Positions 1 through 64,000 of a stretch of DNA of 64,000 nucleotides are shown one piece after another; positions within the stretch are counted from its first letter, which is position 1; each line of letters begins with the position of its first letter. The notes under the pieces were generated by a model that ran no database searches, was not told where the DNA came from, and saw only the letters and a program-made list of their open reading frames with translations. The position numbers and the translations under genes are program-made. The stretch lies in assembly GCF_058153355.1 (NCBI RefSeq), contig NZ_CM177019.1. The stretch is one strand, 5' to 3'.

Positions 1-318
1 ATCCGCCCATTTTGCGTTATCGCGCAGGGTAAAAGTCCAGATACGGTTGTCATTACTTTTCCACTGAGTCGCAACGCCGGGGACAATCTCCCCTTTCTCG
101 TTCTGATTCACCAGTCCTTCAAACAGATCGCGAATGACCTGAATCTCCGGCAGGCCCACGGCTTTAGCGGGATCCAGCGACGCAGGCTCATCTTTAATGT
201 GGCGCACCAGCTCCTGCTTCTCTGCCAGTACTGTGCCGCTCGGAACTTCTGCAGCATACGAAAGAGAAATGCTGCTGACCAACAGCGCACAACACGTGAC
301 TGAAACAGAGTGCTTCAT
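1..318 (-). CDS. mppA: Periplasmic murein tripeptide-binding protein MppA, N-terminal part only (gene runs off the window start)
   Basis: Minus-strand translation from ATG at 316-318 reads MKHSVSVTCCALLVSSISLSYAAEVPSGTVLAEKQELVRHIKDEPASLDPAKA... (signal peptide plus OppA/MppA-type N-terminus) with no stop before position 1; absent from the ORF track because it is truncated. Confidence 0.8.
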   Translation of the reverse strand, partial: MKHSVSVTCCALLVSSISLSYAAEVPSGTVLAEKQELVRHIKDEPASLDPAKAVGLPEIQVIRDLFEGLVNQNEKGEIVPGVATQWKSNDNRIWTFTLRDNAKWAD

Positions 319-375
319 AAGTTTCCCTCTAACCGACATTAAAATTGATGCGTAATTATTTGTTTCGCCTTAAAG

Positions 376-410
376 AAATGCAAACAACTTCCATCAAAAA
401 AGTGACAAAG
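376..410. repeat. Copy A of an imperfect ~35-bp direct repeat (aaatgcaaacaacttccatcaaaaaagtgacaaag), in the mppA upstream region
   Basis: Aligns with 4372-4408 (aaatacaaacaacttccggcaaaaaagtgatacaag) with about 30 of 35 positions identical, same orientation. Confidence 0.6.
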
Positions 411-654
411 GAAGCATCAAATGTTTTAAGTATCAATATATCAAATCAGATTTAGTGTAAATAATAGTCTCCAAAATGCGGTAAAGCACATAGAACTCCG
501 AACACTACGTTCGGGCTTCGCACGTTCAAACCCGTTTTCGGTATCATAATCAGCATCTGTCGCCATTGTACGAAGAATAAAAAATAACCAAAACGTTGAA
601 AGGAACTGAGAATACGTTAAGAGAAGAATTAAATTAATGTATCAGCAAGTAGTG

Positions 655-1554
655 CTAAACAGCACCTTTATACTTCAGCCTATCTATAAATAATGAGAAT
701 GCCGAGCCAGCATGTCGACGGTGTGGATAGTACAGGTGATAACCGGGTAAATCTGGTGTGAATTTATCCAAAACACGTATCAGTTTTTTTTCTTTAATAG
801 CCCGCTCAACCTGATCATAAGGTAGATACGCCAATCCATGCCCATCAATTGCAGCATCAATGATCAGGTCTATCGTATTCAGTAAAAGCTGACCTTCCAT
901 GCGAACACGAACTTCACGTCCACCGCGTATTAATCTCCAGCGATTTGCTGTACCCGATGTGGGAAGATACAAATTAATTGCCTGATGATCTATTAATTGT
1001 GACACTGACGTTGGAGCACTTCGACGAGAAAAATAATCCGGTGAGCCAACAATAGCCATTGGTATATCTGGCCCGATTCGAATGGCGATCATATCTTTAT
1101 CCATCTCCCCACCCAGACGGACGCCTGCATCAAAACGTTCAGAAACGACATCGGTCAAACCATAATCAATGGTAAGCTGGATATCAATTTCAGGATGCGA
1201 TTTCAGGAATGTGCGCATAGCTGGTAACAATATCGTTTTTGCTGCATGTTCTACAGTAGTAATACGTATTGTCCCGGATGGGCGGTTCTGCAGATCGCTC
1301 AGGGATGTCAGGGCAGAATCTATGTCATGCAACATAGGGCCAAGAACAGACAAAAGATGCTCGCCCGCTTCAGTGGGTACAACGCTGCGCGTGGTTCGCG
1401 TCAGAAGCCGCAATCCCAATCGTTCTTCTATACGGCGCACTATCTGGCTTAAAGCTGACTGCGCCATGCTCAGGCGGGCTGCTGCGCGAGTGAAGCTACG
1501 CTCCTCTGCAACGACGACAAACGCCATCAGATCAGCGATTTCTTCACGCTTCAT
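655..1554 (-). CDS. ycjZ: LysR-family transcriptional regulator
   Basis: 299-aa ORF with N-terminal winged-HTH (MKREEIADLMAFVVVAEERSFTRAAARLSMAQSALSQ) and LysR substrate-binding-type C-terminus; divergent from the hydrolase genes as in E. coli ycjZ/ycjY. Confidence 0.9.
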   Translation of the reverse strand: MKREEIADLMAFVVVAEERSFTRAAARLSMAQSALSQIVRRIEERLGLRLLTRTTRSVVPTEAGEHLLSVLGPMLHDIDSALTSLSDLQNRPSGTIRITTVEHAAKTILLPAMRTFLKSHPEIDIQLTIDYGLTDVVSERFDAGVRLGGEMDKDMIAIRIGPDIPMAIVGSPDYFSRRSAPTSVSQLIDHQAINLYLPTSGTANRWRLIRGGREVRVRMEGQLLLNTIDLIIDAAIDGHGLAYLPYDQVERAIKEKKLIRVLDKFTPDLPGYHLYYPHRRHAGSAFSLFIDRLKYKGAV

Positions 1555-1679
1555 TCAGTATCTCCATACAATCTATTAATCATTTAAATGATAGGTCTAA
1601 TCATAATTTAGGGTCTAATCAACTTAATGATCAATATCTATAGTGATATCACCAACCGTCAAAACGAACCGACAACTCC

Positions 1680-2612
1680 ATGAGGAACGGAATGATGAAT
1701 AATAAAGTCAGCTTCACTAACAGCAATAATCCAACCATCTCTTTGTCTGCAGTGATCTATTTCCCTCCAAAATTTGATGAAACCCGTCAGTATCCGGCAA
1801 TTGTGGTATCTCACCCAGGTGGGGGCGTTAAAGAGCAAACGGCCGGAACCTATGCCGAAAAACTGGCGGAAAAGGGATTTGTCACTATTGCTTATGACGC
1901 ATCTTATCAAGGTGAAAGCGGCGGCGAGCCGCGTCAGTTAGAAAACCCATACATTCGTACTGAAGACGTCAGTGCCGTGATTGATTACCTGACAACGCTT
2001 TCTTATGTCGACAATACCCGAATTGGTGCGATGGGAATTTGTGCCGGTGCAGGATATACAGCCAATGCTGCAATTCAGGATCGCCGCATCAAGGCCATCG
2101 CTACCGTTAGTGCGGTCAATATTGGTTCGATGTTCCGTAATGGTTGGGAAAACAATGTGAAATCTATTGATGCCCTACCATACGTTGACGCGGGTTCAAA
2201 CGCCCGAACCAGCGATATTAGCAGCGGAGAATACGCCACTATGCCACTGGCACCAATGAAGGAGTCCGATGCGCCGAACGAAGAACTGCGTCAGGCCTGG
2301 GAGTATTACCACACCCCTCGCGCGCAGTATCCAACAGCACCGGGTTACGCTACTTTGCGCAGCCTTAACCAGATTATTACCTATGATGCTTACCATATGG
2401 CGGAAGTGTACCTGACTCAGCCGATACAGATTGTGGCGGGCAGCCAGGCAGGGAGCAAATGGATGAGTGACGACCTGTACGATCGAGCATCAAGCCAGGA
2501 TAAACGCTATCACATTGTTGAAGGCGCAAACCATATGGATCTTTATGACGGCAAAGTCTATGTGGCTGAATCAATTTCAGTATTAGCTCCGTTCTTTGAG
2601 GAAACTCTGTAA
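1680..2612 (+). CDS. Alpha/beta-hydrolase (dienelactone-hydrolase-like), ycjY-family, copy 1
   Basis: 310-aa ORF; paralogous to the next gene (shared FPPKFDE..QYPAI..AYDAS.QGESGGEPR..RIGxxGxCxGxGY blocks). True start may be one of the ATGs at 1692-1697 (AGGAA upstream). Stop TAA overlaps the next ATG (taATG at 2610-2614). Confidence 0.8.
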   Translation: MRNGMMNNKVSFTNSNNPTISLSAVIYFPPKFDETRQYPAIVVSHPGGGVKEQTAGTYAEKLAEKGFVTIAYDASYQGESGGEPRQLENPYIRTEDVSAVIDYLTTLSYVDNTRIGAMGICAGAGYTANAAIQDRRIKAIATVSAVNIGSMFRNGWENNVKSIDALPYVDAGSNARTSDISSGEYATMPLAPMKESDAPNEELRQAWEYYHTPRAQYPTAPGYATLRSLNQIITYDAYHMAEVYLTQPIQIVAGSQAGSKWMSDDLYDRASSQDKRYHIVEGANHMDLYDGKVYVAESISVLAPFFEETL

Positions 2613-3551
2613 TGAAACATATTCAAATCCGTAATAGTGATATGGCCTGGCATATTGCTGCCAATATTCAGTTTCCACCAAATTTTGATGAGTCAAAACA
2701 GTATCCGGCGATTATCAGCGTCCATCCTTTTGGCAGTTGTAAGGAGCAGACGTCTGGCAATATCTATGGCAAGGCATTGGCTGAAAAAGGCTATGTCGTT
2801 CTCGCTTATGACGCCAGTTTCCAGGGAGAATCTGGTGGGGAGCCTCGTTGGATAGAAGATCCGACACAGCGCGTAGAGGATATTAGCCGTGTTATCGATT
2901 ATGCAGTAACTCTGCCATATGTTGATGCTGAACGCATTGGCGTGCTGGGTGTGTGTGTGGGGGGGGGGGGGTGGCTATGCCATTAATGCCGCGCTGACAG
3001 AAAAACGAATTAAAGCTGTAGTGAGTATTACGGGTGTTAATATCGGGCGTCTTTTTCGGGAAGGTTTCAGCAATTACGATCCGATTGGCGCATTGAATGC
3101 AATGGCGTCGCAACGAACCAAAGAGGCTCGTGGTGGAGAATTACAGATCAACGAATTACTTCCCGCCAGCCTGGATGCAGCAAAAGCCCATGGACTGACC
3201 GAACGCGATGTTTATGAAGCAACTGACTACTATAAAACACCACGCGGGCAACAACCGGGAGGTGCGACAAAAATGTTGTTCTCACATGCACAGAAAACGC
3301 TGGCCTGGGATGCCTTCGCATTTACTGAAGTGTTACTGACTCAGCCGGTGATGGTAGTAGTTGGTGAAAAAGTCGGTGCCTTCGGTGCTTATCGTGATGG
3401 ACTGGAAGTCTATGGCCGGGCGATGGTTTCGCAGGATCGTCAGTTAGTTTCGTTACCCGATTTCTCACATTATGAACTGTATGACAAACCGGAAGCAGTT
3501 CAGGAGGCGCTGGAAAAAGTTATTCCTTTTTTCAACACCCATCTGGGATAA
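2612..3551 (+). pseudogene. Alpha/beta-hydrolase, ycjY-family, copy 2, interrupted by a +1 frameshift in a 13-G homopolymer (2959-2971)
   Basis: ORF track splits it into 2612..2986 (ends ...GVCVGGGGWLCH*) and 2919..3551 (reads ...WVCVWGGGGGYAINAAL...). Removing one G gives a continuous ~312-aa frame, GVCVGGGGGYAINAALTEKRIK, collinear with copy 1. Confidence 0.75.
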
Positions 3552-3556
3552 GTTTC

Positions 3557-4207
3557 ATGAGAAATATTATGAAAAAAGTACTCATTCTTGGTGCTGGCGG
3601 TCAGATAGCCCGCCATGTGATTAATCAACTGGCAGATAAACAAACCATTAAACAAACTTTATTTGCTCGTCAGCCAGCAAAAATACACAAACCCTATCCA
3701 ACTAATAGCCAGATTATTATGGGGGATGTACTGAATCATGCAGCACTGAAGCAGGCCATGCAGGGACAGGATATTGTGTATGCCAACCTTACGGGGGAAG
3801 ATTTAGATATTCAGGCAAATTCAGTGATCGCTGCGATGAAAGCCTGTGATGTTAAACGTCTGATCTTTGTTCTTTCCCTCGGCATTTATGATGAAGTTCC
3901 AGGAAAATTTGGCGAATGGAATAATGCAGTTATTGGTGAGCCCCTAAAACCATTCCGCAGGGCTGCGGATGCAATTGAGGCTTCTGGACTGGAATATACA
4001 ATTCTTCGCCCTGCCTGGCTGACTGATGAAGATATTATTGATTATGAGCTTACCTCACGCAATGAACCATTCAAAGGTACGATCGTATCACGTAAGAGTG
4101 TCGCAGCATTAATCACAGATATCATCGATAAACCTGAGAAACACATTGGTGAGAATATAGGCATCAATCAACCCGGGACTGATGGTGATAAGCCCTTCTT
4201 CATGTAA
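3557..4207 (+). CDS. NAD(P)-binding Rossmann-fold protein (NmrA/SDR-like); probably the intact form of the locus annotated ymjC in K-12
   Basis: 216-aa ORF with N-terminal KKVLILGAGGQIARHV glycine-rich dinucleotide-binding motif; position between ycjY and mpaA. Confidence 0.7.
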   Translation: MRNIMKKVLILGAGGQIARHVINQLADKQTIKQTLFARQPAKIHKPYPTNSQIIMGDVLNHAALKQAMQGQDIVYANLTGEDLDIQANSVIAAMKACDVKRLIFVLSLGIYDEVPGKFGEWNNAVIGEPLKPFRRAADAIEASGLEYTILRPAWLTDEDIIDYELTSRNEPFKGTIVSRKSVAALITDIIDKPEKHIGENIGINQPGTDGDKPFFM

Positions 4208-4225
4208 ATCAATTATATAGCTACC

Positions 4226-4257
4226 ATCGTACTGTACTATGTGCAGTACGATTTATT
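4226..4257 (+). terminator. Hairpin (atcgtactg / cagtacgat) followed by ttatt
   Basis: 9-bp inverted repeat with 9-nt loop starting 19 bp after the stop at 4207, followed by a T-rich run. Confidence 0.55.
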
Positions 4258-4371
4258 AAACTTATTAAGGTGAACTGATCAATCAGATGCGATTAACATG
4301 TGTAGAACCAGTAAGAATAAAATACGCCATGTATATAACATTACGACAATTCTAATATCTGCACATCAATG

Positions 4372-4408
4372 AAAATACAAACAACTTCCGGCAAAAAAGT
4401 GATACAAG
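4372..4408. repeat. Copy B of the imperfect ~35-bp direct repeat, upstream of mpaA
   Basis: See 376-410. Confidence 0.6.
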
Positions 4409-4497
4409 ATCGATAACATAGCGTTGAAGAAAAGGATTTGATAATCCGCAAAATTTGCACAACACTGCCTGTAATACTTCCTGAACCAGAGACGATT

Positions 4498-5226
4498 ATG
4501 ACCGTAACCCGCCCACGCGCCGAACGCGGCGCATTTCCGCCCGGAACAGAACATTACGGACGTTCATTATTGGGCGCGCCGTTAATCTGGTTTCCGGCCC
4601 CTGCAGCCAGTCGCGAAAGTGGTTTGATTCTGGCTGGCACTCACGGTGATGAAAACTCTTCGGTCGTCACGCTCTCCTGTGCTCTGCGGACTTTGACACC
4701 GTCTTTGCGCCGCCATCATGTAGTGCTGTGTGTGAATCCTGACGGCTGCCAGTTAGGGTTACGGGCCAATGCTAATGGTGTGGATTTAAACAGAAACTTT
4801 CCGGCGGCGAACTGGAAGGAGGGTGAAACGGTTTATCGCTGGAACAGCGCGGCTGAAGAACGTGATGTCGTATTACTGACAGGTGACAAACCTGGCTCCG
4901 AACCTGAAACCCAGGCGCTGTGCCAGCTTATACACCGCATTCAACCTGCCTGGGTGGTCTCATTCCACGATCCACTGGCCTGTATTGAAGATCCCAGACA
5001 CAGCGAATTAGGCGAATGGCTGGCCCAGGCGTTTGGATTGCCTCTGGTAACCAGCGTCGGTTATGAAACTCCTGGCTCTTTCGGCAGTTGGTGTGCGGAT
5101 CTCAACCTGCATTGCATCACCGCAGAGTTTCCACCTATCTCCTCCGACGAAGCCAGCGAAAAATACCTCTTTGCGATGGCTAACTTGCTGCGCTGGCATC
5201 CTAAAGATGCAATGCGCCCGTCGTGA
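4498..5226 (+). CDS. mpaA: Murein peptide amidase A (gamma-D-Glu-Dap amidase, zinc carboxypeptidase family)
   Basis: ORF 4438..5226; internal start MTVTRPRAERGAFPPGTEHYGRS... gives 242 aa matching E. coli MpaA; HGDE zinc-binding motif present. Confidence 0.9.
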   Translation: MTVTRPRAERGAFPPGTEHYGRSLLGAPLIWFPAPAASRESGLILAGTHGDENSSVVTLSCALRTLTPSLRRHHVVLCVNPDGCQLGLRANANGVDLNRNFPAANWKEGETVYRWNSAAEERDVVLLTGDKPGSEPETQALCQLIHRIQPAWVVSFHDPLACIEDPRHSELGEWLAQAFGLPLVTSVGYETPGSFGSWCADLNLHCITAEFPPISSDEASEKYLFAMANLLRWHPKDAMRPS

Positions 5227-6166
5227 ATTGAAGCGCTGGTTCCACATCTACCGCCAGCCAGGTCGGTCCGTCAAGATCAGCAAAACTGACCTGCGGCACC
5301 AGCGGTAAAGCGGCGCTAATGGCACGAGAGGTACACAACATGCAGCCCAGCATCAGACTGAAACCTTGTGCACGCGCTTCGGTCGCCAGCGCCAGCGCTT
5401 CCGTCAGGCCACCCGTTTTATCGAGCTTAATGTTAACCATCTCATAGCGCCCTTTCAGCGCCTTCAGATTGCTACGAGTATGACAACTTTCATCTGCACA
5501 AATCGGTAACGGATGAATAAAATTCTCCAGTGCCGCATCGTCCTGCGCAGGAAGCGGTTGTTCAAGCATCGCAACGCCTAAATCCGCCAATAGCTGGCAA
5601 CGCGCCGCCAACCCTTCTGCACGCCAGGATTCATTTGCATCAACGATTAGCGTCGCATCGGGTACAGCCGTGCGAATTGCTACCATCCGCTCACTGATAA
5701 GATGGTTATCCAGCTTCACTTTCAGTAATTTCGCGCCTGCCTGCCAGAGTGTTGATGCACTATTGGCCATCTGATCAGGCGTACCGATGACTACCGTCTG
5801 GGCAGTGGTGACTGTCTCGGGAAGCGTTATGCCGATCAAATCAGCCAGCGATTGCTGCTGTTTTCGCGCCGCCAGATCCCACAATGCACAATCCAGCGCA
5901 TTACGTGCTGCGCCGGCAGGGAGAATTTTTTGCAACTCCTCCCGTGTCAGCCCTTTCTCTAATTGCGGCACGACGCTCATAATTTGCGCCATTACCGAGG
6001 CATCACTTTCTCCATAACGCGGATACGGCGTGCATTCACCGGTGCCTTTAATACCTTCTTCTTCCAGTTCAACCACCACCACGCGCGCTTCACTACGACT
6101 TCCCCGAGCAATCACAAACGGGGTATGTAAGGGCCAGGCTTCCTCAAATACCTTAACGATTCTCAT
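5201..6166 (-). CDS. ycjG: L-Ala-D/L-Glu epimerase (enolase superfamily)
   Basis: ORF 5201..6208; start at MRIVKVFEEAWPLHTPFVIARGSR gives 321 aa; convergent with mpaA and overlapping its 3' end by 26 bp. Confidence 0.9.
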   Translation of the reverse strand: MRIVKVFEEAWPLHTPFVIARGSRSEARVVVVELEEEGIKGTGECTPYPRYGESDASVMAQIMSVVPQLEKGLTREELQKILPAGAARNALDCALWDLAARKQQQSLADLIGITLPETVTTAQTVVIGTPDQMANSASTLWQAGAKLLKVKLDNHLISERMVAIRTAVPDATLIVDANESWRAEGLAARCQLLADLGVAMLEQPLPAQDDAALENFIHPLPICADESCHTRSNLKALKGRYEMVNIKLDKTGGLTEALALATEARAQGFSLMLGCMLCTSRAISAALPLVPQVSFADLDGPTWLAVDVEPALQFTTGALHL

Positions 6167-6284
6167 CTTTACTCCTTGTTGTCGCGGTGGTCTGCGGATT
6201 AAGCGCAAATAGCGTTTGCTGTGTTATTGACAGTTAGCATAAACTAGGTGTGACGTTAACTATATGTAAACAGGAAAGATAATC

Positions 6285-6788
6285 ATGTCACAAACCGTTC
6301 ATTTCCAGGGCAACCCGGTTACAGTAGCCAATTCCATCCCGCTGGCGGGTAGCAAAGCGCAGACTTTTACTCTCGTGGCAAAAGATCTGTCTGACGTCAC
6401 CCTCGGTCAGTTTGCGGGTAAACGCAAAGTGCTGAACATTTTCCCGAGTATTGATACCGGTGTTTGCGCCGCATCAGTACGTAAGTTTAACCAACTGGCA
6501 ACTGAGATCGACAACACCGTTGTGCTGTGTATCTCTGCCGATCTGCCGTTCGCCCAGTCTCGTTTCTGCGGCGCAGAAGGTCTGAACAACGTTATCACCC
6601 TCTCCACTTTCCGTAACGCTGAATTCCTGCAAGCCTACGGTGTGGCAATTGCTGATGGCCCACTGAAAGGTCTGGCAGCGCGTGCCGTTGTGGTTATCGA
6701 TGAAAATGACAATGTGATTTTCAGCCAGCTGGTTGATGAAATCACCACCGAGCCGGATTACGAAGCAGCTCTTGCTGTACTGCGCTAA
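6285..6788 (+). CDS. tpx: Thiol peroxidase (atypical 2-Cys peroxiredoxin)
   Basis: 167-aa [38 protein letters not shown]...; recognised as E. coli Tpx. Confidence 0.95.
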
Positions 6789-6796
6789 ACAACTGT

Positions 6797-6835
6797 GCCG
6801 TTCACTGAATCACCACCGGTGAACGGCAGTTTTTG
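6797..6835 (+). terminator. Rho-independent terminator of tpx
   Basis: gccgttcac - 12-nt loop - gtgaacggc followed by agtttttga, 9 bp after the tpx stop. Confidence 0.75.
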
Positions 6836-6929
6836 ATCTACCAATCCCACTATTTTCCAGAGTTCCTGCCACTATTCCCCCTAACCGTTGTGCATTAAGA
6901 TTGTTCTTTGCCATTATTAGCCCAGCGGA

Positions 6930-8984
6930 GTGATGACTATTATGGATGATAAACAAATTACGGTCTGGCTTAAACACAATTGCTGTTCAACGGACATTCC
7001 TGCCATTGCCGAGGCACTAACGAACCATGCAGAATGGCTTTTAGAGCTAGCGCCAGATCCTATTGAACAAGGTAGTTCATGTTTACCGCCGACAGCTGCA
7101 GCCGGTATTTTTCTTGGCGCAGCGGCGATGGTTCACTGCGGCGAGGCTAGTGGTGCAGAAACCTGGCTCGAAGCAGCCATTACTGATTACCATTTCTTTA
7201 ATCCAAATGGATATAGTTCATGGAGAGGCAGTACGCCTGTTTTTACAGCATTATCGCGTTACCCGGCATTAAGAATGGTGTTATTTAACGCCGCTTGCGC
7301 AATGGAAGACTGGAATAAAGCATCCGCTGTTCTTGAATCGCTTTTCCATGCCGGCGATGTCCCGGAAGATAACCCTGTCGCCCCAAATTTTACCCCTTAT
7401 GCGCTGAAAGCGTTTATCGCGGATTACCACCCGTTAGGGCCTGCTTATTATGATGAAACCTGGTTGCTGGCAAAACAAGCGTGGTTAATTAATGCGGGCG
7501 TTCTGGATGAGCGAACCTGTAATACCTGGAAGCAATATACCCGCCACTTGCGCCATTTGATCCACAATACACAGTTTGCCGATGCGCTCTCTTTTGTACG
7601 CAGTAAAAAAGAACCGTTAAATCATATCCATACCTACTCAGACTTTTATCTGTATGCGATTGGTTTATTTTCTTATACTAGTCAGCTAAATGAAGCGCTG
7701 ACCTGGATAAAACAGTTAATCCACAACAATGATGGTCATTTCTGTGATCTTTTCGTTTCAACTGGCAAAGAGCGCCGAATAAAGCCTGAACTTAGTACCT
7801 TGCTGAATAATCTCTTGCACAGCGCAGAGTTTCAGGCGTTGCAGGATAAATATCTCACCGTCGGACATGATGTTGTGTATTCTGGTCCCTTCATGTCACT
7901 TTATGAAAAGGTTCTTGGCGGTAAGTCCCGAAAGCGCTGCGCGATTAGTCGAAAATTAATCTCGCCCGGCGAAGCGGTTTATGAATATCGTCAGCTGGAT
8001 AGTGTGGAATATATTGCAGCAAAAGCGGCCTTTCAGACATCTGAGCTAAATAATATCGCCCACCGGCATCATAATGATAGTTATCAGTGGCATGAATTTG
8101 CTGCCCAATGGCCTCGTCGGGGTTCACTTTCTCACCCAGATATTGCCCGTTATTTGTTTGAGCGCCAGGAAGGAAAATGCTTTGATGCCGCAGAGTTTAT
8201 ACAACTGATTGCGGAACCGTTTGTCTTTCCGATGCGTTTCATATGGGTTGCCGGGTTGTCCTTTGAATTACATCAGTATCCGGATGCCTATTTCGTAAAT
8301 GACAATATGGCGGGTGAATTTGTTAATCTCTGCTGGATGGCTATGAAATGCGGACATGCTGGAGACATTTTCAAACAACTGGCCCACGAGCCGCATGACG
8401 TTGCTGACCCTATTTACGCCATGCTCGCCACGTTTGACCGCGCTGATTGCCGTAGCGCCGCCGCCGCGCACTTTGGACAACCGGAACTACCGGAAATAAT
8501 GGCACTGGCTTTCAGTTCGAGGTTATCGCTGGACAGCGTCCTTACCATCGCTGAGTTTGGTAAAAATCAGCCGCGATTTTCACATGCGCTAGCAACGGCC
8601 CTCCTGCGTTACAACCTGCACATCTACTCAAACTATATGCCGCAGGTTAACTGGTTCCTTCAGGGGCTGGAACACTATGCTTTGGCAAAAGGCGGTCAAC
8701 TTTTAAATTTCTTTGTGCATATTCCAGAACAAATTCCCGTTCTGGCGACCATGCTGGAACATGGCGTATTAGTGCGTGGGATCGGTGAAGGTGCCTACGA
8801 TGGTTATGATAATTCAGCAAATTCATTTCATCATGCCGCCGTGATGCACTGCCTCACGCACGCGCCGGAAAAAGTCCGCTACTGGATGGAAACACCCTGG
8901 ATTCAGAACTATTTAGTGAATGCGCCGCTGCGTCAAACGGCGCGCCATGTGGAAGCCTGGCATAAAAAGTTTGGCATCAAATGA
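6930..8984 (+). CDS. Orphan 684-aa ORF of unknown function; predicted cytoplasmic, aromatic- and His-rich, no motif I can assign
   Basis: Uninterrupted 2055-nt ORF; GGAG at 6922-6925 just upstream of ATGs at 6930/6933/6942; no signal peptide or TM segment evident; no canonical Walker A (only a near-miss LGGKSRK); sits between tpx and tyrR where K-12 has only a short spacer. Confidence 0.75.
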   Translation: MMTIMDDKQITVWLKHNCCSTDIPAIAEALTNHAEWLLELAPDPIEQGSSCLPPTAAAGIFLGAAAMVHCGEASGAETWLEAAITDYHFFNPNGYSSWRGSTPVFTALSRYPALRMVLFNAACAMEDWNKASAVLESLFHAGDVPEDNPVAPNFTPYALKAFIADYHPLGPAYYDETWLLAKQAWLINAGVLDERTCNTWKQYTRHLRHLIHNTQFADALSFVRSKKEPLNHIHTYSDFYLYAIGLFSYTSQLNEALTWIKQLIHNNDGHFCDLFVSTGKERRIKPELSTLLNNLLHSAEFQALQDKYLTVGHDVVYSGPFMSLYEKVLGGKSRKRCAISRKLISPGEAVYEYRQLDSVEYIAAKAAFQTSELNNIAHRHHNDSYQWHEFAAQWPRRGSLSHPDIARYLFERQEGKCFDAAEFIQLIAEPFVFPMRFIWVAGLSFELHQYPDAYFVNDNMAGEFVNLCWMAMKCGHAGDIFKQLAHEPHDVADPIYAMLATFDRADCRSAAAAHFGQPELPEIMALAFSSRLSLDSVLTIAEFGKNQPRFSHALATALLRYNLHIYSNYMPQVNWFLQGLEHYALAKGGQLLNFFVHIPEQIPVLATMLEHGVLVRGIGEGAYDGYDNSANSFHHAAVMHCLTHAPEKVRYWMETPWIQNYLVNAPLRQTARHVEAWHKKFGIK

Positions 8985-8992
8985 ACGTTGCC

Positions 8993-9013
8993 GCTGCGCC
9001 TGAACGGCGCAGC
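8993..9013. terminator. Short GC hairpin (gctgcgcc-tgaac-ggcgcagc) between the convergent orphan ORF and tyrR
   Basis: 8-bp stem, 5-nt loop; no U-run on either strand, so at best a weak or bidirectional pause/terminator. Confidence 0.4.
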
Positions 9014-9021
9014 CAGCACAA

Positions 9022-10563
9022 TCACTCTTCGCTTTTCTTCTGGTTTAAGCCATATTCCCGCAACTTATTGGCAATCGCGGTATGCGAAACGCCGAGACGT
9101 TTTGCCAGTTTGCGCGTGCTGGGATAATTGCGATAAAGCTGAGTTAATACCGAGCGTTCAAAACGGCTGGTAATTTCGTCCAGCGAACCTTCCATCGCAT
9201 CTTCGCCCACGGCTACCGTTGCGGCGTCATAATCCGGCAACAAAATATCCTGAGGACGCAGCTCATAGCCGTCCAGTTGTGTCAGTGCGCGATAGATAGC
9301 GTTCTTTAACTGCCGCACATTTCCCGGCCACGCATAACGCGTAAGTACAGTATTCAGGTCAGCGGCCAGTTTCGGACGCGGCACGCCCTGCTCGTCGGCA
9401 AAGCGAGCGACGAACAGTTCAGTTAACGGCATGATGTCCTGCGGACAGTCACGTAACGGCGGCAGATTGAGCGTCAACACGTTCAGACGATAATAGAGAT
9501 CTTCACGGAACACGCCTTTTTGCACCAGTTCGACCAAATTCTTCTGCGTAGCGCAAATAACCCTTACATCGACATGCACTTCATGATCTTCACCAACTCG
9601 ACGGAAAGTACCATCATTAAGGAAACGCAGTAATTTCGCCTGCATCCTTGGCGACATCTCGCCTATCTCATCTAACAGCACCGAACCACCGTTCGCCTGC
9701 TCAAAGAACCCTTTTTTACCTTCCGGAGCATGACCAAACAGTTCACTCTCGACCGCATCTTCCGGTATAGACGCGCAGTTCAGCGCCAGGTAAGGTTTGC
9801 CCGCTCGTGGGCTTGCCTGATGGCAGGCGTAGGCAAAGAGATCTTTACCTGTACCGGTGTCACCCGTAATCAGCAACGGCGCGCTTAGCATCGCCAGTTT
9901 CTGCGCCTGTTCGACAACATGCTTCATTTTCGGGCTGACGGCGACAATTTGACTGAAGGCACTGACGTCCTGTGCAGCGACATTCTGCAACTGACGGCCC
10001 ATACGAATCGTCGAGCGCAACATCACCACCGCACCGGTCAGAACGTGTTGATCATTTTCATCCTGAAGATAAACAGGCGTAATCTCCATCAGGAAATTCT
10101 GCCCATTAATAACGACATGCTCGTTATGCGAGTCTTGCGGTTCGCTTTCCAGCCAGCGTAAAAAATTAAAGCCGTTAATTAATTGCGCGGCGGTATGGTT
10201 GCGCAGGCGATCCAATTTTTGCCCAAAAAGCTGACAGCTCGCCGGGTTCGCCATATCCACTTTGCTTTTCATATCAACAGAAAGCACAGGTTCAGGCAAC
10301 GCCTCCAGTAACGCGCTCAACGCCAGATGCTCACGTTCGGAAGGCATCCACGGGACAGTACGCACATCGGTAACACCTGCAATACGGCGTATTTCGGCCA
10401 TCAGACTGCTGAAGCTCTCAAACTCCAGTTCAGCAAAATTGAGGTAGATTCGCCCAATGGGGTCAATCTCAATACCGCGTAAATCAATGCCTCTCAGCAC
10501 CAGTAAATCGAGTAATTCGCGGGTCAGACCAAGTCGGTCTTCACAAAAGACTTCCAGACGCAT
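9022..10563 (-). CDS. tyrR: Transcriptional regulator TyrR (sigma-54-interaction-type AAA+ domain, C-terminal HTH)
   Basis: ORF 9022..10590; start at MRLEVFCEDRLGLTRELLDLL gives 513 aa; GDTGTGKD Walker A and C-terminal HTH present; recognised as E. coli TyrR. Confidence 0.95.
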   Translation of the reverse strand: MRLEVFCEDRLGLTRELLDLLVLRGIDLRGIEIDPIGRIYLNFAELEFESFSSLMAEIRRIAGVTDVRTVPWMPSEREHLALSALLEALPEPVLSVDMKSKVDMANPASCQLFGQKLDRLRNHTAAQLINGFNFLRWLESEPQDSHNEHVVINGQNFLMEITPVYLQDENDQHVLTGAVVMLRSTIRMGRQLQNVAAQDVSAFSQIVAVSPKMKHVVEQAQKLAMLSAPLLITGDTGTGKDLFAYACHQASPRAGKPYLALNCASIPEDAVESELFGHAPEGKKGFFEQANGGSVLLDEIGEMSPRMQAKLLRFLNDGTFRRVGEDHEVHVDVRVICATQKNLVELVQKGVFREDLYYRLNVLTLNLPPLRDCPQDIMPLTELFVARFADEQGVPRPKLAADLNTVLTRYAWPGNVRQLKNAIYRALTQLDGYELRPQDILLPDYDAATVAVGEDAMEGSLDEITSRFERSVLTQLYRNYPSTRKLAKRLGVSHTAIANKLREYGLNQKKSEE

Positions 10564-10633
10564 GGGAACCTTCACCTGAAAAAAGAACAATTAATATGAT
10601 GATATGACACTATTTGGATAGCAGGAAGGTTTC

Positions 10634-10651
10634 TGTCAACAATCATTGACA
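10634..10651. promoter_or_regulatory. Candidate TyrR box (TGTCAA-N6-TTGACA) in the tyrR promoter region
   Basis: Palindrome tgtcaacaatcattgaca about 70 bp upstream of the tyrR start; resembles the TyrR-box consensus TGTAAA-N6-TTTACA (tyrR is autoregulated). Confidence 0.5.
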
Positions 10652-10710
10652 CAAAGACGGAAAAACGGGCACTTCGGCGTAAAGATATCCGGTCAGCACC
10701 CGATATTGCA

Positions 10711-11772
10711 TTATTTTTCGCTGGGCGTTTTGCCTTTTTGCAGCGTCTCTTTCACCTGACCGATAAGCTGACGACGGAAATCCCCGAGGCGAGGTTTGTC
10801 ATCGTCAATCCACGGCAGCGGGCGGCAAAGCTCCATAGCTTTAATCCCCAGTCGCGCCGTCAGAAGTCCAGCACCAATCCCCTGAGCTGCGCGGGTAGAC
10901 AAACGCGCAGCGAGATCTTGCGACATCCAGTCCATCCCCACTTCGCGCACCAGTTCGCTGGCTCCGGCGAAAGCGATATTCAGCAATACCAGCTTAAACA
11001 GGCGCAAACGGCTGTAATATCCCAGTTCAATGCCATACAGCGTGGCGATGCGATTGATCAAACGCAGATTGCGCCAGGCGATAAATGCCATATCCACCAG
11101 CGCCAGCGGGCTAACGGCGATCATTAACGTTGATTCCGCCGCTGAGCGACTGATTTCGCGCCGCGCCTGAGCATCTAAAACCGGCTGGACCAGATGAGCA
11201 TACAGGCTGACCACTTCACGATCGTTCTGCGTTTCATGGATTGACGCATACCAGCGTTGCAGCGCCGGATGGGACTGATCAATACCCGCCTGCTGCGCCA
11301 GTTTTTCACAAAATGCGCGGCCTTTGCCCGTGCCGTGGCTGTGCAATAAATCACGCGCTTCGTCGCGTTCATGGGCGCGCTGTCGCAAGCGCCATAAGCG
11401 CCGCCACTCTGTTACCACAGAACCTACGCCAGCGCCGATAATCAATGCCCCAGCGGCACATCCACCCAGCGCTACCCAATCCTGAGTTTGCCAGGCATTC
11501 ATCGTCCACTGCACGCCCTGTCCGACAACGCTTGCACCAAACAGAGCCAACCCGCCCATCACCATTTTGCGCCACAGGCTGCGTTTCGGACGTAACGCCG
11601 CGTCCATCACCGCTTCAACTTGCCCCTCTTCTTCCTGCGCTTCGTCGAGCGTGGCCGGGGCAAAATTTTGCGCCTGATTTTCGTCAAAGGTCTGCTGCGC
11701 CCTGAATTTTGGATTCTGATCGACCTCCAGTGGACCGTCGAAATCAATACGTGGTTTTAACGGTTCGGTCAT
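10711..11772 (-). CDS. ycjF: Inner-membrane protein YcjF (UPF0283 family)
   Basis: 353-aa [26 protein letters not shown]...; hydrophobic segments; overlaps ycjX stop (operon ycjXF). Confidence 0.9.
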
Positions 11773-13166
11773 CGCAATTTATCTCCTATTAAAAATTCCA
11801 GCGCAGCATCAAGGCGAATATGCGGCAACGGTTTGTCGACATCCATCACCTGCGGGCGAAACGCCTCAAACTGGAAGCCTTGCTTATCCCAGAACGCCTG
11901 GCCAGGCAAACGTGCGGGAACTTCGCCAGGATACACAGTGAGCGGTGCGCCATCGCTGAGTCGATTACCGCGCAGCGCCGGGATTTTCTCACCGTTAACA
12001 TCAATAATGCCGCTGGTGGTCGCCTGAACTGACGCCAGCCCCAGGCAGTCCATGCTGATCCCTTCGAACGCCGCATTTTGCCAGGCATCCTGAATCAGTT
12101 GTTGCAGTAATGAAACCATATTGGCGTGCTGATCGATGGTCACATGATCCGCTTTAGTGGCAGCAAACAATAGCTTATCGATAACCGGCGAAAACAAGCG
12201 CCGGAACAAGGTACGCTGCCCGTAGTGGAAGCTTTGCATCAGCTGCGTCAGCGCCAGACGCATATCATTGAATGCTTGTGGTCCACTGTTGAGAGGTTGC
12301 AGGCAATCCACCAGCACAATCTGCCGATCAAAGCGCAGAAAATGATTTTTATAGAACCCCTTCACCACTTTCTCGCAGTAATAATTAAACCGTTCGCGCA
12401 GCATTCCGGCATTGGTGTGCTTGTCGGCCTGTGCAAGTTTTGATTCGCCCCAGGCATCGACATCTGGCCACGGGAAGAATTGCAGCGCGGGCGCACCTGC
12501 CATATCGCCCGGCAAGACAAAACGCCCAGGCTGAATAAAGTGCAGCCCCTGCTGTTTGCAGTGGTGGAGATAATCGGTCCATGCGGCAGCAATGTCTGCA
12601 AGACGGTTTTCGTCGGCAGGTGCTAGTGGGTCCAGCCCTTCGCACATCATTCGCCATTTTGCCGACCATTCGCCGCGCTGACCATTGAGTAAGCCTGTCA
12701 TCTGGCGCGACCAGCTTAAATAGTCCTGCGCCAACATCGGCAAGTCGAGTAACCATTCGCCAGGATAATCCACTATCTCCAGATACAACGTGGAAGTGTC
12801 TTTGAAGTGACGCAACAGCGAATCGTTCGATTTATAGCGTAGCGCCAGGCGAATCTCACTGACGCCGCGTGTTGGGGTCGGCCAGGCGGGAGGATCGCCA
12901 TATAACTGCGCCAGCCCTTCATCGTAGGTGAAGCGCGGAATGCCAAAGTCACGCTGGGGAATGCGTTTTACGCCCAGCAGGCGCTCTTCACGCACCGCAC
13001 TTAATAGCGGCAAGCGTGCTCCGGCATGAATATTGAGCAACTGATTGACCATCGCAGTGATAAACGCGGTTTTGCCGCTGCGGCTAAGTCCGGTTACAGC
13101 GAGGCGCAGATGTCTGTCGACACCCCGATTCACCAGCGCATTAAGTTCATTTTTAAGTCGCTTCAT
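11769..13166 (-). CDS. ycjX: Conserved P-loop NTPase YcjX
   Basis: ORF 11769..13253; start at [35 protein letters not shown] gives 465 aa with Walker A GLSRSGKT. Confidence 0.9.
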
Positions 13167-13310
13167 TGCTGTCCTGTGGACCAGAAAAAAATCATTCGTA
13201 AGGATATGAATGTGGGGGCCATGCCCTTGATTATCAACTGCCCGTGTTGTCATCTTGAGGCGAACTCCATAAGATGTGCAGCATTCACGTTCGGACGGAG
13301 TTCCTGACCT

Positions 13311-14309
13311 ATGTCCCCTACTATTTATGATATTGCCAGGGTTGCCGGCGTATCAAAATCCACCGTATCACGCGTGCTGAATAAGCAAACCAATATCTCC
13401 CCGGAAGCGCGCGAAAAAGTGTTACGGGCCATTGAAGAATTACAGTATCAGCCAAATAAACTGGCCCGCGCGCTGACCTCTTCGGGCTTTGATGCCATTA
13501 TGGTGATTTCTACCCGCTCGACCAAAACTACGGCGGGTAACCCGTTTTTCTCCGAAGTTTTGCATGCCATTACCGCCAAAGCGGAAGATGAGGGTTTCGA
13601 CGTGATATTGCAGACGTCGCACAACCCAGCTGAAGACTTACAAAAATGTGAAAGCAAAATTAAGCAGAAAATGATTAAAGGCATTATTATGCTAAGTTCG
13701 CCAGCAGATGAGTCTTTTTTCGCCCAACTCGATAAATACGATATTCCGGTGGTAGTAATTGGCAAAGTTGAAGGTGAATATGCCCATGTTTATTCTGTCG
13801 ATACCGATAATTTTGGCGACAGTATTGCGCTGACCGATGCGCTAATTGAAAGTGGACATAAAAATATTGCCTGCCTACATGCTCCGCTTGATGTCCATGT
13901 TTCGGTTGACCGCGTTAATGGTTATAAGCAAAGTCTGGAAGATCATAATATTGCAGTGCGCAATGAGTGGATCGTTGACGGTGGTTATACCCATGAGACA
14001 GCACTACAAGCCGCGCGGGAATTATTAAGCCAGTCACCGTTGCCTGAGGCAGTGTTTGCTACTGACAGCCTGAAATTAATGAGCATTTATCGTGCGGCGG
14101 CAGAGAAAAACATTGCTATTCCGCAGCAGTTAGCGGTGGTGGGTTATAGTAATGAAACGCTGTCGTTTATATTAACGCCTGCACCGGGCGGCATCGATGT
14201 TCCGACGCAGGAGTTAGGTCAACAAAGCTGCGAGTTATTATTCCGCTTAATTGCCGGAAAACCGTCACCACAAAATATTACCGTTGCCACGCATATGTCG
14301 TTGAAATAA
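13311..14309 (+). CDS. ycjW: LacI-family transcriptional repressor YcjW
   Basis: 332-aa ORF with N-terminal HTH ([22 protein letters not shown]) and periplasmic-binding-protein-like effector domain. Confidence 0.9.
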
Positions 14310-14323
14310 ATGCCAGCTACGTT

Positions 14324-14407
14324 GCCTGAATGCCGGATGCGATGCTGGCGCATCTTATCCGGCCTACATTTATAAACCGGATAAAGTACTCGCGCCGCAT
14401 CCGGCAA
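14324..14407. repeat. REP/BIME-type extragenic palindromes between ycjW and ompG
   Basis: Two REP-like units (gcctgaatgccggatgcg...cgcatcttatccggcctaca and ccggataaagtactcgcgccgcatccggcaa) in the convergent intergenic space. Confidence 0.65.
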
Positions 14408-14419
14408 TTTAGCACATTA

Positions 14420-15325
14420 TCAGAACGCGTAATTCACACCGACACCTGCATAATGGAATTTATCGCTATCGCCTTCGTCGTGATCCTGCCACTCAAACGC
14501 GTATTCCAGCGAAACGGAAAGACCATTCTGGAAATCATAACCGTAAAACAAACCAAGACGGTTAAAATCATGGCCCTCACGTTCGATATCATCCTGCCAG
14601 TCCCAGTTACTCCAGCGATCCAACCCAATGCGCGTATACGGTGTCACCGAGTGGTTGCCGAGCGTCAGCGGTAAATAGGCGCGAATTTCTTGCGTGGAGA
14701 ATTCACCGTTATTGCGGCTGTCGTCCATATTGAAGCCGCGCTCGAGATAATAGTTCACTCGCAAGGCAACCGTTTCGTTGAAGGTATATTGCAGACCCGT
14801 TTCCGTTTCGACACGGGTATCAGCATAACCGGTTGTATTCAGATCGTTGGCAAATTTATACATCGACAGCCAACCGTTGAAACGTAAATCGTCAGTCAGT
14901 TTCACGTCCCAGTCTGGCGCGATTTTCCAGCGCTGCATATTTGCCGTGTCTTTACCCGGTTCATCAACGTAGTGATAACCATAGTTACGGAAACCACCGG
15001 TCAGGCCGAAACTGAAATCATCGCTTTCGAGAAACTGATAATGCACTTCCAGTTCCGGGCGATCAAACCAGGTTCCACGTTTACCCGCGCTATAATCTAC
15101 TGGCCCTTCCTGATAATAAGCCAGCGATATTCTCCACGGCCCGTTGGCAGCATTAAAATAGACGGAAGGCTCCGCCAGCCCGTCCATATCTTCGCCATAA
15201 CCCTCAACGTTTTCTATTTCGTACATCGCGCCGATATTAAAGTGCCAGTCGTTTTTTTCCTCAGCCTGTGCGCAGGCCATTCCCGCACACATCACCAGTG
15301 CGGTACAGGGTAATAACTTTTTCAT
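14420..15325 (-). CDS. ompG: Outer membrane porin OmpG
   Basis: 301-aa ORF with signal peptide MKKLLPCTALVMCAGMACAQA and beta-barrel-type alternating pattern ending ...GVGVNYAF. Confidence 0.9.
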   Translation of the reverse strand: MKKLLPCTALVMCAGMACAQAEEKNDWHFNIGAMYEIENVEGYGEDMDGLAEPSVYFNAANGPWRISLAYYQEGPVDYSAGKRGTWFDRPELEVHYQFLESDDFSFGLTGGFRNYGYHYVDEPGKDTANMQRWKIAPDWDVKLTDDLRFNGWLSMYKFANDLNTTGYADTRVETETGLQYTFNETVALRVNYYLERGFNMDDSRNNGEFSTQEIRAYLPLTLGNHSVTPYTRIGLDRWSNWDWQDDIEREGHDFNRLGLFYGYDFQNGLSVSLEYAFEWQDHDEGDSDKFHYAGVGVNYAF

Positions 15326-15369
15326 TATTGTTCCTTGTATTATCCTGGGGGAATGCCTTCCCCCTGTAT

Positions 15370-16452
15370 TTAGCGAATTGCTATTTCCGTTTCTGCATCA
15401 AAGAAATGACATTTGGTCATATCGAAATGAATAGTGACGTTTTCTCCTGCATGATAATCATTTAACGCACCGGCACGGACCACCAGCTCGTGCCCCCCAA
15501 CCGTGGTGTAGAGCATAAATTCCGCACCGGTTAATTCCGCCACGCTAATTTTGGCGGAAATGTTATTTTCCTCTTGCGCATCCGGATGAATATCTTCCGG
15601 GCGTATTCCCATCACGATGGGCTTATGCAAACTTTCCTGCGTTTTTAGAACCGCTAATTTATCTTCGGGAATGGTTAATTTAAGCGTTTCCGTAACGAAT
15701 TTATCACCATCGATCGTGCCGCGAATAAAATTCATTGCTGGTGACCCAATAAATCCGGCAACAAACATATTCGCCGGTTGGTTATAGACCGTTTTCGGCG
15801 CACCGACCTGCTGAACAATCCCATCCTTCATAATGACAATCCGCGTCGCCATGGTCATCGCTTCGGTCTGATCGTGGGTCACGTAGATCATGGTGGTGTT
15901 CAGTTTCTGATGCAGCTTGCTGATTTCCGCGCGCATTTGTACGCGCAGCTTGGCATCCAGGTTAGAGAGCGGTTCATCCATCAAAAACACGCCCGCTTCG
16001 CGCACAATCGCCCGTCCGAGCGCCACACGCTGGCGTTGCCCGCCGGAAAGCGCACCCGGCTTGCGTTTCAGGTACTCACGCAGGCCAAGGATTTGCGCCG
16101 CCCAGTTAACCCGCTCATCAATCACCTCTTTGGCGATTTTTTGCATCTTCAGGCCAAACGCCATGTTGTCGTAGACCGTCATATGCGGATACAGCGCGTA
16201 GTTCTGGAAAACCATCGCGATATTGCGCGCTTTGGCCGGAACGTCGTTCATTCGTTTGCCGTCGATCAACAGATCGCCGCCGCTGATCTCCTCAAGCCCG
16301 GCAATCATACGCAGGGTGGTCGATTTACCGCAGCCCGACGGACCGACAAACACGATGAACTCTTTATCGGCAATCTCCAGGTTGAAGTCCTTCACCACAT
16401 GCACCTGGTTATCGTAGATCTTTTGAATATGTTGTAACGAAAGCTGTGCCAT
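15370..16452 (-). CDS. ycjV: ABC transporter ATP-binding subunit (MalK/UgpC-like), apparently intact
   Basis: 360-aa ORF with Walker A GPSGCGKST, signature LSGGQRQR, Walker B FLMDEPLSNLD and C-terminal TOBE-like domain. Confidence 0.85.
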   Translation of the reverse strand: MAQLSLQHIQKIYDNQVHVVKDFNLEIADKEFIVFVGPSGCGKSTTLRMIAGLEEISGGDLLIDGKRMNDVPAKARNIAMVFQNYALYPHMTVYDNMAFGLKMQKIAKEVIDERVNWAAQILGLREYLKRKPGALSGGQRQRVALGRAIVREAGVFLMDEPLSNLDAKLRVQMRAEISKLHQKLNTTMIYVTHDQTEAMTMATRIVIMKDGIVQQVGAPKTVYNQPANMFVAGFIGSPAMNFIRGTIDGDKFVTETLKLTIPEDKLAVLKTQESLHKPIVMGIRPEDIHPDAQEENNISAKISVAELTGAEFMLYTTVGGHELVVRAGALNDYHAGENVTIHFDMTKCHFFDAETEIAIR

Positions 16453-16465
16453 GTTGATTCCTTTG

Positions 16466-17125
16466 CTATACGTTTTGCCAGAAGGCCGATAACCGCGGCC
16501 AGGTCAGAGATTCCGTTGAGGGCAGCAACAGTTGCGCCCCGGTTAAGCTCGTGCCGATCCCCACCGAGCGCATACCGCTGGCGTTAATGGCGTCAATACC
16601 CGCCTGCGCATCTTCAATGCCGATACATGCCTGCGGCGGCACGCCCAGCCCGGCACAGGCGGCGAGAAAGATTTCCGGATCCGGTTTCGAGTGTTTAAGT
16701 TGGGAAGCGTCCGCGCAGAAGGTGAAAAACTCGCGCAGTTCCAGCGCCGCTAAAATTGTTGGGGCATTCAGAGAGACGGAGGCCAGCCCTACCGGGATGC
16801 CTTGCGCCCGAAGATCTGCCAGCAAAGGCCGAATTCCCGGCAGAACAGCGTTAACCGTCAGTTCGCGCAGTGAGTGGACGTAGAGCAGATTTTTGCGATA
16901 CGCCAGTTGCGCCCGCTCCTGTGGGTTAAAGTCGCCCTCTTTGCCCCCGTGTTGCAGAATGCGTCGCAGGGACTCATCGCGGCTGATCCCTTTTAACGTC
17001 TCGTTAAATTGCGCATCGATGCTGATGCCGATTTCGGCGGCAATCTGCTGCCATGCCTGGAAGTGCAGATGTGCGGTGTCGGTGATCACGCCATCCAGAT
17101 CGAAAATTACCCCTTGTAGTTTCAT
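16466..17125 (-). CDS. ycjU: Beta-phosphoglucomutase (HAD superfamily)
   Basis: 219-aa ORF with HAD motif [11 protein letters not shown]. Confidence 0.9.
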
Positions 17126-19389
17126 TCATCCTCCTGATGCGTGGTAGCGGTCCCATTGAAGGGCAAAATAAAATCACCCAAACAGAAAACAGATTCCTCA
17201 GCCACGGATATAAGCTGACCGTTCAAACGCATTGAAACGGGCGCAGAAGTTCGAATCGCAATACGCTGCGCGTCGAGAGTGACCTGTAATTCGCAGCCCT
17301 GCCAGAACAGAGGGAAAGATAACTGTTGCCACTGCTCAGGTAACGCTGGGTTCAGATGTAATTCGCCGTCGCGCACGCTGACTCCGGCAAAACCCTGAAT
17401 CGCCCCCAGCCAGATAGCGCCAGTTGCGGCGGCATGGATACCGTCATCGCAGCTATGCGGATCAGCACCAAGATCGATTTCACTCCCCTCGCGCCAGAAC
17501 GGGTAACTCTGCGCAAGCAAGCCACAACGCGCGGCAACAATGCCGTGGATCGCTTTACTCAATGACGAGTCGTGAATGGTGCGCGGTTCATAAAATTGCA
17601 GATTGGCGAGACAAGAGGCCGCTGAAAATTGTTCTGGTAGCATGTAATTGAGCATCACCACATCGGCCTGCTTGAGGATCTGCATCTCGTTCACTTCTGC
17701 GCGTGAATAATCCAGCAGAATGGTTTGTTTGCCTGCTGCCGCTTTGTATTTCGCCAGATCTATCGCCGGTTTCGCCATAAACGAATCATCCTGCGGCAAA
17801 ACGCCGTCGGGCTGAATTTCTGGCATCCACAGCTCTTTGAGGAACATGTCGGCACGATGAATAAACGCATCGTCGCTACAGCCAAACTGGCGAGCAATAT
17901 TCAGTGCCTGTTGGACGTTGTAGCAGGCCATATAACTTGTGTATGCGTTATTGTTAACGTGTTCGGTATATTCGTCTGGCCCAATAACATCATGAATTTC
18001 CAGACGATCGTTAACCCTTACCGCGCGGCTAATCCAGAACTTTGCGGTCTCCAGCAGTAGCGCCATGCCTTCGTGAGCAATGAAGCTTTCATCCCCCGTT
18101 ACCTGCCAGTATTGAATAACCGCCCAGGCGATATCGGCAACCAGATGATGTTCTGCCTGCGCTGAGGCCACTTTTTGCCGCAGCCCGGTACGAATGTTAA
18201 TGGCGGCAAATTCCGGCGTTTCTTCTTCGCCGCTACGTGCGCTCTCCCACGGAAACAGCGCGCCCTGCCAGCCATTGCGTCGCGCTTTCTCCTGCGCGCC
18301 AGGCAAGTTGTGCCAGCGATAGCGCAGTAAACTTCGGGCAATCGTCGGTTCGCTAAACAGATGGAACGGCAGCAGGAACACTTCCGTATCCCAGAAAACG
18401 TGGCCTTTGTAGCCTTCGCCGGTTAAGCCTTTCGCCGCAATGCTGCTACGCTCGTCGTGGGCGGGCGTCATAATACGTAAATGATAAAGCGCATAGTCTA
18501 ACGCCCGCTGATCGTGCGCATCGCAACTGTTTACCGTGACACGACGTTTCTGCCACCATTGCTGCCAGTTTTCTGTGGATGCTGCAAGAAGTTGGTCATA
18601 ACTCTGCTGCGCGCACATTTCGAGCTGGCGAAGCGACGCACTGCCCCACTCGTCTAAAGCAGCTTGTCGGTCGTCCCGCCAGGCAATCCACACCCGCTTT
18701 TGCAAGGTCAGTGTCTCACCTGTGCGAAGTTGCGCGCTGGTATGTTGCAGCAAACGGCGCTCTTTTGCGGTATAGCACTGCTGAACGTCACCACTCGCCT
18801 GACAGTGACAACTGATTGCCACATCACTGCGCCCATCCTGGGTGGTGTAGATCCCCTGCATCAGGTGCTGACCGAACACCCGCACCTGGGTTTCGTCAAG
18901 ATGCTGGCGACCGTGGTTGGTTTGCGTGGCGTTAATGCCTGTTGAGATCAGCACTGATGCCTCGGCGTCCAGCGGGGTAATACTGATTTCCAGCGCGATC
19001 AACGGCAGTTGATCTGTCGAAACAAAGCGACGACTTGCAAGGGTGAACCCTGCGCCGTCGCTGGTGCGCCAGATAACACTGCGGCGTAATTCTCCACTGG
19101 CAAAGTCAAGCTCACGCTGCCACGCTTCGCGGGATAACGAAAAAATCTCGCCGTTTAGGGTAATTTCCATTCCCACCACGTCTGGCAGATTCACCAGTTC
19201 GTTGATTTCACCTTTCCCGGCTCGATGATAAAGCCCTGCCAGATACATGCCGCGCGTCTGCCGCGTGTAATCTTCTTCATGGCTGGCACGAAGCCCAAGA
19301 TAGCCGTTTCCCTGCGCCATTAATGAGGCATATTTATTCAGGGTATGCTGGCTGAAATGGGGTTCCGTTAATGTTACTGGCCTGGTCAT
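17122..19389 (-). CDS. ycjT: Kojibiose phosphorylase (GH65 family)
   Basis: 755-aa ORF; position and size match E. coli ycjT; 4-bp overlap with ycjU. Confidence 0.9.
17140..17156. promoter_or_regulatory. 17-bp motif cgtggtagcggtcccat at the ycjT/ycjU junction; exact copy at 27066-27082
   Basis: Exact 17-mer match seen directly; candidate operator (possibly for YcjW). Confidence 0.4.
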
Positions 19390-20441
19390 AATTCCACACG
19401 CGTCCCTGTTTCTGCGGATTGATACAGCGCCGCCACCAGTTGCTGGATGATGTACCCTTGCTCGGCGTCGGCAATCATCACTGGCTTGCCCTGTACGTGA
19501 TTGATAAAGGCTTCCATGCTGCGCAAATGACGGTTGTCGTCGGCCAGTTCCCGTTGCATCAACGTCATTAATTCACCGTTGTTGTCGGTATAGATATGCG
19601 CCGGAAATAGCGTGGCTCCCGCTTTATCGCCGCAAAAGCTGACGTTCATAATCGACTGTTCGCGGATGTTGAGTGCAAATGATGTCTCCAGCCAAAGAAT
19701 GCCGCCGTTATGAAATTCAATGGTGCCAAACAGCGAATCTTCGACGCTGTAGGTTGCCGGGTCCCACTCGCCAAATTGACCACAGCTCTTTTGCGGGCCG
19801 ATCTTTTGAAAGCTATGCGCATTCACGCTTTTCACCGCCGGAAAGCCCAGCACATACATCGCGGCATCCAGCATATGAATGCCGATGTCGATCAGCGGGC
19901 CACCGCCCTGCAGTTCTTTATTGGTAAAGACACCCCAACCGGGAACGCCGCAGCGACGCAGGGCGCGAGCGGTCGTCACGTAAATCTCACCCAAAACGCC
20001 GTTGGTCACCTGTTCACGCAGTTGTTGCGTATCAAGGGCAAAACGATGGTGAAAGTCGTAGGCCAGCACCTTGCCCTGTTTGCGCGCGGTATCGCACATT
20101 TCCCGCGCCTGTTCTGGCGTCATGGCGGGCGGTTTCTCGCACATCACATGGCAGCCTGCCTCCAGCGCCATCAGGGTATGCTCGTAATGAAAACGGTTAG
20201 GTGAACAGACGCTTATCACGTCAGGTTTTACCGCCAGCAGCATGGCCTGCGGATCGTCCCACACGGATGCGTTCCCGTATTTCTCTGCCAGCGCCTGCGC
20301 CTGGGAAAGGCGGCTGTCACAGACAGCCACCAGTTCCAGATCGTTGCGGGTGCAGTAGTACGAAGCATGAACCTTATCCGCCACCTGGCCCGCGCCTATT
20401 ATCGCGACCCGCAGCGGAGAGCTTGTCATTGCACTTTTCAC
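19386..20441 (-). CDS. ycjS: Gfo/Idh/MocA-family NAD-dependent oxidoreductase (3-keto-D-glucoside reductase type)
   Basis: 351-aa ORF with N-terminal Rossmann motif RVAIIGAGQVADKVH. Confidence 0.85.
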   Translation of the reverse strand: MKSAMTSSPLRVAIIGAGQVADKVHASYYCTRNDLELVAVCDSRLSQAQALAEKYGNASVWDDPQAMLLAVKPDVISVCSPNRFHYEHTLMALEAGCHVMCEKPPAMTPEQAREMCDTARKQGKVLAYDFHHRFALDTQQLREQVTNGVLGEIYVTTARALRRCGVPGWGVFTNKELQGGGPLIDIGIHMLDAAMYVLGFPAVKSVNAHSFQKIGPQKSCGQFGEWDPATYSVEDSLFGTIEFHNGGILWLETSFALNIREQSIMNVSFCGDKAGATLFPAHIYTDNNGELMTLMQRELADDNRHLRSMEAFINHVQGKPVMIADAEQGYIIQQLVAALYQSAETGTRVEL

Positions 20442-20450
20442 AAAGACCTC

Positions 20451-21239
20451 TTAGCAGGTGCGCAACCAGGCCAAAGAATCACGGTACGCCTGAGCAGGAT
20501 CTTCTGCCCGGATACGCCCTTCATACACCACATAGCCCTGATAGTTATCGGCGCGCAACTGTTCAAACAGCGCGTGGAAATCGAGGGTGCCGCTGCCCGG
20601 CTGATAGCGATGATTATCGGCAATATGCACATGACCAAGCAGGTCACGGTTGTCATGCAGCGCCTGCGCCAGGTTATCCTCTTCGATGTTCATGTGATAG
20701 AAATCGCCGATAATCTGCACATGTTTAAGGTTGTTTTCGACGATGTAACGACGAGCATCGGCGAGCGTGTTGATCATGTGGTCCTGATAGCGGTTTAGCG
20801 GTTCGAGATACACCACCGTTCCGGTACGCGCGGCCACCTTTTCCAGGAAACGCAGGGAATCGCTCACCATTTGACGATCGCCGTCCAGGCTGCGCGGTGA
20901 GGTCATCGGCGGTAAGCGGAAGGTAAACATGCCCCACGCAGCCGGAACGACAATACCTTTGCCGCCCACTTCCGCCAGCGCCTCAAGAATGCGCTCGATC
21001 TGCTTTAAACCATTAAGACGACGTTCTTCGATAAAGTCGCCAATCCAGCCGTCATAGCCGCCGCAGGCAGTGGTCACCGGTAAACCGGTTTCTTTGATCG
21101 CTGCTTTGACTTCTTCGATATTGTTAACCAGCAGTTTGCCGTCAATCTCAAAACCATCAAAACCCATCTCTTTGATATAACGAAATTTCTCCAGAATATT
21201 TTCCGGGAAAAAGGCCTGATTCTGTGTACCGATTTTCAT
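20451..21239 (-). CDS. ycjR: Sugar phosphate isomerase/epimerase (TIM-barrel, xylose-isomerase-like)
   Basis: 262-aa ORF; operon position matches ycjR. Confidence 0.85.
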   Translation of the reverse strand: MKIGTQNQAFFPENILEKFRYIKEMGFDGFEIDGKLLVNNIEEVKAAIKETGLPVTTACGGYDGWIGDFIEERRLNGLKQIERILEALAEVGGKGIVVPAAWGMFTFRLPPMTSPRSLDGDRQMVSDSLRFLEKVAARTGTVVYLEPLNRYQDHMINTLADARRYIVENNLKHVQIIGDFYHMNIEEDNLAQALHDNRDLLGHVHIADNHRYQPGSGTLDFHALFEQLRADNYQGYVVYEGRIRAEDPAQAYRDSLAWLRTC

Positions 21240-21255
21240 TTTTCCGTTCTTAGAA

Positions 21256-22308
21256 TTAAAAAGTTACGCCCATTTTGATGCTCTGTTCCGGATGCTGGTC
21301 GACATACTGCATGTAGCTTTCCGGGCTGTTAGCAAAGGTCACCACCGGGTCGATTAAATCTTCACAATTGAGATAACCGTTCATCAGCAGTTCCCAGCAG
21401 GTTTCTTCAATACGCTTGCGACTCCAGCGCGGATAATCCGGGTTCGGTTCACTGCACGCACGAGAGAAGACAATTTTGGCGTTGTTGAAATGCGCTTCGC
21501 GTCCGAGGTTAAAACCTTCAGCAAACGGTTTGGCAAACGCAACATAGGAGATGGTGCCGCCATAAGCCAGGCCGCGCAGTGCCGATTGCAGCGCGTCGGC
21601 GTAGCCGCTGGTTTCGATAATCACATCGGCACCCTGCTTGCCGGTCAGCGTTTTAATCTCTTTGCCTACATCCGTGCCAATGGGGTTAAGGCAGAAATCC
21701 GCGCCGTGGCGACGGGCAATATCACAGCGATGAGCGATAGGATCGACACCAATCACCACCGACGCGCCAGCGCGTTTTGCCAGTTGAATGGCAATTTGAC
21801 CAATCGCGCCAAGCCCTACCACCACCACAAAATCGCCCACGCGCACGTTGGCATCGCGCACGCCGCTCATGGCAAACTGCGCCGGGTCGTAACAGACGGC
21901 GTTTTTCCACGAGCTACCTTGCGGCATTTTGCGCAGTTTGTAGTTATTCACCGCGTTAATGATGACCGTTTCGGAAAGCGGGCCGTAGCCGCATACGCTG
22001 TCGCCCACCGCGTAGTCGGTAACCTCGCTGCCGCACTCGATAATGTCGCCAACCACCATGTTGCCAAGCTGGAACTTGCCAAACTCAATGCCGCGCGGCG
22101 CATCTGCCGGACGCGGGGTGAACATCTGCCATTCGCCATTAAAGTCTTCATTAATAAACGGGCTGGCGGCGCGGAAATCGACCACTTCCGTCCCGTGTTT
22201 CGGCGCGCCGAACCGCACGCGGATCTTCACTTCATTGGCTGAAATCGCCCTGTCTTCATACTCCACCAACGCGGCAACGCGCGGTGCTGTGGCTACTAAC
22301 TTTTTCAT
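21256..22308 (-). CDS. ycjQ: Zn-dependent alcohol/sugar dehydrogenase (MDR family)
   Basis: 350-aa ORF with GLGAIGQIAIQLAK NAD-binding motif. Confidence 0.85.
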   Translation of the reverse strand: MKKLVATAPRVAALVEYEDRAISANEVKIRVRFGAPKHGTEVVDFRAASPFINEDFNGEWQMFTPRPADAPRGIEFGKFQLGNMVVGDIIECGSEVTDYAVGDSVCGYGPLSETVIINAVNNYKLRKMPQGSSWKNAVCYDPAQFAMSGVRDANVRVGDFVVVVGLGAIGQIAIQLAKRAGASVVIGVDPIAHRCDIARRHGADFCLNPIGTDVGKEIKTLTGKQGADVIIETSGYADALQSALRGLAYGGTISYVAFAKPFAEGFNLGREAHFNNAKIVFSRACSEPNPDYPRWSRKRIEETCWELLMNGYLNCEDLIDPVVTFANSPESYMQYVDQHPEQSIKMGVTF

Positions 22309-22338
22309 GTAAAACTCCTTGTCAAGAAACTGGCCGCT

Positions 22339-23181
22339 TTAGCCCTTCACGCCACCGGCGGTCAAACCACTCTTAATAAAACGTTCCGAAAGTGCATACA
22401 TAATCACCACCGGCAATGCGGTCACCAGCGAGGCCGCCATCATTCGGCCCCAGATGTAATCAGGGGTACTGAACAGCGCGTTCAGGCCTACCGGTAAAGT
22501 GAAATTGCTGGCGCTGGAGAGGAAAATCGAGGCAAACAGATAGTCGTTCCATGCCACCATAAAGCAGTAGACGAACACGGATATCAGCCCGGACATCGCC
22601 AGCGGTACCGTGATGCGGAAGATGATTTGCAACCGGTTGAGGCCATCCATCATCGCCGCTTCTTCGATTTCATCGGGGATGGTGTCGAAGTAGCTTTTCA
22701 GCATAAACACGGCGGTAGGCAGGGTTTGCGTCACCATGGTGATGATCAGCGCCATCTCGGTGTCGTAAATGCCAAGCGCAGTGATGATTTTGAACAGCGG
22801 CACCACCAGCAAAATGCCGGAGAACATGTACACCGTGTAGAAGCTGGCGTTGATGGTCATTCGCCCTTTAAAGCGCAGGCGGGAAAGCGCGTAAGCCCCG
22901 AGAATGCCGAGAAATACTGCTATCACGGATGAAACTACCGACACCACCAGGCTGTTACGGAAATAATCGACAAACGGGAAAATCACCGGGTTAAAAATGT
23001 CGACGTAATGCTCCAGCGTCCACTGCTGTGGCAGCAGCGTAGGATGCAGCGAGATCGCCTCTTTCGCGCTTTTGAACGAGGTCATCAGCATCACAAAAAA
23101 GGGAAACAGCGTGATGATGAGAAACAGCGCCAGCCCGCAGTAAAAACCGATGCGACTGAGTGTGCGTTTATTTGTTGCCAT
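22339..23181 (-). CDS. ycjP: ABC sugar transporter permease
   Basis: 280-aa hydrophobic ORF; MalG-like. Confidence 0.85.
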   Translation of the reverse strand: MATNKRTLSRIGFYCGLALFLIITLFPFFVMLMTSFKSAKEAISLHPTLLPQQWTLEHYVDIFNPVIFPFVDYFRNSLVVSVVSSVIAVFLGILGAYALSRLRFKGRMTINASFYTVYMFSGILLVVPLFKIITALGIYDTEMALIITMVTQTLPTAVFMLKSYFDTIPDEIEEAAMMDGLNRLQIIFRITVPLAMSGLISVFVYCFMVAWNDYLFASIFLSSASNFTLPVGLNALFSTPDYIWGRMMAASLVTALPVVIMYALSERFIKSGLTAGGVKG

Positions 23182-24049
23182 TGAGGTTCACCCGTTTTCT
23201 GGTCAGCAGAATGACAGCGAAAATAATGATGAAGAGCACCACTGAGATCGCCGCCGCTTTCCCTAAGTCATTAAAGGCAAAGGCGGTTTTGTAGAGATAG
23301 ACGCCGAGAATATCGACCTTGGTCGTCAGCAAATAAACGTCAGCGAACATGTAGAACATCCAGATGGTACGCAGAGTCACCACCGTCGCCAGGACCGGCA
23401 TAATCGCGGGCAGCGTGACGATGCGAAACCGTTGCCAGGCATTCGCGCCGTCCATCTCTGCCGCTTCGTACAACGATTTATCAATGGTCTGCAAAATCGC
23501 CAGAAACGAGATAAAGGCATACGGGAAGTAGCGCCAGATGGCGAACAGCACCACCAGCACAAAACTACTGCCCGGGTTATCGAACCACAGCGGCGCCTGC
23601 TCATAGAGATGCAGAAGATCGACGCCGAGGTAGTTCACAATGCCGTAGCCGTTGTTGAACATGTATTTCCAGGCGAACACCAGCGAAATGGATGGCGTTA
23701 CGTAGGAGAGGATCACCAACGAACGCGCGGTCTTGCGCAGGCGAAACTCGCGGTTGAAAAACATCGCCACTGCCAGCCCGAGCACGGTGCTGCCCGCCAC
23801 CACCAGCGCGGTATACCAGACCGTCATCCACAGCGAGTGCCAGAAGCCGGGATCGGAGAGAATACGCACATAGTTGCTCACCCCAACAAACGTTGCCTCG
23901 ATGTTGGGATTGAGCGGCAGACGTAAAAAACTGATTTCGATATTCGACACCATTGGCCACGCCACCAGACCGCCCAGCAGTAATAAGCTGGGCGCGAGAA
24001 GCAGCAGCGCAAAGGGCATATCGGAACGACCTGAAAAAAGCCTGTTCAT
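23168..24049 (-). CDS. ycjO: ABC sugar transporter permease
   Basis: 293-aa hydrophobic ORF; MalF-like; overlaps ycjP start. Confidence 0.85.
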   Translation of the reverse strand: MNRLFSGRSDMPFALLLLAPSLLLLGGLVAWPMVSNIEISFLRLPLNPNIEATFVGVSNYVRILSDPGFWHSLWMTVWYTALVVAGSTVLGLAVAMFFNREFRLRKTARSLVILSYVTPSISLVFAWKYMFNNGYGIVNYLGVDLLHLYEQAPLWFDNPGSSFVLVVLFAIWRYFPYAFISFLAILQTIDKSLYEAAEMDGANAWQRFRIVTLPAIMPVLATVVTLRTIWMFYMFADVYLLTTKVDILGVYLYKTAFAFNDLGKAAAISVVLFIIIFAVILLTRKRVNLNGNK

Positions 24050-24069
24050 TGCGGATTCCTGTCCTGGGA

Positions 24070-25362
24070 TTAGTGCTGTTCGATCAGTTCATCCAGCTTT
24101 TTCTGGCTCGCTTGCAGCGTGGTTGAGAGATCGGCTTTCCCCACGGTGACGTTATGCACCATTGAACTCACCACACCAGAGCCCGTGACATCGCCCATGC
24201 GGGTAAAGTTTTTGTCCCCTACCGCACCAAAAACCTGAATGTTTGGCAGTTCGCTAATCAACTGATTCGGCAAGTCTCCCAGCGCCTTAATCACATCGTT
24301 ATCTTTCCAGGTGGCAGTCGTCACAACCGCTTTGTTCACCGGCAGCGCCGCGCCTGGTGACATCATCACCCAGTCGGCAATGTTGTCTGCCTGCTCCATA
24401 AAGGTGACAAATTTTTCCGCCGCTTCCGTCTCTTCGCTGTTTTGCCCGGCGGTAATGGTCAGCGAGGTCAACATGCCGTAGACCGCCGAGTTTTTCTCGG
24501 TTGGCACCACGAAACCGACATTTTTCGGGTCACCTTCTTTAATCACAGCCGGAAGGATATAGGTGGAGTAAATCGCCATCGGCGCGGTGCCGTTCATAAA
24601 GGCGTCTTTCACTTCCATAATGTCGTTAGAACCCGGCATGGTGTTGGCAGCAAGGTCGCGGTAATAGGTCAGCGCCTGCATCATCTCCGGCGTATCAAGA
24701 GTGATTTTGCCTTCGGCGTTAAAAACGTTGGCCTGATTGGATAACGCAAACTGAGAGAACGATTGTTCCGTCAGTACGCTTTCTGCCGTCGGCAGTGCAA
24801 TACCGTATTTTTTATTCGCCGGATCGTTCAGTTTCTGTGCGACATCCAGCAACTGTTGCCAGTTTTTCGGCTCATCCAGCCCGGCTTTTGCCAGCACATC
24901 TTTGCGATACCAGATACCGCCAATCCATGCGCTGACAGGAACACCGGTCCAGGCGCTACCATCTTCGGTGCGCACAATCCGCAGAACGCCGTCATAAAAC
25001 GCGCCTTCACCGACATTACTGATGACCGTAGCAACCGCTTTGCGATCGATAAGCTGTTCTTTGTCCATCACTTTCGCGTAGTCATGGCTGGTTTCGATCA
25101 CTTCCGGCAGCGAGCCGCTACGGGAAAGGGTGATGACTTTGGTGTTATAGGCATCTTCTTCCACCGGCACTTGTTTAACAGTGATGCCTGGGTTTTCTTT
25201 TTCAAAACGCGCAATTAACTGACTTATAACCGCCTGGCGTTCCTGTTCCACCGAAGAATGCATAAACTCGATGGAGACATTCGTTTTATTTTCTTCTTTA
25301 CAACCTGAAATCAGGGCGCAGGAAACCAGTGCTGATAACAGCACGATTTTAGATTTAATCAT
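24070..25362 (-). CDS. ycjN: Periplasmic sugar-binding protein of ABC transporter
   Basis: 430-aa ORF with lipoprotein-type signal (MIKSKIVLLSALVSCALISGC). Confidence 0.85.
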   Translation of the reverse strand: MIKSKIVLLSALVSCALISGCKEENKTNVSIEFMHSSVEQERQAVISQLIARFEKENPGITVKQVPVEEDAYNTKVITLSRSGSLPEVIETSHDYAKVMDKEQLIDRKAVATVISNVGEGAFYDGVLRIVRTEDGSAWTGVPVSAWIGGIWYRKDVLAKAGLDEPKNWQQLLDVAQKLNDPANKKYGIALPTAESVLTEQSFSQFALSNQANVFNAEGKITLDTPEMMQALTYYRDLAANTMPGSNDIMEVKDAFMNGTAPMAIYSTYILPAVIKEGDPKNVGFVVPTEKNSAVYGMLTSLTITAGQNSEETEAAEKFVTFMEQADNIADWVMMSPGAALPVNKAVVTTATWKDNDVIKALGDLPNQLISELPNIQVFGAVGDKNFTRMGDVTGSGVVSSMVHNVTVGKADLSTTLQASQKKLDELIEQH

Positions 25363-25375
25363 GAGATGTTCCTTT

Positions 25376-27055
25376 TTATTTAATCCACATAACCTGCCAG
25401 GGGCGCAGCGTTATTTCATTACCCACTATATCAACTTCACTAATCAGATCCCGACCGTGCAGGTCAGTAATATTTATATGCTGAATATTTTCACTGACAT
25501 TAAACAAGCCCGTCAGACAATTACCATCCGCGTTGCTTCTTTGAATACGCATTACGGATGAATTAACCGTATCGATGGTAAAATCATTATCTGGATGAAA
25601 CTCGTTATGACTGCGACGAATTTTAATTAGTCGCGACAATTCATGATATACCGCGTGCCTTAACGTCGCTTTATTGTTCAGTTCGGTCGTGATCTCTTCG
25701 CTGGTGTATTTTTTACGGTTAATCGCACGGTTATATCCCAGTTTTTCGACACCTGCGTAATCATTACGCGAGCCCAGAATACTTTGAATATATATCGCGG
25801 GCACACCGGGGAAAATTAACAAAATCGCATGGGCAAGGATAAACCTGGCGCAACGTTCTTCATCGCTACTCTCGCGGCGGCTTAACGCATCCATATAAGT
25901 GACATTCATTTCATACGGGCTACGCGTACCGTCGGGATTATTTTTCCAGTTAACTAATGCCCCTTCCTGCTGTAATGCCTCGACCAGCGCTAATATTTCG
26001 CTTTCGGGTAGCAAGCCACGCAGTGGGTTAAGCCCGATGCCATCGTGAGAGGCGAGGAAGTTAAACCAGGTGGTGTTGCTGGAAGGTAGTGTCAGGTTTT
26101 GCGCCCACGCACAAAGCGCCTCAACGTTCTGTTTTTGCACCGCATGCAGCACCAGCGGCGGCAGCGAGAACTGGTACACCATATGCGCTTCGTCATCACC
26201 GTTGCCAAAGTAAGCAATGTTGTCTTTGTGCGGAACATTGGTCTCGGTAATGATCACTGTACCTGGTGCTACGTCATCAATAATCGACCGTAACAGCTTG
26301 ATAATCAGATGTGTTTTTTCCAGATGGATGCAGCTTGTTCCCGGCTCTTTCCACATAAAGCCAACGGCATCCAGGCGGACATACTCAGCACCTTTCTCAA
26401 GGTAACACAGTAAAACATCCACCATCGCCAGTAACACTTCAGGGCTACGGTAATTCAGGTCAATTTGATCGTCGCTAAAGGTGGTCCATAAATGGCGCGT
26501 TGAATGATCGCGCATCTGGAATGGCGTTAATAACGGTAACGCACGCGGGCGAGTGACGGCGCTGAGATCGGTTTGCGGGTCAACGGCAATAAAAAAATCT
26601 TCAAAGCCTGGCTGCTGCTGTAAATAGTTTTTAAACCATTCACTTTTTGCCGACATATGGTTGCAGACAAAATCAAACATTAAATGACTGCATTCACCGA
26701 GTTGCTGAATATCCTGCCACTCCCCCGCTTCACTGGCGACCTGATGATAATCAATTACCGAAAAGCCATCATCAGATGACCATGGATAAAACGGCAACAA
26801 ATGAACATGTGAAAAAATGCTTTGCAGCCAGTGATGGTAAAACTGATTAAATGTGGGTAGTGGTTTTAAATCATTACTGTGAAATTGATCGGCATAGGTA
26901 ATTAACACGACATCACTTTCATCCCAGTGTTTTTTACGTCGTTGTGTAATTAATCTTTTCGCACTCTCAAGACGCGTTACAAGTTTCTGTAAATGAGTCG
27001 CGGTAAATGTTCCACCGTAGATTTCGTCCAGGTAATCCGTAATTTTCTGTTTCAT
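25376..27055 (-). CDS. ycjM: Glucosylglycerate phosphorylase (GH13, sucrose-phosphorylase-like)
   Basis: ORF 25376..27082; start at MKQKITDYLDEIYGG gives 559 aa. Confidence 0.85.
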   Translation of the reverse strand: MKQKITDYLDEIYGGTFTATHLQKLVTRLESAKRLITQRRKKHWDESDVVLITYADQFHSNDLKPLPTFNQFYHHWLQSIFSHVHLLPFYPWSSDDGFSVIDYHQVASEAGEWQDIQQLGECSHLMFDFVCNHMSAKSEWFKNYLQQQPGFEDFFIAVDPQTDLSAVTRPRALPLLTPFQMRDHSTRHLWTTFSDDQIDLNYRSPEVLLAMVDVLLCYLEKGAEYVRLDAVGFMWKEPGTSCIHLEKTHLIIKLLRSIIDDVAPGTVIITETNVPHKDNIAYFGNGDDEAHMVYQFSLPPLVLHAVQKQNVEALCAWAQNLTLPSSNTTWFNFLASHDGIGLNPLRGLLPESEILALVEALQQEGALVNWKNNPDGTRSPYEMNVTYMDALSRRESSDEERCARFILAHAILLIFPGVPAIYIQSILGSRNDYAGVEKLGYNRAINRKKYTSEEITTELNNKATLRHAVYHELSRLIKIRRSHNEFHPDNDFTIDTVNSSVMRIQRSNADGNCLTGLFNVSENIQHINITDLHGRDLISEVDIVGNEITLRPWQVMWIK

Positions 27056-27065
27056 GTTGCCTTTC

Positions 27066-27082
27066 CGTGGTAGCGGTCCCAT
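27066..27082. promoter_or_regulatory. Second copy of the 17-bp motif cgtggtagcggtcccat, immediately upstream of the ycjM start codon
   Basis: Exact match to 17140-17156. Confidence 0.4.
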
Positions 27083-27221
27083 GAAACGAGAGACTACTCC
27101 GCAGAAAATAAACTGTCAATTGAGCACAAGGGTTTTAGTCACGCAGGAAATCATTTTTTACCAGGGAAAAAGCGTATTTGTGAGCTGACGCAAATAATCT
27201 ATGGGGATGTAAATAAGGTGT

Positions 27222-27255
27222 GACAGAAAAAGTAAACGGCGCATAAGCGCCGCTT
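27222..27255 (-). terminator. Rho-independent terminator downstream of pspE
   Basis: On the minus strand: cggcgc-ttat-gcgccg hairpin followed by tttacttttt. Confidence 0.55.
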
Positions 27256-27268
27256 AGGGTGGATTCTT

Positions 27269-27583
27269 TTAACCTTTGACCTTCGGCATTGCGATGTCTT
27301 TCAGGCCGCCAGCGTTCTCAACGTGGGTATATCCCATCTCGCTAAGGATCTCTTTTGCCTGCCCTGACTGGCGTCCGGCATTGCAATACACTTTCACGGT
27401 GTCGTTTTTATCCGGAACGGCGGTGGCAATGCGCTCTTTCACTTCCTTCAGGGGAATATTGATGGCTCCCTGAACGTGCTCTTGCTGATACTGCTCTGGA
27501 ACACGAACATCGATCCAGTGTTCAGCGGCGAAAACGGGCAGTGAAAACACCAGTGTCAGAGCAAGTAAGCCTTTTTTAAACAT
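27269..27583 (-). CDS. pspE: Thiosulfate sulfurtransferase (rhodanese) PspE
   Basis: 104-aa ORF with signal peptide and rhodanese active-site Cys (YCNAGRQS). Confidence 0.9.
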   Translation of the reverse strand: MFKKGLLALTLVFSLPVFAAEHWIDVRVPEQYQQEHVQGAINIPLKEVKERIATAVPDKNDTVKVYCNAGRQSGQAKEILSEMGYTHVENAGGLKDIAMPKVKG

Positions 27584-27657
27584 GTAAGCGTCCTTCTATG
27601 GATGAAAATTGCCATCCATAATACGCCTTAGCTTGAACAATTTTTGCGAAACTCCCC

Positions 27658-27879
27658 TCACCTTTTATAACGCTGCGCCAGTTTATTGGCAGCCCGACTT
27701 AACAGCGGTTCCAGCGCCACGGCCAACAACATTTTCAGCGGTCGGCGAGCAACTGATTTTATCGCCCAGCCAGCCACACCCGCCGGGCCATAGCGCAGTG
27801 CAGTAAGAAGTACCAGCTTGCCTGCTAATTTGAAACCAGGCTTCATCTTTTGCCCGGCATGTTGCCAGCGAGTATTCAT
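27658..27879 (-). CDS. pspD: Phage shock protein D
   Basis: ORF 27658..27891; start at [11 protein letters not shown] gives 73 aa. Confidence 0.85.
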
Positions 27880-27887
27880 ATCTTTCC

Positions 27888-28247
27888 TCACAGTTGACGG
27901 AAACGACTACGTAACGTGAAAGTATCGGAAGTGACATAACGTTCCATCTCGCGTAAACGCGTTTCACTTGCCGCCAGTTCACGGTCGACATCATCCAGCA
28001 ATTCGCTGCTGGAAGGTAGCTGCTCACCAAAGGCCATGTTGTCCGGCATTGGATCAAGCGCAAATGACAAAATGATGTAAGCAACCAGGGTAAACAGCGC
28101 CAGGCCGAAGAAAATCGACAGCACCACCAGGATACGTACCAGTTTTACCGGTACATCAAAATAGTTGGCAATCCCGGCGCAGACGCCGCGTACCATGCCC
28201 TGCTGTGGAATACGCCATAATTTTTTATTGAGATTAATACCCGCCAT
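27888..28247 (-). CDS. pspC: Phage shock protein C
   Basis: 119-aa [33 protein letters not shown]... (PspC domain). Confidence 0.9.
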
Positions 28248-28471
28248 TAGCGATCCCTCCAGTTCGGATGTTCTGCATCAAGAATGGATTCCAGTGCCTG
28301 AATACGTTCGCGCATCCGTTTTGCTTCATCAGCCAGTTGCGCTAATCGTTGCTGCTCACTTTGCGACAATTCACCGCGACCGGAACGATTGCTGTAATGC
28401 AGCCATAACCAGATCGGTAAAACAAACAGCACAAAAATGGTTAACGGAATAGCCAGAAATAGCGCGCTCAT
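28247..28471 (-). CDS. pspB: Phage shock protein B
   Basis: 74-aa ORF MSALFLAIPLTIFVLFVLPIWLWLHY... Confidence 0.9.
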   Translation of the reverse strand: MSALFLAIPLTIFVLFVLPIWLWLHYSNRSGRGELSQSEQQRLAQLADEAKRMRERIQALESILDAEHPNWRDR

Positions 28472-28524
28472 AAGTACTCCTTAGACGATGAGCGGCGGCG
28501 CGTTCAGACGCCGCCTGGATGTTA

Positions 28525-29265
<741 letters not shown>

Positions 29266-29359
29266 TTATCTTTTTGATTTATAAAGATCTGATTGAAGAA
29301 TCAACAGCAACATGCCAGGATGAGTTAGCGAATTACACTAACAAGTGGCGAATTTCATC

Positions 29360-30337
29360 ATGGCAGAATACAAAGATAATTTACTCGGTGAGGCGAACAG
29401 CTTTCTCGAAGTGCTGGAACAGGTTTCGCATCTCGCACCGCTGGACAAACCGGTGCTCATCATCGGCGAGCGCGGCACAGGTAAAGAGCTGATTGCCAGC
29501 CGTCTGCATTATCTCTCCTCCCGTTGGCAGGGGCCGTTTATTTCCCTTAACTGCGCGGCGTTAAATGAAAATCTGCTGGATTCCGAACTGTTTGGTCACG
29601 AAGCGGGCGCGTTTACCGGTGCGCAAAAACGTCATCCAGGGAGATTTGAACGTGCCGACGGTGGTACGCTATTTCTTGATGAACTCGCTACGGCACCGAT
29701 GATGGTACAGGAGAAATTATTGCGCGTGATTGAGTACGGTGAACTGGAGCGCGTTGGCGGCAGCCAGCCATTGCAGGTGAATGTGCGGTTGGTATGCGCG
29801 ACGAATGCCGATCTCCCGGCGATGGTCAATGAAGGTACTTTTCGCGCTGACCTGCTCGACCGGCTGGCTTTCGATGTAGTGCAACTGCCGCCCCTGCGCG
29901 AGCGCGAAAGCGACATTATGCTGATGGCAGAACACTTTGCCATTCAGATGTGTCGGGAAATCAAGCTGCCTCTGTTCCCGGGTTTTACGGAGCGCGCCAG
30001 AGAAACATTGCTGAATTATCGCTGGCCGGGAAATATTCGTGAATTGAAAAACGTGGTGGAACGTTCGGTGTATCGCCACGGCACCAGCGATTATCCGCTT
30101 GATGACATCATTATTGATCCTTTTAAACGGCGTCCGCCTGAAGACGCTATCGCCGTTTCAGAAACCACCTCGCTTCCAACGCTGCCGCTGGATTTACGTG
30201 AGTTTCAGATGCAGCAGGAAAAAGAGTTGCTGCAACTCAGTTTGCAACAAGGGAAATATAACCAGAAGCGCGCGGCTGAATTACTGGGGTTAACCTATCA
30301 TCAGTTCCGCGCGTTGTTGAAAAAGCACCAGATTTAG
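29360..30337 (+). CDS. pspF: Sigma-54-dependent activator PspF (AAA+ enhancer-binding protein)
   Basis: ORF 29345..30337; start at MAEYKDNLLGEAN gives 325 aa; Walker A GERGTGKE and GAFTGA motif present. Confidence 0.9.
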   Translation: MAEYKDNLLGEANSFLEVLEQVSHLAPLDKPVLIIGERGTGKELIASRLHYLSSRWQGPFISLNCAALNENLLDSELFGHEAGAFTGAQKRHPGRFERADGGTLFLDELATAPMMVQEKLLRVIEYGELERVGGSQPLQVNVRLVCATNADLPAMVNEGTFRADLLDRLAFDVVQLPPLRERESDIMLMAEHFAIQMCREIKLPLFPGFTERARETLLNYRWPGNIRELKNVVERSVYRHGTSDYPLDDIIIDPFKRRPPEDAIAVSETTSLPTLPLDLREFQMQQEKELLQLSLQQGKYNQKRAAELLGLTYHQFRALLKKHQI

Positions 30338-30356
30338 CGAAGTTGGGCAATACAAC

Positions 30357-30440
30357 TTGCCGGATGCGGCGTGAACGCCTTATCCGGCATACATAATCAA
30401 TACGTCGTTTGCAGGCCTGATAAGCGCAGCGCATCAGACA
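30357..30440. repeat. REP/BIME elements between pspF and puuE
   Basis: ttgccggatgcggcgtgaacgccttatccggcatac and gcaggcctgataagcgcagcgcatcagaca REP-like palindromic units. Confidence 0.65.
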
Positions 30441-30456
30441 TTATTGCGTTGGGCTA

Positions 30457-31722
30457 TTAATCGCTCAGCGCATCCTGCAATATTTTCATTGCCGCATCGA
30501 ATTGCGCATCCGGGATGGTCAGCGGATACAGGAAGCGAATCACGTTGCCGTATGCGCCACAGGTCAGCAGGAGCAGCCCCTGCGCCAGCGCGCGTTGCTG
30601 GATTTTCTGTGCAATCGCCGCTGACGGCTCGTCCGTTTGCGGATCGTTAAACTCTGCCGCAATCATCGACCCCAGACCACGTACCGCCGCGATGGCCGGA
30701 ACGCTTTCTTTGGCATCAATCAACGTATTTGTCAGACGCTGGCCCAGTTGATTAGCGCGTTCGCAAAGGGATTCTTTGTCAATAATGTTGAGCACCGCGT
30801 GCGCGGCAGCCACCGCCAGCGGGTTCCCGGCGTAGGTACCACCAAGCCCGCCCGGCGCGGGCGCGTCCATAATATTCGCGTTACCGACCACGCCCGAAAG
30901 CGGCATCCCGCCCGCGAGGCTTTTCGCCATCGTCATTAAGTCCGGCTTATCGGCGTAGTGATCCATGGCAAACAGTTTACCGGTACGCGCAAAGCCGCTT
31001 TGCACTTCATCGGCAATCATCACAATACCGTGCTCGTCGCACAGGCGGCGAATGGCGGCAACCAGCTCTTTTGGCGCAACGTTGAAACCGCCTTCGCCCT
31101 GCACCGGTTCGAAAATAATCGCCGCCACCTGCTTCGCTTCAATGTCCGATTTAAACAAGCGTTCGATGGCATCGAGGGAGTCCTGCGTTGAAACGCCATG
31201 TAAATCTGACGGATAAGGTACGTGATACACCGAACCGGGGAACGGGCCGAAGCCGATTTTGTACGGCGCGACCTTTCCGGTCAGCGCCATGGTCATATAT
31301 GTACGACCGTGGAAGCCGCCGCTAAACGCAATCACGCCAGGGCGTCCGGTATGGGCGCGGGCGATTTTCACCGCGTTCTCCACCGCTTCCGCACCGGTGG
31401 TGAAGAACGCAGTTTTAGCCTGCCCGCTCACCGGGGCAAGGGCGTTGATTTTCTCCGCCAGGGTGACGTAGCTTTCATACGGCACAATCTGATACGCCGT
31501 GTGGGTAAACTGTTGCAATTGCTGCTCCACCGCCGCGACCAGATCAGGGTGGCGATGCCCGGTATTCAGCACCGCAATGCCTGCGGCGAAATCGATATAT
31601 TCGTTGCCCTCTACATCCTTCAGCGTGGCGTTTTCTGCCGACTGGGCGAAGAAGTTACACATCACGCCAACCCCGCGTGGGGTAGCAGAAAGACGACGCT
31701 GATGGAATTCATTGTTGCTCAT
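30457..31722 (-). CDS. puuE: 4-aminobutyrate aminotransferase (PLP-dependent)
   Basis: 421-aa ORF MSNNEFHQRRLSATPRGVGVMCNFFA... Confidence 0.9.
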   Translation of the reverse strand: MSNNEFHQRRLSATPRGVGVMCNFFAQSAENATLKDVEGNEYIDFAAGIAVLNTGHRHPDLVAAVEQQLQQFTHTAYQIVPYESYVTLAEKINALAPVSGQAKTAFFTTGAEAVENAVKIARAHTGRPGVIAFSGGFHGRTYMTMALTGKVAPYKIGFGPFPGSVYHVPYPSDLHGVSTQDSLDAIERLFKSDIEAKQVAAIIFEPVQGEGGFNVAPKELVAAIRRLCDEHGIVMIADEVQSGFARTGKLFAMDHYADKPDLMTMAKSLAGGMPLSGVVGNANIMDAPAPGGLGGTYAGNPLAVAAAHAVLNIIDKESLCERANQLGQRLTNTLIDAKESVPAIAAVRGLGSMIAAEFNDPQTDEPSAAIAQKIQQRALAQGLLLLTCGAYGNVIRFLYPLTIPDAQFDAAMKILQDALSD

Positions 31723-31759
31723 GTTTCACACCTTTTGACTCTTCACTGTTAATCGGAAA

Positions 31760-33040
31760 TTAAACGCCCAGACGATCGCGCAGGCTGTAATAAGCCGCGC
31801 CCATCGCGGTAAATGGCACGCGCAGCGTGCGCCCGCCGGGGAACGGGTAATGCGGCAGATTGGCGAAGGCGTCGAAGCGTTCGGCGTCACCGCGCAGCAG
31901 TTCAGCAATCAAACGCCCGGCAAGATGGGTACAGGTGACGCCGTGGCCGCTGTAACCCTGCATGTAATAGATGTTGGTATCAAGGCGACCGAACTGCGGC
32001 ATGCGCGACAAGGTCAGCAGGAAGTTGCCCGTCCAGCGGTAATCAATTTTCACGCCCTTCAGCTGCGGAAAGGTTTTCAGCAGTTTCGGCACAACAAGAC
32101 GCTCAACGTCATCCGGGTCGCGCGCGCCGTAGACCACGCCGCCGCCGTACAGCAGGCGGTTATCGGCAGTCAGGCGGTAGTAATCAAGAAGATAGTTACA
32201 GTCTTCCACACAGTAGTTTTTCGGGATCAGCGAACGGGCTAAATCTTCCGACAGCCGCTCGGTGGTGATCACCTGCGTGCCGCACGGCATGCTGCGTTTC
32301 GCCAGTTCCGGCTCTACTTTATCGCCCAGATACGCGTTGCCTGCGACAATCACATACTTCGCCGTCACCTGACCATTGGCCGTGCGCACAACGGCGGGCG
32401 TGGTGTGCTGGATCTGCGTCACCGCAGAAAGTTCATACACGCGCCCGCCGTTCAGGCGGATGGCATCGGCTTCACCAATGGCGAGGTTTAGCGGATGAAT
32501 ATGCCCACCGCTGTGATCCAGCAGCGCACCAGTGTAGCGATCGCTGGCGACCTCGCGGCGAATAGCGTTGGCGTCCAGCAGCTCCAGCTGTTTATTGCCG
32601 TAGCGTTCCCAGTTCTCTTTCTGCTCTTCGAGTGTGGCGAGTTGTTTATCATTCATCGCCACAAACAGGCCGCCGGGGCGATAGTCGCAGTCAATCTGAT
32701 AACGTTTGATACGTTCGCGGATGATCTCGCCACCCTCGAACATCATGCTGCCGAGCATACGGGCGGTATCCATGCCGTAGCTTTTTTCGATAACGTCGAT
32801 GTCGCGGCTGTAGGAGTTCACAAGCTGCCCGCCGTTGCGTCCGCTTGCGCCGAAGCCGATGCGTGAGGCTTCAAGAACCACCACGTCAAAGCCCGCTTCC
32901 GCCAGATGCAGCGCGGAGGAAAGCCCGGTATAGCCGCCGCCGACCACGCAAACGTCGCAGGAAATCGACTCATTCAGCGTGTCGAATGGCGCGTATTTAT
33001 TCGCACTGGCGGCGTAATAACTGCTAGTATGTTCGGTCAT
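31760..33040 (-). CDS. puuB: Gamma-glutamylputrescine oxidase (FAD-dependent)
   Basis: 426-aa ORF with FAD-binding motif VCVVGGGYTGLSSA. Confidence 0.9.
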   Translation of the reverse strand: MTEHTSSYYAASANKYAPFDTLNESISCDVCVVGGGYTGLSSALHLAEAGFDVVVLEASRIGFGASGRNGGQLVNSYSRDIDVIEKSYGMDTARMLGSMMFEGGEIIRERIKRYQIDCDYRPGGLFVAMNDKQLATLEEQKENWERYGNKQLELLDANAIRREVASDRYTGALLDHSGGHIHPLNLAIGEADAIRLNGGRVYELSAVTQIQHTTPAVVRTANGQVTAKYVIVAGNAYLGDKVEPELAKRSMPCGTQVITTERLSEDLARSLIPKNYCVEDCNYLLDYYRLTADNRLLYGGGVVYGARDPDDVERLVVPKLLKTFPQLKGVKIDYRWTGNFLLTLSRMPQFGRLDTNIYYMQGYSGHGVTCTHLAGRLIAELLRGDAERFDAFANLPHYPFPGGRTLRVPFTAMGAAYYSLRDRLGV

Positions 33041-33041
33041 T

Positions 33042-34529
33042 TCAGGCCTCCAGGCTTATCCAGATGGTTTTCAGTTCGGTGAATTTTTCAAGGGCGTGCA
33101 GGGATTTGTCGCGACCGTTGCCGCTCTGCTTATAGCCGCCAAACGGCACGGTCATATCACCGTCGTTGTAGTTATTGACGAAGACGGAACCGGCTTTCAG
33201 GCGGCGACTCATGCGGTGCGCGCGGGAGAGGTCGCGTGTCCATACCGCCGCGCCAAGTCCGTACTGGCTGTCGTTGGCAAGCTGTAGCGCCTGCTCTTCT
33301 GCTGTGAAACGCGTGACCACCAGCACCGGGCCGAAAATCTCTTCGCGGCTTAAGGACGCATTCGGGTCTACATCCACAAAGATGGTCGGGCCGATGGCGG
33401 CAGCCAGCTCGGCATTACGACCATCCAGCAGCAGTTGCCCTGTGCTTTCGCCTTCCCGAATAAAGCTATGCACCGAGTCAGCGTGGGCGCAGTCGATTAA
33501 GGTGCCCATGGTGGTCGCGGGATCAAGCGGATGCCCCGGCTGCCAGTTTTGCGCCTGCTGTTTTAACAGGGCTAAGAACTCATCGGCGATGCTCTCTTCC
33601 AGCAACAAACGCGTTCCGGCGATGCACACCTGGCCCTGGTTGTAGAAGATACCTGCGGCTGTCGCGCTCGCGGCTTTTTGCAGATCCGGGCAGTCAGCGA
33701 AAACGATGTTGGCGCTTTTGCCGCCCGCTTCCAGCCAGACGCGTTTCATGTTGCTGTCGCCTGCATCTTTCAGCAGTTGTTTCCCGGTGCGGGTCGAGCC
33801 GGTAAAGGCGATAACGTCGATATCGTTATGACGCGACAGCGCCTGGCCCGCTTCATGACCAAAACCCGTCACCACGTTCAGCACACCATCCGGCAGACCG
33901 GCCTCTTTCGCCAGCCCGGCAAGACGAATCGCACTAAGCGGTGATTTTTCCGACGGCTTCAGGACGACGCTGTTCCCTGACGCCAGCGCCGGGCCGAGTT
34001 TCCAGCAAGTCAGCAGCAGCGGGAAGTTCCACGGCACGATGGCGGCAATCACGCCGACCGGTTCACGCACGATCATCGCCAGCTCATGGCTACTGGTGGT
34101 CGCCACTTCGCCATACACTTTGTCGATCGCTTCGGCGTACCAGCGAATGGCGCGCGCCGCGCCGGGAATATCATCACGCAGACTGTGACGAATCGGTTTG
34201 CCGGTGTCGAGAGTTTCCAGCAGTGCCAGCTCTTCGGCGTTGGCTTCCATTAAATCGGCGAGTTTATTCAGTACCGCTTTACGTTTTGCCGGAGAAGAGT
34301 GTGACCAGTCGCCGCGTTCAAATACGCCGCGTGCTGCGCTCACCGCACGGTCGATATCGACGCTCTTGCCGCGGGCAATTTTCGCCAGCGGTGCCTGGGT
34401 GGCCGGATCAACGGTTTCAAAAGTTTCATTTTCCGCCGCAGCAGTATATTCACCGTTAATAAATAAGCGGGTTTCAATGGCGAGACTTAACGCTTTATCC
34501 TGCCAGTAAGCCAGATGATGAAAATTCAT
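33042..34529 (-). CDS. puuC: Gamma-glutamyl-gamma-aminobutyraldehyde dehydrogenase (ALDH family)
   Basis: ORF 33042..34625; start at MNFHHLAYWQDKA gives 495 aa. Confidence 0.9.
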   Translation of the reverse strand: MNFHHLAYWQDKALSLAIETRLFINGEYTAAAENETFETVDPATQAPLAKIARGKSVDIDRAVSAARGVFERGDWSHSSPAKRKAVLNKLADLMEANAEELALLETLDTGKPIRHSLRDDIPGAARAIRWYAEAIDKVYGEVATTSSHELAMIVREPVGVIAAIVPWNFPLLLTCWKLGPALASGNSVVLKPSEKSPLSAIRLAGLAKEAGLPDGVLNVVTGFGHEAGQALSRHNDIDVIAFTGSTRTGKQLLKDAGDSNMKRVWLEAGGKSANIVFADCPDLQKAASATAAGIFYNQGQVCIAGTRLLLEESIADEFLALLKQQAQNWQPGHPLDPATTMGTLIDCAHADSVHSFIREGESTGQLLLDGRNAELAAAIGPTIFVDVDPNASLSREEIFGPVLVVTRFTAEEQALQLANDSQYGLGAAVWTRDLSRAHRMSRRLKAGSVFVNNYNDGDMTVPFGGYKQSGNGRDKSLHALEKFTELKTIWISLEA

Positions 34530-34678
34530 TATGACTCCTGTTTCACGTGTATCAGATATATGCAGTTTGTGAACGTCAGGGCGCAGAGATCCCCGGGCCG
34601 TATGCCCGTTTATTTCTGGCGACATTCTTTATGGATTGCCGGGCGCATTGCGCTTACCCGGCTTACAGAACAAAAAGA

Positions 34679-35236
34679 TTAAAACGTGGTGGGCGTATGG
34701 GCGCTGATAATTCGGCAAATACCTGCCGACGTATTACTGAAACTGTGCGGGATGCCGGTATTAATGGCATAACTTTGCCCCGCGACGAGGTGGTAATCCT
34801 GACCATTAATCGTCAGAACAATTTCACCTTCCAGTACAGTGCCTATTTCCTCACCCTGATGCTTAATTCTTTCCCCAGTGGTTGTGCCCGGCTGGTAAGT
34901 TTCAAAGATCATCGCCAGCGTGCGATTCGGGTTACCGTTATGAACCAGCTTCATTGACACACCCTGACTGCCCATCTCAATTAAGTCGTCCTGATTAATG
35001 ACGACCTGTGGCTCATCAGGTTTTTCCGGCTCGGAAAAGAATTCCGAGAGTGACAGACCATACACCTTCAGCAGCTTTTGCAGCGTACTGATGGCAGGGC
35101 TGACTTTATCTTGTTCTATCGTACTGATAGCACTGTGAGTCAGCCCGGAGAGTTCGGCGGCACGACGTTGTGAAAGCCCCTGCTGCTGGCGGATTTCCGA
35201 CAAGCGTTTTCCTGGCGCCAGTCCCTCATCACTCAT
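34679..35236 (-). CDS. puuR: Repressor of the puu regulon (XRE-HTH plus cupin)
   Basis: 185-aa ORF MSDEGLAPGKRLSEIRQQQGLSQRRAAELSGLTHSAISTIEQ... Confidence 0.9.
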   Translation of the reverse strand: MSDEGLAPGKRLSEIRQQQGLSQRRAAELSGLTHSAISTIEQDKVSPAISTLQKLLKVYGLSLSEFFSEPEKPDEPQVVINQDDLIEMGSQGVSMKLVHNGNPNRTLAMIFETYQPGTTTGERIKHQGEEIGTVLEGEIVLTINGQDYHLVAGQSYAINTGIPHSFSNTSAGICRIISAHTPTTF

Positions 35237-35262
35237 ATTTGCATTTCCTTAAACTGTAGTGG

Positions 35263-36027
35263 TCAGAGTCGCTGTTTTTCAGCGATATGGTGCTGACAAG
35301 CGGTGATAAAGCCCTCGAACAATATACGCGAAAGCGCGTATTCGCTACTGTTCCATTCCGGGTGCCACTGTACGCCCAGCGCAAAAGGATGATTGATGAC
35401 GCTAACCGCCTCAACTAAGCCATCCGGCGAGCGGGCTTCAACACGCAACCGTGAGCTAACGACCTTCGCCCCTTGTCCATGCAGAGAGTTTACCCAAAAG
35501 TTGCTACATTCAGGTAACAGTGCAGACAGCAATCCCCCCTCTTCAACCTGAACTTCATGCGACGGTGCATATTGCTGTTCCACCGGCAGTTCGGGATCTT
35601 CCCGATGTTCCAGCAATTCAGGCTGTTCGCACAGCTTGCGATGCAACGAACCACCGGTTGCCACCACCAGTTCCTGTAAACCCCGGCAGATGGCGAAAAT
35701 GGGGATGCGCCTTTCGAGTGCGGCATTAATTAACGCCATGCTCAGAAGATCACGCCCGGGATCGGCGTCAGGCTCATCGCCGTTTTCACCATATAGGTGC
35801 GGCTGCACATTGCTGGGACTACCAGGAAGATAAATACCATCGAGTTTCGGCAAAAGTTGTTCAAGTAATGACGGTTCCGCCAGCGCATGTGGCAGCGCAA
35901 TTGGCAAGCCGCCTGCGTGGATGATGGCATTCAGGTACTTTTCTTGCAGAGTCTGGGTCGCATGACCCTTAAGCCTGTTCCTGCACATTACGACACCGAT
36001 AACCGGATTGTTCATTATATTTTCCAT
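35263..36027 (-). CDS. puuD: Gamma-glutamyl-GABA hydrolase (class I glutamine amidotransferase-like)
   Basis: ORF 35263..36039; start at MENIMNNPVIGVVMC gives 254 aa. Confidence 0.9.
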   Translation of the reverse strand: MENIMNNPVIGVVMCRNRLKGHATQTLQEKYLNAIIHAGGLPIALPHALAEPSLLEQLLPKLDGIYLPGSPSNVQPHLYGENGDEPDADPGRDLLSMALINAALERRIPIFAICRGLQELVVATGGSLHRKLCEQPELLEHREDPELPVEQQYAPSHEVQVEEGGLLSALLPECSNFWVNSLHGQGAKVVSSRLRVEARSPDGLVEAVSVINHPFALGVQWHPEWNSSEYALSRILFEGFITACQHHIAEKQRL

Positions 36028-36238
36028 GCTCAATCTCACAAAGTGGACTAAATTATCGCCATTACTGCGCTTTAAATGACCTTTATGTTCAATATTTTTT
36101 CAATCTAGCAGCGGGTTTTCATTTTTGCAAACTTAATTTAACATTTGACAAACATTTAGTTTGCATACGGATTCGAATGGTGGTCATTATATTTTACGCT
36201 TTGATAACGAGCGGAAAACAAACCAAAGGCGAAGAATC

Positions 36239-37657
36239 ATGGAAACCAATATCGTTGAAGTAGAGAACTTTGTTCAGCAGTCAGAAGAGAGGCGGGGTAG
36301 CGCCTTTACGCAGGAAGTGAAACGCTACCTGGAGCGCTACCCGAATACGCAATATGTTGATGTTTTACTTACCGATTTGAATGGTTGTTTTCGTGGAAAA
36401 CGTATTCCTGTTTCAAGCCTGAAGAAGCTCGAGAAAGGGTGTTATTTCCCGGCCTCGGTGTTTGCAATGGATATTCTGGGCAACGTAGTAGAAGAAGCGG
36501 GTCTGGGTCAGGAAATGGGCGAGCCGGATCGTACCTGTGTTCCTGTTCTCGGTTCCTTAACCCCATCTGCCGCCGATCCAGAGTTTATCGGTCAGATGCT
36601 CCTGACCATGGTCGATGAAGATGGCGCTCCCTTTGACGTTGAGCCGCGGAACGTTCTTAACCGCCTGTGGCAGCAGCTGCGCCAGCGCGGATTGTTCCCG
36701 GTTGTAGCGGTAGAGCTGGAGTTCTATTTACTGGATCGCCAGCGCGACGCTGAAGGGTATCTGCAACCGCCCTGCGCGCCCGGCACCGATGACCGCAATA
36801 CACAAAGTCAGGTTTACTCCGTTGATAACCTCAACCACTTCGCCGACGTGCTCAATGATATTGATGAGCTGGCGCAGTTACAGCTGATTCCGGCAGATGG
36901 CGCGGTCGCCGAGGCCTCGCCAGGTCAGTTTGAAATCAATCTTTACCATACCGATAACGTGCTGGAAGCTTGCGATGATGCGCTGGCACTAAAACGCCTG
37001 GTGCGTCTGATGGCAGAAAAGCATAAGATGCACGCCACTTTTATGGCGAAGCCGTATGAAGAGCACGCGGGCAGCGGGATGCATATCCATATCAGTATGC
37101 AAAATAATCGTGGCGAGAACGTGCTTTCTGACGCGGAAGGCGAAGATTCGCCGCTGCTGAAAAAGATGCTCGCCGGGATGATTGACCTGATGCCGTCATC
37201 AATGGCGTTGCTGGCACCAAACGTGAACTCGTATCGCCGCTTCCAGCCGGGGATGTATGTACCGACGCAGGCGTCGTGGGGCCATAACAACCGCACCGTC
37301 GCCCTGCGTATTCCCTGCGGCGATCGCCATAATCACCGCGTGGAATATCGCGTGGCGGGTGCCGATGCCAACCCGTATTTGGTGATGGCAGCGATTTTTG
37401 CTGGTATTTTGCATGGCCTTGATAACGAACTGCCATTACAGGAAGAAGTCGAAGGCAACGGGCTGGAACAGGAAGGCTTACCCTTCCCGATTCGCCAGAG
37501 CGATGCCCTGGGTGAGTTTATCGAGAATGATCACCTGCGCCGCTATTTAGGCGAACGCTTCTGCCATGTCTATCACGCCTGTAAAAATGATGAGCTGTTG
37601 CAGTTTGAGCGCCTCATCACAGAAACAGAAATTGAGTGGATGTTGAAAAACGCGTAA
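36239..37657 (+). CDS. puuA: Glutamate-putrescine ligase (glutamine synthetase family)
   Basis: ORF 36161..37657; start at METNIVEVENFVQQ gives 472 aa. Confidence 0.9.
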   Translation: METNIVEVENFVQQSEERRGSAFTQEVKRYLERYPNTQYVDVLLTDLNGCFRGKRIPVSSLKKLEKGCYFPASVFAMDILGNVVEEAGLGQEMGEPDRTCVPVLGSLTPSAADPEFIGQMLLTMVDEDGAPFDVEPRNVLNRLWQQLRQRGLFPVVAVELEFYLLDRQRDAEGYLQPPCAPGTDDRNTQSQVYSVDNLNHFADVLNDIDELAQLQLIPADGAVAEASPGQFEINLYHTDNVLEACDDALALKRLVRLMAEKHKMHATFMAKPYEEHAGSGMHIHISMQNNRGENVLSDAEGEDSPLLKKMLAGMIDLMPSSMALLAPNVNSYRRFQPGMYVPTQASWGHNNRTVALRIPCGDRHNHRVEYRVAGADANPYLVMAAIFAGILHGLDNELPLQEEVEGNGLEQEGLPFPIRQSDALGEFIENDHLRRYLGERFCHVYHACKNDELLQFERLITETEIEWMLKNA

Positions 37658-37959
37658 TACCCCTTGCGGGGTTGTTTCAGCGGCCTGAGCGGAGCCAGGC
37701 CTGACATTTGCTGGTAATCCAGACATTTCCCGGATGTCGCGTTATGGAGCGCAGGCGGCAACGGGCTTCCGTTAACGATTAAGACTGTGACGAGGAAATG
37801 AGATGATGCCGATGATTAAATCCCCGCATGGCGAGGGAGGCTGCGTATGCGCCCCTCCTGCGACTGACTGGACTCCGCCCCCTTTGCTTCCCTTGCTAAA
37901 CAGGTTTGATTTCAGGTCGATACGACCGCAAACCTTATTACGCAGGGGAGGCAGCAATT

Positions 37960-39345
37960 ATGGCTATTAATTCACCACTGAATATTGCTGCGCAACCCGG
38001 CAAAACCCGTCTGCGAAAATCACTGAAATTGTGGCAGGTCGTCATGATGGGCCTCGCCTATCTCACGCCGATGACTGTGTTCGATACCTTTGGCATCGTT
38101 TCCGGCATCAGCGACGGCCACGTTCCGGCATCCTATTTGCTGGCGCTGGCGGGCGTGTTGTTTACCGCGATCAGCTACGGCAAACTGGTTCGCCAGTTTC
38201 CGGAGGCCGGTTCGGCCTATACCTACGCGCAAAAGTCGATTAACCCGCACGTCGGATTTATGGTCGGCTGGTCATCGCTGCTGGATTATCTCTTTTTGCC
38301 GATGATCAACGTTTTGTTGGCGAAAATCTATCTCTCCGCCCTCTTCCCGGAAGTGCCGCCGTGGGTGTGGGTGGTAACCTTCGTCGCCATTTTAACCGCC
38401 GCGAATCTGAAGAGCGTCAACCTGGTCGCTAACTTCAATACCTTGTTTGTACTGGTGCAAATCTCCATCATGGTGGTGTTTATCTTCCTAGTGGTTCAGG
38501 GACTACATAAAGGAGAAGGCGTTGGCACCGTCTGGTCACTTCAGCCGTTTATCAGCGAGAACGCGCACCTGATCCCGATTATTACCGGGGCGACGATTGT
38601 CTGTTTCTCGTTCCTCGGTTTCGATGCGGTGACCACGCTTTCGGAAGAGACGCCGGACGCCGCACGCGTGATCCCGAAAGCCATCTTCCTGACGGCGGTA
38701 TACGGCGGCATTATCTTTATCGCGGCGTCGTTCTTTATGCAGCTGTTCTTCCCGGATATCAGCCGCTTTAAAGATCCGGACGCCGCACTGCCGGAAATCG
38801 CACTGTACGTTGGCGGCAAGTTGTTCCAGTCGATTTTCCTCTGCACGACGTTTGTGAACACGTTAGCGTCTGGCCTGGCGTCACATGCCAGCGTGTCGCG
38901 TCTGCTGTATGTGATGGGGCGCGACAATGTGTTTCCGGAACGCGTGTTTGGCTATGTGCATCCGAAATGGCGGACTCCGGCACTGAATGTCATTATGGTC
39001 GGGGTTGTCGCGTTGTCAGCGCTGTTCTTTGATTTAGTCACCGCGACAGCATTGATTAACTTCGGTGCTCTGGTGGCGTTTACCTTCGTTAACCTGTCGG
39101 TGTTTAATCATTTCTGGCGGCGTAAAGGAATGAATAAAAGCTGGAAGGATCACTTCCACTATTTGCTGATGCCGCTGGTTGGCGCGCTGACGGTGGGTGT
39201 GCTGTGGGTTAACCTCGAGTCAACGTCACTGACACTCGGTCTGGTATGGGCTTCATTAGGCGGCGCATATTTGTGGTATCTGATCCGCCGCTATCGCAAA
39301 GTGCCGTTGTATGAGGGTGACAGAACGCCGGTGAGCGAAACGTAA
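37960..39345 (+). CDS. puuP: Putrescine importer (APC superfamily)
   Basis: ORF 37906..39345; start at [18 protein letters not shown] gives 461 aa; multi-TM. Confidence 0.9.
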
Positions 39346-39354
39346 TAGTCGGAT

Positions 39355-39393
39355 GCGCGGCGCATTATCCTGCCTGAGGGTAATGCGCCGCGC
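39355..39393. terminator. GC-rich inverted repeat downstream of puuP (terminator or REP-like)
   Basis: gcgcggcgcattatcc ... gggtaatgcgccgcgc imperfect palindrome immediately after the puuP stop; no clear U-run. Confidence 0.45.
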
Positions 39394-39478
39394 CATTAAC
39401 TATAAAAAGATGTATGACCCGGATCACGAGTGCTATCATCCGCCCTTATGCTTAGCACATTAACCCCAGGGGCAAATA

Positions 39479-39724
39479 ATGAACCACGATATCCCGCTTA
39501 AATATTTTGATATTGCCGATGAGTACGCGACCGAATGCGAAGAGCCTGTCGCAGACGTTGAACGCACACCGCTGGCCCACTACTTCCAGTTACTGCTCAC
39601 CCGTTTGATGAACAATGAAGAGATCAGCGAAGAAGCCCAACATGAAATGGCTGCTGAAGCGGGGATTAATCCCGTACGCATTGATGAGATCGCAGAGTTT
39701 TTGAATCAATGGGGTAATGAGTAA
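39479..39724 (+). CDS. ymjA: Small protein YmjA (DUF2543)
   Basis: 81-aa [39 protein letters not shown]... Confidence 0.8.
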
Positions 39725-39758
39725 TTATTTCATTGCAGACGCTCGGTCAGTATCGTTG

Positions 39759-39788
39759 CCCGGATAAAGCGTTCACGCCGCATCCGGC
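39759..39788. repeat. REP element downstream of ymjA
   Basis: gcccggataaagcgttcacgccgcatccggc palindromic unit. Confidence 0.55.
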
Positions 39789-40036
39789 TAAAAATGACAC
39801 GCACTGCAGCGTGCTTTAATGGGTTTCTCACGATCGTACCGCTCTGCTCCTCGCTAAGTTGTTCTGTGAGTTATAGTTATAGAGAAATCACGGGTACGAA
39901 TGTTGAACAGATGGCGACGTCACCTGTTCAACGACCAACCACACGGCCCTCATTACGACCCCTGAACACAAACGGTAATGGCAAATGTCATTAAATATTA
40001 GTAAGATAGCCTCTTTACATAAAATCCCTTAATATT

Positions 40037-41680
40037 ATGCGCCAGGTATTATCGTCTCTTTTGGTGATTGCTGGACTTGTGAGTGGTCAGGCAATCGCCG
40101 CGCCTGAATCCCCCCCGCATGCTGATATCCGCGACAGCGGTTTTGTCTATTGCGTCAGCGGGCAAGTCAACACCTTTAACCCATCCAAAGCGAGCAGTGG
40201 GTTAATTGTCGATACCCTTGCCGCCCAGTTTTATGATCGACTCCTGGATGTCGATCCCTATACCTATCGCCTGATGCCGGAACTTGCCGAAAGCTGGGAA
40301 GTGCTCGACAACGGCGCGACCTATCGCTTCCACCTGCGTCGCGATGTTCCGTTTCAAAAAACCGACTGGTTTACTCCCACTCGTAAAATGAATGCCGACG
40401 ATGTGGTGTTTACCTTCCAGCGAATTTTTGACCGTAACAACCCGTGGCATAACGTCAACGGCAGCAACTTTCCCTACTTCGACAGCCTGCAATTTGCCGA
40501 TAACGTGAAAAGCGTCCGCAAACTGGATAATCATACCGTTGAGTTCCGACTCGCCCAGCCAGATGCTTCTTTTTTGTGGCACCTGGCGACCCATTATGCA
40601 TCGGTCATGTCGGCAGAATATGCCCAGAAGTTAGAGAAAGAAGATCGCCAGGAACAACTCGACCGTCAGCCGGTCGGCACTGGACCGTATCAGTTATCGG
40701 AATACCGCGCCGGGCAATTTATTCGCCTACAACGTCATGATGACTTCTGGCGCGGCAAACCGTTAATGCCGCAGGTGGTGGTGGATTTAGGCTCCGGCGG
40801 CACCGGACGTCTTTCGAAACTTCTGACAGGTGAATGCGACGTTCTGGCCTGGCCTGCTGCCAGCCAGCTATCTATTTTGCGTGACGATCCGCGCTTGCGT
40901 TTAACGCTGCGTCCGGGGATGAATGTCGCCTATCTGGCATTTAACACCGCCAAACCGCCGCTTAATAATGCCGCCGTGCGCCATGCGCTGGCTCTGGCGA
41001 TCAATAACCAACGCCTGATGCAATCCATCTATTATGGTACGGCTGAAACGGCGGCCTCTATTTTACCGCGCGCCTCGTGGGCCTATGACAACGAGGCTAA
41101 AATTACTGAATACAATCCGGCGAAATCGCGCGAACAGTTGAAGGCGTTAGGGCTGGAAAACTTAACGCTGAAACTTTGGGTGCCCACACGTTCGCAGGCG
41201 TGGAACCCCAGTCCACTGAAAACCGCCGAACTGATTCAGGCGGATATGGCGCAGGTTGGCGTAAAAGTGGTGATTGTGCCGGTAGAAGGTCGTTTTCAGG
41301 AGGCGCGGTTGATGGATATGAGCCATGATCTGACGTTATCCGGTTGGGCGACAGACAGTAACGATCCGGACAGTTTCTTTCGTCCGCTACTGAGCTGCGC
41401 AGCAATACATTCCCAGACCAACCTCGCCCACTGGTGCGATCCGAAATTCGACAGCGTGTTGCGTAAGGCGCTCTCCTCGCAGCAGCTAGCGGCGCGTATT
41501 GAAGCCTATGACGAAGCGCAAAGTATTCTGGCGCAGGAATTGCCCATTTTGCCGCTGGCGTCGTCATTGCGCTTGCAAGCCTACCGTTACGATATCAAAG
41601 GGCTGGTTCTTAGCCCGTTTGGTAACGCCTCCTTTGCTGGTGTGTATCGCGAGAAACAGGATGAGGTGAAAAAACCATGA
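40037..41680 (+). CDS. sapA: Periplasmic solute-binding protein of the Sap ABC transporter
   Basis: 547-aa ORF with signal peptide [21 protein letters not shown]. Confidence 0.9.
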
Positions 41681-42642
41681 TTATCTTCACCTTACGCCGC
41701 ATTTTGTTATTGATTGTCACCTTGTTCCTGCTGACGTTCGTTGGCTTTAGCTTGAGCTATTTCACCCCACATGCGCCGTTACAAGGCGCTTCACTGTGGA
41801 ATGCCTGGGTGTTCTGGTTTAACGGCCTGATCCATTGGGATTTTGGTGTTTCCAGCATTAACGGTCAGCCGATTGCCGAACAGTTAAAAGAGGTCTTCCC
41901 GGCGACGATGGAACTGTGCATCCTCGCCTTCGGTTTTGCGCTGATTGTTGGCATCCCCGTAGGAATGATTGCCGGGATTACGCGCCATAAGTGGCAGGAT
42001 AACTTGATCAACGCCATCGCCTTACTGGGCTTTTCAATCCCGGTGTTCTGGCTGGCGCTTCTGTTGACGCTGTTTTGTTCACTCACGCTAGGTTGGTTGC
42101 CCGTTTCAGGGCGTTTCGATCTGCTCTACGAAGTGAAACCGATTACCGGTTTTGCGTTGATTGATGCCTGGCTTTCGGACTCACCGTGGCGGGATGAAAT
42201 GATCATTAGCGCAATCCGTCATATGGTATTGCCCGTGATCACCCTGTCGGTTGCGCCAACAACTGAAGTGATCCGACTAATGCGTATCAGCACTATCGAA
42301 GTGTATGACCAGAATTATGTAAAAGCGGCGGCGACCCGCGGTTTGTCACGCTTTACTATTTTGCGTCGCCACGTTCTGCATAACGCGTTACCTCCGGTTA
42401 TTCCTCGCCTGGGCTTACAATTTTCCACCATGCTGACGCTGGCAATGATCACCGAAATGGTCTTTAGCTGGCCGGGTTTAGGGCGCTGGTTAATTAACGC
42501 CATCCGCCAGCAAGATTACGCGGCCATTTCCGCCGGAGTGATGGTGTGTGGCTCACTGGTCATTATTGTTAACGTGATTTCTGATATTTTGGGTGCCATG
42601 GCTAACCCTCTGAAACATAAGGAATGGTATGCCTTACGATAG
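41677..42642 (+). CDS. sapB: Sap ABC transporter permease
   Basis: 321-aa hydrophobic ORF; 4-bp overlap with sapA. Confidence 0.9.
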
Positions 42643-43519
42643 CGTATACAGCGAAAAGCGCCCGCCGGGCACGCTGCGTACCGCCTGGCGCAAATTTTAT
42701 AGTGATGCCTCTGCGATGGTCGGTCTGTACGGCTGCGCGGGACTGGCTGTACTGTGTATTTTTGGCGGCTGGTTTGCGCCTTACGGAATCGATCAGCAAT
42801 TTCTCGGCTATCAATTATTGCCGCCTTCATGGTCACGCTATGGCGAAGTTTCTTTCTTCCTGGGGACTGACGACCTCGGACGCGATGTTTTAAGTCGTTT
42901 ACTGAGTGGAGCTGCACCAACCGTGGGGGGGGCATTTGTGGTGACGCTTGCAGCGACGATCTGTGGCCTGGTACTTGGCACCTTTGCCGGGTCGACGCAC
43001 GGTCTACGCTCAGCGGTGCTTAACCATATTCTGGATACCTTACTGGCGATCCCTTCCCTACTGCTGGCAATTATCGTTGTAGCGTTTGCCGGACCGAGTT
43101 TGTCGCACGCCATGTTTGCCGTCTGGCTGGCGCTGCTGCCTCGTATGGTACGTTCGATTTACAGCATGGTGCATGACGAACTGGAAAAAGAGTACGTTAT
43201 CGCCGCCCGTCTGGATGGCGCATCAACGCTGAATATTCTCTGGTTTGCTGTGATGCCAAACATCACCGCCGGGCTGGTCACCGAGATCACCCGCGCACTG
43301 TCGATGGCAATTCTCGATATCGCCGCGCTGGGCTTTCTCGATCTCGGCGCACAACTCCCCTCGCCTGAATGGGGAGCGATGCTCGGTGATGCGCTGGAAC
43401 TGATTTATGTCGCCCCGTGGACTGTCATGCTGCCAGGTGCGGCAATTATGATTAGCGTGCTGTTGGTTAACCTCCTTGGCGACGGTGTTCGTCGTGCAAT
43501 TATTGCGGGGGAGGAATAA
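42629..43519 (+). CDS. sapC: Sap ABC transporter permease
   Basis: 296-aa hydrophobic ORF. Confidence 0.9.
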
Positions 43520-44511
43520 TGCCATTACTCGATATTCGTAACCTGACCATTGAATTTAAAACCGGTGATGAGTGGGTTAAAGCCGTCGACCGCGTAAGTA
43601 TGACCTTAACCGAAGGTGAAATCCGCGGTCTTGTTGGCGAATCCGGTTCCGGCAAAAGTTTGATTGCAAAAGCAATTTGTGGGGTGAATAAAGATAACTG
43701 GCGTGTTACTGCTGACCGTATGCGTTTTGATGATATCGATTTGCTGCGTCTCTCCGCACGCGAACGGCGCAAGCTGGTTGGTCACAACGTGTCGATGATT
43801 TTCCAGGAACCGCAGTCGTGTCTTGACCCTTCAGAACGTGTGGGTCGCCAGTTGATGCAAAACATCCCAGCCTGGACCTATAAAGGCCGTTGGTGGCAGC
43901 GTTTTGGCTGGCGCAAACGCCGTGCCATTGAACTACTGCACCGTGTGGGGATTAAAGATCACAAAGATGCGATGCGCAGTTTTCCCTATGAGTTGACCGA
44001 AGGTGAATGTCAGAAAGTGATGATAGCCATTGCACTGGCGAATCAACCGCGTCTGCTGATTGCTGACGAACCGACAAACTCAATGGAGCCAACAACCCAG
44101 GCGCAAATTTTTCGCCTGTTGACGCGTCTCAACCAAAACAGCAATACCACTATTTTGCTTATCAGCCATGACTTACAAATGCTTAGCCAATGGGCGGATA
44201 AAATTAACGTGCTTTACTGCGGTCAAACGGTGGAAACCGCGCCAAGCAAGGAGTTGGTGACAATGCCACATCATCCTTATACCCAGGCGCTGATCCGCGC
44301 GATACCAGACTTCGGCAGCGCGATGCCGCATAAAAGTCGCCTCAATACGCTGCCCGGCGCTATCCCACTGCTGGAACAGTTACCGATTGGGTGTCGTCTG
44401 GGGCCGCGTTGCCCGTATGCACAACGAGAATGCATTGTGACGCCACGTTTGACGGGGGCGAAAAATCATCTCTATGCCTGTCATTTCCCGCTGAACATGG
44501 AGAAAGAGTGA
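43519..44511 (+). CDS. sapD: Sap ABC transporter ATP-binding protein
   Basis: 330-aa ORF with Walker A GESGSGKS. Confidence 0.9.
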
Positions 44512-44512
44512 G

Positions 44513-45319
44513 ATGATCGAAACGCTGCTTGAAGTGCGTAATTTAAGTAAAACGTTCCGCTACCGGACCGGCTGGTTTCGTCGTCAGACCGTAGAAGCGG
44601 TAAAACCCTTGAGCTTTACGCTACGTGAAGGCCAGACACTGGCGATCATTGGCGAGAATGGTTCTGGTAAATCCACGCTGGCAAAAATGCTGGCGGGAAT
44701 GATAGAACCTACCAGCGGCGAGTTATTGATTGACGATCATCCGCTGCATTTTGGCGATTATTCCTTCCGCAGTCAGCGTATTCGCATGATTTTTCAGGAT
44801 CCTTCGACCTCGTTAAATCCCCGTCAACGTATCTCGCAAATTCTGGATTTTCCACTGCGTCTGAACACCGATCTGGAACCTGAACAGCGTCGCAAACAGA
44901 TTATTGAAACGATGCGTATGGTTGGGCTGCTACCGGATCACGTCAGTTACTATCCGCATATGTTGGCACCCGGGCAAAAACAGCGTCTGGGGCTGGCGCG
45001 CGCGCTGATATTGCGCCCAAAAGTCATTATTGCCGATGAAGCCCTCGCCTCACTGGATATGTCGATGCGTTCGCAGTTGATTAATCTGATGCTGGAATTA
45101 CAGGAAAAACAGGGCATTTCGTATATTTATGTTACCCAGCATATCGGAATGATGAAGCACATTAGCGACCAGGTGCTGGTGATGCATCAGGGAGAGGTTG
45201 TCGAGCGAGGTAGTACTGCGGATGTGCTCGCCTCTCCGCTGCACGACCTCACTAAACGACTGATTGCCGGTCATTTTGGCGAGGCATTGACGGCGGATGC
45301 GTGGCGTAAGGACCGTTAG
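44513..45319 (+). CDS. sapF: Sap ABC transporter ATP-binding protein
   Basis: 268-aa ORF with Walker A GENGSGKST. Confidence 0.9.
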   Translation: MIETLLEVRNLSKTFRYRTGWFRRQTVEAVKPLSFTLREGQTLAIIGENGSGKSTLAKMLAGMIEPTSGELLIDDHPLHFGDYSFRSQRIRMIFQDPSTSLNPRQRISQILDFPLRLNTDLEPEQRRKQIIETMRMVGLLPDHVSYYPHMLAPGQKQRLGLARALILRPKVIIADEALASLDMSMRSQLINLMLELQEKQGISYIYVTQHIGMMKHISDQVLVMHQGEVVERGSTADVLASPLHDLTKRLIAGHFGEALTADAWRKDR

Positions 45320-45325
45320 TGTTTT

Positions 45326-45368
45326 GCACCTCATCCTGACAGGCCCCCCCCCTCAGGATGAGGTGTTC
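45326..45368. terminator. Bidirectional hairpin between the convergent sapF and MFS genes, with a C10 homopolymer in the loop
   Basis: cacctcatcctga - caggcccccccccc - tcaggatgaggtg; 13-bp perfect stem. Confidence 0.6.
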
Positions 45369-45369
45369 A

Positions 45370-46533
45370 TTACTTTTGATTGTCGATTCTGGTGAGAGCA
45401 ACCAGCAATGCCAGCGTATAACACACCGTAATTGCCAGACTCATTTTTAACAGTGTTTCTCCGCCAATTCCCGACAATGGCGCGGCTATACCGCCGAAGA
45501 CAAACATGCTCATCCCCATCAACGCAGACGCCGTTCCAGATTCCTGCGTCCCTACTGCACTCATAGCCTCTGCCCCGCCAACAGTGCCGATGCCGCTACA
45601 AAATGCGATGGTGAAAAATAATGCCACCAGTGCCGGAATGGGCAATTGTACCCATGCGCATAAGACCGTGAGCAATGCACACAAAATTGCCGCTATCAGG
45701 CCACCTCGCAACAATGTCATCGCGTTAATCCGTCGCGCCAGGCGCGAGAAGATCCATGAAGCAATGATAAGTCCGATGCCGTTAAGGCCAAACACCAGGC
45801 TAAATTGCATTGGACTAAAGCCAAATTCCTTCTGCAACACGAACGACGAAGAGCCGATATACGCAAACAAACCGGCCAGCATAAAACTTTGAATCAGGCA
45901 AAAGCGCATAAAAAGGCGGTTCTGCACCACGCTTCGTCCGGTTAATAGCAATGATGAGCCCCTTTTATTTTCTGGCAAGGTCTCATTAATAAATAACAGG
46001 CAGCCCAGCAACAGTACGGTGCTAATTTCAGCCATTACCCAGAATAAAGTGCGCCAGTCAAAAGTGCTAACAATGTACCCGCCCAGCACTGGCGACAACA
46101 CCGGTGCCAGGCCATTCACCGTCATTAACAGCGCAAAAAACTGGGTCAACGTTACTCCCTGATATTTGTCACGAGCAATAGAACGAGAGAGCACCGAACC
46201 ACCCGCCCCCGCGATCCCTTGAATAAAACGCCAGACCACCAGCCAGTAAATATTGTTCGTTGTCGCGCACAAAATGGAAGAAACAATAAACAATAGCAAC
46301 GACAAGATTAACGGACGTTTACGCCCTATTTTGTCGCTCAGAGGGCCAAATAACAGTTGTCCGACGCCAAGACCGATCAGTGATGCAGTCAGGGTTAATT
46401 GCGTTATGGTCGTGGTTGCCGCCAGTTGCTCAGACATCTCCGGCAAAGCCGGCAAATAAAGATCGGTACACATCGGGCCGATACCGGCTAAAAGACCAAG
46501 AATCAATGCCCATGAAAGAGAGACTCTAGCCAT
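45370..46533 (-). CDS. MFS transporter, 12-TM drug:H+ antiporter type (Bcr/CflA-like)
   Basis: 387-aa hydrophobic ORF with MFS signature region GPLSDKIGRKRP; last gene of a co-directional efflux cluster. Confidence 0.8.
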   Translation of the reverse strand: MARVSLSWALILGLLAGIGPMCTDLYLPALPEMSEQLAATTTITQLTLTASLIGLGVGQLLFGPLSDKIGRKRPLILSLLLFIVSSILCATTNNIYWLVVWRFIQGIAGAGGSVLSRSIARDKYQGVTLTQFFALLMTVNGLAPVLSPVLGGYIVSTFDWRTLFWVMAEISTVLLLGCLLFINETLPENKRGSSLLLTGRSVVQNRLFMRFCLIQSFMLAGLFAYIGSSSFVLQKEFGFSPMQFSLVFGLNGIGLIIASWIFSRLARRINAMTLLRGGLIAAILCALLTVLCAWVQLPIPALVALFFTIAFCSGIGTVGGAEAMSAVGTQESGTASALMGMSMFVFGGIAAPLSGIGGETLLKMSLAITVCYTLALLVALTRIDNQK

Positions 46534-46541
46534 ATTATTCC

Positions 46542-47915
46542 TTACTTGAGTGATGACATGCCGCCGCCCAGCGACTGCCAGAGCGTGATTCGGTTTGTAA
46601 AATCAGTCAGTTGCAGTGCCAGCAGCTCCTGCTGTGCGCTCCACAAGCTGCGCTGCGCCGTCAACACGGTCAGGTAATCACCAACACCCGCCTGATAGCG
46701 ACGCAAGCCAACATCGACCGTTTGTTGCTCAGCTTTAACATACTGGCGCTGTGCATCCAGTTGCTCTTCAAGCGTGGTCCGCCGCGCCAGTGCGTTAGCG
46801 ACATCTTTAAATGCGCTCTGAACGGTTTTTTCATAGGTGGCAATGAGCCCACGCTTTTGTGCTTCTGCGTAACGAAGCTGCGCCAGATTACTTCCGCCAG
46901 TGAACAGCGGTAATGTGACCGATGGTGCAAATGACCAGATCTGCATTCCGTGGCTGAACAACGACGACAATGCGTCACTGCCCACACCGGCACTGGCAGT
47001 CAGCGAAATCGTCGGGAAAAAGTTAGCCCGCGCCGCGCCAATATCTGCATTGGCGCTCTTCAAATTATGTTCCGCTTCCTGGATATCCGGGCGACGCAGC
47101 AGAACATCAGATGATACTCCCGCAGGAACCAGACTTATCATTTGTTCCGGCAGGCTTTCCAGTGTTCCCGGTAGCAGATTTTCCGCAAGCGTTGTACCTG
47201 CCAGTAAGTTCAGCGCATTTTTATCCTGCATCACTTGTGTCTGATAGCTGGCAACGCTGGCGCGCGCTTGCTGATAAACACTCATCGCCTCACTGACATC
47301 TGTCGCTGCCGCCGTGCCAACCTGTTGCTGGCGCTGGATAATTTTCAATGAGTTTTCTGCACTGGCCATCGTTTCTTTTGCCAGGGCCAGGTTGCTGTTA
47401 TCGGCCGCCAGTGTCAGCCAGGCGGTGCTGATTTCAGCAATCAGCGTTAAACGAGTGTTCTGGGCTGTAAATTCACTGGCAAGCCAGGTTTCCCGCGCCG
47501 CCCGAGATAAACTCTGATTACGACCAAACAGATCTAACGTATAACTGGACACCGTGCCGTCAGCCTCGGCAGTTGTTCCCGTACCATTCGCCAGCGAACG
47601 ACTGCGAGTCGAACTTAAGGCCGCATTCACCGTCGGAAATAACGACGCATTAGTTTGCCCATAGAGCGCCCGTGCTGAGTCAATATCAGCAATCGCTTTT
47701 TGCACATCGCGGTTACTGTTCAGTGCAATGGTTACTACCTGCTGCAATCGGGGATCGTGAATCACCTGCTGCCAGTCATGGCTGATTGCCTTCCCCTGGC
47801 CCTGTGCTCCCGGCAAGGTCGCCGGGATTGGGGATTCAGGCGTACTGTAGTGAGGATCGAGCGAGACACATCCCGCACTCAACAACACCAGAAAAATAAG
47901 AGAACGACGCAACAT
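46542..47915 (-). CDS. Outer-membrane efflux lipoprotein (NodT/OprM family)
   Basis: 457-aa ORF with lipobox (LLSAGCVSL) and OEP-type repeats. Confidence 0.85.
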   Translation of the reverse strand: MLRRSLIFLVLLSAGCVSLDPHYSTPESPIPATLPGAQGQGKAISHDWQQVIHDPRLQQVVTIALNSNRDVQKAIADIDSARALYGQTNASLFPTVNAALSSTRSRSLANGTGTTAEADGTVSSYTLDLFGRNQSLSRAARETWLASEFTAQNTRLTLIAEISTAWLTLAADNSNLALAKETMASAENSLKIIQRQQQVGTAAATDVSEAMSVYQQARASVASYQTQVMQDKNALNLLAGTTLAENLLPGTLESLPEQMISLVPAGVSSDVLLRRPDIQEAEHNLKSANADIGAARANFFPTISLTASAGVGSDALSSLFSHGMQIWSFAPSVTLPLFTGGSNLAQLRYAEAQKRGLIATYEKTVQSAFKDVANALARRTTLEEQLDAQRQYVKAEQQTVDVGLRRYQAGVGDYLTVLTAQRSLWSAQQELLALQLTDFTNRITLWQSLGGGMSSLK

Positions 47916-47918
47916 AAC

Positions 47919-50900
47919 TTACTCCTGACGGCGCGGTTTACCGGCAAACAAACGTTTCACCAGTACAAAAAACAGAGGAACGAAGAAAATGGCCAGTAAT
48001 GTAGCGGTCAGCGTGCCGCCAATAATGCCCGTACCAATGGCGATGCGGCTGTTCGCCCCTGCACCGGTTGCTATCGCCAGCGGCATTACCCCCGCAATAA
48101 ACGCCAGCGAGGTCATGATGATTGGGCGTAAACGAGTCTGCGCCGCGCGTAATGCCGCACGACTCAAGGAATAACCCTCTGCAACCGCCGCTTCAGCAAA
48201 TTCCACAATCAGAATGGCGTTTTTCGACGACAAGCCGATAGTAGTTAATAGCGCTACCTGGAAGTAAACGTCGTTGTTTAAATCACGCATCCAGGCCGCC
48301 AGCGCCGCGCCAAGAAGCCCCAGAGGGATCACCAGAATGACCGAGAACGGGACTGACCAGCTTTCGTACAGTGCTGCAAGGCAGAGGAAAACCACCAGAA
48401 TAGAAACTGCATACAGACTTAATGCCTGACCGCTCGCCAGTTTCTCCTGCAATGACAAACCACTCCAGGCCCAGGTTGTTCCCGCAGGAAGACTGTTTGC
48501 CAGTTCCTCCATTTTTGTCATTGCATCGCCGGAACTAAAGCCAGTCGCGTTTTCGCCCTGAATTTCATAGGCTGCCGAGCCGTTGTAGCGCACCAGTCTT
48601 TCCGGTCCATACTGCCAGCGGGTGGTCGCAAAAGCAGAGAATGGTGTCATGGCGTTATCGCTACCGCGCACAAACCATTTACCTAAGTCTGACGGCGCAG
48701 AACGAAATTCGCTGTCGCCCTGAATGTAGACTTTTTTCACACGACCACGGTCAATAAAGTCATTCACATAAGTACCGCCCCACGCACTGGACAGGGTGTC
48801 GGTGACATCATTCAAACTCAACCCTAATGACACCGCTTTATTGCTATCAATATCTACCTGCAATTGCGGCATTTGTGGCAAATCATTGGCGCGTACAGAA
48901 TGTAACTCCGGACTTTGATTCGCTTTTTCTATCAACTGATTACGCATTTGCAGCAGTGTTTCACGATCGGTTCCACCGTTAGCTAACAATTCAAACGTAA
49001 AACCATTGCTTTGGCCCAGCCCATCAACGGCTGGCGGCGTCATCGCAAATACCGTCGCATCACGAATTGTGCCCAGCTCTTTGGTAGCCCGTAGGGCGAT
49101 AGCCTGGGCGGTGTTTTCTGCCCCTTTACGTTGAGACCAGTTTTTCAACGAAACAAACGCCATCCCGGTGTTCTGTCCGCTGCCGCTAAAACTGAAACCA
49201 TCAACGGTAAAAATGACATCGGTATTTGCTTTCTCGTTAATCAGGAACCAGTCAACAATCTGGCGATTCACTTCTGCTGTACGGGCAGCGGTCGCCCCGG
49301 CCGGCAGCGTGTACTGCACCATGATTTCGCCCTGGTCTTCAGTGGGTAAGAAACTGCCCGGCAGTTTCCACATCATCAGGGCCATTCCACCACCCAGCAC
49401 GACATAAAGCCCCATCGTTCGGGCTGCACGGCGCAGGACATAAATTACGCCTCGCTGATATTTATCTTCAGTACGGCGGTAAAAGCGGTTAAATGCGCCG
49501 AAAAAGCCTTTTTTATGTGGCGGAACATGCTGGAGGACGGAACCGCACAGGGCGGGAGTCAAGGTCAATGCCACCACCACGGAAAGCAGCATTGCGGAGA
49601 TGATGGTGATGGAGAACTGACGATAAATTACGCCCGTAGATCCCCCAAAGAAGGCCATCGGCAGGAATACGGCTGACAACACCAGCGCAATGGCAACCAG
49701 TGCGCCAGAAATCTCGCCCATTGATTTTTCCGTGGCTTCACGCGCGGGCAACCCTTCGTCACGCATAATGCGTTCGACGTTCTCCACCACCACAATGGCA
49801 TCGTCCACCAGCAAGCCGATCGCCAGCACCATTGCAAACAACGTCAGGGTATTAATCGAATAGCCAAACAACGCAAGAACGCCGAATGTGCCCAGCCAAA
49901 CGACGGGGACAGCTAACGCCGGAATCAGTGTGGCACGCAGGTTTTGCAGGAATAAATACATCACGCAAACCACCAATACGATGGCTTCAAACAGCGTCTG
50001 AATTACGTCCTCTACGGAGATTTTAATAAATTCAGTGCTGTCTTTCGGGTATGCGATGTCGTATCCCTGCGGCATGTTCCGCTGGAATTCGGCAATCTTA
50101 TCCTTGACCAGCGTCGCCGTATTCAGCGCATTCGCACCGGGCGAAAGCATTACAGCAACCCCGGCAGACGGGTGACCGTTAAGTTTGCCGATAGCGGTAT
50201 AATCTTCACTGCCCATCTCAACGCGAGCCACATCTTTTATACGAACAACTGCGCCGTCTGACTGGCTTTTCACGATAATATTTTTGAACTGATCCACCGT
50301 CTGCAAGCGAGACTGCGCACGTACCGTTGCGGTCAGTTGCTGAGTATCCGGTGAAGGCAATGCCCCTATTTTCCCGGCAGTAACCTGCACGTTTTGCGCT
50401 TCAATAGCACTTTGCACGTCTGAAGGCATCAGCGAGTAAGACGCCAGTTTGGCCGGGTCGAGCCAGATGCGCATAGCGTATTCCGCGCCAAAGACTTGCA
50501 GACTCCCCACACCTTCAACACGCGCCAGGGGGTCCTGAACGTTACTGACCAGCCAGTCGGCGATATCCGAACTGGAGGCTTTGTCAGTGGTGTCATACAC
50601 GGCAGCAATCAGCAAAAAGTTGCTTTGTGATTTCTCCACCGTAACACCCGTTTGCTGCACTTCGCTGGGTAGGCGCGACTCCGCCTGCTGAATTTTATTC
50701 TGCACCTGAACCTGTGCAGTATCTGGATCGGTACCTTGTTCAAAGGTCACATTAATACTGACCGAACCATCAGAGCTACTGGTTGAGCTGAAATAGAGTA
50801 AATTATCAAGCCCAGTGAGTTGTTGCTCGATAACCTGAGTCACGCTGTTCTCCAGCGTTTCGGCAGAAGCACCAGTATAAGTGGCTGAAATTTTAATGGT

Positions 50901-51026
50901 CGGCGGTGCAACGTCAGGATATTGCGCGACGGGTAATGTGCGAATAGCCAGAATCCCCGCCAACATAATCAAAATGGCGATAACCCAGGCAAAGACCGGG
51001 CGGCGAACAAAAAAGCGCGAAAACAT
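47919..51026 (-). CDS. RND multidrug efflux permease (AcrB/HAE1 family)
   Basis: 1035-aa ORF MFSRFFVRRPVFAWVIAILIMLAGILAI...; size and N-terminus typical of AcrB-like pumps. Confidence 0.9.
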   Translation of the reverse strand: MFSRFFVRRPVFAWVIAILIMLAGILAIRTLPVAQYPDVAPPTIKISATYTGASAETLENSVTQVIEQQLTGLDNLLYFSSTSSSDGSVSINVTFEQGTDPDTAQVQVQNKIQQAESRLPSEVQQTGVTVEKSQSNFLLIAAVYDTTDKASSSDIADWLVSNVQDPLARVEGVGSLQVFGAEYAMRIWLDPAKLASYSLMPSDVQSAIEAQNVQVTAGKIGALPSPDTQQLTATVRAQSRLQTVDQFKNIIVKSQSDGAVVRIKDVARVEMGSEDYTAIGKLNGHPSAGVAVMLSPGANALNTATLVKDKIAEFQRNMPQGYDIAYPKDSTEFIKISVEDVIQTLFEAIVLVVCVMYLFLQNLRATLIPALAVPVVWLGTFGVLALFGYSINTLTLFAMVLAIGLLVDDAIVVVENVERIMRDEGLPAREATEKSMGEISGALVAIALVLSAVFLPMAFFGGSTGVIYRQFSITIISAMLLSVVVALTLTPALCGSVLQHVPPHKKGFFGAFNRFYRRTEDKYQRGVIYVLRRAARTMGLYVVLGGGMALMMWKLPGSFLPTEDQGEIMVQYTLPAGATAARTAEVNRQIVDWFLINEKANTDVIFTVDGFSFSGSGQNTGMAFVSLKNWSQRKGAENTAQAIALRATKELGTIRDATVFAMTPPAVDGLGQSNGFTFELLANGGTDRETLLQMRNQLIEKANQSPELHSVRANDLPQMPQLQVDIDSNKAVSLGLSLNDVTDTLSSAWGGTYVNDFIDRGRVKKVYIQGDSEFRSAPSDLGKWFVRGSDNAMTPFSAFATTRWQYGPERLVRYNGSAAYEIQGENATGFSSGDAMTKMEELANSLPAGTTWAWSGLSLQEKLASGQALSLYAVSILVVFLCLAALYESWSVPFSVILVIPLGLLGAALAAWMRDLNNDVYFQVALLTTIGLSSKNAILIVEFAEAAVAEGYSLSRAALRAAQTRLRPIIMTSLAFIAGVMPLAIATGAGANSRIAIGTGIIGGTLTATLLAIFFVPLFFVLVKRLFAGKPRRQE

Positions 51027-52147
51027 CAGGCATTGCCTCCATTAGCCTGAACTTCAACAGCCTTGACGGTCTGCCCTGAAGTGACTTTGGCAGAACCTTC
51101 AACAATCAGTCGGTCGCCGTTGTGCAGGCCGTTCAGCACCAGCCATTTATCACCATACGTTTCTCCCGTTTCGAGCGTTCGCTGCTCTACTTTATTGTCT
51201 TTATTCACCACCAGCGCAGTTGCATTGCCTTTAGCATCGCGCGTAACGCCCTGTTGAGGCGCGAGAATAGCGTTTTCCATCACGCCTTCATCGACACGAG
51301 CGCGAACAAACATTCCCGGTAATAACTGCTGTTGTGGATTGGGGAAAATTGCCCGTAATGTCACCGAACCGGTAGACTCATCCACCGCGACTTCGGTGAG
51401 TTCCAGACGCCCTTTTTCGCTGTAGGTTGTGCCATCTTCCAGAATAAGTGAGACGCTCATGGTGTCACTGTTGGTCGCCAGTGACTGTTTACGCAGACGT
51501 AATAAATCGACACTGGAGCGAGTGAGGTCGACATACATTGTATCCAGACCACGAATAGTCGTTAACGCTGTATCCTGCGACGCGGTCACCAGTGCGCCAG
51601 GGGTTACCGACGAAATACCAATACGCCCCGAAATCGGTGCGGTTACCGTGGTCCAGTCAAGATTAATGCGCGCAGTTTCCAGTGCGGCTTTTTTCGCCTC
51701 TACACTGGCTTTATCTTGTGCACAGGTAGACTGAGCATCATCAGCATCCTGTTGTGAAACACCATTCTCTTTCACCAGTCGGGCATAACGCTGCGCTTTC
51801 TGGCAATCGGCTTTTACCAGTGCCTGTGCTTGTTGTAATGCTGCCCGGGCTTCATTCCATGCAGCCTGATAACTGGCCGCATCAATCTGGTAGAGAGGCT
51901 GTCCAGCCTTGACCAGATCACCTTCCTTAAATAAGCGTTTCTGGATAATTCCCCCAACTTGCGGACGTACTTCAGCACTGAGCGCAGCACTGGTGCGTCC
52001 GGTTAATTCACTGACTACCGAAACCGGTTGAGATTTGAGCGTAACAACGCCGACTTCTGTTTCTGACGGGGATGAATTGTTACTTTGCGTATTATCACAA
52101 CCCGATAAGAGCAGCATTGCCACTACAGATGTTGCTATATACTTCAT
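51026..52147 (-). CDS. Periplasmic adaptor (membrane fusion protein, AcrA-like) of the RND pump
   Basis: ORF 51026..52180; preferred start MKYIATSVVAMLLLSGC (lipobox) at 52147, preceded by GGAG; stop overlaps the RND start. Confidence 0.85.
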   Translation of the reverse strand: MKYIATSVVAMLLLSGCDNTQSNNSSPSETEVGVVTLKSQPVSVVSELTGRTSAALSAEVRPQVGGIIQKRLFKEGDLVKAGQPLYQIDAASYQAAWNEARAALQQAQALVKADCQKAQRYARLVKENGVSQQDADDAQSTCAQDKASVEAKKAALETARINLDWTTVTAPISGRIGISSVTPGALVTASQDTALTTIRGLDTMYVDLTRSSVDLLRLRKQSLATNSDTMSVSLILEDGTTYSEKGRLELTEVAVDESTGSVTLRAIFPNPQQQLLPGMFVRARVDEGVMENAILAPQQGVTRDAKGNATALVVNKDNKVEQRTLETGETYGDKWLVLNGLHNGDRLIVEGSAKVTSGQTVKAVEVQANGGNA

Positions 52148-52174
52148 TATTTTCTCCAGGGTGAGAAATACCCT

Positions 52175-52275
52175 CCTCATTGAAATTAATGAGGATATGT
52201 CAGGGATATTCAGTTATAACGAACCCGCATCGCGAAATGAATTTCGCAATGAAATAAGGGGGATTAATATCCCCC
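52175..52275. promoter_or_regulatory. Cluster of three inverted repeats between the TetR gene and the MFP gene (candidate operators / pump promoter)
   Basis: tcctcatt-gaaatt-aatgagga (52174-52195), gcgaaat-ga-atttcgc (52232-52247), ggggga-ttaata-tccccc (52258-52275). Confidence 0.5.
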
Positions 52276-52295
52276 GCTATTGGTTAATTCTGTTC

Positions 52296-52862
52296 TTATT
52301 TATTTATCAACATACTAACAATATCCTGATATATTTCCTGCAGATGTTGTGGATCGCTTTTTTGCGGTGTTAAACGACGATAAACCGTACCTTCCATCAT
52401 GGTAGCAAACACTTCAACGCAGCAATGAATGTGATCGTCGCTAAGATGGGGATGCATTCTTTTCATATGTGCACAACCGTTAGCGAACATTCTGGCGTCA
52501 GCTTCTTCAAGCATTGCCATAACCCGCGGGTTGCGTGTGGCTTCTGCAGCCACTTCCAGCATCAGCGCGTCGTCGTCCTCATTTAAGGATTTACGCAAGG
52601 CAAGGACTTCCGGGAAGTGATCGGTACGCGCGTCAATGTCCATTTGGGCAATACGAAAGTCGATGATACGGCGAACCATCTCTTCAATAATGGCGTCTTT
52701 GTTGGCGAAGTAACGATATATCTGACCCACGCTAAGCTGAGCTTCGCTGGCAATTTGCGACATACTGGCGGCATGAAATCCGCAGCGACGAAAACACCGA
52801 CGGGCGGCGTTAATGATTTCATCCTGACGCTGTTTGTGGCGTATCTCCAGCTTGCTGGTCAT
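52296..52862 (-). CDS. TetR/AcrR-family transcriptional regulator
   Basis: ORF 52296..52961; preferred start MTSKLEIRHKQRQDEIINAARRCFRRCGFHAASMSQIASEAQLSVGQIYRYFANK (HTH near N-terminus), preceded by AGGAGA; co-directional with the pump genes. Confidence 0.75.
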   Translation of the reverse strand: MTSKLEIRHKQRQDEIINAARRCFRRCGFHAASMSQIASEAQLSVGQIYRYFANKDAIIEEMVRRIIDFRIAQMDIDARTDHFPEVLALRKSLNEDDDALMLEVAAEATRNPRVMAMLEEADARMFANGCAHMKRMHPHLSDDHIHCCVEVFATMMEGTVYRRLTPQKSDPQHLQEIYQDIVSMLINK

Positions 52863-52888
52863 TTCTGTCTCCTGGCCTATCACTTGGT

Positions 52889-52904
52889 GAGAATGATCAT
52901 TCTC
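52889..52904. promoter_or_regulatory. 16-bp perfect palindrome gagaatgatcattctc upstream of the TetR gene (candidate autoregulatory operator)
   Basis: Perfect dyad seen directly, 27 bp upstream of the preferred TetR start. Confidence 0.5.
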
Positions 52905-53339
52905 ATTTTTGCTAATTATACGTTTCTCCAAAGTAATGGAAAGTATTTTTATCTTATTCATGGTGCATATTCTGATAATGAAGAGATTGTGGAGATTCTG
53001 TGAAGATAGTTGACAATATTAAGTTGGGGTCAATTCATCAGAAAGGCAGCGACTTGTTGTCGCCAGTTCTGTTTTCATCATCAAACTTATCGGAGCTAAT
53101 ACGAATAGTTTCATAGTCAGATTCTATAAGATATTTCCCCAACCTACCCCTTGCAGGCGTCAAGAGTAGATAACGCAAAATGCTCTGTACCGCAGCTTCT
53201 CTCCGGTACAGAAAGCGCAACTATAGCCACCCACAGCCAGGTTGATTATAATAACCGTTTATCTGTTCGTACTGTTTACTAAAACGACGAATCGCCTGAT
53301 TTTCAGGCACAACAAGCATCAACAATAAGGATTAAAGCT

Positions 53340-54128
53340 ATGGGTTTTCTTTCCGGTAAGCGCATTCTGGTAACCGGTGTTGCCAGCAAACTGTCCATCG
53401 CCTACGGTATCGCTCAGGCGATGCACCGCGAAGGAGCTGAACTGGCATTCACCTACCAGAACGACAAACTGAAAGGCCGCGTAGAAGAATTTGCCGCTCA
53501 ATTGGGTTCTGACATCGTTCTGCAGTGCGATGTTGCAGAAGATGCCAGCATCGACACCATGTTCGCTGAACTGGGTAAAGTTTGGCCGAAATTTGACGGC
53601 TTTGTACATTCCATTGGTTTTGCACCGGGCGATCAGCTGGATGGTGACTATGTTAACGCCGTTACTCGTGAAGGCTTCAAAATTGCCCACGACATCAGCT
53701 CCTACAGCTTCGTTGCAATGGCAAAAGCTTGCCGCTCCATGCTGAATCCGGGCTCTGCCCTGCTGACCCTTTCCTACCTTGGCGCTGAGCGCGCTATCCC
53801 GAACTACAACGTTATGGGTCTGGCAAAAGCGTCTCTGGAAGCGAACGTGCGCTATATGGCGAACGCGATGGGTCCGGAAGGTGTGCGTGTTAACGCCATC
53901 TCTGCTGGTCCGATCCGTACTCTGGCGGCTTCCGGTATCAAAGACTTCCGCAAAATGCTGGCTCATTGCGAAGCCGTTACCCCGATTCGCCGTACCGTTA
54001 CTATTGAAGATGTGGGTAACTCTGCGGCATTCCTGTGCTCCGATCTCTCTGCCGGTATCTCCGGTGAAGTGGTCCACGTTGACGGCGGTTTCAGCATCGC
54101 TGCAATGAACGAACTCGAACTGAAATAA
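53340..54128 (+). CDS. fabI: Enoyl-ACP reductase (NADH), FabI
   Basis: 262-aa [43 protein letters not shown]...; recognised as E. coli FabI. Confidence 0.95.
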
Positions 54129-54180
54129 TTTGACGGCGGTTTCAGCATCGCTGCAATGAACGAACTCGAACTGAAATAAT
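54079..54180 (+). repeat. Perfect 51-bp tandem duplication covering the last 16 codons and stop of fabI plus 2 bp
   Basis: Unit ttgacggcggtttcagcatcgctgcaatgaacgaactcgaactgaaataat occurs at 54079-54129 and again at 54130-54180 with no mismatch. Confidence 0.9.
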
Positions 54181-54322
54181 CGTTCTGTTGGTCAAGATGG
54201 GCGGCGTTCTGCCGCCCATCATCTCTGTTATACCTTTCTGATATTTGTTATCGCCGATCCGTCTTTCTCCCCTTCCCGCCTTGCGTCAGGATAACGATTT
54301 CCTTTACGACCAAGGAGCGCCC

Positions 54323-55450
54323 ATGGAACAACGCCACATCACCGGCAAAAGCCACTGGTATCATGAAACACAATCCAGTACTGCGGAGAATGACGTTCTG
54401 CCTCTGGTCCCGGAAGCCGCAAAGGTTCGCGATCCCTTTCTGCTCGACGTGATCCTTGATGAAGAAACGCTGGCCCCCTTCCTTTCATGGATGGTCCCGG
54501 CGCGCATTCTTGCAGCGGAGTTGTTCCCTGACCAGCTTACTGTGACCCGTTCACAGACCTTCACCGCTTATGAACGCTTGTCGACGGCCCTGACGGTTGC
54601 TCAGGTTTGCGGCGTCCAGCGGTTATGTAACTACTATTCGGCGCGACTTACGCCGCTCCCCGGGCCTGATTCCTCCAGGGAAAGTAATCATCGGTTGGCA
54701 CAAATCACGCAATATGCCCGCCAACTGGCCAGCTCGCCTTCTATTATCGACAACCGATCGCGCCAACATCTGAATGACGTCGGTCTTACTGCCTGGGACT
54801 GTGTGATAATCAACCAAATAATTGGTTTTATTGGCTTTCAGGCGCGGACAATTGCCACATTTCAGGCTTATCTCGGGCATTCGGTACGCTGGTTACCCGG
54901 TCTGGAGATACAAAACTACGCCGACGCGTCACTGTTTGCTGATGAATCAATACGCTGGCGAAGCAGCTATGAGGTGGAAAAACTACCTGAAGAGCACACA
55001 AAAAGTTCTAATGCAGAACTTTGCCAACTGACCGAAACACTCTCTCTCCACCCTATTTCACTTTCCCTTCTCGAAAAGTTGTTAAACAGCACACGGGTCA
55101 ATACACAGCCGGATAATAAGCTTGCGGCGTTGTTATGCGCGCGTATTAATGGCAGTCCTGCTTGTTTTGCCGCCTGTATGAATTCATCAAATGAATATAA
55201 AAAAATCAGCCCCCTTCTGCGCAAGGGCGAAAATGAAATTAACCAATGGGCTGACCGTGATTCTGTTGAGCGCGCTACCGTTCAGGCGATACAATGGCTG
55301 ACCCGAGCACCCGATCGCTTTAGCGCCGCCCAGTTCAGCCCATTACTCGAACACGAAAAATCATCAACGCAGATTATTAATCTGCTGGTATGGAGCGGGC
55401 TGTGTGGCTGGATAAATCGCTTAAAAATCGCGTTGGGTGAGACATATTAA
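54323..55450 (+). CDS. yciW: YciW (AhpD/carboxymuconolactone-decarboxylase-like putative oxidoreductase)
   Basis: ORF 54245..55450; start at [17 protein letters not shown] gives 375 aa; position between fabI and rnb. Confidence 0.85.
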
Positions 55451-55517
55451 CCTTGCTGCGTCAGACAGATTCGCGTAAAACTGTCAGCCGCTCTAATGGC
55501 CACCAAAATAGACAATT

Positions 55518-57452
55518 ATGTTTCAGGACAACCCGCTGCTAGCGCAGCTTAAACAGCAACTGCATTCCCAGACGCCACGCGCTGAAGGGGTGGTAAAAGC
55601 CACAGAAAAAGGCTTTGGCTTCCTGGAAGTCGACGCGCAAAAAAGTTATTTCATTCCGCCGCCGCAGATGAAAAAAGTCATGCATGGCGACCGAATTATC
55701 GCAGTGATCCACAGTGAAAAAGATCGTGAATCCGCAGAGCCAGAAGAACTGGTTGAACCGTTTCTGACTCGTTTCGTGGGTAAAGTTCAGGGCAAAAATG
55801 ACCGTCTGGCCATCGTTCCTGATCATCCACTCTTAAAAGACGCCATTCCTTGCCGCGCAGCCCGTGGCCTGAACCACGAGTTTAAAGAAGGCGACTGGGC
55901 GGTTGCCGAAATGCGCCGTCATCCGCTGAAAGGCGATCGTTCTTTCTATGCTGAACTAACACAATACATCACTTTTGGTGACGACCACTTTGTACCGTGG
56001 TGGGTTACCCTGGCGCGCCATAACCTGGAAAAAGAAGCACCAGACGGCGTCGCTACCGAAATGCTCGATGAAGGTCTGGTTCGTGAAGATCTGACAGCGC
56101 TGGATTTTGTCACCATCGACAGTGCCAGCACAGAAGATATGGATGACGCCCTTTTCGCTAAGGCGTTGCCGGATGACAAACTTCAGCTGATTGTGGCGAT
56201 TGCCGATCCAACCGCGTGGATTGCTGAAGGCAGCAAGCTGGACAAAGCCGCGAAAATTCGCGCATTCACCAACTATCTGCCTGGCTTCAACATCCCTATG
56301 CTGCCTCGCGAGCTTTCTGACGATCTCTGCTCACTGCGCGCCAATGAAGTCCGCCCGGTACTGGCATGCCGCATGACGCTCTCCGCTGATGGCACCATTG
56401 AAGATAATATCGAATTCTTTGCCGCCACCATCGAATCCAAAGCGAAGCTGGTGTATGACCAGGTCTCTGACTGGCTGGAAAATACCGGTGACTGGCAGCC
56501 TGAAAGTGAAGCAATTGCCGAACAAGTCCGTTTGTTAGCGCAAATTTGCCAACGCCGTGGCGAGTGGCGTAATAACCACGCACTGGTATTTAAAGATCGC
56601 CCGGATTACCGCTTTATTCTCGGTGAAAAAGGTGAAGTGCTGGATATCGTCGCCGAGCCTCGTCGCATTGCCAATCGTATCGTCGAAGAAGCGATGATTG
56701 CCGCGAACATTTGTGCGGCCCGCGTACTGCGCGATAAGCTCGGTTTTGGCATCTATAACGTGCATATGGGCTTTGATCCGGCGAATGCCGACGCGCTGGC
56801 GGCGTTGCTGAAAACCCACGGTCTGCATGTCGATGCCGAAGAAGTGCTCACGCTTGACGGTTTCTGCAAACTGCGTCGTGAACTGGATGCGCAACCAACT
56901 GGTTTCCTCGACAGCCGCATTCGTCGCTTCCAGTCATTTGCTGAAATTAGCACTGAACCCGGTCCTCACTTTGGCCTCGGTCTGGAAGCATACGCCACCT
57001 GGACTTCGCCAATCCGTAAATATGGCGACATGATCAACCACCGTCTGCTGAAAGCGGTTATCAAAGGCGAAACTGCGACGCGTCCGCAGGATGAAATCAC
57101 TGTCCAAATGGCCGAGCGTCGCCGTCTCAACCGAATGGCAGAACGTGATGTTGGCGACTGGTTATACGCACGCTTCCTGAAAGACAAAGCCGGGACCGAC
57201 ACCCGTTTCGCGGCGGAAATTGTCGATATCAGCCGTGGCGGCATGCGTGTGCGTTTGGTTGATAACGGCGCTATCGCCTTTATTCCAGCACCTTTCTTAC
57301 ACGCTGTGCGCGATGAACTGGTTTGCAGCCAGGAAAACGGCACTGTACAAATTAAAGGTGAAACGGCTTACAAAGTGACCGACGTTATTGACGTCACCAT
57401 TGCCGAAGTCCGCATGGAAACCCGCAGCATTATTGCACGCCCGGTCGCGTAA
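55518..57452 (+). CDS. rnb: Exoribonuclease II (RNase II)
   Basis: 644-aa [44 protein letters not shown]...; RNB and S1 domains. Confidence 0.95.
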
Positions 57453-57462
57453 TCTCCTTTCA

Positions 57463-57495
57463 CGGCCCATTCCTCATGAATGGGCCGTTTATTTC
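57463..57495 (+). terminator. Rho-independent terminator of rnb
   Basis: cggcccatt-cctcatga-atgggccg hairpin followed by tttatttcc. Confidence 0.7.
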
Positions 57496-57686
57496 CCCGC
57501 TCCACCTTCGCCATATCCCGGCAGATTTTTAACTGACTTTCGTTTGAAAACTGGCGTTTTTCCAAAACTGGATTACAAATAAATAGATAAAAAAAACAAT
57601 GCGTTTAGCCGCCGTTAATTTCATGTAAGTCATGTTGTTCCTTTTATTTAACCGCGGACTCCGCTGTTAACCGGAGGATATGCATC

Positions 57687-59672
57687 ATGAAAACCGTTAG
57701 GGAGTCCACAACGTTGTACAACTTTCTCGGATCGCACAATCCATACTGGCGGTTGACGGAAAGCAGCGATGTTTTGCGCTTTTCTACCACCGAAACCACA
57801 GAACCTGAACGTACGTTGCAGTTATCTGCCGAACAGGCTGCTCGCATCAGGGAAATGACGGTCATCACTTCCAGCCTGATGATGAGTCTGACCGTCGATG
57901 AAAGCGATCTTTCTGTGCATCTGGTAGGACGAAAAATCAATAAACGGGAATGGGCTGGCAACGCGTCGGCATGGCATGACACACCGGCGGTTGCTCGTGA
58001 TTTATCACACGGGCTTTCCTTTGCTGAGCAGGTAGTTTCTGAAGCACATTCCGCAATAGTGATTCTCGACAGTCGGGGGAATATCCAACGCTTCAATCGG
58101 TTATGTGAAGATTACACAGGGTTGAAAGAACACGACGTCATTGGGCAAAGCGTGTTTAAACTGTTTATGAGCCGTCGTGAAGCTGCGGCATCCAGGCGCA
58201 ATAACCGTGTATTTTTTCGAAGCGGCAATGCATATGAAGTCGAACTGTGGATACCAACACGTAAAGGCCAGCGGCTGTTTCTGTTTCGCAATAAATTTGT
58301 CCACAGCGGCAGTGGCAAGAACGAGATTTTTTTAATCTGTTCCGGCACCGACATTACCGAAGAGCGCCGCGCTCAGGAGCGACTGCGTATTCTGGCAAAT
58401 ACCGACAGTATCACCGGACTGCCGAATCGTAACGCAATGCAGGAGTTAATCGATCACGCCATTAATCAGGCAGATAACAATAAAGTTGGGGTTGTGTATC
58501 TTGATTTGGATAATTTTAAAAAGGTCAACGACGCTTATGGGCATTTGTTTGGTGACCAGCTATTACGCGAAGTGTCATTGGCCATTTTAAGCTGTCTCGA
58601 ACATGATCAGGTGTTGGCGCGTCCAGGTGGCGATGAGTTTCTGGTACTGGCATCCAATACCTCACAAAGCGCGCTGGAAGCAATGGCATCACGAATTTTG
58701 ACCCGCTTACGACTCCCCTTCCGCATTGGTTTAATTGAAGTTTATACCAGCTGTTCAGTGGGTATTTCACTCTCTCCCGAACATGGTTCGGACAGCGCGG
58801 CTATTATTCGTCACGCCGACACAGCAATGTACACAGCGAAGGAAGGCGGACGAGGACAATTTTGCGTTTTTACCCCAGAAATGAATCAGCGGGTATTTGA
58901 ATATCTCTGGCTGGATACCAACTTGCGTAAAGCACTGGAAAACGATCAGTTGGTTATTCACTATCAACCGAAAATCACCTGGCGTGGCGAAGTACGCAGT
59001 CTGGAAGCTTTAGTACGTTGGCAGTCACCTGAACGTGGGTTGATTCCACCGTTGGACTTTATTTCCTACGCCGAAGAGTCAGGGCTAATTGTGCCTTTAG
59101 GCCGTTGGGTGATTCTCGATGTCGTACGCCAGGTGGCGAAGTGGCGGGATAAAGGCATTAACCTGCGAGTGGCGGTAAACATTTCTGCACGTCAGCTCGC
59201 CGATCAAACCATTTTCACCGCCCTGAAACAGGTTCTCCAGGAACTCAATTTTGAATACTGCCCTATTGATGTTGAACTGACGGAGAGCTGCCTGATTGAG
59301 AATGATGAACTGGCACTGTCTGTTATTCAACAATTTAGCCAACTAGGTGCGCAAGTGCATCTGGACGATTTTGGTACCGGCTACTCTTCACTTTCGCAAC
59401 TGGCGCGCTTTCCGATCGATGCGATTAAACTTGACCAAGTTTTTGTTCGAGATATTCACAAACAACCTGTATCGCAGTCGCTGGTCCGGGCGATCGTCGC
59501 TGTGGCCCAGGCATTGAATCTTCAGGTGATCGCTGAAGGAGTGGAGAGTAAAAAGGAAGATGCTTTTTTAACCAAGAACGGGATCAATGAGCGGCAAGGA
59601 TTTTTGTTTGCCAAACCGATGCCCGCCGTCGCCTTCGAACGTTGGTATAAACGCTATCTGAAGCGCGCATAA
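57687..59672 (+). CDS. pdeR: c-di-GMP phosphodiesterase PdeR (PAS-GGDEF-EAL; formerly gmr/yciR)
   Basis: 661-aa ORF; degenerate-looking GGDEF region (RPGGDEF) and EAL domain visible. Confidence 0.9.
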   Translation: MKTVRESTTLYNFLGSHNPYWRLTESSDVLRFSTTETTEPERTLQLSAEQAARIREMTVITSSLMMSLTVDESDLSVHLVGRKINKREWAGNASAWHDTPAVARDLSHGLSFAEQVVSEAHSAIVILDSRGNIQRFNRLCEDYTGLKEHDVIGQSVFKLFMSRREAAASRRNNRVFFRSGNAYEVELWIPTRKGQRLFLFRNKFVHSGSGKNEIFLICSGTDITEERRAQERLRILANTDSITGLPNRNAMQELIDHAINQADNNKVGVVYLDLDNFKKVNDAYGHLFGDQLLREVSLAILSCLEHDQVLARPGGDEFLVLASNTSQSALEAMASRILTRLRLPFRIGLIEVYTSCSVGISLSPEHGSDSAAIIRHADTAMYTAKEGGRGQFCVFTPEMNQRVFEYLWLDTNLRKALENDQLVIHYQPKITWRGEVRSLEALVRWQSPERGLIPPLDFISYAEESGLIVPLGRWVILDVVRQVAKWRDKGINLRVAVNISARQLADQTIFTALKQVLQELNFEYCPIDVELTESCLIENDELALSVIQQFSQLGAQVHLDDFGTGYSSLSQLARFPIDAIKLDQVFVRDIHKQPVSQSLVRAIVAVAQALNLQVIAEGVESKKEDAFLTKNGINERQGFLFAKPMPAVAFERWYKRYLKRA

Positions 59673-59819
59673 GTAGATGAATATATATACTTAGCGATAT
59701 ATTCTGTAATTATATATCGTATTCCCGGATGATAATTAACCGTTGCTGTTAAACACTTCTCTTTTAGCGGCAATTTTTGCATTATTCATTTTCTCCCTTT
59801 TGCTATAAGGATGTCCTTG

Positions 59820-59993
59820 ATGTCTGAATTTGATGCCCAGCGCGTTGCCGAACGTATTGATATTGTGTTAGATATCCTTGTGGCAGGCGATTACCACTCT
59901 GCGATCCATAATCTCGAGATACTTAAAGCAGAACTCTTGCGCCAGGTTGCTGAATCTACGCCAGACATCCCGAAGGCACCGTGGGAGATTTAA
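59820..59993 (+). CDS. yciZ: Small protein YciZ (UPF0509)
   Basis: ORF 59811..59993; start at [28 protein letters not shown] gives 57 aa. Confidence 0.8.
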
Positions 59994-60082
59994 CAATCGT
60001 GCCTTCAGGTTTTCCTATTTGAGGATGCCCGGCGCGTCAGTATTTTTTTATTAAGTATTATAACGTTATAAGAATTACAGCG

Positions 60083-60832
60083 ATGAATTCCCGACAACAA
60101 ACTATTCTACAGATGGTCATTGACCAGGGTCAGGTTAGCGTAACCGATCTGGCAAAAGCCACTGGAGTTTCTGAAGTTACCATTCGCCAGGATCTCAACA
60201 CCCTCGAAAAACTGAGTTACCTCCGCCGTGCACATGGCTTTGCAGTTTCGCTTGATAGTGATGACGTCGAAACCCGTATGATGAGCAACTATACACTGAA
60301 GCGTGAACTCGCCGAGTTTGCCGCGTCACTGGTTCAACCGGGCGAAACTATCTTTATCGAAAATGGCAGCAGCAATGCCCTGCTCGCCCGGACTCTGGGC
60401 GAGCAGAAGAAAAATGTCACTATCATCACGGTCAGCAGCTATATTGCACATTTGCTGAAAGACGCGCCTTGTGAAGTCATTTTACTCGGTGGCGTGTACC
60501 AGAAAAAAAGCGAAAGTATGGTTGGCCCTTTGACACGTCATTGCATCCAACAGGTGCATTTCAGCAAGGCATTTATTGGTATTGATGGCTGGCAGCCTGA
60601 AACTGGGTTTACCGGTCGCGATATGATGCGTACCGATGTGGTCAATGCCGTGCTGGAAAAAGAGTGCGAAGCGATAGTCCTGACTGACAGTTCGAAATTT
60701 GGTGCTGTACATTCATACTCCATCGGCCCCGTTGAGCGATTCAATCGCGTGATTACCGATTCGAAAATACGCGCCAGCGATCTGATGCATCTTGAGCACA
60801 GTAAACTCACCGTTCACGTCGTTGACATTTAA
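60083..60832 (+). CDS. yciT: DeoR-family transcriptional regulator
   Basis: 249-aa ORF with N-terminal HTH ([35 protein letters not shown]) and sugar-binding-type C-terminal domain. Confidence 0.85.
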
Positions 60833-60849
60833 CCATTTCCCTTCTCTAC

Positions 60850-60877
60850 GGATGATTTGCTGTTTTGCAAATCATCC
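60850..60877 (+). terminator. Hairpin downstream of yciT (ggatgatttgc-tgtttt-gcaaatcatcc)
   Basis: 11-bp perfect stem 18 bp after the yciT stop; no strong U-run. Confidence 0.45.
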
Positions 60878-61100
60878 GCTCTAAGATGATTCCTGGTTGA
60901 TAATTAAGACTATTTACCTGTTATTAACACTCTCAAGATATAAAATTATTATCAGCGATATAACAGGAAGTCATTATCACCTGCGTGATATAACCCTGCG
61001 CGCGAGCGGATTTCACGGAATAATTTCACCAGGCTTATTCTTAGCTATTATAGTTATAGAGAGCTTACTTCCGTGAATCATAAATTCAGGAGAGAGTATT

Positions 61101-61319
61101 ATGTTTGTAACGAGCAAAAAAATGACCGCGGCTGTTCTGGCAATTACCCTAGCAATGTCTCTGAGTGCCTGTTCTAACTGGTCTAAACGAGACCGTAACA
61201 CCGCAATTGGCGCGGGCGCAGGTGCATTAGGGGGTGCAGTACTGACCGATGGCAGTACGCTGGGTACATTAGGTGGTGCAGCCGTCGGTGGTGTTATTGG
61301 TCACCAGGTCGGTAAATAA
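61101..61319 (+). CDS. osmB: Osmotically inducible lipoprotein B
   Basis: 72-aa ORF with lipobox LSACS and Gly-rich repeats. Confidence 0.9.
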   Translation: MFVTSKKMTAAVLAITLAMSLSACSNWSKRDRNTAIGAGAGALGGAVLTDGSTLGTLGGAAVGGVIGHQVGK

Positions 61320-61414
61320 TCGTAAATAAATGTCGATTATCGACTCGCAATTATAATACGCTTGATTCTGTTCAGTACGAAATAACTGAATAATACACAC
61401 AGTAAAATATTCTG

Positions 61415-61443
61415 AAGCCACGGATATATCCGTGGCTTTTTAT
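61415..61443. terminator. Bidirectional rho-independent terminator between osmB and yciH
   Basis: aagccacggatatatccgtggctttttat: perfect hairpin flanked by A-run and T-run. Confidence 0.75.
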
Positions 61444-61444
61444 G

Positions 61445-61771
61445 TTAACCGCCGGCGAGTTTTACCTTCATCCCTTTCGCTTCAAGCAGTGATTTTAATA
61501 AATCGCGCTTATCCCCCTGGATTTCAATAATTCCATCTTTAACTGCCCCGCCGCAGCCGCATTTTTTCTTCAGTTCCGCTGCCAGTTTTGTCAGTTCGGC
61601 ATCATCGAGATCGACACCGGTAATCAAGCAAACGCCCTTACCTTTACGTCCACTGGTCTGACGCTGAATACGCACCACACCGTCGCCTTTAGGGCGTACA
61701 GGGGCCGCTTTTGGCTCATCAATACGTCCGGTTTCCGTTGAGTAGACCAGACGGCTGTTGGAATCACTCAT
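61445..61771 (-). CDS. yciH: SUI1/eIF1-family translation factor YciH
   Basis: ORF 61445..61774; about 108 aa. Confidence 0.85.
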   Translation of the reverse strand: MSDSNSRLVYSTETGRIDEPKAAPVRPKGDGVVRIQRQTSGRKGKGVCLITGVDLDDAELTKLAAELKKKCGCGGAVKDGIIEIQGDKRDLLKSLLEAKGMKVKLAGG

Positions 61772-62508
61772 CATGCACTCCGCTGTAAAGAGGCGTTGAT
61801 CGCTTTCAGCGTTTGCGCTGGATCTACCGATTGCGTTACCGGGCGACCAATCACCATATAATCAACACCAGCCGCCAACGCCTGTTCTGGCGTCATAATG
61901 CGGCGCTGGTCACCAGCTTCACTCCCCTGCGGACGAATGCCCGGCGTAACCAGTTTGAACTCCTGACCGAATACCTGTTTAAAGCGCACAGCTTCCTGAG
62001 CAGAACACACCACACCATCAAGGCCACATTTTTGCGTCAGTGCCGCCAGACGTTCTGCATAATCTGCAGGTGACAGCGTCACGCCAAGATCGGCCAGGTC
62101 GCTGGCTTCCATGCTGGTCAACACCGTCACAGCAATCAAAAGCGGTGCATCTTTGCCAAACGGGACGAGTGCCTCACGCGCTGCGGTCATCATACGCGCC
62201 CCACCGGAGGCGTGAACATTCACCATCCACACGCCTAAGTCAGCTGCAGCAGCGACAGCGTGCGCTGCAGTGTTGGGAATATCGTGAAATTTCAGGTCGA
62301 GGAAGATATCAAAACCACGCTGTTGAAGTTCGCGTACAAATTGAGGTCCAAACAGCGTAAACATCTCTTTGCCGACTTTCAGACGACAATCGCGTGGGTC
62401 GATCTTGTCGACAAAGGCCAGCGCGGCATCACGATTATGATAATCAAGGGCAACAACCACAGGAGAATTCGTAACAGCGCGGGAAGAAGATGAAGCAGTT
62501 AACGTCAT
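61771..62508 (-). CDS. pyrF: Orotidine-5'-phosphate decarboxylase
   Basis: ORF 61771..62568; start at [27 protein letters not shown] gives 245 aa; stop overlaps the yciH start. Confidence 0.9.
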
Positions 62509-62699
62509 GACCAGACCTTCTTGATGATGGGCACCGGAAGTGGCGCGAAACAGGTAAACGGCGAGCATTCTACCCGTGGAAATAAAAAATTAACAGTTGC
62601 GATTTCCCCCCTGGCAGGCTTTTCTGCGCCCGAGTTACCGAAGCACAATGGAACATCAATAATTAGTATGTTGTAACTAAAGTCGGATTTTTTTAAAAA

Positions 62700-63869
62700 T
62701 TACAGGCCATCAAGACCGCGAATCGGTTTAATGGTTGACCAGGCCCGACAAGATGGACAATGCCAGTAGAGGGTGTATGCGGTAAAACCACATTTCTGGC
62801 AGCGATAACGAGGCTTACTACGCACCTTCTCGCCAACCATGTCACGCAGCACCATCAGACTCTCTTTGGCACGCCCTTCTTCCGCTTCATTTAAGTGGTA
62901 ATCCATTAGCTTATGGAACACACGCATGGTCGGATGACGCTGAAGCTGACGGGTAATATAGACCTGTGCGGCCTCACTACCGTCGCGCGCTTCGATGATG
63001 TCCGCAAGCATTAGTTCAGCATCGGCACCGGTGTTCTCTTCCACCGCGCGCTGCAGGAACTCTGCCCATTCGGCAGTTTTACCCAACTGCTGGTAGCAGG
63101 TTTGCAGCATTTCCAGCGTTTCGCTGACCAGTTCTCTGTCCTGGGATATCACGCGTTGCAAACTTTCGACGGCTTTGGCGTATTCTCCTTTCGCCATAAA
63201 TACGCGTCCCATCATGATGGATATGCGGGCGCTGTTTTTATCTGCCGCCGCACCTTTTTTTAACAAGGCCATGGCACGATCGAGATCGTCGCTGGCCATA
63301 TGCTGTAGGGCTAACTCGCAGTAGAAATGAGCAATTTCGACGCGCTGCTTATCTTTACCCAGCTTCACCAGGCGTTCGGCAACATCAATTGCTTTCTGCC
63401 ACTCGCTGGTAGCCTGGTAGATTTGTAGCAACTGTTGCAGCGCGCCAATGCGGAAGTCAGTTTCATCGGTCAGTTGATTGAACATGTCTTCCGCGCGGTC
63501 GTATAACCCGGCGGCCATGTAATCACGCCCTAGTTGTTGAATCGCCAACAGACGCTGTTCATAGGTCAGCGAGGCGCTTTCCATTAGGGTCTGATGGATG
63601 CGAATAGCGCGATCAACTTCGCCACGCGAACGGAACAGGTTTCCGAGCGTAAGGTGGGCTTCAACGGTACCCGTATCCTCTTTAAGCATATCGAGAAACA
63701 GGTCTACCGCTTTATCCTGTTGATTACTAAGCAGAAAGTTAACCCCCGCTACGTAATCACGCGACAAGCGGTTGGCTTCATCTTGCTTGTTTTGTTGCGC
63801 ACTTCTGCGGCCCATATACCAGCCATAGGCAGCGGCTACAGGCAAAAGCAGAAACAACAACTCCAGCAT
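62700..63869 (-). CDS. lapB: LPS assembly protein LapB (YciM; TPR repeats plus C-terminal rubredoxin-like zinc finger)
   Basis: 389-aa ORF with N-terminal TM helix, TPR-like repeats and C-terminal CQKCGF...CPSC motif. Confidence 0.9.
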   Translation of the reverse strand: MLELLFLLLPVAAAYGWYMGRRSAQQNKQDEANRLSRDYVAGVNFLLSNQQDKAVDLFLDMLKEDTGTVEAHLTLGNLFRSRGEVDRAIRIHQTLMESASLTYEQRLLAIQQLGRDYMAAGLYDRAEDMFNQLTDETDFRIGALQQLLQIYQATSEWQKAIDVAERLVKLGKDKQRVEIAHFYCELALQHMASDDLDRAMALLKKGAAADKNSARISIMMGRVFMAKGEYAKAVESLQRVISQDRELVSETLEMLQTCYQQLGKTAEWAEFLQRAVEENTGADAELMLADIIEARDGSEAAQVYITRQLQRHPTMRVFHKLMDYHLNEAEEGRAKESLMVLRDMVGEKVRSKPRYRCQKCGFTAYTLYWHCPSCRAWSTIKPIRGLDGL

Positions 63870-63875
63870 AGAAAG

Positions 63876-64000
63876 TTATTCCTTCGCCGCTGACGAATGC
63901 GGCGCTACAGCCACGTCAGTCGCGGGTGAAAGCTGGTTTTCCAGTCGCTTTATTTTACGTTCAGCGCGCGCCAGGGAAACACGAACTCGCAGCCAGAACA
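63876..64000 (-). CDS. lapA: LPS assembly protein LapA (YciS), C-terminal part only (gene starts beyond the window end)
   Basis: Minus-strand frame reads ...ARAERKIKRLENQLSPATDVAVAPHSSAAKE* with stop at 63876-63878, 7 bp upstream of lapB; gene identity inferred from position. Confidence 0.65.
   Translation of the reverse strand, partial: FWLRVRVSLARAERKIKRLENQLSPATDVAVAPHSSAAKE

Follow-up and report, generated by a model that had tools for sequence, protein, structure and literature searches.

This locus raises the question of why a 4-kb block of genes, standing between mppA and mpaA, is bracketed by two short direct repeats. A repeat search of the window, by which we mean the whole 64-kb stretch of DNA analysed here (64,000 nucleotides), returned a 37-nt direct repeat, ungapped and 84% identical, whose mppA-side copy R1 lies at 376-412 (core 376-405, tail 406-412) and whose mpaA-side copy R2 lies at 4373-4409 (core 4373-4402, tail 4403-4409), both on the plus strand. 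This bears out the original prediction of imperfect, same-orientation repeats around the block, which had placed the start of the first copy correctly at 376 and that of the second one base off, at 4372. Two readings of the pair had been put forward, namely a target duplicated by an old insertion that split mppA from mpaA, and a regulatory element shared by the two genes. In our view, R1 and R2 are very probably duplicated control DNA of the ancestral mppA-mpaA pair, produced by the insertion of a gene cassette, and later recombination between the copies deletes the cassette or converts one copy into the other.

The 30-bp core of the repeat reads AAAT[G/A]CAAACAACTTCC[AT/GG]CAAAAAAGTGA, and the 7-bp tail is weaker in similarity than the core. 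R1 has a derived dinucleotide, AT, at 393-394, where R2 has GG. R2 equals the single ancestral copy save for an A at 4377, which among the compared genomes is found in the window only, this base (repeat position 5) being G in the R2 of K-12, N3, JEB8, GPEC859 and the O145:H28 genome. The predicted similarity of about 30 identical positions in 35 is slightly below the usual one, the AT/GG dinucleotide being the sole difference between the two 30-bp cores in most E. coli. When the flanks of R1 and R2 were compared, no similarity past the repeat ends was found in the left or right spacer. The AT-rich, low-complexity look of the sequence, and nothing further, might suggest that the two copies resemble each other by chance or belong to a dispersed family of small repeats such as REP, ERIC or MITE; however, a 25-nt core pattern has exactly two matches in the window and none in 100 dinucleotide-preserving shuffles. 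The 37-mer occurs at a median of two places per genome (10,654 places in total in 5,418 complete E. coli genomes), and R1 and R2 are therefore not a dispersed repeat family. These counts refute the explanation, against which the exact hybrid single copy at the empty sites described below also speaks, and we give it virtually no credence. No Rfam family was found in the spacers at the gathering score; the only Rfam match, RAGATH-10 at 1100-1204, lies inside pgrR and outside both repeats, scores 24.2 bits where 41.2 are needed, and was rejected.

The 5' end of mppA (murein tripeptide binding protein) occupies 1-318 on the minus strand, with its start codon at 316-318 according to the RefSeq annotation of the near-identical strain N3. 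Beyond R1, the left spacer of the inserted block (413-654, with a hairpin at 498-514) leads to pgrR (ycjZ; 655-1554, minus strand), the LysR-type regulator of the cassette, and to ycjY (1692-2612, plus strand), the first of two alpha/beta hydrolase genes, both assigned from the ORF, RefSeq relatives and Pfam. The second hydrolase paralogue (2612-3551, plus strand; ORF list and comparison with N3) is frameshifted in the window, where its ORF is split into 2612-2986 and 2919-3551; the source is an expanded GT/poly-G tract, read as 2957-2971, with 7 extra bases compared with N3 (G8, in frame). Next come the gene for an NAD(P)H-binding SDR-type oxidoreductase (3569-4207, plus strand), which is the full-length form of the K-12 pseudogene ymjC, and on its 3' side a terminator-like hairpin (4226-4258, plus strand) with a 12-bp perfect stem followed by UUUAUU and a z score of -2.8 against shuffles. 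This hairpin falls within the segment 3708-4372, which is missing from K-12-type genomes. To the right of R2 lie the mpaA-proximal part of the old spacer (4410-4497, plus strand), in which the blocks GAAAnnATTTGATnA and TTTTGCACAACACTG are conserved (73 species), and mpaA (murein tripeptide amidase; 4498-5226, plus strand), assigned from the ORF, relatives and RefSeq. A LysR regulator, two hydrolase paralogues and an NAD(P)-binding gene had been predicted for the block, with which both Pfam (LysR regulator, alpha/beta hydrolase, NAD(P)H-binding protein) and the RefSeq annotation of close relatives (pgrR, two alpha/beta hydrolases, SDR oxidoreductase) agree. In some RefSeq genomes PGAP annotates a 75-bp 'QueH' pseudogene fragment, the calculated position of which is about 482-556; a QueH remnant in the left spacer was rejected, the translated stretch having no Pfam match. 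No similarity was found between the left spacer (413-654) and the cassette copies on plasmids.

The relatives reveal the arrangement that preceded the block. In 75 of the 78 other Enterobacteriaceae species with both genes at the locus, among them E. albertii, E. whittamii, Citrobacter, Enterobacter, Klebsiella and Kluyvera, mppA lies next to mpaA in divergent orientation, at a distance of 138-316 bp and mostly about 182-190 bp, and about 190 E. coli genomes likewise have the two genes side by side. Each aligned spacer of the adjacent-gene species, typically about 182 bp long, has the motif once. The same four-gene cassette is found, at about 78.7% DNA identity and in unrelated contexts, on conjugative Klebsiella plasmids; its LysR gene and both hydrolases also recur on plasmids of Rhizobium and Agrobacterium and in the Pluralibacter chromosome. 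Alphaproteobacterial proteins share 81-85% identity with YcjY. Because the pair is adjacent in 75 of 78 species and the same genes are plasmid-borne elsewhere, the 4-kb block is an insertion, as had been proposed, and the data show that it was horizontally acquired and inserted in the E. coli lineage, while the repeat is of host origin. Thus mppA, for the uptake of murein tripeptide, and mpaA, for its amidase, were originally a divergent pair with one common control region, to which E. coli is the exception; before the insertion a single motif copy served both genes. For Escherichia sp. E1V33, inheritance of the block by vertical descent was considered and rejected, since its flanks are 86-92% and its pgrR and ycjY 97-98% identical to the window; the greater similarity of the block and the K-12-type deletions that it shares therefore indicate import from a K-12-like E. 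coli.

The junctions are exact, an empty site being the two flanks joined through one repeat, and R1 is as far from the start codon of mppA as is the single copy of genomes with an empty site. We propose that a stretch of 30-37 bp from the middle of the ancestral 182-bp divergent control region would have been duplicated when the cassette was inserted. The 7-bp tail matches the spacer version of non-coli Escherichia at six of seven positions and the E. coli version at four of seven; as it matches only the former, the true length of the duplication is uncertain, between 30 and 37 bp. This is longer than the target duplications made by typical transposases. As a consequence of the duplication, both genes have kept their native upstream DNA at the native distance and orientation out to the distant end of the duplicated piece, which amounts to 94 bp in the case of mppA and 125 bp in that of mpaA.

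What was duplicated would be promoter DNA. A sigma-70 promoter of mppA is predicted at 355-383 on the minus strand, with the -35 hexamer TTGCAT (383-378), a 17-nt spacer and the -10 hexamer AATAAT (360-355), the -35 hexamer falling inside R1; a consensus scan lists the site shifted by one base, as TTTGCA-18-AATAAT. Its -35 and -10 regions fall in blocks that are nearly invariant across 73 species, and the spacer that separates them aligns without gaps. The duplicated piece spans two conserved blocks of the old spacer, GAAATGCAAA and AAAnTTGAT, in 73 enterobacterial species, so that a comparison of the sequences upstream of mppA and mpaA orthologues, suggested as a check, does find conservation inside the repeat. 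For mpaA, TTGATA (4438-4443), a 17-nt spacer and AACACT (4461-4466) make a possible promoter, which is not among the sites of the consensus scan. We infer promoter roles for both sites, that of mppA from the consensus scan and its conservation; no mapped transcription starts for mppA or mpaA were found in the literature searched. According to this model, R1 would supply the predicted mppA -35 hexamer together with the T-tract upstream of it, and R2 would form the far upstream end of the control region of mpaA. A sigma-54 promoter in the reverse complement of R1 was rejected on inspection, the GG-to-GC spacing being one base short and R2 lacking the GC, and by eye neither CRP nor FNR half-sites gave a convincing match in the repeat.

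These findings bear on the second reading of the original prediction, according to which the two copies are retained as a common cis-regulatory element, for example one transcription-factor site per gene, that co-regulates mppA and mpaA. It is right only in that the repeat derives from an old shared control region conserved across genera, two blocks of which persist in 73 enterobacterial species, and each copy does stand at the native distance from its own gene. However, a motif standing independently upstream of each gene was not found in insertion-free genomes, where the aligned spacers have one shared copy; the outgroups manage with this single copy for both genes, and two copies are therefore not needed. 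Furthermore, R1 and R2 point the same way on the chromosome and hence opposite ways relative to the divergent mppA and mpaA, and in each copy the substitutions sit in the half away from its gene (AT in R1; in R2 the A of the window, within the mppA -35 sequence), the ancestral bases being kept on the side that faces the copy's own gene. In genomic SELEX, PgrR, the cassette's own regulator, bound at the ycjY/ycjZ spacer, and the sequences upstream of mppA and mpaA are not listed there (PMC5934670). Retention as a common element is thus very unlikely, and we return to the duplication of control DNA.

R1 and R2, as short direct homologies, still recombine, giving precise deletion of the cassette and occasional conversion of a copy. 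In 14 E. coli genomes mppA and mpaA are adjacent and separated by a hybrid repeat, which combines the derived AT of R1 with the tail of R2. One of these AT-type genomes, CP131_Sichuan, has 100% identity with K-12 along 2,556 bp of the left flank and 99.85% along the right flank, where it also shares with K-12 a SNP only a few bases past the repeat. The data show that AT-type empty sites are precise cassette deletions by recombination between R1 and R2, with the crossover in core positions 20-30 (the right-hand 11 bp). GG-type empty sites are present in about 178 further E. coli genomes, ST648 strains among them. These sites, in ST648 and its relatives, may be ancestral instead of deletions; if they are deletions, the crossover fell in core positions 1-17 (the left-hand 17 bp). 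Flank divergence was considered as a test of ancestry for the ST648-type GG sites and set aside, mpaA being too polymorphic and mosaic within E. coli. The segment lost together with one repeat copy measures 4 kb, or 2.4 kb in K-12-type genomes, and deletion took place on at least two right-flank haplotypes. In the O145:H28 strain 16003, R2 carries the AT of R1, and a 90-bp query of this R2 variant matched 41 genomes at 99% identity or more; for this O145:H28 genome the data show that R2 received sequence from R1. The locus is also a natural and well-sampled case, in wild E. coli, of 30-bp repeats that lie 2.4-4 kb apart and undergo deletion and conversion.

Direct repeats of a few tens of base pairs around foreign DNA, with the function of the target restored on both sides, are also left by integrase-mediated islands. 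R1 and R2 might thus be attL and attR, generated when an islet with a copy of attP was integrated by a tyrosine or serine recombinase, the integrase having been lost later. The precise excision would then reflect att sites, with which the exact junctions and precise losses seen here are in agreement, and the common internal deletion of K-12-type genomes (3708-4372), one end of which is no more than 1 bp from R2's left edge, might point to breakage at the repeat boundary. However, no transposase, integrase or excisionase gene was found in or beside the block among the ORFs, the RefSeq annotation and the Pfam matches, and the repeat search gave no terminal inverted repeats at its ends. Nor do copies of the cassette elsewhere, whether on plasmids or chromosomes, have an R-like sequence at their ends: none was found near the cassette at four loci with up to 11 mismatches allowed, in a search which took in Klebsiella plasmids, Pluralibacter and one JGI genome. 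In addition, if the GG-type sites are deletions, the variable crossover points better fit homology-driven recombination than site-specific exchange at a fixed position. We consider attachment sites unlikely. An integrase-independent mechanism of an undescribed kind, which copies a 30-37-bp host promoter to both sides of an insert, the stretch boundary perhaps staying a preferred site of breakage, seems distinctly improbable, the only hint of it being the same K-12-type deletion end. If it did exist, it would allow plasmid cassettes to lodge reversibly between divergent genes while their promoters are preserved.

The insertion of the cassette with duplication of control DNA, which we favour, places the PgrR (YcjZ) regulon of E. 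coli K-12 in a different light. This regulon was described by Shimada, Yamazaki and Ishihama (2013, Genes Cells 18:123), and as recounted in PMC5493296 and PMC5934670, pgrR is divergent from ycjY in K-12 and ycjY-ymjD-ymjC-mpaA form a single PgrR-controlled operon. Our data show that pgrR is a passenger of the inserted cassette; the protein named for the control of peptidoglycan recycling arrived as the LysR regulator of a hydrolase/oxidoreductase cassette, which elsewhere has no link to cell-wall genes. The K-12-type deletion took out the terminator-like hairpin and brought mpaA into line with the cassette operon, and the control of mpaA that is reported for PgrR in K-12 may have arisen as a by-product of this deletion. 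The repeats are unmentioned in the PgrR literature searched, and we found no earlier description of the pair there.

When compared with known systems, the repeat pair is an ordinary kind of feature. The K-12 regulon comprises the same genes as the block in the window, which represents the undeleted form with the hairpin between the SDR gene and mpaA, whereas K-12 lacks the hairpin. Another foreign insert, the cdtABC islet, is found in the mppA-mpaA spacer of Salmonella enterica subsp. arizonae and diarizonae; unlike the E. coli cassette, it has no flanking duplication, and the mppA-proximal spacer is replaced, not preserved. With integrase islands the locus shares direct repeats of a few tens of base pairs, a target regenerated on both sides and precise loss; it differs in that the block is without an integrase, the examined cassette copies are without an attP-like copy, and the crossover may vary. 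It is closer to the target or junction duplications around acquired islets, where host-derived direct repeats likewise stand at both junctions, insert-free relatives have a single copy, and the insert is foreign DNA that occurs on plasmids elsewhere. R1 and R2 are longer (30-37 bp) than the duplications made by typical transposases, and the block has neither a mobility gene nor terminal inverted repeats; being predicted promoter region, they would also leave both flanking genes expressed. Deletion between short direct repeats, by short-homology recombination or replication slippage, is matched in every respect, with precise loss and a crossover within 11-17 bp of identity, and can be regarded as a known process acting on R1 and R2.

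The block between mppA and mpaA, which comprises pgrR, two alpha/beta-hydrolase genes and an SDR gene, is an insertion into an old divergent mppA–mpaA pair, as the original prediction had proposed in one of its two readings, the other being a shared regulatory element. In the window, the 5' end of mppA lies at the start on the minus strand (start codon 316-318) and is followed by pgrR/ycjZ (655-1554, minus strand), the first hydrolase paralog ycjY (1692-2612), the second hydrolase paralog (2612-3551), the NAD(P)H-binding SDR gene (3569-4207) and mpaA (4498-5226). An MpaA scan with one genome per species gave 80 loci, 78 of which carried both genes, and in 75 of these 78 mppA and mpaA are adjacent and divergent, with a gap of 138-316 bp (mostly 182-190 bp) and a single copy of the repeat motif in each spacer. 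Among these 75 are E. albertii, E. whittamii and further non-coli Escherichia, along with Citrobacter, Enterobacter, Klebsiella, Kluyvera and others; the three exceptions are Escherichia sp. E1V33, Salmonella enterica subsp. arizonae and subsp. diarizonae. The genes are also adjacent in about 190 of 5,418 E. coli genomes, where the 182-bp spacer of this empty site consists of the left flank of the window, one repeat and the right flank. Directly adjacent pairs, the check proposed for the insertion reading, were thus found and support it.

The direct repeat itself proved to be real. A repeat search of the window identified 376-412 (R1, beside mppA) and 4373-4409 (R2, beside mpaA) as an ungapped 37-nt direct repeat with 84% identity, the similarity ending at the repeat edges, and its 30-bp core, AAAT[G/A]CAAACAACTTCC[AT/GG]CAAAAAAGTGA, occurs twice in the window and was absent from 100 shuffles. 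Across 5,418 complete E. coli genomes, the 37-mer is found at a median of two sites per genome; R1 and R2 are a pair specific to this locus, not members of a repeat family. R2 has exactly the sequence of the single ancestral copy in K-12, N3, JEB8 and GPEC859, and the R1 core of these strains departs from the ancestral core solely by AT for GG. As Escherichia outgroups show GG or GT at this dinucleotide and never AT, AT is the derived state. Since the 7-bp tail of R1, CAAAGGA, matches the non-coli Escherichia version TAAAGGA (strain E69) at 6/7 positions and the E. coli version TACAAGA at 4/7, the duplication was probably 37 bp long, of which 30 bp are the certain part.

The inserted DNA is a travelling cassette. 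Its four genes are found in the same order, with about 78.7% DNA identity, in unrelated neighbourhoods on conjugative plasmids of Klebsiella aerogenes, K. pneumoniae and K. variicola, and Pluralibacter gergoviae has the LysR gene and two hydrolases on its chromosome, as Rhizobium and Agrobacterium have on plasmids. YcjY (1692-2609) shares 81-85% amino-acid identity with proteins of Rhizobium, Agrobacterium, Sphingobium, Mesorhizobium and Burkholderia, which points to a recent and wide horizontal spread of this hydrolase; its conservation across such distant bacteria is unusually high. Possible origins of the 30-37-bp duplication are an att-type integration whose integrase was later lost, the entry of plasmid DNA by an illegitimate or homology-facilitated route, and the repair of a staggered break. 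No transposase or integrase gene was found in or beside the E. coli block, and no R-like sequence at the ends of the plasmid and Pluralibacter copies. For some strains the RefSeq (PGAP) annotation shows, within the left cassette spacer, a 75-bp pseudogene fragment labelled 'epoxyqueuosine reductase QueH' (about 482-556 of the window, minus strand, as converted from the annotated locus); the translated stretch had no Pfam match.

An alignment of 73 single-copy spacers, projected onto the empty site of E. coli, shows five blocks with almost no variation, in the order GTAATTATTTGTTTC, GAAATGCAAA, AAAnTTGAT, GAAACTATTTGATTA and TTTTGCACAACACTG. The duplicated piece corresponds to spacer positions 58-94 and spans the second (GAAATGCAAA) and third (AAAnTTGAT) of these. 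On the mppA strand, blocks 1 and 2, whose distance is gap-free in every species aligned, would form a promoter with a -35 TTGCAT, a 17-nt spacer and a -10 AATAAT, which a consensus scan places one base out of register; no mapped transcription start for it was found in the literature searched. The predicted -35 hexamer (378-383) lies inside R1, and an A at 4377, unique to the window among the genomes compared, falls in its unused, predicted counterpart in R2. After the insertion, mppA kept 94 bp and mpaA 125 bp of native upstream DNA at native distances.

Within E. coli, the block occurs in the full form seen in the window, a form without the second hydrolase, the K-12 form and rarer forms. In K-12 the second hydrolase is reduced to about 57 bp and the SDR gene to 139 bp, remnants that make up the pseudogenes ymjD and ymjC. 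Of the K-12-type deletions, the second (window 3708-4372) stops no more than 1 bp from the left edge of R2. This endpoint may be coincidental, may result from selection for an intact region upstream of mpaA, or may mark a boundary prone to breakage; the deletion junction, which joins ccaactaata to AAATGC (6690-6710 of comparison locus L087), is almost without microhomology. This deletion also takes out a terminator-like hairpin (4226-4258, 12-bp stem, z = -2.8). It has been reported that ycjY-ymjD-ymjC-mpaA form one PgrR-controlled operon and that PgrR binds the ycjY/ycjZ spacer (PMC5934670; PMC3946193). This connection of PgrR with mpaA may hold only where the K-12-type deletion is present, and may not be what the regulator originally did. 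At its other end mpaA has a 26-bp convergent overlap with ycjG (5201-5226), and a published survey (PMC12288877) counts this pair among the convergent transcriptional overlaps (excludons) of E. coli. The second hydrolase contains a GT/poly-G tract (2945-2975), which is G8 and in frame in N3, G9 and annotated as frameshifted in O145:H28 strain 16003, and seven bases longer in the window (an extra GT and more G's), splitting the ORF; the copy on the Klebsiella plasmid has GGCGGCGGT here, with no homopolymer. The expansion in the window reflects either pseudogenisation at a slippage-prone tract or an artefact of sequencing.

The repeats have also served as recombination substrates. A 90-base junction query running through R1 to AT and then into the R2 tail and right flank, the product expected from a crossover to the right of AT, matched 10 genomes exactly and four more with one mismatch; mppA and mpaA are adjacent in all three of these 14 that were checked. 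CP131_Sichuan matches K-12 over 2,556 bp of left flank (100%) and 2,036 bp of right flank (99.85%) and shares a K-12-specific G a few bases right of the repeat. It therefore represents a K-12-type allele that lost the cassette through a precise deletion between R1 and R2. In SCU-172 and PT62 the base at this position is the other one and the flanks are more divergent, so there were probably at least two independent deletions. Strain 16003 has AT in R2 with the cassette still present, and a 90-bp query of this variant found 41 genomes at ≥99% identity; the AT is best explained by sequence transfer from R1 to R2. About 178 E. coli genomes, ST648 strains among them, have the GG-type empty site, and all of this group has the MppA protein WP_000683029.1 in common. 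The single copy at this site is the ancestral sequence and equally the product expected from a crossover in the left 17 bp, and the flank divergence is compatible with an ancestral and a deleted site alike, mpaA being highly polymorphic in E. coli. The window and K-12 differ at 22/729 positions of mpaA (4498-5226), and E. coli strains differ among themselves at up to 37, whereas just 1-4 positions vary between E. coli strains in the first 318 bp of mppA. In E. coli MFDS1019527, which has a spacer of the single-copy type, only the first 69 bp of mppA are left beside the spacer; past them come phage-type genes, ninB for example, and a gene for a tyrosine integrase, suggesting that a prophage inserted in mppA (region 2624-4069 of comparison locus L002).

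The cassette has also moved between species. Escherichia sp. E1V33 holds a K-12-like block (4374-7000 of its locus, L005) with the same K-12-type deletions, and because its pgrR and ycjY are 97-98% identical to those of E. coli while its native flanks are only 86-92% identical to the window, the sequences indicate import from E. coli. Its R1 has the native T and GG, which places the left exchange point probably inside the repeat. In S. enterica subsp. arizonae and subsp. diarizonae, three ORFs of 191, 275 and 270 aa lie between mppA and mpaA (4449-6677 and 4374-6602 of loci L021 and L024), which we read, by size and sequence, as a cytolethal distending toxin operon, cdtABC. The mppA-proximal spacer is replaced in both loci, and no flanking repeats were found around the insert in either. 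Together with the E. coli cassette, this insert means that the same spacer took up foreign DNA at least twice. We found no earlier description of the R1/R2 pair; its history, though of modest interest, clarifies the past of the mppA-mpaA-pgrR locus and provides a clean example, from nature, of how short repeats recombine. The feature is of a kind that is well understood: the junction is duplicated on both sides of an islet acquired by horizontal transfer, and the copies later act as a substrate for deletion.

Follow-up and report, generated by a model that had tools for sequence, protein, structure and literature searches.

An old pair of alpha/beta-hydrolase genes beside pgrR in Escherichia coli, one of them frameshifted at a variable (TG)n(G)n tract

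Close to the start of the 64-kb window, by which we mean the whole stretch of DNA analysed here, a LysR-type regulator gene is read divergently from two adjacent alpha/beta-hydrolase genes, referred to as hydA and hydB, and an NAD(P)-binding SDR gene follows them on the same strand. The features of this locus are as follows:

376..412, no strand: left-hand member of the imperfect 37-nt direct repeat pair flanking the cassette (family D3; 84% identity to 4373-4409, spacing 3997)
655..1554, minus strand: pgrR (ycjZ), LysR-type regulator, divergent from the hydrolase genes (Pfam HTH_1 and LysR_substrate; RefSeq name PgrR)
1579..1592, no strand: candidate operator for PgrR between pgrR and hydA, a perfect palindrome, ATCATTTAAATGAT (ATCA-N6-TGAT)
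1692..2612, plus strand: hydA (the same gene as ycjY), intact, encoding an alpha/beta-hydrolase of 306 aa whose nucleophile elbow reads GICAG
2612..3551, plus strand: hydB, a ycjY paralogue and a pseudogene here (frame 0, 2612-2986; frame +1, 2919-3551)
2950..2971, plus strand: compound microsatellite (TG)5G13, 7 nt longer than the (TG)4G8 of intact hydB
2984..2986, plus strand: premature stop after the frameshift, the ORF 2612-2986 ending ...GVCVGGGGWLCH before the stop
3569..4207, plus strand: NAD(P)-binding SDR, the full-length form of ymjC, intact, 212 aa (Pfam NAD_binding_10, E 4e-54; RefSeq 'SDR family oxidoreductase')
4226..4262, plus strand: hairpin with a 12-bp stem and a 3-nt loop ahead of UUUAUU, candidate intrinsic terminator for the cassette
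4373..4409, no strand: right copy of the flanking 37-nt direct repeat (family D3)

The first-pass annotation had described the two hydrolase genes as adjacent paralogs, and this description holds. BLASTP aligned hydA to the intact hydB allele of strain N3 at 41% identity over 299 aa (E 2e-71), an alignment in which the two proteins are not too divergent to be called paralogs. All of the sequence blocks said to be shared (FPPxFDE, QYPAI, AYDASxQGxSGGEPR, RIGxxGxCxGxGY, VNIG and LTQP) are found in it, and at the DNA level two shared blocks are 70-76% identical between the genes (repeat families D1 and D2). The proposed taATG junction is likewise present as a 1-nt stop/start overlap, with the hydA TAA at 2610-2612 and the hydB ATG at 2612-2614. 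The description of both copies needs revision. The start of the first copy had been placed at 1680 and is most likely 1692 (MMNNK...), where RefSeq also begins the gene and where PDB 5XB6 ('YcjY'), the structure that hydA matches at E 8e-200, has its first residue. The second copy, given as 2612-3551, is a pseudogene here, in which frame 0 stops at 2984-2986 and the rest lies in frame +1; intact hydB, as found in strains N3, AR_452 and O157 Z1835, encodes 310 aa.

Both copies score above the Pfam cut-offs of Peptidase_S15, DLH, Hydrolase_4 and Abhydrolase_1, with S15, DLH and Hydrolase_4 matches recorded for hydA on its own. They share the fold and the elbow cysteine of DLH (PF01738) and other alpha/beta-hydrolases with a G-x-C-x-G Cys nucleophile, the elbow reading GICAG in hydA and GVCGG in intact hydB. 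Among 10 hydB orthologues C115 and G116-G119 are invariant, as is the C-terminal H284, which aligns with the NHMDLYD block of hydA, whereas no acid residue for a triad emerged from the sequences; in the window the hydB reading frame breaks directly after the G-x-C-x-G motif. The DLH profile gives 38 and 35 bits for the two copies against a cut-off of 21, but the match spans only the N-terminal half of each, and no chlorocatechol-pathway genes lie nearby. Pseudomonas aeruginosa PA2218 (PDB 2HDW, hypothetical protein) is a full-length homologue of both copies (E 2e-40 and 8e-47) and has a GICGWGG elbow and a C-terminal SHVDLYD block; it differs in being 367 aa long with an N-terminal extension, and since it too is uncharacterised it offers no functional lead. 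The best NCBIfam neighbour of both copies is UilS (NF047920), which is likewise a DLH-type alpha/beta-hydrolase and which has been described in Serratia marcescens as a urea-induced acyl-homoserine lactonase (NF047920; PMC11633161). The copies score 88.1 and 76.6 bits, far under the curated whole-protein cut-off of 400, and are therefore not members of the UilS family; lactonase activity of HydA and HydB, suggested by this neighbourhood, is only a lead. In the literature searched, no published function was found for YcjY despite its solved structure, and no paper describing the 5XB6 or 2HDW structures was found. Publications retrieved for ycjY, 5XB6, the EDL933 Z-numbers and ymjC/ymjD did not describe the hydrolase pair.

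The first-pass annotation had called the genes a tandem duplicate, a label that their distribution contradicts. A recent duplication of ycjY within E. coli would account for two adjacent genes of the same strand, length and fold. However, identity between the two copies is only 41%, against 80-93% between either copy and its own orthologue in Serratia, Klebsiella, Afipia and Sphingobium, that is, in other classes of Proteobacteria as well, and hydA adjoins hydB in 50 of 54 species loci. As either copy resembles its orthologues elsewhere more than it resembles its neighbour, we rejected recent duplication, which we regard as wholly implausible. By sequence comparison, hydA-hydB is instead an ancient pair that moves as a unit between bacteria and was not duplicated at this site. 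The pair, usually with a divergent pgrR and sometimes with the SDR gene, occurs in Serratia, Klebsiella, Rhizobiales, Sphingobium, Vibrio and others at 65-93% protein identity, with hydB orthologues at 85-87% identity in Serratia and K. variicola and at about 80% in Alphaproteobacteria. The LysR gene is present in 35 of the 54 species loci. Gene order is LysR, hydA, hydB, SDR in Serratia, K. variicola and Afipia, and the same without the SDR gene in Sphingobium; identity to the E. coli genes is 70-88% for LysR, 80-93% for hydA, 80-86% for hydB and 67-84% for the SDR. In enterics, hydA and hydB are joined by the same 1-nt overlap, and a resolvase or integrase gene lies beside the cassette in two hosts, K. 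variicola and Sphingobium.

The flanking genes fit the earlier description of a small regulated module, consisting of a LysR regulator, two hydrolases and an NAD(P)-binding SDR. The pgrR orthologues that flank the pair in other genera are 70-88% identical, and the pgrR-hydA intergenic region that they share contains a palindromic box of the T-N11-A type, namely the ATCA-N6-TGAT element at 1579..1592. This element is found at the same place in Serratia, Citrobacter and Klebsiella, and several Alphaproteobacteria carry it there as ATCACTCCAGTGAT. PgrR takes its name from peptidoglycan recycling, and despite this name its gene accompanies the hydrolase pair, along with a conserved candidate operator, in hosts across the Proteobacteria. 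We infer that PgrR binds the palindrome; in K-12, SELEX has reported PgrR binding to the ycjY/ycjZ spacer (PMC5934670). The SDR gene is intact, as the first-pass annotation had it, although its start is the RefSeq position 3569 and not 3557, and its product shares 67-84% identity with the one encoded after hydB in Serratia, K. variicola and Afipia.

In E. coli the cassette occupies about 4.0 kb (window ~406-4372) between mppA and mpaA. The only convincing genes within 406-4372 are pgrR, hydA, hydB and the SDR gene, with no transposase or integrase of its own. Genomes with an empty site exist, in which one copy of the repeat remains and mppA lies directly beside mpaA. The idea that the flanking repeats are hybrid att sites was dropped when the K-12 right-hand copy proved to be the empty-site sequence, and for this reason insertion and deletion are not separable by the repeat pattern. 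Synonymous divergence within E. coli is lower in the cassette genes than in flanking mpaA, and the best RefSeq complete-genome match is 99.3% for the cassette (strain N3) and 98.8% for the tpx-tyrR region. Both hydrolases and a full SDR gene are present in 1,280 of 5,426 complete E. coli genomes (24%), so that the arrangement is not the ordinary core locus that would have overturned the initial description. Elsewhere in this set hydB is deleted (~30%) or hydB and the tail of the SDR gene are deleted in the K-12 manner (~42%).

K-12 itself retains, as the first-pass annotation had it, a single ycjY, followed in MG1655 by ymjD and ymjC. Its YcjY (b1327; PDB 5XB6) is the orthologue of window hydA, with 306 aa, 11 amino-acid differences, the same GICAGAGY elbow and the same position beside pgrR; there it stands alone before ymjD and ymjC, whereas the window keeps the partner gene, as a pseudogene, and the SDR gene. 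K-12 carries an eroded form: the 21 codons of ymjD are the first 18 and the last 3 of hydB, and ymjC corresponds to the N-terminal portion of the SDR gene. The suggestion that the full form is eroded in the laboratory strain is thus right for K-12, with the proviso that the window, whose hydB is a pseudogene, likewise lacks the full form. All inspected genomes without hydB keep the ycjY ORF intact, and HydA may therefore function on its own. The dN/dS of ycjY is 0.11-0.87 against 0.00-0.04 for mpaA, each comparison resting on 3-16 substitutions with significance not assessed.

The hydB frameshift had been seen at first pass, but not what causes it, namely a (TG)n(G)n microsatellite of highly variable length that overlies codons of the active site. 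The (TG)5G13 tract, as assembled, covers the codons for the predicted catalytic Cys and the Gly-rich elbow, and its G run is the only homopolymer of at least 10 bases in the window. By comparison, the homopolymers seen in conserved genes in a survey of 1,346 Escherichia genomes were only 6-8 bases long (PMC8928963), and the hydB locus does not appear in that survey; nor is the tract described in the publications retrieved on homopolymers or phase variation in O157. In other genera the orthologous genes spell the same GGGG with a mixture of codons and contain no run, and in about 870 genomes the allele is interrupted (GGG GGT GGT, G5) and always of the same length. Alleles were taken straight from the nucleotide sequences. 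Uninterrupted alleles vary, with tract changes of +1, +2, +4, +5, +7 and -2 nt annotated as frameshifts and those of +0 and +3 as intact genes. Among them out-of-frame lengths dominate, G9 and G10 together making up ~80% and G8 ~16%, and exactly (TG)4G9 occurs in 222 genomes with the same 92-mer, including Sakai. Seven O157:H7/O55:H7 genomes that differ by 0-1 SNPs across 2.5 kb carry six tract alleles between them. A metagenome scan for the tract returned three contigs only, two with (TG)4G8 and one low-coverage variant. The annotated pseudogene ECs_1907 ('dienelactone hydrolase') of O157:H7 Sakai is the same gene as hydB, frameshifted in the same repeat; it is (TG)4G9, +1 nt, whereas the window is (TG)5G13, +7 nt, on another haplotype that differs by 26 SNPs over 2.5 kb. 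Its annotation records the pseudogene and not the variability of the tract.

Because most platforms miscount G runs of such length, we considered whether the window frameshift is a sequencing or assembly error in a hydB that is really intact, a concern heightened by the fact that this exact allele is in no RefSeq complete genome (the longest elsewhere is 299 nt in total, against 301 in the window). Many of the O157 genomes are also long-read assemblies, which miscount homopolymers, and therefore part of the spread of alleles differing by one base could be technical. The window allele nevertheless departs from the intact one by +7 nt including an extra TG unit, unlike a typical one-base miscount, and frameshifted alleles are common and reproducible elsewhere, as shown by Sakai G9, by the 222 genomes with the same 92-mer and by twelve related isolates, near-clonal and from cattle, whose one common length would not be expected from random read error. 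Elsewhere in the window the ORFs are long and uninterrupted, so homopolymer errors are not a general problem of this assembly. An error is accordingly quite unlikely, and we take the frameshift as real.

If the frameshift is real, the tract could also be a true contingency switch in which reversible slippage turns HydB on and off, perhaps altering expression of the downstream SDR gene through polarity, with EHEC O157:H7/O55:H7 keeping mixed ON and OFF populations as an adaptation. The tract lies within the reading frame and sets it, and its length differs among near-identical strains, although part of that variation may be sequencing error. In these respects hydB resembles the poly-G/C contingency genes of Campylobacter, Neisseria and Haemophilus, where an in-frame run of 8-15 G varies among near-identical isolates. 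The 295-nt and 296-nt lengths both occur in O55:H7 and in O157:H7, indicating that tract changes recur, and in-frame G8 persists within O157:H7, for example in Z1835. Yet the host is E. coli, the hydrolase is neither a surface nor a restriction-modification protein and has no surface-location signal, OFF alleles predominate in the proportions given above, and the rest of E. coli deletes hydB outright. In addition, an in-frame expansion such as G11 inserts extra residues into the nucleophile elbow, and such alleles are possibly not ON at all. A working phase switch in EHEC O157:H7/O55:H7 and relatives such as the window source, toggling half of a conserved two-hydrolase enzyme, is unlikely; if it were true, E. 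coli would have here one of its rare simple-sequence contingency loci, with cytoplasmic metabolism and not a surface structure under its control.

In our favoured account, which we consider probable, a horizontally spread PgrR/HydA/HydB/SDR cassette is being lost stepwise in E. coli, and hydB has been broken here by a slippage hotspot under relaxed selection. Window ~406-4372 would be the E. coli copy of this cassette, with pgrR transcribed away from an operon that encodes two Cys-type alpha/beta-hydrolases of ancient divergence and a small NAD(P)-binding SDR. Their co-occurrence and gene overlap suggest that HydA and HydB act together, as a hetero-oligomer or in consecutive steps, on a substrate that may be a small ester, lactone or thioester sensed by PgrR, and the SDR would then handle a product or precursor of the reaction. 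Between mppA and mpaA the cassette would have been lost step by step. A synonymous GGT-to-GGG change would have fused the interrupted G5..G2 stretch into G8, after which the length of the tract appears to have changed far faster than the surrounding DNA gained point mutations. In the window, slipped-strand expansion from intact (TG)4G8 to (TG)5G13 would have knocked out HydB, shifting the frame just after the predicted catalytic Cys so that translation stops at 2984-2986. The tract is most likely a mutational hotspot that speeds the loss of a gene under relaxed selection, not a selected switch. It illustrates that in E. coli a single synonymous substitution can be enough to give rise to a hypermutable site, and it calls for caution in O157:H7 genome comparisons and machine-learning feature sets, where the status of hydB flips with tract length.

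For K-12, this account implies that YcjY may belong to a conserved pair of which the other member has been deleted. If so, studies of the K-12 protein alone could miss the function, and strains or species with the full cassette would be a better system for studying it. The K-12 deletion may have had a further consequence downstream. The hairpin at 4226..4262 has a predicted folding energy of -16.8 kcal/mol (z -3.4), a stability that none of 200 shuffles reached, and a simple terminator scan made no call there; on the fold prediction it is a candidate terminator. Full-length cassettes would thus have a likely terminator between the SDR gene and mpaA, and the hairpin lies inside the segment deleted from K-12-type genomes. 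The genes ycjY-ymjDC-mpaA reportedly form an operon, which, given that the K-12 deletion takes this likely terminator out, may be a by-product of the deletion.

The hydrolase pair lies within a four-gene cassette (pgrR, hydA, hydB and the SDR gene) that separates mppA from mpaA in the first 6.8 kb of the window:

Left end of the window, ahead of pgrR: 5' end of mppA
655-1554, minus strand: pgrR, divergent LysR gene
1692-2612, plus strand: hydA (ycjY, copy 1), hydrolase
2612-3551, plus strand: hydB (copy 2), hydrolase, frame broken here
3569-4207: SDR, NAD(P)-binding protein, with the start in the RefSeq annotation
After the SDR gene, within the first 6.8 kb: mpaA, ycjG and tpx

As the first-pass annotation proposed, the two hydrolases are paralogues with common sequence blocks: hydA and an intact hydB allele align over 299 residues at 41% identity (pairwise protein alignment, E 2e-71), all of the blocks it named are present in this alignment, and the genes share one base between the TAA of copy 1 (2610-2612) and the ATG of copy 2 (2612-2614). 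The most likely start of copy 1 is 1692 rather than 1680, and the start first assigned to the SDR gene gives way to 3569. Both hydrolases pass the Pfam thresholds of several alpha/beta-hydrolase families, dienelactone hydrolase among them, and have a cysteine at the nucleophile elbow, which reads GICAG in copy 1 and GVCGG in copy 2. YcjY, the protein encoded by copy 1, has a solved structure (PDB 5XB6, match E 8e-200), and copy 2 matches the same entry (E 4e-68); our literature search found no paper on the 5XB6 structure or on any YcjY function. The best NCBIfam neighbour of both proteins is the acyl-homoserine lactonase UilS, to whose family they do not belong, as their scores of 88 and 77 bits fall below its cut-off of 400. 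In one sighting in a Logan assembly (P0002), a 489-aa protein with 99% identity to hydB across 96% of the length runs on past the hydB part into a NAD_binding_10 domain and looks like a read-through product in which hydB is fused to the SDR gene downstream.

Orthologues of hydB occur at 85-87% identity in Serratia and Klebsiella variicola and at about 80% in Afipia, Mesorhizobium, Agrobacterium, Sphingobium, Brevundimonas and even one Labilithrix genome. The loci of Serratia, K. variicola and Afipia have the gene order of the window, namely a divergent LysR gene, hydA, hydB and a NAD_binding_10 protein (211-212 aa), which bears out the initial view of these genes as a small module; the Sphingobium locus has LysR, hydA and hydB without the NAD_binding_10 protein. 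Across these four loci, identity to the E. coli proteins is 70-88% for LysR, 80-93% for hydA, 80-86% for hydB and 67-84% for the SDR. Because the two copies resemble each other far less than they resemble their orthologues elsewhere, the local tandem duplication initially suggested does not account for the pair; hydA and hydB diverged long ago, have been kept together since and move as an old unit.

A cross-species scan with one genome per species yielded 54 loci spanning enterics, Rhizobiales, Acetobacteraceae, Lysobacter, Pseudoalteromonas, Vibrio and others. hydA adjoins hydB in 50 of these, the other four being one cut contig, two partial genes and one 37% outlier, while a LysR gene is present in 35 and an E. 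coli-type SDR in seven. In marine Gammaproteobacteria, an AraC-type regulator (15 of 54 loci) and a 213-aa flavodoxin-like protein (10 of 54), both with cluster representatives from this group, tend to stand in for the LysR gene and the SDR, and the hydA-hydB neighbourhoods of Pseudoalteromonas, Vibrio, Alteromonas and relatives (L044-L046, L050, L057-L059, L062, L064, L065, L068, L070) yielded neither a LysR nor an SDR gene of the E. coli type. The flavodoxin-like neighbour hints at a redox step tied to the hydrolase pair. The LysR-hydA spacer holds an ATCA-N6-TGAT palindrome (1579-1592 in the window) that is conserved from enterics to Alphaproteobacteria. Based on the 54 neighbourhoods and this palindrome, we conclude that the core unit consists of a regulator, hydA and hydB. 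HydA and HydB may act jointly, either as a heteromer or in successive steps, and their substrate would be a small ester, lactone or thioester sensed by the regulator.

In some E. coli genomes mppA lies directly beside mpaA, without any of the four cassette genes. Alignment of the window to these empty-site genomes places the cassette limits at about 406-4372, and imperfect 37-nt direct repeats bracket it (376-412 and 4373-4409, 84% identical, 3,997 bp apart), of which empty-site genomes retain one copy; this arrangement fits either insertion or repeat-mediated deletion. Among the ORFs of the window, there is no recombinase gene inside the cassette; a resolvase or integrase lies beside the cassette in K. 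variicola and Sphingobium. Within E. coli, synonymous divergence is lower for the cassette genes than for the flanking mpaA, which fits a later arrival of the cassette. Pairwise dN/dS is 0.11-0.87 for ycjY (window 1692-2612 against loci L001-L011 and L075); mpaA stays at 0.00-0.04, and most pgrR values are about 0.1. These figures derive from small counts of 3-16 substitutions per pair, and the ycjY values fit relaxed constraint. A 75-nt fragment of queH (epoxyqueuosine reductase), a RefSeq pseudogene in O157:H7 Z885, matches the minus strand at about 482-556, inside the left end of the cassette, and may have come in along with it.

Of 5,426 complete E. coli genomes, 5,242 have some part of the locus and 1,280 (24%) have both hydrolases with a full SDR (both exact counts), a minority state that sets it apart from an ordinary core locus. 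From a 40-row spread sample, we estimate that hydB is deleted in about 30% of genomes, and hydB together with the SDR tail in about 42%. In the first of these, hydB loses codons 19-307 in frame (about 2667-3540 in the window), and the 21-codon ymjD is what remains; the second deletion, found in K-12 and strain B, also takes 3708-4372 and reduces the SDR gene to an N-terminal remnant, ymjC. K-12 thus has a single ycjY, as first stated, and ymjD and ymjC are the deletion remnants of hydB and the SDR. The proposal of a module eroded in K-12 therefore stands, but the window does not hold its full form: hydB is not intact, with frame 0 stopping at 2984-2986 and the rest of the gene in frame +1.

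On the codons for the catalytic Cys and the Gly-rich elbow of hydB lies a compound (TG)n(G)n microsatellite (2950-2971). This tract reads CTG GG(TG)5 G13 TGG in the window, seven bases (one TG unit plus five G) longer than in intact alleles, which are (TG)4G8 and encode G-V-C-G-G-G-G-Y. Alleles of other genomes were taken directly from sequence.

Tract alleles and state of hydB in other genomes
N3, O157 Z1835, DSM 103246: (TG)4G8; intact
O157 Z885, O157 Sakai: (TG)4G9; frameshifted (Sakai ECs_1907 is an annotated pseudogene)
O157 PV15-279: (TG)4G10; frameshifted
O157 F3113: (TG)5G10; frameshifted
O55:H7 CB9615: (TG)4G11; in frame, one Gly more
O55:H7 DEC5B: (TG)3G15; frameshifted
E105: 2-nt loss in the tract; frameshifted

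Six tract alleles occur among seven O157:H7/O55:H7 genomes that are only 0-1 SNPs apart over the 2.5 kb of hydA-hydB-SDR, and lengths of 295 nt and 296 nt are each found in both serotypes; tract changes therefore recur. In the 5,426-genome collection, exact (TG)4G9 is present in 222 genomes, G10 in about 85, G8 in about 64 and longer tracts in ten, with no G7 tract among the sampled rows. Many O157 assemblies derive from long reads that miscount G runs. The frameshift in the window could be an artefact of sequencing or assembly. We consider this quite improbable, given that the O157:H7 reference genome Sakai is also frameshifted, that twelve closely related cattle isolates have one tract length in common, that the tract also changes by TG units and by several bases at once, and that the remaining ORFs across the window are long and uninterrupted. 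We are much more confident of real tract instability in the population than of the window's own frameshift.

The tract is the sole homopolymer of at least 10 bases in the 64 kb; the next-longest G/C runs are a G8 (42925-42932) within an intact 296-aa ORF (42629-43519, sapC by position) and a C9 (45344-45352) just 3' of the ORF at 44513-45319 (sapF by position). Since a survey of 1,346 Escherichia genomes, in which the hydB locus is unmentioned, reports runs of only 6-8 bases in conserved genes (PMC8928963), the tract is an outlier for E. coli. About 870 genomes carry the interrupted allele GGA GTG TGT GGG GGT GGT GGC (G run of 5), which has one length throughout, and in orthologues from other genera these four glycines are specified by a mixture of GGC and GGT codons. 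From this fixed length and codon usage, we infer that a synonymous GGT-to-GGG change made the long G run and that instability came after. The resulting pattern is like that of poly-G contingency genes. Adaptive phase variation of hydB nevertheless seems unlikely to us, and we favour a mutational hotspot that hastens the loss of a weakly selected gene, because about 80% of the alleles with an uninterrupted run are frameshifted, HydB is neither a surface nor a restriction-modification protein, alleles expanded in frame have a longer nucleophile elbow and may not give an active enzyme, and hydB has been deleted outright in most of the species.

Just past the SDR stop, fold prediction gives a plus-strand hairpin at 4226-4262 (12-bp, then UUUAUU; -16.8 kcal/mol, z -3.4) that a simple terminator scan left uncalled. 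In K-12, a ycjY-ymjDC-mpaA operon is listed among PgrR targets (PMC5934670). Because the K-12-type deletion takes out the hairpin, this operon may exist only through that deletion fusing the cassette operon to mpaA, and PgrR-dependent mpaA transcription in K-12 may be its consequence.

Public annotation already shows the two genes as a pair, the pseudogene in Sakai and the remnants in K-12. Our literature search found no description of obligate hydA-hydB pairing across Proteobacteria, of cassette insertion between mppA and mpaA, or of the hypervariable hydB repeat.

The tpx-tyrR interval, empty in most E. coli, holds in the window a 684-aa ORF (6930-8984, plus strand) with no Pfam or PADLOC match. 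Only 30 of the 5,426 complete genomes carry it at a coverage of at least 80%; it is annotated there as 'hypothetical protein', and its sequences fall into two or more types (about 98% and 94% identity). The pgrR-ycjY cassette is wholly absent in the three closest carriers inspected.

Follow-up and report, generated by a model that had tools for sequence, protein, structure and literature searches.

A hydrolase gene in the 64,000-nt stretch of DNA analyzed here (the window; contig NZ_CM177019.1 of assembly GCF_058153355.1) is broken in two at a run of 13 Gs, which raises the question of whether the run is a sequencing error, a lesion that has inactivated the gene, or a tract whose length serves as a switch. 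A first-pass annotation, made from the letters alone, had placed the run at 2959-2971 and the split between ORFs 2612..2986 and 2919..3551; a check of the sequence and the ORF list bear out both. G13 is the longest homopolymer of the window and its sole 13-G run, and in dinucleotide-preserving shuffles a run of this kind turns up on average 0.01 times per window. Just one further G/C run reaches 9 nt, a C9 at 45344-45352, which had been read as a C10 at 45346-45355; a G8 listed at 42926-42933 does exist but lies at 42925-42932. The features of the locus are as follows.

655..1554, minus strand: pgrR (ycjZ), a LysR-type regulator divergent from the hydrolase operon; a 299-aa ORF that aligns to the annotated pgrR of CB9615 and MB06171.
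1692..2612, plus strand: ycjY, alpha/beta hydrolase copy 1, intact (Pfam Peptidase_S15/DLH/Hydrolase_4).
2612..2986, plus strand: 5' ORF of hydrolase copy 2, 124 aa, with the terminus GVCVGGGGWLCH and a stop past the tract.
2950..2972, plus strand: compound repeat T(GT)4 G13 T between GCTGGG and GGCTAT, 23 nt versus 16 nt in the base state.
2959..2971, plus strand: G13 homopolymer, read from the sequence and reproduced in Logan contig SRR31441161_231.
2973..3551, plus strand: 3' portion of hydrolase copy 2, read in frame +1 as GYAINAAL...NTHLG and a stop, from ORF 2919..3551 and alignment to YcjY/PA2218.
3569..4207, plus strand: NAD(P)-binding SDR-like oxidoreductase, the next operon gene (Pfam NAD_binding_10, E 3.7e-54).
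4498..5226, plus strand: mpaA, murein tripeptide amidase, at the end of the cluster (Peptidase_M14; annotated mpaA in CB9615 and MB06171).

The gene order pgrR(-), ycjY, hydrolase copy 2, SDR-like gene, mpaA, ycjG(-) is the same in annotated E. coli genomes, and the stop codon of ycjY overlaps the start codon of copy 2 (TAATG). We take copy 2 to be the full-length form of K-12 ymjD and the gene at 3569..4207, which relatives annotate as "SDR family oxidoreductase", to be that of ymjC, so that K-12 ymjD and ymjC would presumably be remnants of these two genes. The genes ycjY-ym(j)DC-mpaA are reported to be under PgrR control (PMC5934670). The intact copy 2 protein scores above the cut-offs for Pfam Peptidase_S15, DLH, Hydrolase_4, Abhydrolase_1, and PETase, and it matches the solved structures of YcjY (PDB 5XB6; E 1e-68, residues 12-307) and Pseudomonas aeruginosa PA2218 (PDB 2HDW; E 5e-41). 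Copy 2 is 42% identical to the YcjY of the window. The ancestral copy 2 elbow, GVCGGGGY, aligns without gaps with GICAGAGY of YcjY and GICGWGGM of PA2218.

To see what the run does to this protein, we followed the reading frame through it. The window reads cgtgctgggtgtgtgtgtg-G13-tggctatgcc over 2941-2980, with gtgtgtgtgt just 5' of G13. The annotation had listed slippage of the 13-G run as one option, with the flanking GT repeat adding to its potential; the unstable element is the compound repeat T(GT)4G13T at 2950-2972, whose coding content is the nucleophile elbow, G-V-C-(V)-G-G-G-G. In the window copy, the frame breaks four codons past Cys-Val (GVCVGGGG followed by WLCH and a stop), leaving a product of 124 aa that has no exact match in an index of 15 billion proteins. 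The rest of the hydrolase fold, including the C-terminal SHYELYD segment, is encoded by 2973..3551, within a 3' ORF (2919..3551, 210 aa) that overlaps the 5' ORF at the G run. Only intact alleles therefore carry the G-x-C-x-G elbow and the C-terminal half in one polypeptide, and the window copy would specify an enzyme without its C-terminal half, predicted to be non-functional. As had been proposed, 12 Gs give a continuous frame: deleting one G from the tract yields 312 aa reading GVCVGGGGGYAINAAL, a protein that is found exactly in a sister isolate (EGO8351531.1). This frame is not collinear with copy 1, since it holds a two-residue insertion (Val and Gly) relative to the ancestral GVCGGGGY. 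The gene is thus a pseudogene in effect in the window, but the lesion is not fixed, being one slip from an in-frame allele.

We then asked whether the thirteenth G is real. The window is ~91-98% identical to complete E. coli genomes (n = 5,426); its best full-length match over 25 kb is 94.9%, and none of these genomes matches 25 kb of it at 99% or more. Hence, it comes from a divergent lineage outside that set. Three sister isolates were reached through a rare 680-aa protein encoded nearby, and the assemblies compared at the tract were these.

Window clone, Logan contigs SRR31441161: (GT)4G13; 100% identical to 942-14984 and 39761-54108 of the window (~28 kb).
Sister A, GCA_015332025.1 and Logan SRR8656992: (GT)4G12, in frame, EGO8351531.1; one G and one SNP apart in 22 kb.
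Sister C, GCA_043012465.1 and Logan SRR28786219: contigs break off 5-26 nt past the tract; 2 SNPs.

The k-mer assembly of SRR31441161 repeats both G13 and the C9 at 45344, with no other difference in ~28 kb, and G13 occurs at the same site on 74 other contigs. The ~56 kb that align with MB06171 show no further coding frameshift in the window; the remaining indels are intergenic, compensating, or due to a puuA frameshift of MB06171's own. A generic long-read error, one of the options raised at the outset, is therefore unlikely, and neither hallmark of an artefact, a length that fails to reproduce or indels scattered through other homopolymers and genes, was found. A narrower miscount deserves more weight: the isolate might truly have 12 Gs, the thirteenth being a consensus or stutter artefact and the gene being intact. 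Sister A, whose flanks are identical (0-1 SNP in 13.5-22 kb), has exactly 12 Gs in two assemblies. Both assemblies of sister C break at the tract, so such data struggle there, and its NCBI assembly is one base off at two more homopolymers (C8 and A7, against C9 and A8 in the window). Runs of at least 10 Gs are error-prone on all sequencing platforms, and the window assembly and the Logan contig may share the same reads. Set against the reproduced G13 and C9, the otherwise intact coding frames, and the 74 other contigs, we judge a miscount to be unlikely. G13 in the window is most likely real, a conclusion that rests on assemblies possibly sharing one library, at a length where PCR stutters.

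If the run is real, where did it come from? Twelve Gs had been assumed to be the normal state. This proved wrong, as the ancestral E. coli codons are GGA GTG TGT GGG GGT GGT GGC TAT (G-V-C-G-G-G-G-Y), in which the four glycines are specified by GGG GGT GGT GGC without a long run, and ~890 E. coli genomes are of this type. We defined the variable segment as the stretch between GCTGGG and GGCTAT and compared its forms.

Ancestral allele (AR_452, CX04): A GTGTGT GGGGG T GG T, 16 nt.
Citrobacter and Pseudocitrobacter allele: GGC GGC GGT GGC for the same four glycines, 16 nt.
Slippery base state: T GTGTGT GGGGGGGG T, 16 nt.
Window allele: T(GT)4G13T, 23 nt (+7).

The slippery haplotype differs from the ancestral one here by two synonymous changes, GGA>GGT and GGT>GGG, which together give T(GT)3G8T. 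The first lengthens the GT repeat, and the second fuses G5 and G2 into G8. Judging from this comparison of alleles, the tract originated through these two synonymous substitutions. We looked for alleles with one founding substitution alone, and the 96.9% identity class that was checked proved to have the ancestral tract, flanked by different SNPs. Outside E. coli, a scan of species-representative genomes for the tract flanks found orthologues in Citrobacter and Pseudocitrobacter only. The window allele, at +7 nt over the base state, falls in the +1 frame; it is one G beyond the in-frame T(GT)4G12T of sister A, and its translation accordingly ends at codon 125.

To place the window allele among others, we surveyed the tract across E. 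coli. Of the 5,426 complete genomes, 1,272 carry copy 2: ~890 have the ancestral type and ~380 the slippery haplotype. Full-length matches of the ancestral type (95.8% identity) had an unchanged length in 34 of 34 sampled. Among the slippery alleles, allele-exact queries of 96-98 nt returned 80 (G8), 222 (G9), and 83 (G10) genomes at 99% identity or more, and since each of these bands may hold up to 10 partial matches split by an insertion sequence, we estimate ~70, ~212, and ~73, respectively. Length classes of 307, 308, and 309 nt account for 6, 3, and 1 complete genomes. Overall, ~20% of slippery carriers are in frame and ~80% are out of frame.

A far larger sample came from exact-protein look-ups in the 15-billion-protein index. 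The resulting contig counts, which clonal sampling confounds, are for (GT)3 forms G6 16, G7 135, G8 937, G9 at least 1,000, G10 at least 1,000, G11 797, G12 363, G13 74, G14 40, G15 2, and G16 1; for (GT)4 forms G8 149, G9 3, G10 63, G11 11, and G12 2 (O157-type) plus 1 (window-type); and for (GT)2 forms G12 5, G14 1, and G15 2. Two forms that have lost the interrupting T are found on 108 and 25 contigs. Writing alleles as (n,m), with n GT units and a G run of length m, we read directly (3,7), (3,8), (3,9), (3,10), (3,11), (3,12), (4,10), (4,12), (4,13), (2,15), and two forms without the interrupting T. Tract length, which the first-pass annotation had proposed counting in other strains, thus varies from G6 to G16, and with (GT)2-4 and the T-loss forms there are at least 20 length alleles at this exact site. 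This variation, together with sisters that differ by one G, strongly supports the annotation's option of a slippage-prone tract. Frame follows length: the annotated products of G8, G11, and (4,12) are intact at 309-312 aa, and those of G7, G9, G10, G12, and G13 are stubs of 122-127 aa, with PGAP labeling out-of-frame copies "alpha/beta hydrolase, frameshifted" and calling in-frame copies intact. The alleles hence form a ladder of lengths with direct consequences for the frame, and near-identical isolates stand single units apart on it.

Two separate sequencing efforts on EDL933 agree on G9 (Z2444 in the original annotation and the re-sequenced CP008957), which makes the length polymorphism more than platform noise. 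Strains that were sequenced as a group in one study have the same length; in strains 113-140, for instance, it is always 306 nt. Most carriers of slippery alleles are O157:H7 or O55:H7. The slippery haplotype, ~1 kb long and near-identical in O157:H7/O55:H7, O145, and a divergent lineage, shows no more than 3 SNPs over 940 nt, the tract not counted, across backgrounds whose flanking genes differ by 2-8%, which suggests recent horizontal spread. Most other genomes with a match (~3,000) retain a 5' stub alone (the first ~46-58 nt), and the presumed remnant status of K-12 ymjD fits these stubs.

The tract has also received an insertion sequence. ISEc20, of the IS110 family, is inserted after the sixth G in O145 RM8995-C1 and O55:H7 DEC5E, with three Gs left beyond the element in the former and six in the latter. 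Two unrelated ISEc20 sites, one in Nissle 1917, R7, and REF2 and the other in an rtcB-family gene of RM9872-C1, likewise lie within G runs, in the form GGGGGG, element, GGGG(G). As its sites fall repeatedly inside G runs, ISEc20 seems to prefer poly-G as a target, one that the expanded tract provides.

Taking these results together, we consider it likely, with a fair measure of doubt, that the tract is a genuine and heritable hotspot of slipped-strand mutation in a dispensable gene, and not a proven case of adaptive phase variation. The two synonymous substitutions produced T(GT)3G8T and would so have carried the tract past a threshold of instability. Beyond that threshold, the run would gain or lose Gs, and now and then a GT unit or the interrupting T, with replication slippage (slipped-strand mispairing) as the probable cause of the allele series; only one rung in three of the resulting ladder of alleles is in frame. 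The (GT)4 forms may have arisen by slippage that added a GT or, in a longer run, by mutation of the second G to T; (3,12) and (4,10) alleles have equal total length. Wherever the slippery allele is found, the gene appears to be dispensable and, for the most part, OFF, its splitting by ISEc20 in O145 and O55:H7 strains and the widespread stubs being signs of dispensability. For that reason we prefer to see in the polymorphism an accessory gene that drifts near-neutrally or decays, in principle reversibly, and not a selected switch. Some selection for ON states could be hinted at by the in-frame G8, G11, and G14, which are not rare (937, 797, and 40 contigs), and the drop in contigs from G13 to G14 is shallower than the neighboring steps. 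In-frame expansions add Gly or Val residues at the catalytic elbow.

The alternative that selection maintains the tract, as a stochastic ON/OFF switch of a PgrR-controlled hydrolase in a peptidoglycan-peptide salvage cluster and thus a form of bet-hedging like that of Neisseria, Haemophilus, or Campylobacter, seems improbable to us. It draws on the difference in frame between sister isolates, on the existence of in-frame G8, G11, G14, (4,9), and (4,12) alleles, all annotated as intact, on the near-identical haplotype in diverged backgrounds, and on the place of the gene within the PgrR regulon, ycjY-ymjDC-mpaA. On the other hand, the OFF state accounts for ~80% of the slippery alleles in complete genomes, most of the other matching E. 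coli genomes have only the 5' stub, and irreversible lesions (ISEc20 insertion and T-loss alleles) pile up. Moreover, the product is a cytoplasmic-type enzyme, neither a surface nor a restriction-modification determinant, and the residues that in-frame expansion inserts fall at its catalytic elbow. The fullest version of this idea, a poly-G switch born of two silent mutations that stochastically toggles a PgrR-regulated murein-peptide salvage hydrolase, a bona fide contingency locus that has spread horizontally and become a landing site for ISEc20, is to our minds improbable. E. coli is thought to depend on inversion and methylation switches; were the switch adaptive, the gene would be among very few repeat-driven phase-variable genes in this species.

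It is very improbable that slippage of RNA polymerase or the ribosome on the G run restores the frame in some products and leaves tract length free to drift, for although the allele-frequency ladder shows little 3-nt periodicity and a run exceeding the RNA:DNA hybrid in length would presumably stay fully complementary after a slip, the homopolymer insertions in the E. coli transcriptome are all in A/T runs, G/C runs being judged not slippage-prone in transcription on transcriptome-wide data (PMC5574713), and the frameshift is not conserved, orthologues being in frame or variable. Rescue by transcriptional slippage was set aside because slippage in E. coli has been found in A/T runs alone (PMC5574713).

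Read as a mutational hotspot in a dispensable gene, the locus would offer a clean natural experiment on how long a homopolymer must be to become unstable in an enterobacterium proficient in mismatch repair: with G5-T-GG the gene is stable in ~890 genomes, and with G8 it has given rise to more than 20 length alleles, the gene being broken in ~80% of carriers. The tract also explains the two-ORF split in O157:H7 reference annotations, where the 5' ORF is Z2444 in EDL933. Calls of presence/absence or of pseudogenes at this gene, as used in GWAS or machine learning on O157, would partly track a fast-mutating tract and the limits of sequencing.

How does the locus compare with known systems? First, YcjY (5XB6) and PA2218 (2HDW) have the G-x-C-x-G elbow in common with copy 2, and ycjY adjoins it in the operon; copy 2 is nevertheless a paralogue and not YcjY itself, and the window copy is truncated past the elbow. 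Second, at recoding sites such as those of dnaX, prfB, IS3-family transposases, and Shigella mxiE, a slippery stretch likewise lies where two overlapping frames join. Unlike in those cases, the frameshift here is unconserved, the length varies with the strain, the run is of G and not A/T, and the ancestral gene needs no frameshift; a conserved need for one, with an A/T-rich slippery run or heptamer, is absent, and orthologues are in frame without the run. Third, a survey of Escherichia found homopolymers in conserved genes to be mostly 6 nt and at most 8 nt and linked longer ones to pseudogenes and to the O157/O55 lineages (Ishiya and Nakashima 2022; PMC8928963). Most carriers here are likewise O157:H7/O55:H7 and most copies are "frameshifted", like the homopolymer pseudogenes of that survey, whose main text does not name the copy 2 locus; the present analysis resolves where the tract came from, how its alleles form a ladder, and how they contrast with the stable ancestral one. 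We found no description of the copy 2 tract in the literature on ycjY/ymjD/ymjC/Z2444 or on poly-G phase variation in E. coli. Finally, the simple-sequence-repeat contingency loci (poly-G/poly-C tracts) of Neisseria, Haemophilus, Campylobacter, Helicobacter, and Bordetella resemble the window locus in an intragenic G run of 8-16 nt, single-unit changes that toggle the frame, many alleles coexisting in the species, and sister isolates one unit apart. They differ in that the host here is E. coli, the target is a metabolic alpha/beta hydrolase, and most alleles are OFF. The locus has a hypermutable repeat within an ORF, with length polymorphism among close genomes, and its length changes switch between full-length and truncated products at the level of annotation and ORFs, so it belongs with the contingency loci at the level of sequence only; the contig breaks in both sister C assemblies could be an indirect hint of frequent, reversible switching within a clone. 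The tract is likely an ordinary slippage hotspot, though unusually long for E. coli.

Comparison with complete E. coli genomes identified MB06171, from Galapagos seawater, as the closest to the window, with ~91-98% identity and roughly 96% overall. Because even this closest complete genome is only ~91-98% identical, we place the window in a divergent lineage at the margin of the E. coli species; its sister assemblies GCA_015332025.1 and GCA_043012465.1 carry the label E. coli. Across the 1.1-kb block at 2633-3733, which includes most of the hydrolase gene, we found zero SNPs between the window and MB06171, the tract indel aside, and the gene itself (2612-3551) differs from that of O55:H7 CB9615 by only 3 SNPs. 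Flanking genes diverge by 2-8%. The slippery haplotype, i.e., the hydrolase alleles with a long G run of variable length, looks like a recombination block that was exchanged recently.

Gene content and gene integrity were also compared at three further places in the window:

6942-8984, the interval from tpx to tyrR: a 680-aa ORF
36728, within puuA
45310-53216 (~7.9 kb), between sapF and fabI: a regulator of the TetR family, a tripartite RND efflux set made up of a membrane-fusion protein, a pump of 1,035 aa, and an outer-membrane factor, plus an MFS transporter

The 680-aa ORF has no Pfam match on record. Its exact protein is carried by the window's sister isolates, and MB06171 has a hypothetical ORF, likewise of 680 aa, at the same position; the ORF is not found in O55:H7 CB9615. 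In MB06171, puuA contains a 4-nt TTAC duplication (position 11766 of its locus, L007) and is annotated as frameshifted, and the gene is intact in the window. MB06171 lacks the efflux segment, which stands in place of ycjD, and an exact look-up of the 1,035-aa pump matched only 3 contigs.

Two intergenic homopolymers, C9 (45344-45352) and A8 (57589-57596), are each one base shorter in GCA_043012465.1, and the C9 run is reproduced by a Logan contig from SRR31441161. The shortening reflects either more homopolymer variation among the sister isolates or assembly errors in GCA_043012465.1. For this third sister isolate, a contig ends 5-26 nt downstream of the hydrolase tract in both the Logan assembly of SRR28786219 (locus L031, whose position 1 is window 2977) and GCA_043012465.1 (locus L032, whose position 1 is window 2998), which fits either mixed tract lengths in its reads or a drop in poly-G coverage. 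In other alleles (loci L015 and L035: E105 and OkiPb01695), the T between the G run and the next GGC is missing, so that the run is fused into G9-G10 plus C and the frame is shifted. Protein look-ups P0033 and P0034 found these T-loss forms in 108 and 25 contigs, respectively; they represent a second way in which the tract changes, one that does not involve slippage.

We also noted ISEc20, an IS110-family element of 1,449 bp, inside poly-G runs at 3 unrelated sites; the 64-kb window itself contains no copy.

Site 1, hydrolase tract: O145 RM8995-C1 and O55:H7 DEC5E
Site 2, intergenic: Nissle 1917, R7, and REF2
Site 3, rtcB-family gene: RM9872-C1
Copies, in locus coordinates: L004, 1551-2999; L034, 2553-4001; L036-L039, 1501-2949

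At all 3 sites, the left flank is exactly six G (the target's or the element's own) and the right flank is 3-6 G. This pattern suggests that ISEc20 has a target specificity for poly-G, with the expanded hydrolase tract serving as a landing pad.

Follow-up and report, generated by a model that had tools for sequence, protein, structure and literature searches.

The window analyzed here is a stretch of 64,000 nucleotides (RefSeq assembly GCF_058153355.1, contig NZ_CM177019.1), within which two convergent genes meet tail to tail. The gene on the plus strand is mpaA (4498-5226; a 729-nt gene in RefSeq), which encodes the murein tripeptide amidase of 242 amino acids and ends with TGA at 5224-5226. 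The gene on the minus strand is ycjG (5201-6166; 966 nt in RefSeq), which encodes the L-Ala-D/L-Glu epimerase of 321 amino acids and ends with TAG (CTA on the plus strand) at 5201-5203. The reading frames thus have 26 bp in common at their 3' ends (5201-5226, ctaaagatgcaatgcgcccgtcgtga). On the MpaA side the shared bases comprise two bases of P235, the codons of K236 to S242 and the stop; on the YcjG side they comprise two bases of F314, the codons of T315 to L321 and the stop. The two frames are in phase (123:132), with codon position 3 of mpaA opposite position 2 of ycjG, position 2 opposite position 3, and the first positions of both genes facing each other.

Both products are real proteins. 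The MpaA sequence aligned with PDB 5HXD over 237 of 237 residues with one substitution, and matched PDB 4AXV as well. YcjG matched PDB 1JPD over its full length, to the last residue of the C-terminal LHL. RefSeq annotates the same 26-bp overlap in Escherichia coli K-12 MG1655 (ycjG, b1325, 1388930..1389895 on the plus strand; mpaA, b1326, 1389870..1390598 on the minus strand), and the same mpaA/ycjG overlap in E. coli 2017.09.02CC and 2013C-4282. The coordinates, gene names and size given in a preliminary description of the locus agree with the reading frames and with RefSeq; its proviso that the true stops might lie elsewhere is answered by the RefSeq stops of K-12 and the other strains, which are those of the window. 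The pair has what is expected of convergent coding genes: real proteins on opposite strands and shared bases that include both stops, short and conserved. Above about 60 bp, long overlaps come under suspicion as mispredictions. Possible misprediction is also how long overlaps are treated in PMC2478687. In the mpaA frame antisense to ycjG a stop occurs about every 23 codons, so the eight open codons beyond 5200 are unremarkable by chance. The overlap is real and owes nothing to faulty annotation.

The locus was found in 5413 of 5426 complete E. coli genomes. The best identity for the 2-kb segment at 4300-6300 among these 5426 genomes was 97.9%, hence the window comes from a lineage without a close representative among them. 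Within the overlap itself K-12 differs from the window at one base. Position 5214 is G in the window and T in K-12, and this change alters both proteins at once (I239M in MpaA and E318A in YcjG). E. coli 2013C-4282 also has G at this position. None of the complete E. coli genomes matched the 86 bp around the overlap at 100%, and, among the matches listed, five records showed 97.7-98.8% identity; the variant would thus be present in no more than a few of the 5407 genomes with a match. A single base that changes two proteins exemplifies the cost of sharing.

Several neighboring genes of the window are of note in their own right. Upstream of mpaA, all on the plus strand, lie ycjY (1680-2612, with 96% identity to K-12), another ycjY-like hydrolase (32% identity) split into ORFs at 2612-2986 and 2919-3551 by a frameshift or as a pseudogene, and an intact gene for a 216-aa NAD(P)H-binding SDR (3557-4207). 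At the corresponding place upstream of mpaA, K-12 keeps the fragments ymjD/ymjC alone. On the other side, an ORF of 684 amino acids (6930-8984, plus strand), with no Pfam match, separates tpx from tyrR, which are adjacent in K-12 and most E. coli. This ORF is found in 32 of the 5426 complete E. coli genomes, where it is annotated as 'hypothetical protein', and it would interrupt the read-through from tyrR to ycjG antisense over tpx that is described for K-12 in PMC7373196.

We compared the junction across relatives by an alignment scan with MpaA of species-representative genomes. The best 80 of 340 hits correspond to 80 Enterobacteriaceae loci, for which overlap lengths were obtained from the stops found by a frame scan from the start of the alignment. 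In all 80 of these best hits, ycjG is convergent and directly downstream of mpaA, and in 74 of the 80 the genes overlap. A 10-bp overlap is the commonest form, with 42 loci in Klebsiella, Raoultella, Kluyvera, Kosakonia, Enterobacter, Atlantibacter and others; 41 of these were counted automatically, and one, a frameshifted assembly left out of the automatic count, has a junction that reads as the 10-bp type and was added by hand. The 26-bp overlap is seen at 26 loci in Escherichia, Salmonella and Citrobacter. The remaining overlaps measure 19 bp (three loci, two in Phytobacter and one in a Kosakonia sp.), 4 bp (Pluralibacter gergoviae), 33 bp (a Pluralibacter sp.) and 47 bp (a Citrobacter youngae locus, L023), the last three at one locus each. 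Six loci, in Buttiauxella and the group L037-L042, have a gap of 7-331 bp instead. Outside those 80 loci, overlaps of 19 bp in Cronobacter and 21 bp in Erwinia were found, together with one of 26 bp in Pantoea that has a different junction sequence; the genes are 5 bp apart in Serratia and 24 bp apart in the distant gammaproteobacterium Microbulbifer. The gene that encroaches on its neighbor differs as well. The tail of YcjG reaches into mpaA in Erwinia, Pantoea, Cronobacter and some Citrobacter, whereas in Escherichia it is the tail of MpaA that reaches into ycjG.

Two further loci lack an adjacent ycjG. In Vibrio campbellii, mpaA adjoins mppA and is followed by a MurR-like regulator; in Dickeya dadantii, mpaA again adjoins mppA, with tpx directly after it. 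Pairing of mpaA with ycjG is therefore not a general rule among gammaproteobacteria. A different departure is seen within one Enterobacteriaceae clade (L038-L040 and L042), in which mpaA and ycjG stand 284-331 bp apart (for example, 3730-4013 in L038). The spacer of L038-L040 holds a textbook bidirectional terminator (AAAAAAACCCGCC...GGCGGGCTTTTTTTT), and that of all four loci an apparent hydrophobic ORF of about 40 amino acids on the ycjG strand. In L037 and L042, REP-like palindromes occupy the place of the terminator. The inserted ORF and terminator of this clade indicate that uncoupling of the two pathway genes is tolerated. L040 (CACSKA010000006.1), a record with the title 'Chryseobacterium sp. 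18061', has an mpaA-ycjG locus of Enterobacteriaceae type that is almost the same in layout as that of 'Citrobacter sp. 18056' (L039); its assembly is probably mislabelled or contaminated. By this comparison of genomes, the spacer-less convergent pairing is evidently old, and the length and phase of the overlap are a lineage-specific variable.

The source of the variation was sought in a junction alignment of 21 representative loci. The mpaA strand of the 10-bp genera ends in CCT CAG AGA TGA and the opposite strand in CAT CTC TGA, which gives YcjG a terminal H-L followed by the stop. The mpaA strand of the 26-bp clade reads CCT AGA GAT G or CCT AAA GAT G at the same place, such that CCTCAGAGATGA in the 10-bp genera corresponds to CCTAGAGATG or CCTAAAGATG in the 26-bp clade. 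MpaA has 237 amino acids in the 10-bp genera, compared to 242 in the window. The end of ycjG in the 26-bp clade lies 1 nt closer to the start of mpaA, and the overlap has passed from phase 1 to phase 2 (mod 3). The mpaA stop is TAA in most relatives of the 26-bp type and TGA in the window. These differences can be accounted for by the loss of a single base in the ycjG stop, which would convert TGAG to TAG (CTC-TGA-GG to CTC-TAG-G on the minus strand). YcjG would emerge from this deletion with the same length and the same last residues, TAG replacing TGA. The frame of mpaA would be shifted by -1 two codons ahead of its own TGA, with two residues replaced and five added; it would then be read antisense to the conserved FTTGxLHL of YcjG until the next in-frame stop. 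The MpaA tail K236-S242 of the window (KDAMRPS, 5203-5223) would accordingly be of frameshift origin, in place of an ancestral end in QR and stop. Since the 10-bp state is the widespread one, we infer that the 26-bp form is derived from it, by parsimony over the taxon sample rather than from a rooted tree.

Other changes at the same junction can be followed within Citrobacter. Three loci of the C. youngae group, in C. youngae CCUG 30791 and two Citrobacter isolates, near 3683-3708, show CCTTGAGAT where the related sequence is CCTAAAGAT. This two-base change (AA to TG) destroyed the TAG of ycjG and created an earlier TGA of mpaA together, and the 26-bp overlap was moved 21 bp upstream. At L023 the ycjG stop alone was lost, resulting in the 47-bp overlap. 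E. coli has a counted total of 58 convergent coding overlaps; the usual origin of such overlaps is a stop-codon mutation, and (123:132) is the commonest phase among those of at least 5 bp (PMC2174442). The mpaA/ycjG junction resembles these short convergent pairs of Lillo & Krakauer (2007, PMC2174442) in having opposite strands with a few tens of shared bases at the 3' ends, the (123:132) phase, an origin at a stop codon and no intergenic terminator. It differs from them in the nature of the event, as the one-base deletion proposed here would keep a ycjG stop (TGA to TAG) and frameshift mpaA rather than turn a stop into a sense codon. It differs also in the unusual persistence of some overlap across genera.

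We next consider which of the two proteins constrains the shared bases. Mean nucleotide entropy was calculated by codon position within the 26-bp clade (n = 23). The values for ycjG at positions 1, 2 and 3 are 0.37, 0.11 and 0.85 inside the overlap, and 0.23, 0.19 and 1.13 in the upstream codons. For mpaA they are 0.37, 0.85 and 0.11 inside the overlap, compared to 0.16, 0.05 and 1.02 upstream. Within the overlap, the pattern is normal for ycjG and inverted for mpaA. The clade has 17 forms of the MpaA tail against a near-constant FTTGxLHL in YcjG. The alignment with Vibrio MpaA ends at residue 235, with the tail of the window protein beyond it, and the chain sequence in 5HXD ends at D237. The inverted entropy of mpaA, together with a variable tail outside the conserved domain, shows at the level of sequence variation that the overlap evolves under the ycjG frame and that the MpaA tail is a passenger of the constraint on ycjG.

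The packing of the two genes bears on how their transcripts end. The preliminary description held that neither gene can have a conventional terminator and that each transcript runs antisense into the other. A promoter and terminator scan of 4000-7000 returned four terminator-like sites compared to 3.0 expected by chance, none of them after either stop. Four stretches in and beyond the region of the two stops were folded; a hairpin with a U-tract appeared in none of them, and a single one had a modest z-score of -2.2. No intrinsic terminator was found within approximately 150 nt after the mpaA or the ycjG stop, a bidirectional intrinsic terminator (G+C-rich hairpin with A-tract and U-tract) is absent at or near 5201-5226, and a search of 4000-7000 against Rfam at E<=1 gave no match. 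A small hairpin at 5197-5211 (GCATC-CTAAA-GATGC) was considered and dropped, since neither Citrobacter nor the 10-bp genera preserve it. As the genes leave no DNA between them and a hairpin plus U-tract is missing, each transcript would have to enter the partner gene. The first part of the earlier claim stands to the extent that no terminator follows either stop and that there is no room for one between the genes; it is too strong as an impossibility, since 21 of the 58 E. coli convergent overlaps carry an intrinsic terminator inside the partner gene (PMC2174442). The lack of intrinsic terminators suggests that each transcript is probably ended by Rho, or at inefficient or diffuse sites, inside the partner. 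Beyond the mpaA stop the RNA contains more C than G, a composition that serves as a heuristic for Rho loading and is not in itself evidence of termination. A literature search for mpaA with Rho returned the acronym in unrelated uses alone, and transcript-end mapping for mpaA or ycjG was not found in the literature search.

Published transcriptome analyses are consistent with the second part of the claim, that of mutually antisense transcripts. A catalogue of excludons in MG1655 includes ycjG-mpaA among 165 convergent pairs and tpx-ycjG among 16 divergent ones, and names mpaA-ycjG-tpx as one of three 'noncontiguous operons'; ycjG-mpaA and the trio are both listed in at least 50% of the 58 RNA-seq samples of E. 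coli (PMC12288877). The criterion of ExcludonFinder is an overlap of transcript boundaries (PMC12288877), so that overlapping coding sequences are listed automatically once both genes are expressed. Duplex reads from the RNase III/p19 experiments in the supplement of PMC7373196 fall within mpaA, some 520-600 nt short of its 3' end, with low counts of 100-315. The passages of that supplement that concern these genes give no reads at the 26-bp overlap itself, and the pair is absent from the top-20 cluster table in the main text. In E. coli, 276 of 370 convergent operons (75%) overlap at their 3' ends, by a mean of 286 nt (PMC4161252); a transcript overlap between mpaA and ycjG is thus not distinctive.

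The preliminary description had also proposed that transcriptional interference between the two genes could have regulatory meaning. This proposal finds no support. The length and the phase of the overlap vary by genus, one clade carries a terminator and an ORF between the genes, and three quarters of convergent operons overlap in any event. Moreover, MpaA and YcjG act consecutively, YcjG epimerizing the L-Ala-D-Glu product (PMC2954226), and both genes belong to the regulon of the repressor PgrR (PMC5934670). It is hard to see why two consecutive and co-repressed enzymes should exclude each other. Expression of both genes is weak (about 25-110 units, compared to 1500-5000 for tpx), and ycjG correlates with mpaA at r=+0.57 over a tiny sample (n=6 columns, of conditions not given) in a table of the PMC7373196 supplement. 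At such low expression the antisense overlap is probably tolerated and not used. The reading that we prefer, and consider likely, is that of an ordinary tail-to-tail overlap in a packed, anciently linked pathway pair, the stop positions of which have drifted, with no evident function of its own. A point against this neutral reading is that terminator-less packing has been kept across all the sampled Enterobacteriaceae genera and in the Erwinia and Pantoea representatives, which could reflect selection for coupled transcription; the excludon and noncontiguous-operon listings and the duplex reads inside mpaA also count against it.

The foremost rival is that the pair is a functional convergent excludon, in which the absence of terminators was selected so that transcription of the operon from ycjY to mpaA and that of ycjG interfere with each other. 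Polymerase collision, together with RNase III cleavage of the 3' duplex, would then set the ratio of the consecutive enzymes. The RNA-seq listing for MG1655 (PMC12288877), the p19-captured double-stranded reads within mpaA (PMC7373196), the missing intrinsic terminators after both stops, the zero or negative spacing in 74 of the 80 Enterobacteriaceae species (best 80 of 340 hits) and also in Erwinia and Pantoea, and the raised synteny of excludon pairs in general all speak for it. Several points speak against it: overlapping coding sequences enter the listing automatically once both genes are expressed, the double-stranded reads are few and the pair is missing from the top-20 clusters of the main-text table, and in one clade the genes are parted by a small ORF together with a bidirectional terminator. 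Mutual exclusion would, in addition, be counter-productive for enzymes that act in sequence under a shared repressor, and their weak expression values rise together. Excludons are likened to mpaA/ycjG by the complementary 3' ends of their transcripts (Conway et al. 2014, PMC4161252; ExcludonFinder 2025, PMC12288877), and yet they are defined by overlapping untranslated regions and by reciprocal expression. The overlap of mpaA and ycjG lies in the coding regions, and reciprocal expression would be odd for a consecutive, co-regulated pair. We regard a functional excludon as unlikely. Were it true, it would be an instance of antisense coupling of two enzymes that follow each other in peptidoglycan recycling.

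A broader version of the same idea, that the zero-spacer, terminator-less arrangement was selected across Enterobacterales as a device for coupling at the level of RNA, appears to us more doubtful still. Such a device would operate through the 3' duplex or through read-through into tpx, and the 26-bp overlap would be its visible footprint. It would balance consecutive steps of murein-tripeptide catabolism, or tie them to the defense against oxidative stress.

We give yet less credence to a noncontiguous operon, in which transcripts from mpaA would cross ycjG in antisense and continue into tpx, co-expressing tpx and silencing ycjG. The listing of mpaA-ycjG-tpx for E. coli (PMC12288877), the location of mpaA and tpx on one strand, to either side of ycjG, and the lack of a strong terminator in the RNA downstream of the mpaA stop are what recommends it. 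The listing, however, apparently arises from the presence of ycjG in both the convergent and the divergent lists, without a demonstrated continuous transcript. Expression of tpx is 16-46 times that of mpaA in the supplement values of PMC7373196, which implies that tpx has its own promoter, and the promoter and terminator scan placed a promoter-like site at 6256-6283. For the antisense RNA documented over tpx in K-12, PMC7373196 names tyrR/ycjG, and not mpaA, as the source. Furthermore, the untranslated, C-rich antisense stretch of 966 nt would by the same compositional heuristic be a likely substrate for Rho. Finally, that one stop is wrongly placed and the overlap of the proteins only apparent is hardly credible: the chain in 5HXD, with 237 residues, does lack the last five that are annotated, but the reading frames fix both stops with no earlier in-frame stop in either gene, the YcjG sequence of 1JPD reaches the final annotated residue, eight bases of sense codons would remain shared with ycjG even if MpaA ended at D237, and the overlap recurs in 74 of the 80 related species (best 80 of 340 genome hits).

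Two older descriptions offer further comparisons. The ilvA-ilvY genes are reportedly a classical case of convergent overlapping transcription units (Sameshima, Wek & Hatfield, 1989, cited in PMC4161252). As in that case, the two convergent E. coli genes mpaA and ycjG would have transcripts that reach into each other. Noncontiguous operons are said to have been described by Saenz-Lahoya et al. (2019, cited in PMC12288877); mpaA, ycjG and tpx have the same order of same-strand, opposite-strand and same-strand genes, and differ in that no continuous mpaA-to-tpx transcript is documented and in that tpx is expressed far more highly than mpaA.

The overlap of mpaA and ycjG is ordinary and already known, through the reference annotation and through the cataloguing of the transcript overlap. 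The earlier surmise that it was a known feature was correct, given its presence in the K-12 annotation and that of ycjG-mpaA in the excludon list (PMC12288877). What the present analysis adds is that the overlap is family-wide and variable in length and phase, that a one-base deletion can explain the 26-bp form of Escherichia, Salmonella and Citrobacter, and that selection on the shared bases follows ycjG alone. The finding has little weight beyond book-keeping; it is a clean teaching case for the origin and the drift of convergent overlaps.

Follow-up and report, generated by a model that had tools for sequence, protein, structure and literature searches.

Among the closest described systems are immunity genes. 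TsiV, a DUF3396 protein (PF11876), provides cytoplasmic immunity to the VRR-Nuc effector TseV, and for DUF3396 proteins immunity to VRR-Nuc T6SS effectors has been proven (PMC9635880). Zhang et al. 2012 described polyimmunity loci, and noted fusions of immunity domains with ankyrin and TPR repeats (PMC3482391). In Salmonella, a published study presents the yegQ locus as a putative islet of T6SS/CDI orphan immunity (PMC7400221). The gene we describe here is a rare accessory gene of E. coli, a member of a small, patchy and undescribed family that is found together with orphan immunity genes, and the contexts of this family show the same arrangement as the polyimmunity loci (PMC3482391). We estimate with a probability of roughly 40% that its product is an orphan protein of the immunity type, which stays in the cytoplasm and acts by binding.

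The gene lies in a stretch of 64,000 nucleotides (the window) of contig NZ_CM177019.1, assembly GCF_058153355.1, between two convergent core genes, tpx (thiol peroxidase; 6285..6788, plus strand) and tyrR (9022..10563, minus strand). The gap between them is 2,233 bp here, versus 43 bp in K-12. A preliminary description of this DNA had put the K-12 spacer at a few tens of bp and had seen the 2.2-kb gap as filled by one uninterrupted open reading frame, and both points hold: positions 6930–8984 are free of stop codons. When the window is compared with K-12 by blastn, the alignment breaks at 6782 and again at 9024, leaving a segment without K-12 counterpart, 6783..9023, that substitutes for the 43-bp spacer together with the last two codons of tpx and the stop codon of tyrR. 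Homology to K-12 stops inside those last two tpx codons, and the junction alignment gives a changed C-terminus: …AVLR* here versus …AVLKA* in K-12. The tyrR stop codon lies inside the replaced segment, and the terminal ~100 bp of this gene differ from K-12 at 8 positions per 100, against 2 per 100 in the adjoining 400 bp.

The 16-bp bidirectional hairpin of the K-12 spacer is wholly substituted. What follows tpx on the plus strand instead, at 6796..6834, is a hairpin with a 12-bp stem (6796–6807/6817–6828) and a run of five U (6830–6834). Judging from the inverted repeat and the fold energy (–20.6 kcal/mol, z –4.25), this is likely to be the intrinsic tpx terminator, missed by the terminator pattern of the promoter scan because of its long loop. 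The preliminary description took it for the resident terminator, still present; a hairpin and U-run do follow tpx, but they bear no similarity to the K-12 spacer and are part of the inserted segment. The short GC hairpin said to lie 3′ of the reading frame is there, at 8993..9013: a GC-rich hairpin of 8 bp that separates the stop codon of the orphan gene from that of tyrR. Its fold energy is –19.7 kcal/mol on one strand and –24.5 kcal/mol on the other, and neither strand has a U-run. A 12-nt inverted match between the ends of the insert is no more than chance expectation. An Rfam search of 6200–9300 returned no match.

No IS, integrase or direct-repeat scars mark the insert, as had been noticed at the outset, and its non-coding ends (6789–6941 and 8985–9021) match nothing at any other homologue locus and carry no conserved mobile-element ends. 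Because it comes without mobility genes or conserved ends, the gene probably arrived by homologous recombination of its flanks. A literature search found no paper on insertion at tpx/tyrR.

The most likely start codon is the ATG at 6942, the RefSeq start in H1 and H17, and the orphan gene then comprises 680 codons plus stop (6942..8984, plus strand). The product first reported, 684 aa, corresponds to an alternative in-frame GTG at 6930; the reading frame is indeed intact, but the protein itself is more likely to be 680 aa long. A further upstream ATG, at 6933, is missing from the A34 allele. A stop-free frame of 2 kb would arise by chance with a probability of (61/64)^680, or ~1e-14. Measured against two E. 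coli alleles, dN/dS is 0.27–0.31 for the orphan gene, versus 0.01–0.04 for its flanks; the gene evolves as a protein-coding gene, under constraint that is relaxed yet purifying. Codon usage had looked AT-richer than that of the flanks by eye, and so it is: GC and GC3 are both lower (47.3% and 45.5%) than in five flanking genes (51–57% and 52–59%). An identical protein is on record, EGO8351536.1, an E. coli ‘hypothetical protein’.

In a set of 5,426 complete genomes of E. coli, 32 (0.6%) have the orphan gene, each time at tpx/tyrR and each time alone; it is the accessory gene it was first taken for, and a rare one. The site is not the convergent intergenic hotspot that was proposed along with it. 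The empty, K-12-type junction is found in 5,382 of the genomes, and the site has essentially two alleles, one empty and one occupied by this gene, with no other cargo. At least eight of the 32 copies are split or interrupted by an IS (IS600); at least 22 genomes, from two allele groups that are dS 0.15 apart, have the 2-kb frame intact. Salmonella serovars carry intact orthologues widely, and one variant occurs on 743 contigs.

The family is distributed sporadically. It comprises 91 clusters at 50% identity, and a pattern scan of ~100,000 species-representative genomes, a collection that should presumably take in other Escherichia species and Salmonella, found four loci only, none of them enterobacterial. 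The locus search used the closer, 14-member alignment, the 54-member alignment being too diverse. Phage records (50,697) and viral contigs contain no family member, and the plasmid search yielded a single occurrence, on a plasmid of Sinorhizobium. Was the gene ancestral, and lost everywhere else? We reject this, in view of the four non-enterobacterial loci in the scan, a GC3 below that of the flanks, and homologues at other loci.

Searches of Pfam, NCBIfam, PADLOC, PHROGs and PDB sequences with the orphan protein give no match, and in every source its name is ‘hypothetical protein’; the preliminary description, which could assign it no motif and saw in the gene a candidate for something undescribed, was correct on both counts. 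The AlphaFold model is confident, and divides the protein into three parts. Residues 1–305 (6942..7856, plus strand) form an N-terminal TPR-like helical-repeat domain whose repeats match none of the Pfam TPR models; the domain is variable across the family, and in some members (two seen) ankyrin repeats take its place. A small beta subdomain follows, approximately residues 317–375 (7890..8066, plus strand), with the motif LGGKxRKRC-xx-S-xxx-I-xPGE-x-VY-x-YR. The LGGKSRK that had been read as a near-miss Walker A is nothing of the kind: LGGKSRKRC begins this conserved subdomain, as a beta-hairpin motif. Residues 376–680 (8067..8981, plus strand), some 300 residues, form a C-terminal helical domain that is the conserved core of the family and has no counterpart in Pfam or PDB; it carries the motif Y557-x-L-H560-L-Y562-S563-N…W571, plus Y622 and W648. 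Pfam recognizes nothing, Imm families included, in the C-terminal module of ~360 residues, and nothing in a 993-aa extended family member.

This three-domain architecture is kept from alpha- to gamma-proteobacteria. Among the 40 best-conserved columns of residues 306–680 there is not one Asp or Glu; the best-conserved polar residues are H560, Y562, S563, R350, R504 and R527. The His clusters suggested earlier as metal ligands are not conserved in the family, and one of them, HRHHNDSYQWH, falls in a variable segment that includes a stretch of very low confidence (residues 391–394, pLDDT < 50). We noted no signal peptide, and the protein has none of the effector folds, be it NTPase, nuclease, TIR, SIR2 or another. 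It is soluble and apparently non-catalytic, with the proviso that YxLHLYSN, a conserved His/Tyr/Ser/Arg motif, could mark an active site or a ligand-binding site that has escaped recognition.

Two resemblances to catalogued domains deserve mention. The beta subdomain is weakly similar to the PARP-type zinc finger (zf-PARP, PF00645); we call the resemblance weak because hhalign against Zn1 and Zn2 of PARP-1 finds the right register without significance (probability < 8%). The zf-PARP ligands are CxxC…HxxC, and of these the orphan protein keeps C333 only, the second being Ser and the H/C pair Ala. The full set of four occurs in just two members (P0088 and P0091), and Pfam finds no zf-PARP match in either. 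Unlike zf-PARP proteins, the orphan protein gives no sign of DNA-nick binding. The other resemblance is nominal. Two AFDB relatives are labelled DUF4034; DUF4034 (PF13226) nonetheless has no Pfam match in the orphan protein or in any of 54 members, and hhalign detects no relation to the DUF4034 protein that adjoins the Salmonella islet (probability 0.3%). We found no paper on DUF4034.

More can be learned from the company that the relatives keep. We inspected contexts at about 20 homologue loci, and immunity genes are neighbours at about six to seven of them; the gene in the window is solitary. One Salmonella homologue (P0005) shares an islet at the yegQ locus with TsiV/DUF3396, between yegQ and an STM2135-like gene of 703 aa, and with IS1 fragments present. 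At a second Salmonella locus (L030), divergent tandem paralogues of 688 aa and 678 aa are followed by TsiV. The supplements of Barretto & Fowler 2020 have no entry matching the 688-aa gene or SPC1575-1577. In an enterobacterial island 3′ of hrpA, which has one gene in common with the Salmonella islet, the genes after the homologue encode a Tli4_C-domain protein and an ankyrin-repeat lipoprotein, together with arrays of secreted paralogues; in L011 a frameshifted tandem copy stands beside an intact one. The Sinorhizobium plasmid homologue sits amid two SMI1/KNR4 (SUKH) genes, two DUF1963 genes and one DUF3396 gene, and other Rhizobiales loci have genes in common with this island. A distant member, 541 aa long, is found 3 kb downstream from an array of Tsi3/DKNYY genes. 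The ankyrin-fused members adjoin an RCC1-repeat protein; their contig is one of more than 270,000 in its assembly, and we presume that it comes from a symbiont or from a bacterium associated with a host. Solitary insertions amid housekeeping genes account for more than half of the loci, that of the window included. The preliminary description had proposed looking for defence islands around homologues; the only defence genes seen near any at the approximately 20 loci belong to one type I restriction-modification cluster, 5–10 kb from one homologue, and the contexts point rather to immunity against interbacterial toxins, a category it did not name.

Because the relatives sit among immunity genes against contact-dependent toxins (T6SS, Rhs, CDI), an immunity role, with binding as the mode of action, seems the most likely. 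Lending support are the lack of conserved Asp or Glu, the relaxed purifying selection, the decay of copies, the tandem paralogues and the sporadic distribution. Polyimmunity-type arrays without toxins are a feature of the family, and so are tandem divergent paralogues together with frequent copy decay. The protein would remain in the cytoplasm and bind the toxin domain that a competitor injects, the repeat surface serving as binding platform, and would block the toxin by occluding its active or substrate-binding site. Co-location in islands is circumstantial evidence, and there are observations that count against an immunity role. The defining signature of immunity genes, adjacency directly 3′ of the cognate toxin, is absent at the approximately 20 loci, where no toxin, Rhs, PAAR, VgrG or CdiA gene could be recognized directly upstream. 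At 680 residues, the protein is two to five times the size of typical immunity proteins. Its architecture persists from alpha- to gamma-proteobacteria; many loci are solitary amid housekeeping genes; and YxLHLYSN is possibly an active site.

A cellular function outside conflict altogether is one alternative. The gene might be an ordinary accessory gene whose product is a scaffold, an adaptor, a regulator, or an enzyme with an unrecognised site made up of YxLHLYSN, W571 and Y622. Many homologues stand alone amid housekeeping genes, the widely conserved architecture is modelled very confidently, and the polar residues named above are conserved. We regard a function of this sort as possible, if somewhat unlikely, for it fits poorly with repeated and phylogenetically independent co-location with immunity genes, with tandem divergent paralogues, with frequent pseudogenisation, and with extreme patchiness: 0.6% of E. 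coli, and four loci in ~100,000 genomes.

More doubtful is that the gene is a decaying relic, once useful, now functionless in E. coli and disappearing lineage by lineage. In its favour are a dN/dS about ten times that of the flanks and the splitting or IS600 interruption of at least eight copies in 32, and the promoter scan detected no sigma-70-like promoter in the stretch that leads from the tpx hairpin to the start codon. Against it, the frame has stayed intact in at least 22 genomes and in two allele groups (dS 0.15), with dN/dS well below 1, and intact Salmonella orthologues are widespread, one variant of them on those 743 contigs.

We are similarly sceptical of the idea that these large, multi-domain proteins of the cytoplasm form a new class of conflict protein, a stand-alone single-gene system whose conserved C-terminal module, made up of a degenerate PARP-type finger and the helical domain, has a function undescribed for immunity or defence proteins. 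Such a protein might sense or sequester a toxin that targets nucleic acids, by mimicry of the toxin's substrate, for example, or might reverse toxin damage enzymatically by way of the conserved His/Tyr/Ser pocket.

Single-gene anti-phage defence, a role that the preliminary description suggested, is improbable. Sensing of a phage protein would fall to the TPR-like domain, with the C-terminal domain as the effector. TPR-like sensor domains are found in some defence proteins, and single-gene defence proteins that have them resemble the orphan in being solitary accessory genes with an N-terminal helical-repeat domain; this gene is rare, encodes no known domain, and has the one homologue close to a type I system. 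It differs from those proteins in having no NTPase or other effector domain and no defence-island context, its homologues being flanked by immunity or housekeeping genes instead; PADLOC-DB v2 gives 0 families at E up to 1, PHROGs has no match, the phage records contain no family member, and the site holds no alternative cargo in 5,426 genomes. Least probable of all is a secreted effector or toxin, such as T6SS cargo or a host-directed effector: occurrence in T6SS-related islets and the ankyrin-fused members beside an RCC1-repeat protein might hint at one, but solitary copies have no immunity partner next to them, PAAR, VgrG, MIX and Rhs delivery markers and a catalytic signature are all absent, and a lone toxin between two core genes should be counter-selected.

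If the gene does encode an immunity-type protein, then an entire family of this type is missing from the catalogues of Pfam, NCBIfam and PADLOC, one that includes an E. coli gene of 0.6% frequency and widespread Salmonella orthologues, whose islet has already been proposed to protect typhoidal and other serovars against competitors. A class whose known members are mostly small would gain a large three-domain architecture, and there would be a concrete lead to a cytoplasm-acting toxin not yet known. The conserved C-terminal domain is a fold with no solved relative. If we misjudge the role of the gene, it is still an orphan with clear limits that would be easy to clone, for which there are a confident structural model and a clean natural polymorphism of presence and absence.

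How does the family compare, finally, with the systems we began with? It is present in an islet at the locus of the Salmonella yegQ islets (SAIDI-1 and the ‘Paratyphi C islet’ of Barretto & Fowler 2020), but in E. coli the gene is solitary and at another locus. It comes within 8 kb of TsiV/DUF3396 at three independent loci; both have orphan copies and tandem divergent paralogues, and neither shows a signal peptide. It differs from TsiV in being more than twice the size, with no similarity in sequence or fold, and TsiV has proven cognate effectors (PMC9635880), whereas this family has none known. With helical-repeat immunity proteins—the Imm-Ank and HEAT-repeat proteins of Zhang et al. 2012, and TPR- or ankyrin-fused Imm67/68—it shares an all-alpha repeat scaffold, the lack of conserved catalytic residues, a place in heterogeneous immunity arrays, and an N-terminus that switches between TPR-like and ankyrin repeats. 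What sets it apart from these is the extra, conserved C-terminal module of ~360 residues, in which a beta subdomain is joined to a helical domain.

The convergent genes tpx (6285-6788, + strand) and tyrR (9022-10563, - strand) lie 2,233 bp apart in the window, with one stop-free frame between them (6930-8984); in K-12 MG1655 the distance is 43 bp, in agreement with the small spacer given in the preliminary description. Translation most likely begins at ATG 6942 (680 aa; 6942-8984, + strand): RefSeq uses this codon, and the upstream ATG 6933 is missing from a diverged allele. Homology with K-12 ends within the final two codons of tpx (…VLKA* in K-12, …VLR* in the window) and, on the other side, at the tyrR stop codon (TAA versus TGA). 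In K-12 the spacer consists of one 16-bp bidirectional hairpin, and junction alignments show it to have been wholly replaced, not interrupted. In the window each gene has a hairpin of its own: a 12-bp stem then U5 after tpx (stem 6796-6828; -20.6 kcal/mol, z -4.25), and a GC-rich 8-bp stem between the orphan gene and tyrR (8993-9013). The interval lacks IS elements and integrase genes, and its ends show no convincing repeats; a promoter scan found nothing sigma-70-like in the stretch from the tpx hairpin to the start codon, and an Rfam search of the region returned no match. Two 12-nt stretches (6793-6804 and 9001-9012) match in inverted orientation at 11 of 12 positions and fall exactly at the ends of the insert, each within one of the terminal hairpins. 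With 24 such pairs in the region, the match does not exceed chance by count; its position is suggestive.

We infer, with a probability of about 0.4, that the product is an orphan immunity-type protein: a competitor would deliver a toxin domain, which the protein would bind and neutralize in the cytoplasm, without catalysis. Its family is undescribed. The protein matches nothing in Pfam, NCBIfam, PADLOC, PHROGs or PDB sequences, and we found no names, models or literature for its relatives, in keeping with the initial impression of a product lacking any assignable motif. A word-indexed search of 5.8 billion proteins yielded no more than 8 clusters, whose members come from E. coli, Salmonella and a few enterobacterial assemblies; an exhaustive search of 1.84 billion representatives yielded 91, of which 36 were below 1e-30. 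Conservation centers on residues 315-676, and the N-termini vary. Foldseek against AFDB finds uncharacterized relatives only—in Rhizobium, Azorhizobium, Pigmentiphaga, Saltatorellus, Desulfovibrio, Listeria, Rikenella and Leptospira. One plasmid carries a family member; the 50,697 phage records and the viral contigs contain none.

Confidence is high for an AlphaFold model built from 54 aligned sequences (pLDDT 88.8, pTM 0.90), which has three parts: an N-terminal TPR-like domain (residues 1-305), a small beta subdomain (~317-375) and a helical part (376-680). The predicted C-terminal fold has no solved relative. The family motif of the beta subdomain, (K/R)-x-C-x2-S/T-x3-I-x2-G-x2-V-Y-x-R, aligns with C-x2-C-x3-I-x-K-G of the PARP finger in the same register, but the match is statistically unsupported. 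All four ligands of the CxxC…HxxC set are present in two of the most distant members, and C333 alone in the window protein; for these reasons we go no further than noting a weak similarity to a zinc finger whose zinc site has been lost, and do not place the protein in that family. Among 52 sequences, the 40 columns best conserved within residues 306-680 hold glycine, proline, aromatic or aliphatic residues plus C333, H560, S563, K328, R350, R504 and R527, and no Asp or Glu. The clearest motif of this part is Y557-x-L-H560-L-Y562-S563-N…W571. The histidine clusters once proposed as metal ligands are not conserved; the one near residues 383-393 belongs to a variable segment in which pLDDT drops below 50 (391-394). 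A conserved His/Tyr/Ser pocket would also suit a cellular scaffold or an unrecognized enzyme, as would the solitary setting, among housekeeping genes, of more than half of the homologue loci (among them a malM/ubiC insertion, the window itself, and several from metagenomes and rhizobia). We consider this somewhat unlikely.

The presence/absence survey proposed in the preliminary description reveals a rare accessory gene: the insert occurs in 32 of 5,426 complete E. coli genomes, always chromosomal, between tpx and tyrR, and labelled 'hypothetical protein', while 5,382 have the contiguous K-12-type junction. The site is therefore biallelic and does not take varied cargo as a hotspot would; the preliminary description had called it an intergenic hotspot. 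The copies divide into two allele groups: identity to the window is 95-99% in 16 of them and 90-95% in the other 16. At least eight are split or interrupted by IS600. Composition is AT-richer than that of the flanks, as judged earlier by eye (GC 47.3% versus 51-57%; GC3 45.5% versus 52-59%). Selection is purifying but relaxed: dN/dS is 0.27 (dS 0.153) against the 94%-identity allele of strain A34 and 0.31 (dS 0.023) against the 99%-identity allele of E200086, compared with 0.009 (dS 0.18) for tyrR and 0.036 (dS 0.075) for tpx, window versus A34. The gene has been diverging for about as long as its surroundings. Mismatches between tyrR and K-12 rise from 2 per 100 bp further in to 8 in the junction-proximal last 100 bp, which fits transfer between lineages through homologous recombination of the flanks. 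Core genes of the window reach at most 98.6% identity to any complete genome in the collection; the exact orphan protein has been deposited from E. coli (EGO8351536.1, HFG3508032.1). A pattern-based scan of ~100,000 species-representative genomes found four loci only, in Rhizobiales and Reyranella and none enterobacterial, suggesting that the representatives of other Escherichia species and of Salmonella lack the gene. We read it as acquired, not ancestral: a real, rare, old accessory gene.

Relaxed selection and the many disrupted copies would also be expected of a functionless relic, which we think improbable, and we are similarly doubtful that this is a new stand-alone conflict protein, a conserved module acting through a mechanism not yet described. 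Single-gene anti-phage defense, the original proposal, fares worse: there is no PADLOC match, no effector domain, no defense-island context, and no alternative cargo at the tpx/tyrR site. An immunity gene, on the other hand, would typically persist in just this manner, rare, under relaxed constraint and prone to decay.

The window differs from K-12 elsewhere, too. Overall identity across 9024-34632 is only 94.7%, and ycjX and the ycjX-ycjW intergenic region (12,700-14,000) contain patches where mismatches reach 10-17 per 100 bp; this whole neighborhood is unusually polymorphic. A 7.9-kb segment missing from K-12 (45327-53189), in place of ycjD between sapF and fabI, encodes, all on the - strand, a TetR-family regulator, an RND efflux adaptor, an RND permease, a NodT-type outer-membrane factor and a Bcr/CflA-type MFS transporter. 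At 2612-4207, where K-12 retains only the fragments ymjC and ymjD, there is an intact NAD-dependent SDR-like gene (3557-4207, 216 aa) and a second ycjY-like alpha/beta-hydrolase in two ORFs (2612-2986 and 2919-3551), probably split by a frameshift.

The most informative evidence is the company that relatives keep. Their loci have the coding region in common, and not the non-coding ends. The Salmonella orthologue (56% identity, many serovars) occupies an AT-rich islet, flanked by yegQ and a 703-aa DUF4034 gene, that also holds a TsiV/DUF3396 gene and IS1 fragments. The yegQ locus has been proposed as a site of orphan T6SS/CDI immunity islets (Barretto & Fowler, PMC7400221), and experiments have established that DUF3396 proteins confer immunity to VRR-Nuc T6SS effectors (PMC9635880). 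Beside the islet, an operon (contig L004, 13838-17878, - strand) encodes a 400-aa protein, a DUF1266 protein and the 703-aa, STM2135-like DUF4034 protein; two AFDB relatives of the window protein carry the DUF4034 label, and hhalign detects no relation between the window protein and this neighbor. A second Salmonella locus (L030, 1932-6073) has two intact, divergent tandem paralogues of 688 aa and 678 aa, the latter 49% identical to the window protein, followed by TsiV; its equivalent in another enterobacterium (L011, 3305-5415) has a frameshifted copy, in halves of 358 aa and 344 aa, before an intact one. DUF2526/ydcZ is the site of both. Further enterobacteria have the homologue in an island downstream of hrpA, where it precedes a Tli4_C-domain protein, small lipoproteins, an ankyrin-repeat lipoprotein and three secreted paralogues; the island has one gene in common with the Salmonella islet (60% identity). 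The paralogues, arrayed in threes downstream of the homologue, are ~280-aa signal-peptide proteins with YD/Rhs-repeat-like motifs (L009, 15321-17971; L027, 10148-12287), for which Pfam offers nothing beyond a faint RHS_repeat match. Presence in T6SS-related islets might suggest a secreted effector, but with neither a delivery marker nor an immunity partner this is very unlikely.

On Sinorhizobium plasmid pBSY16_2 the homologue lies amid two SMI1/KNR4 (SUKH) genes, two DUF1963 genes and one DUF3396 gene, and other Rhizobiales loci have DUF1963 or homologues of pBSY16_2 island genes nearby. A Tsi3/DKNYY array lies ~3 kb upstream of a distant 541-aa member, both on one strand. No recognizable toxin gene lies directly upstream at any locus inspected, nor was a cognate toxin, the key mark of immunity, found at these loci. 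Two members have ankyrin repeats in place of the TPR-like domain; an ankyrin-fused member directly follows a 675-aa RCC1/WD40-repeat protein (L018, 7845-12142), possibly from a symbiont or host-associated bacterium, since the assembly has more than 270,000 contigs. The finding is interesting, not startling. If this is an immunity protein, it founds a new family inside a known and very heterogeneous class, unusual in size and in its three-domain architecture. Zhang et al. 2012 (PMC3482391) described both the fusion of immunity domains to repeats of the ankyrin or TPR type and heterogeneous 'polyimmunity loci', and it is these loci that the mixed immunity-gene contexts of the relatives match exactly.
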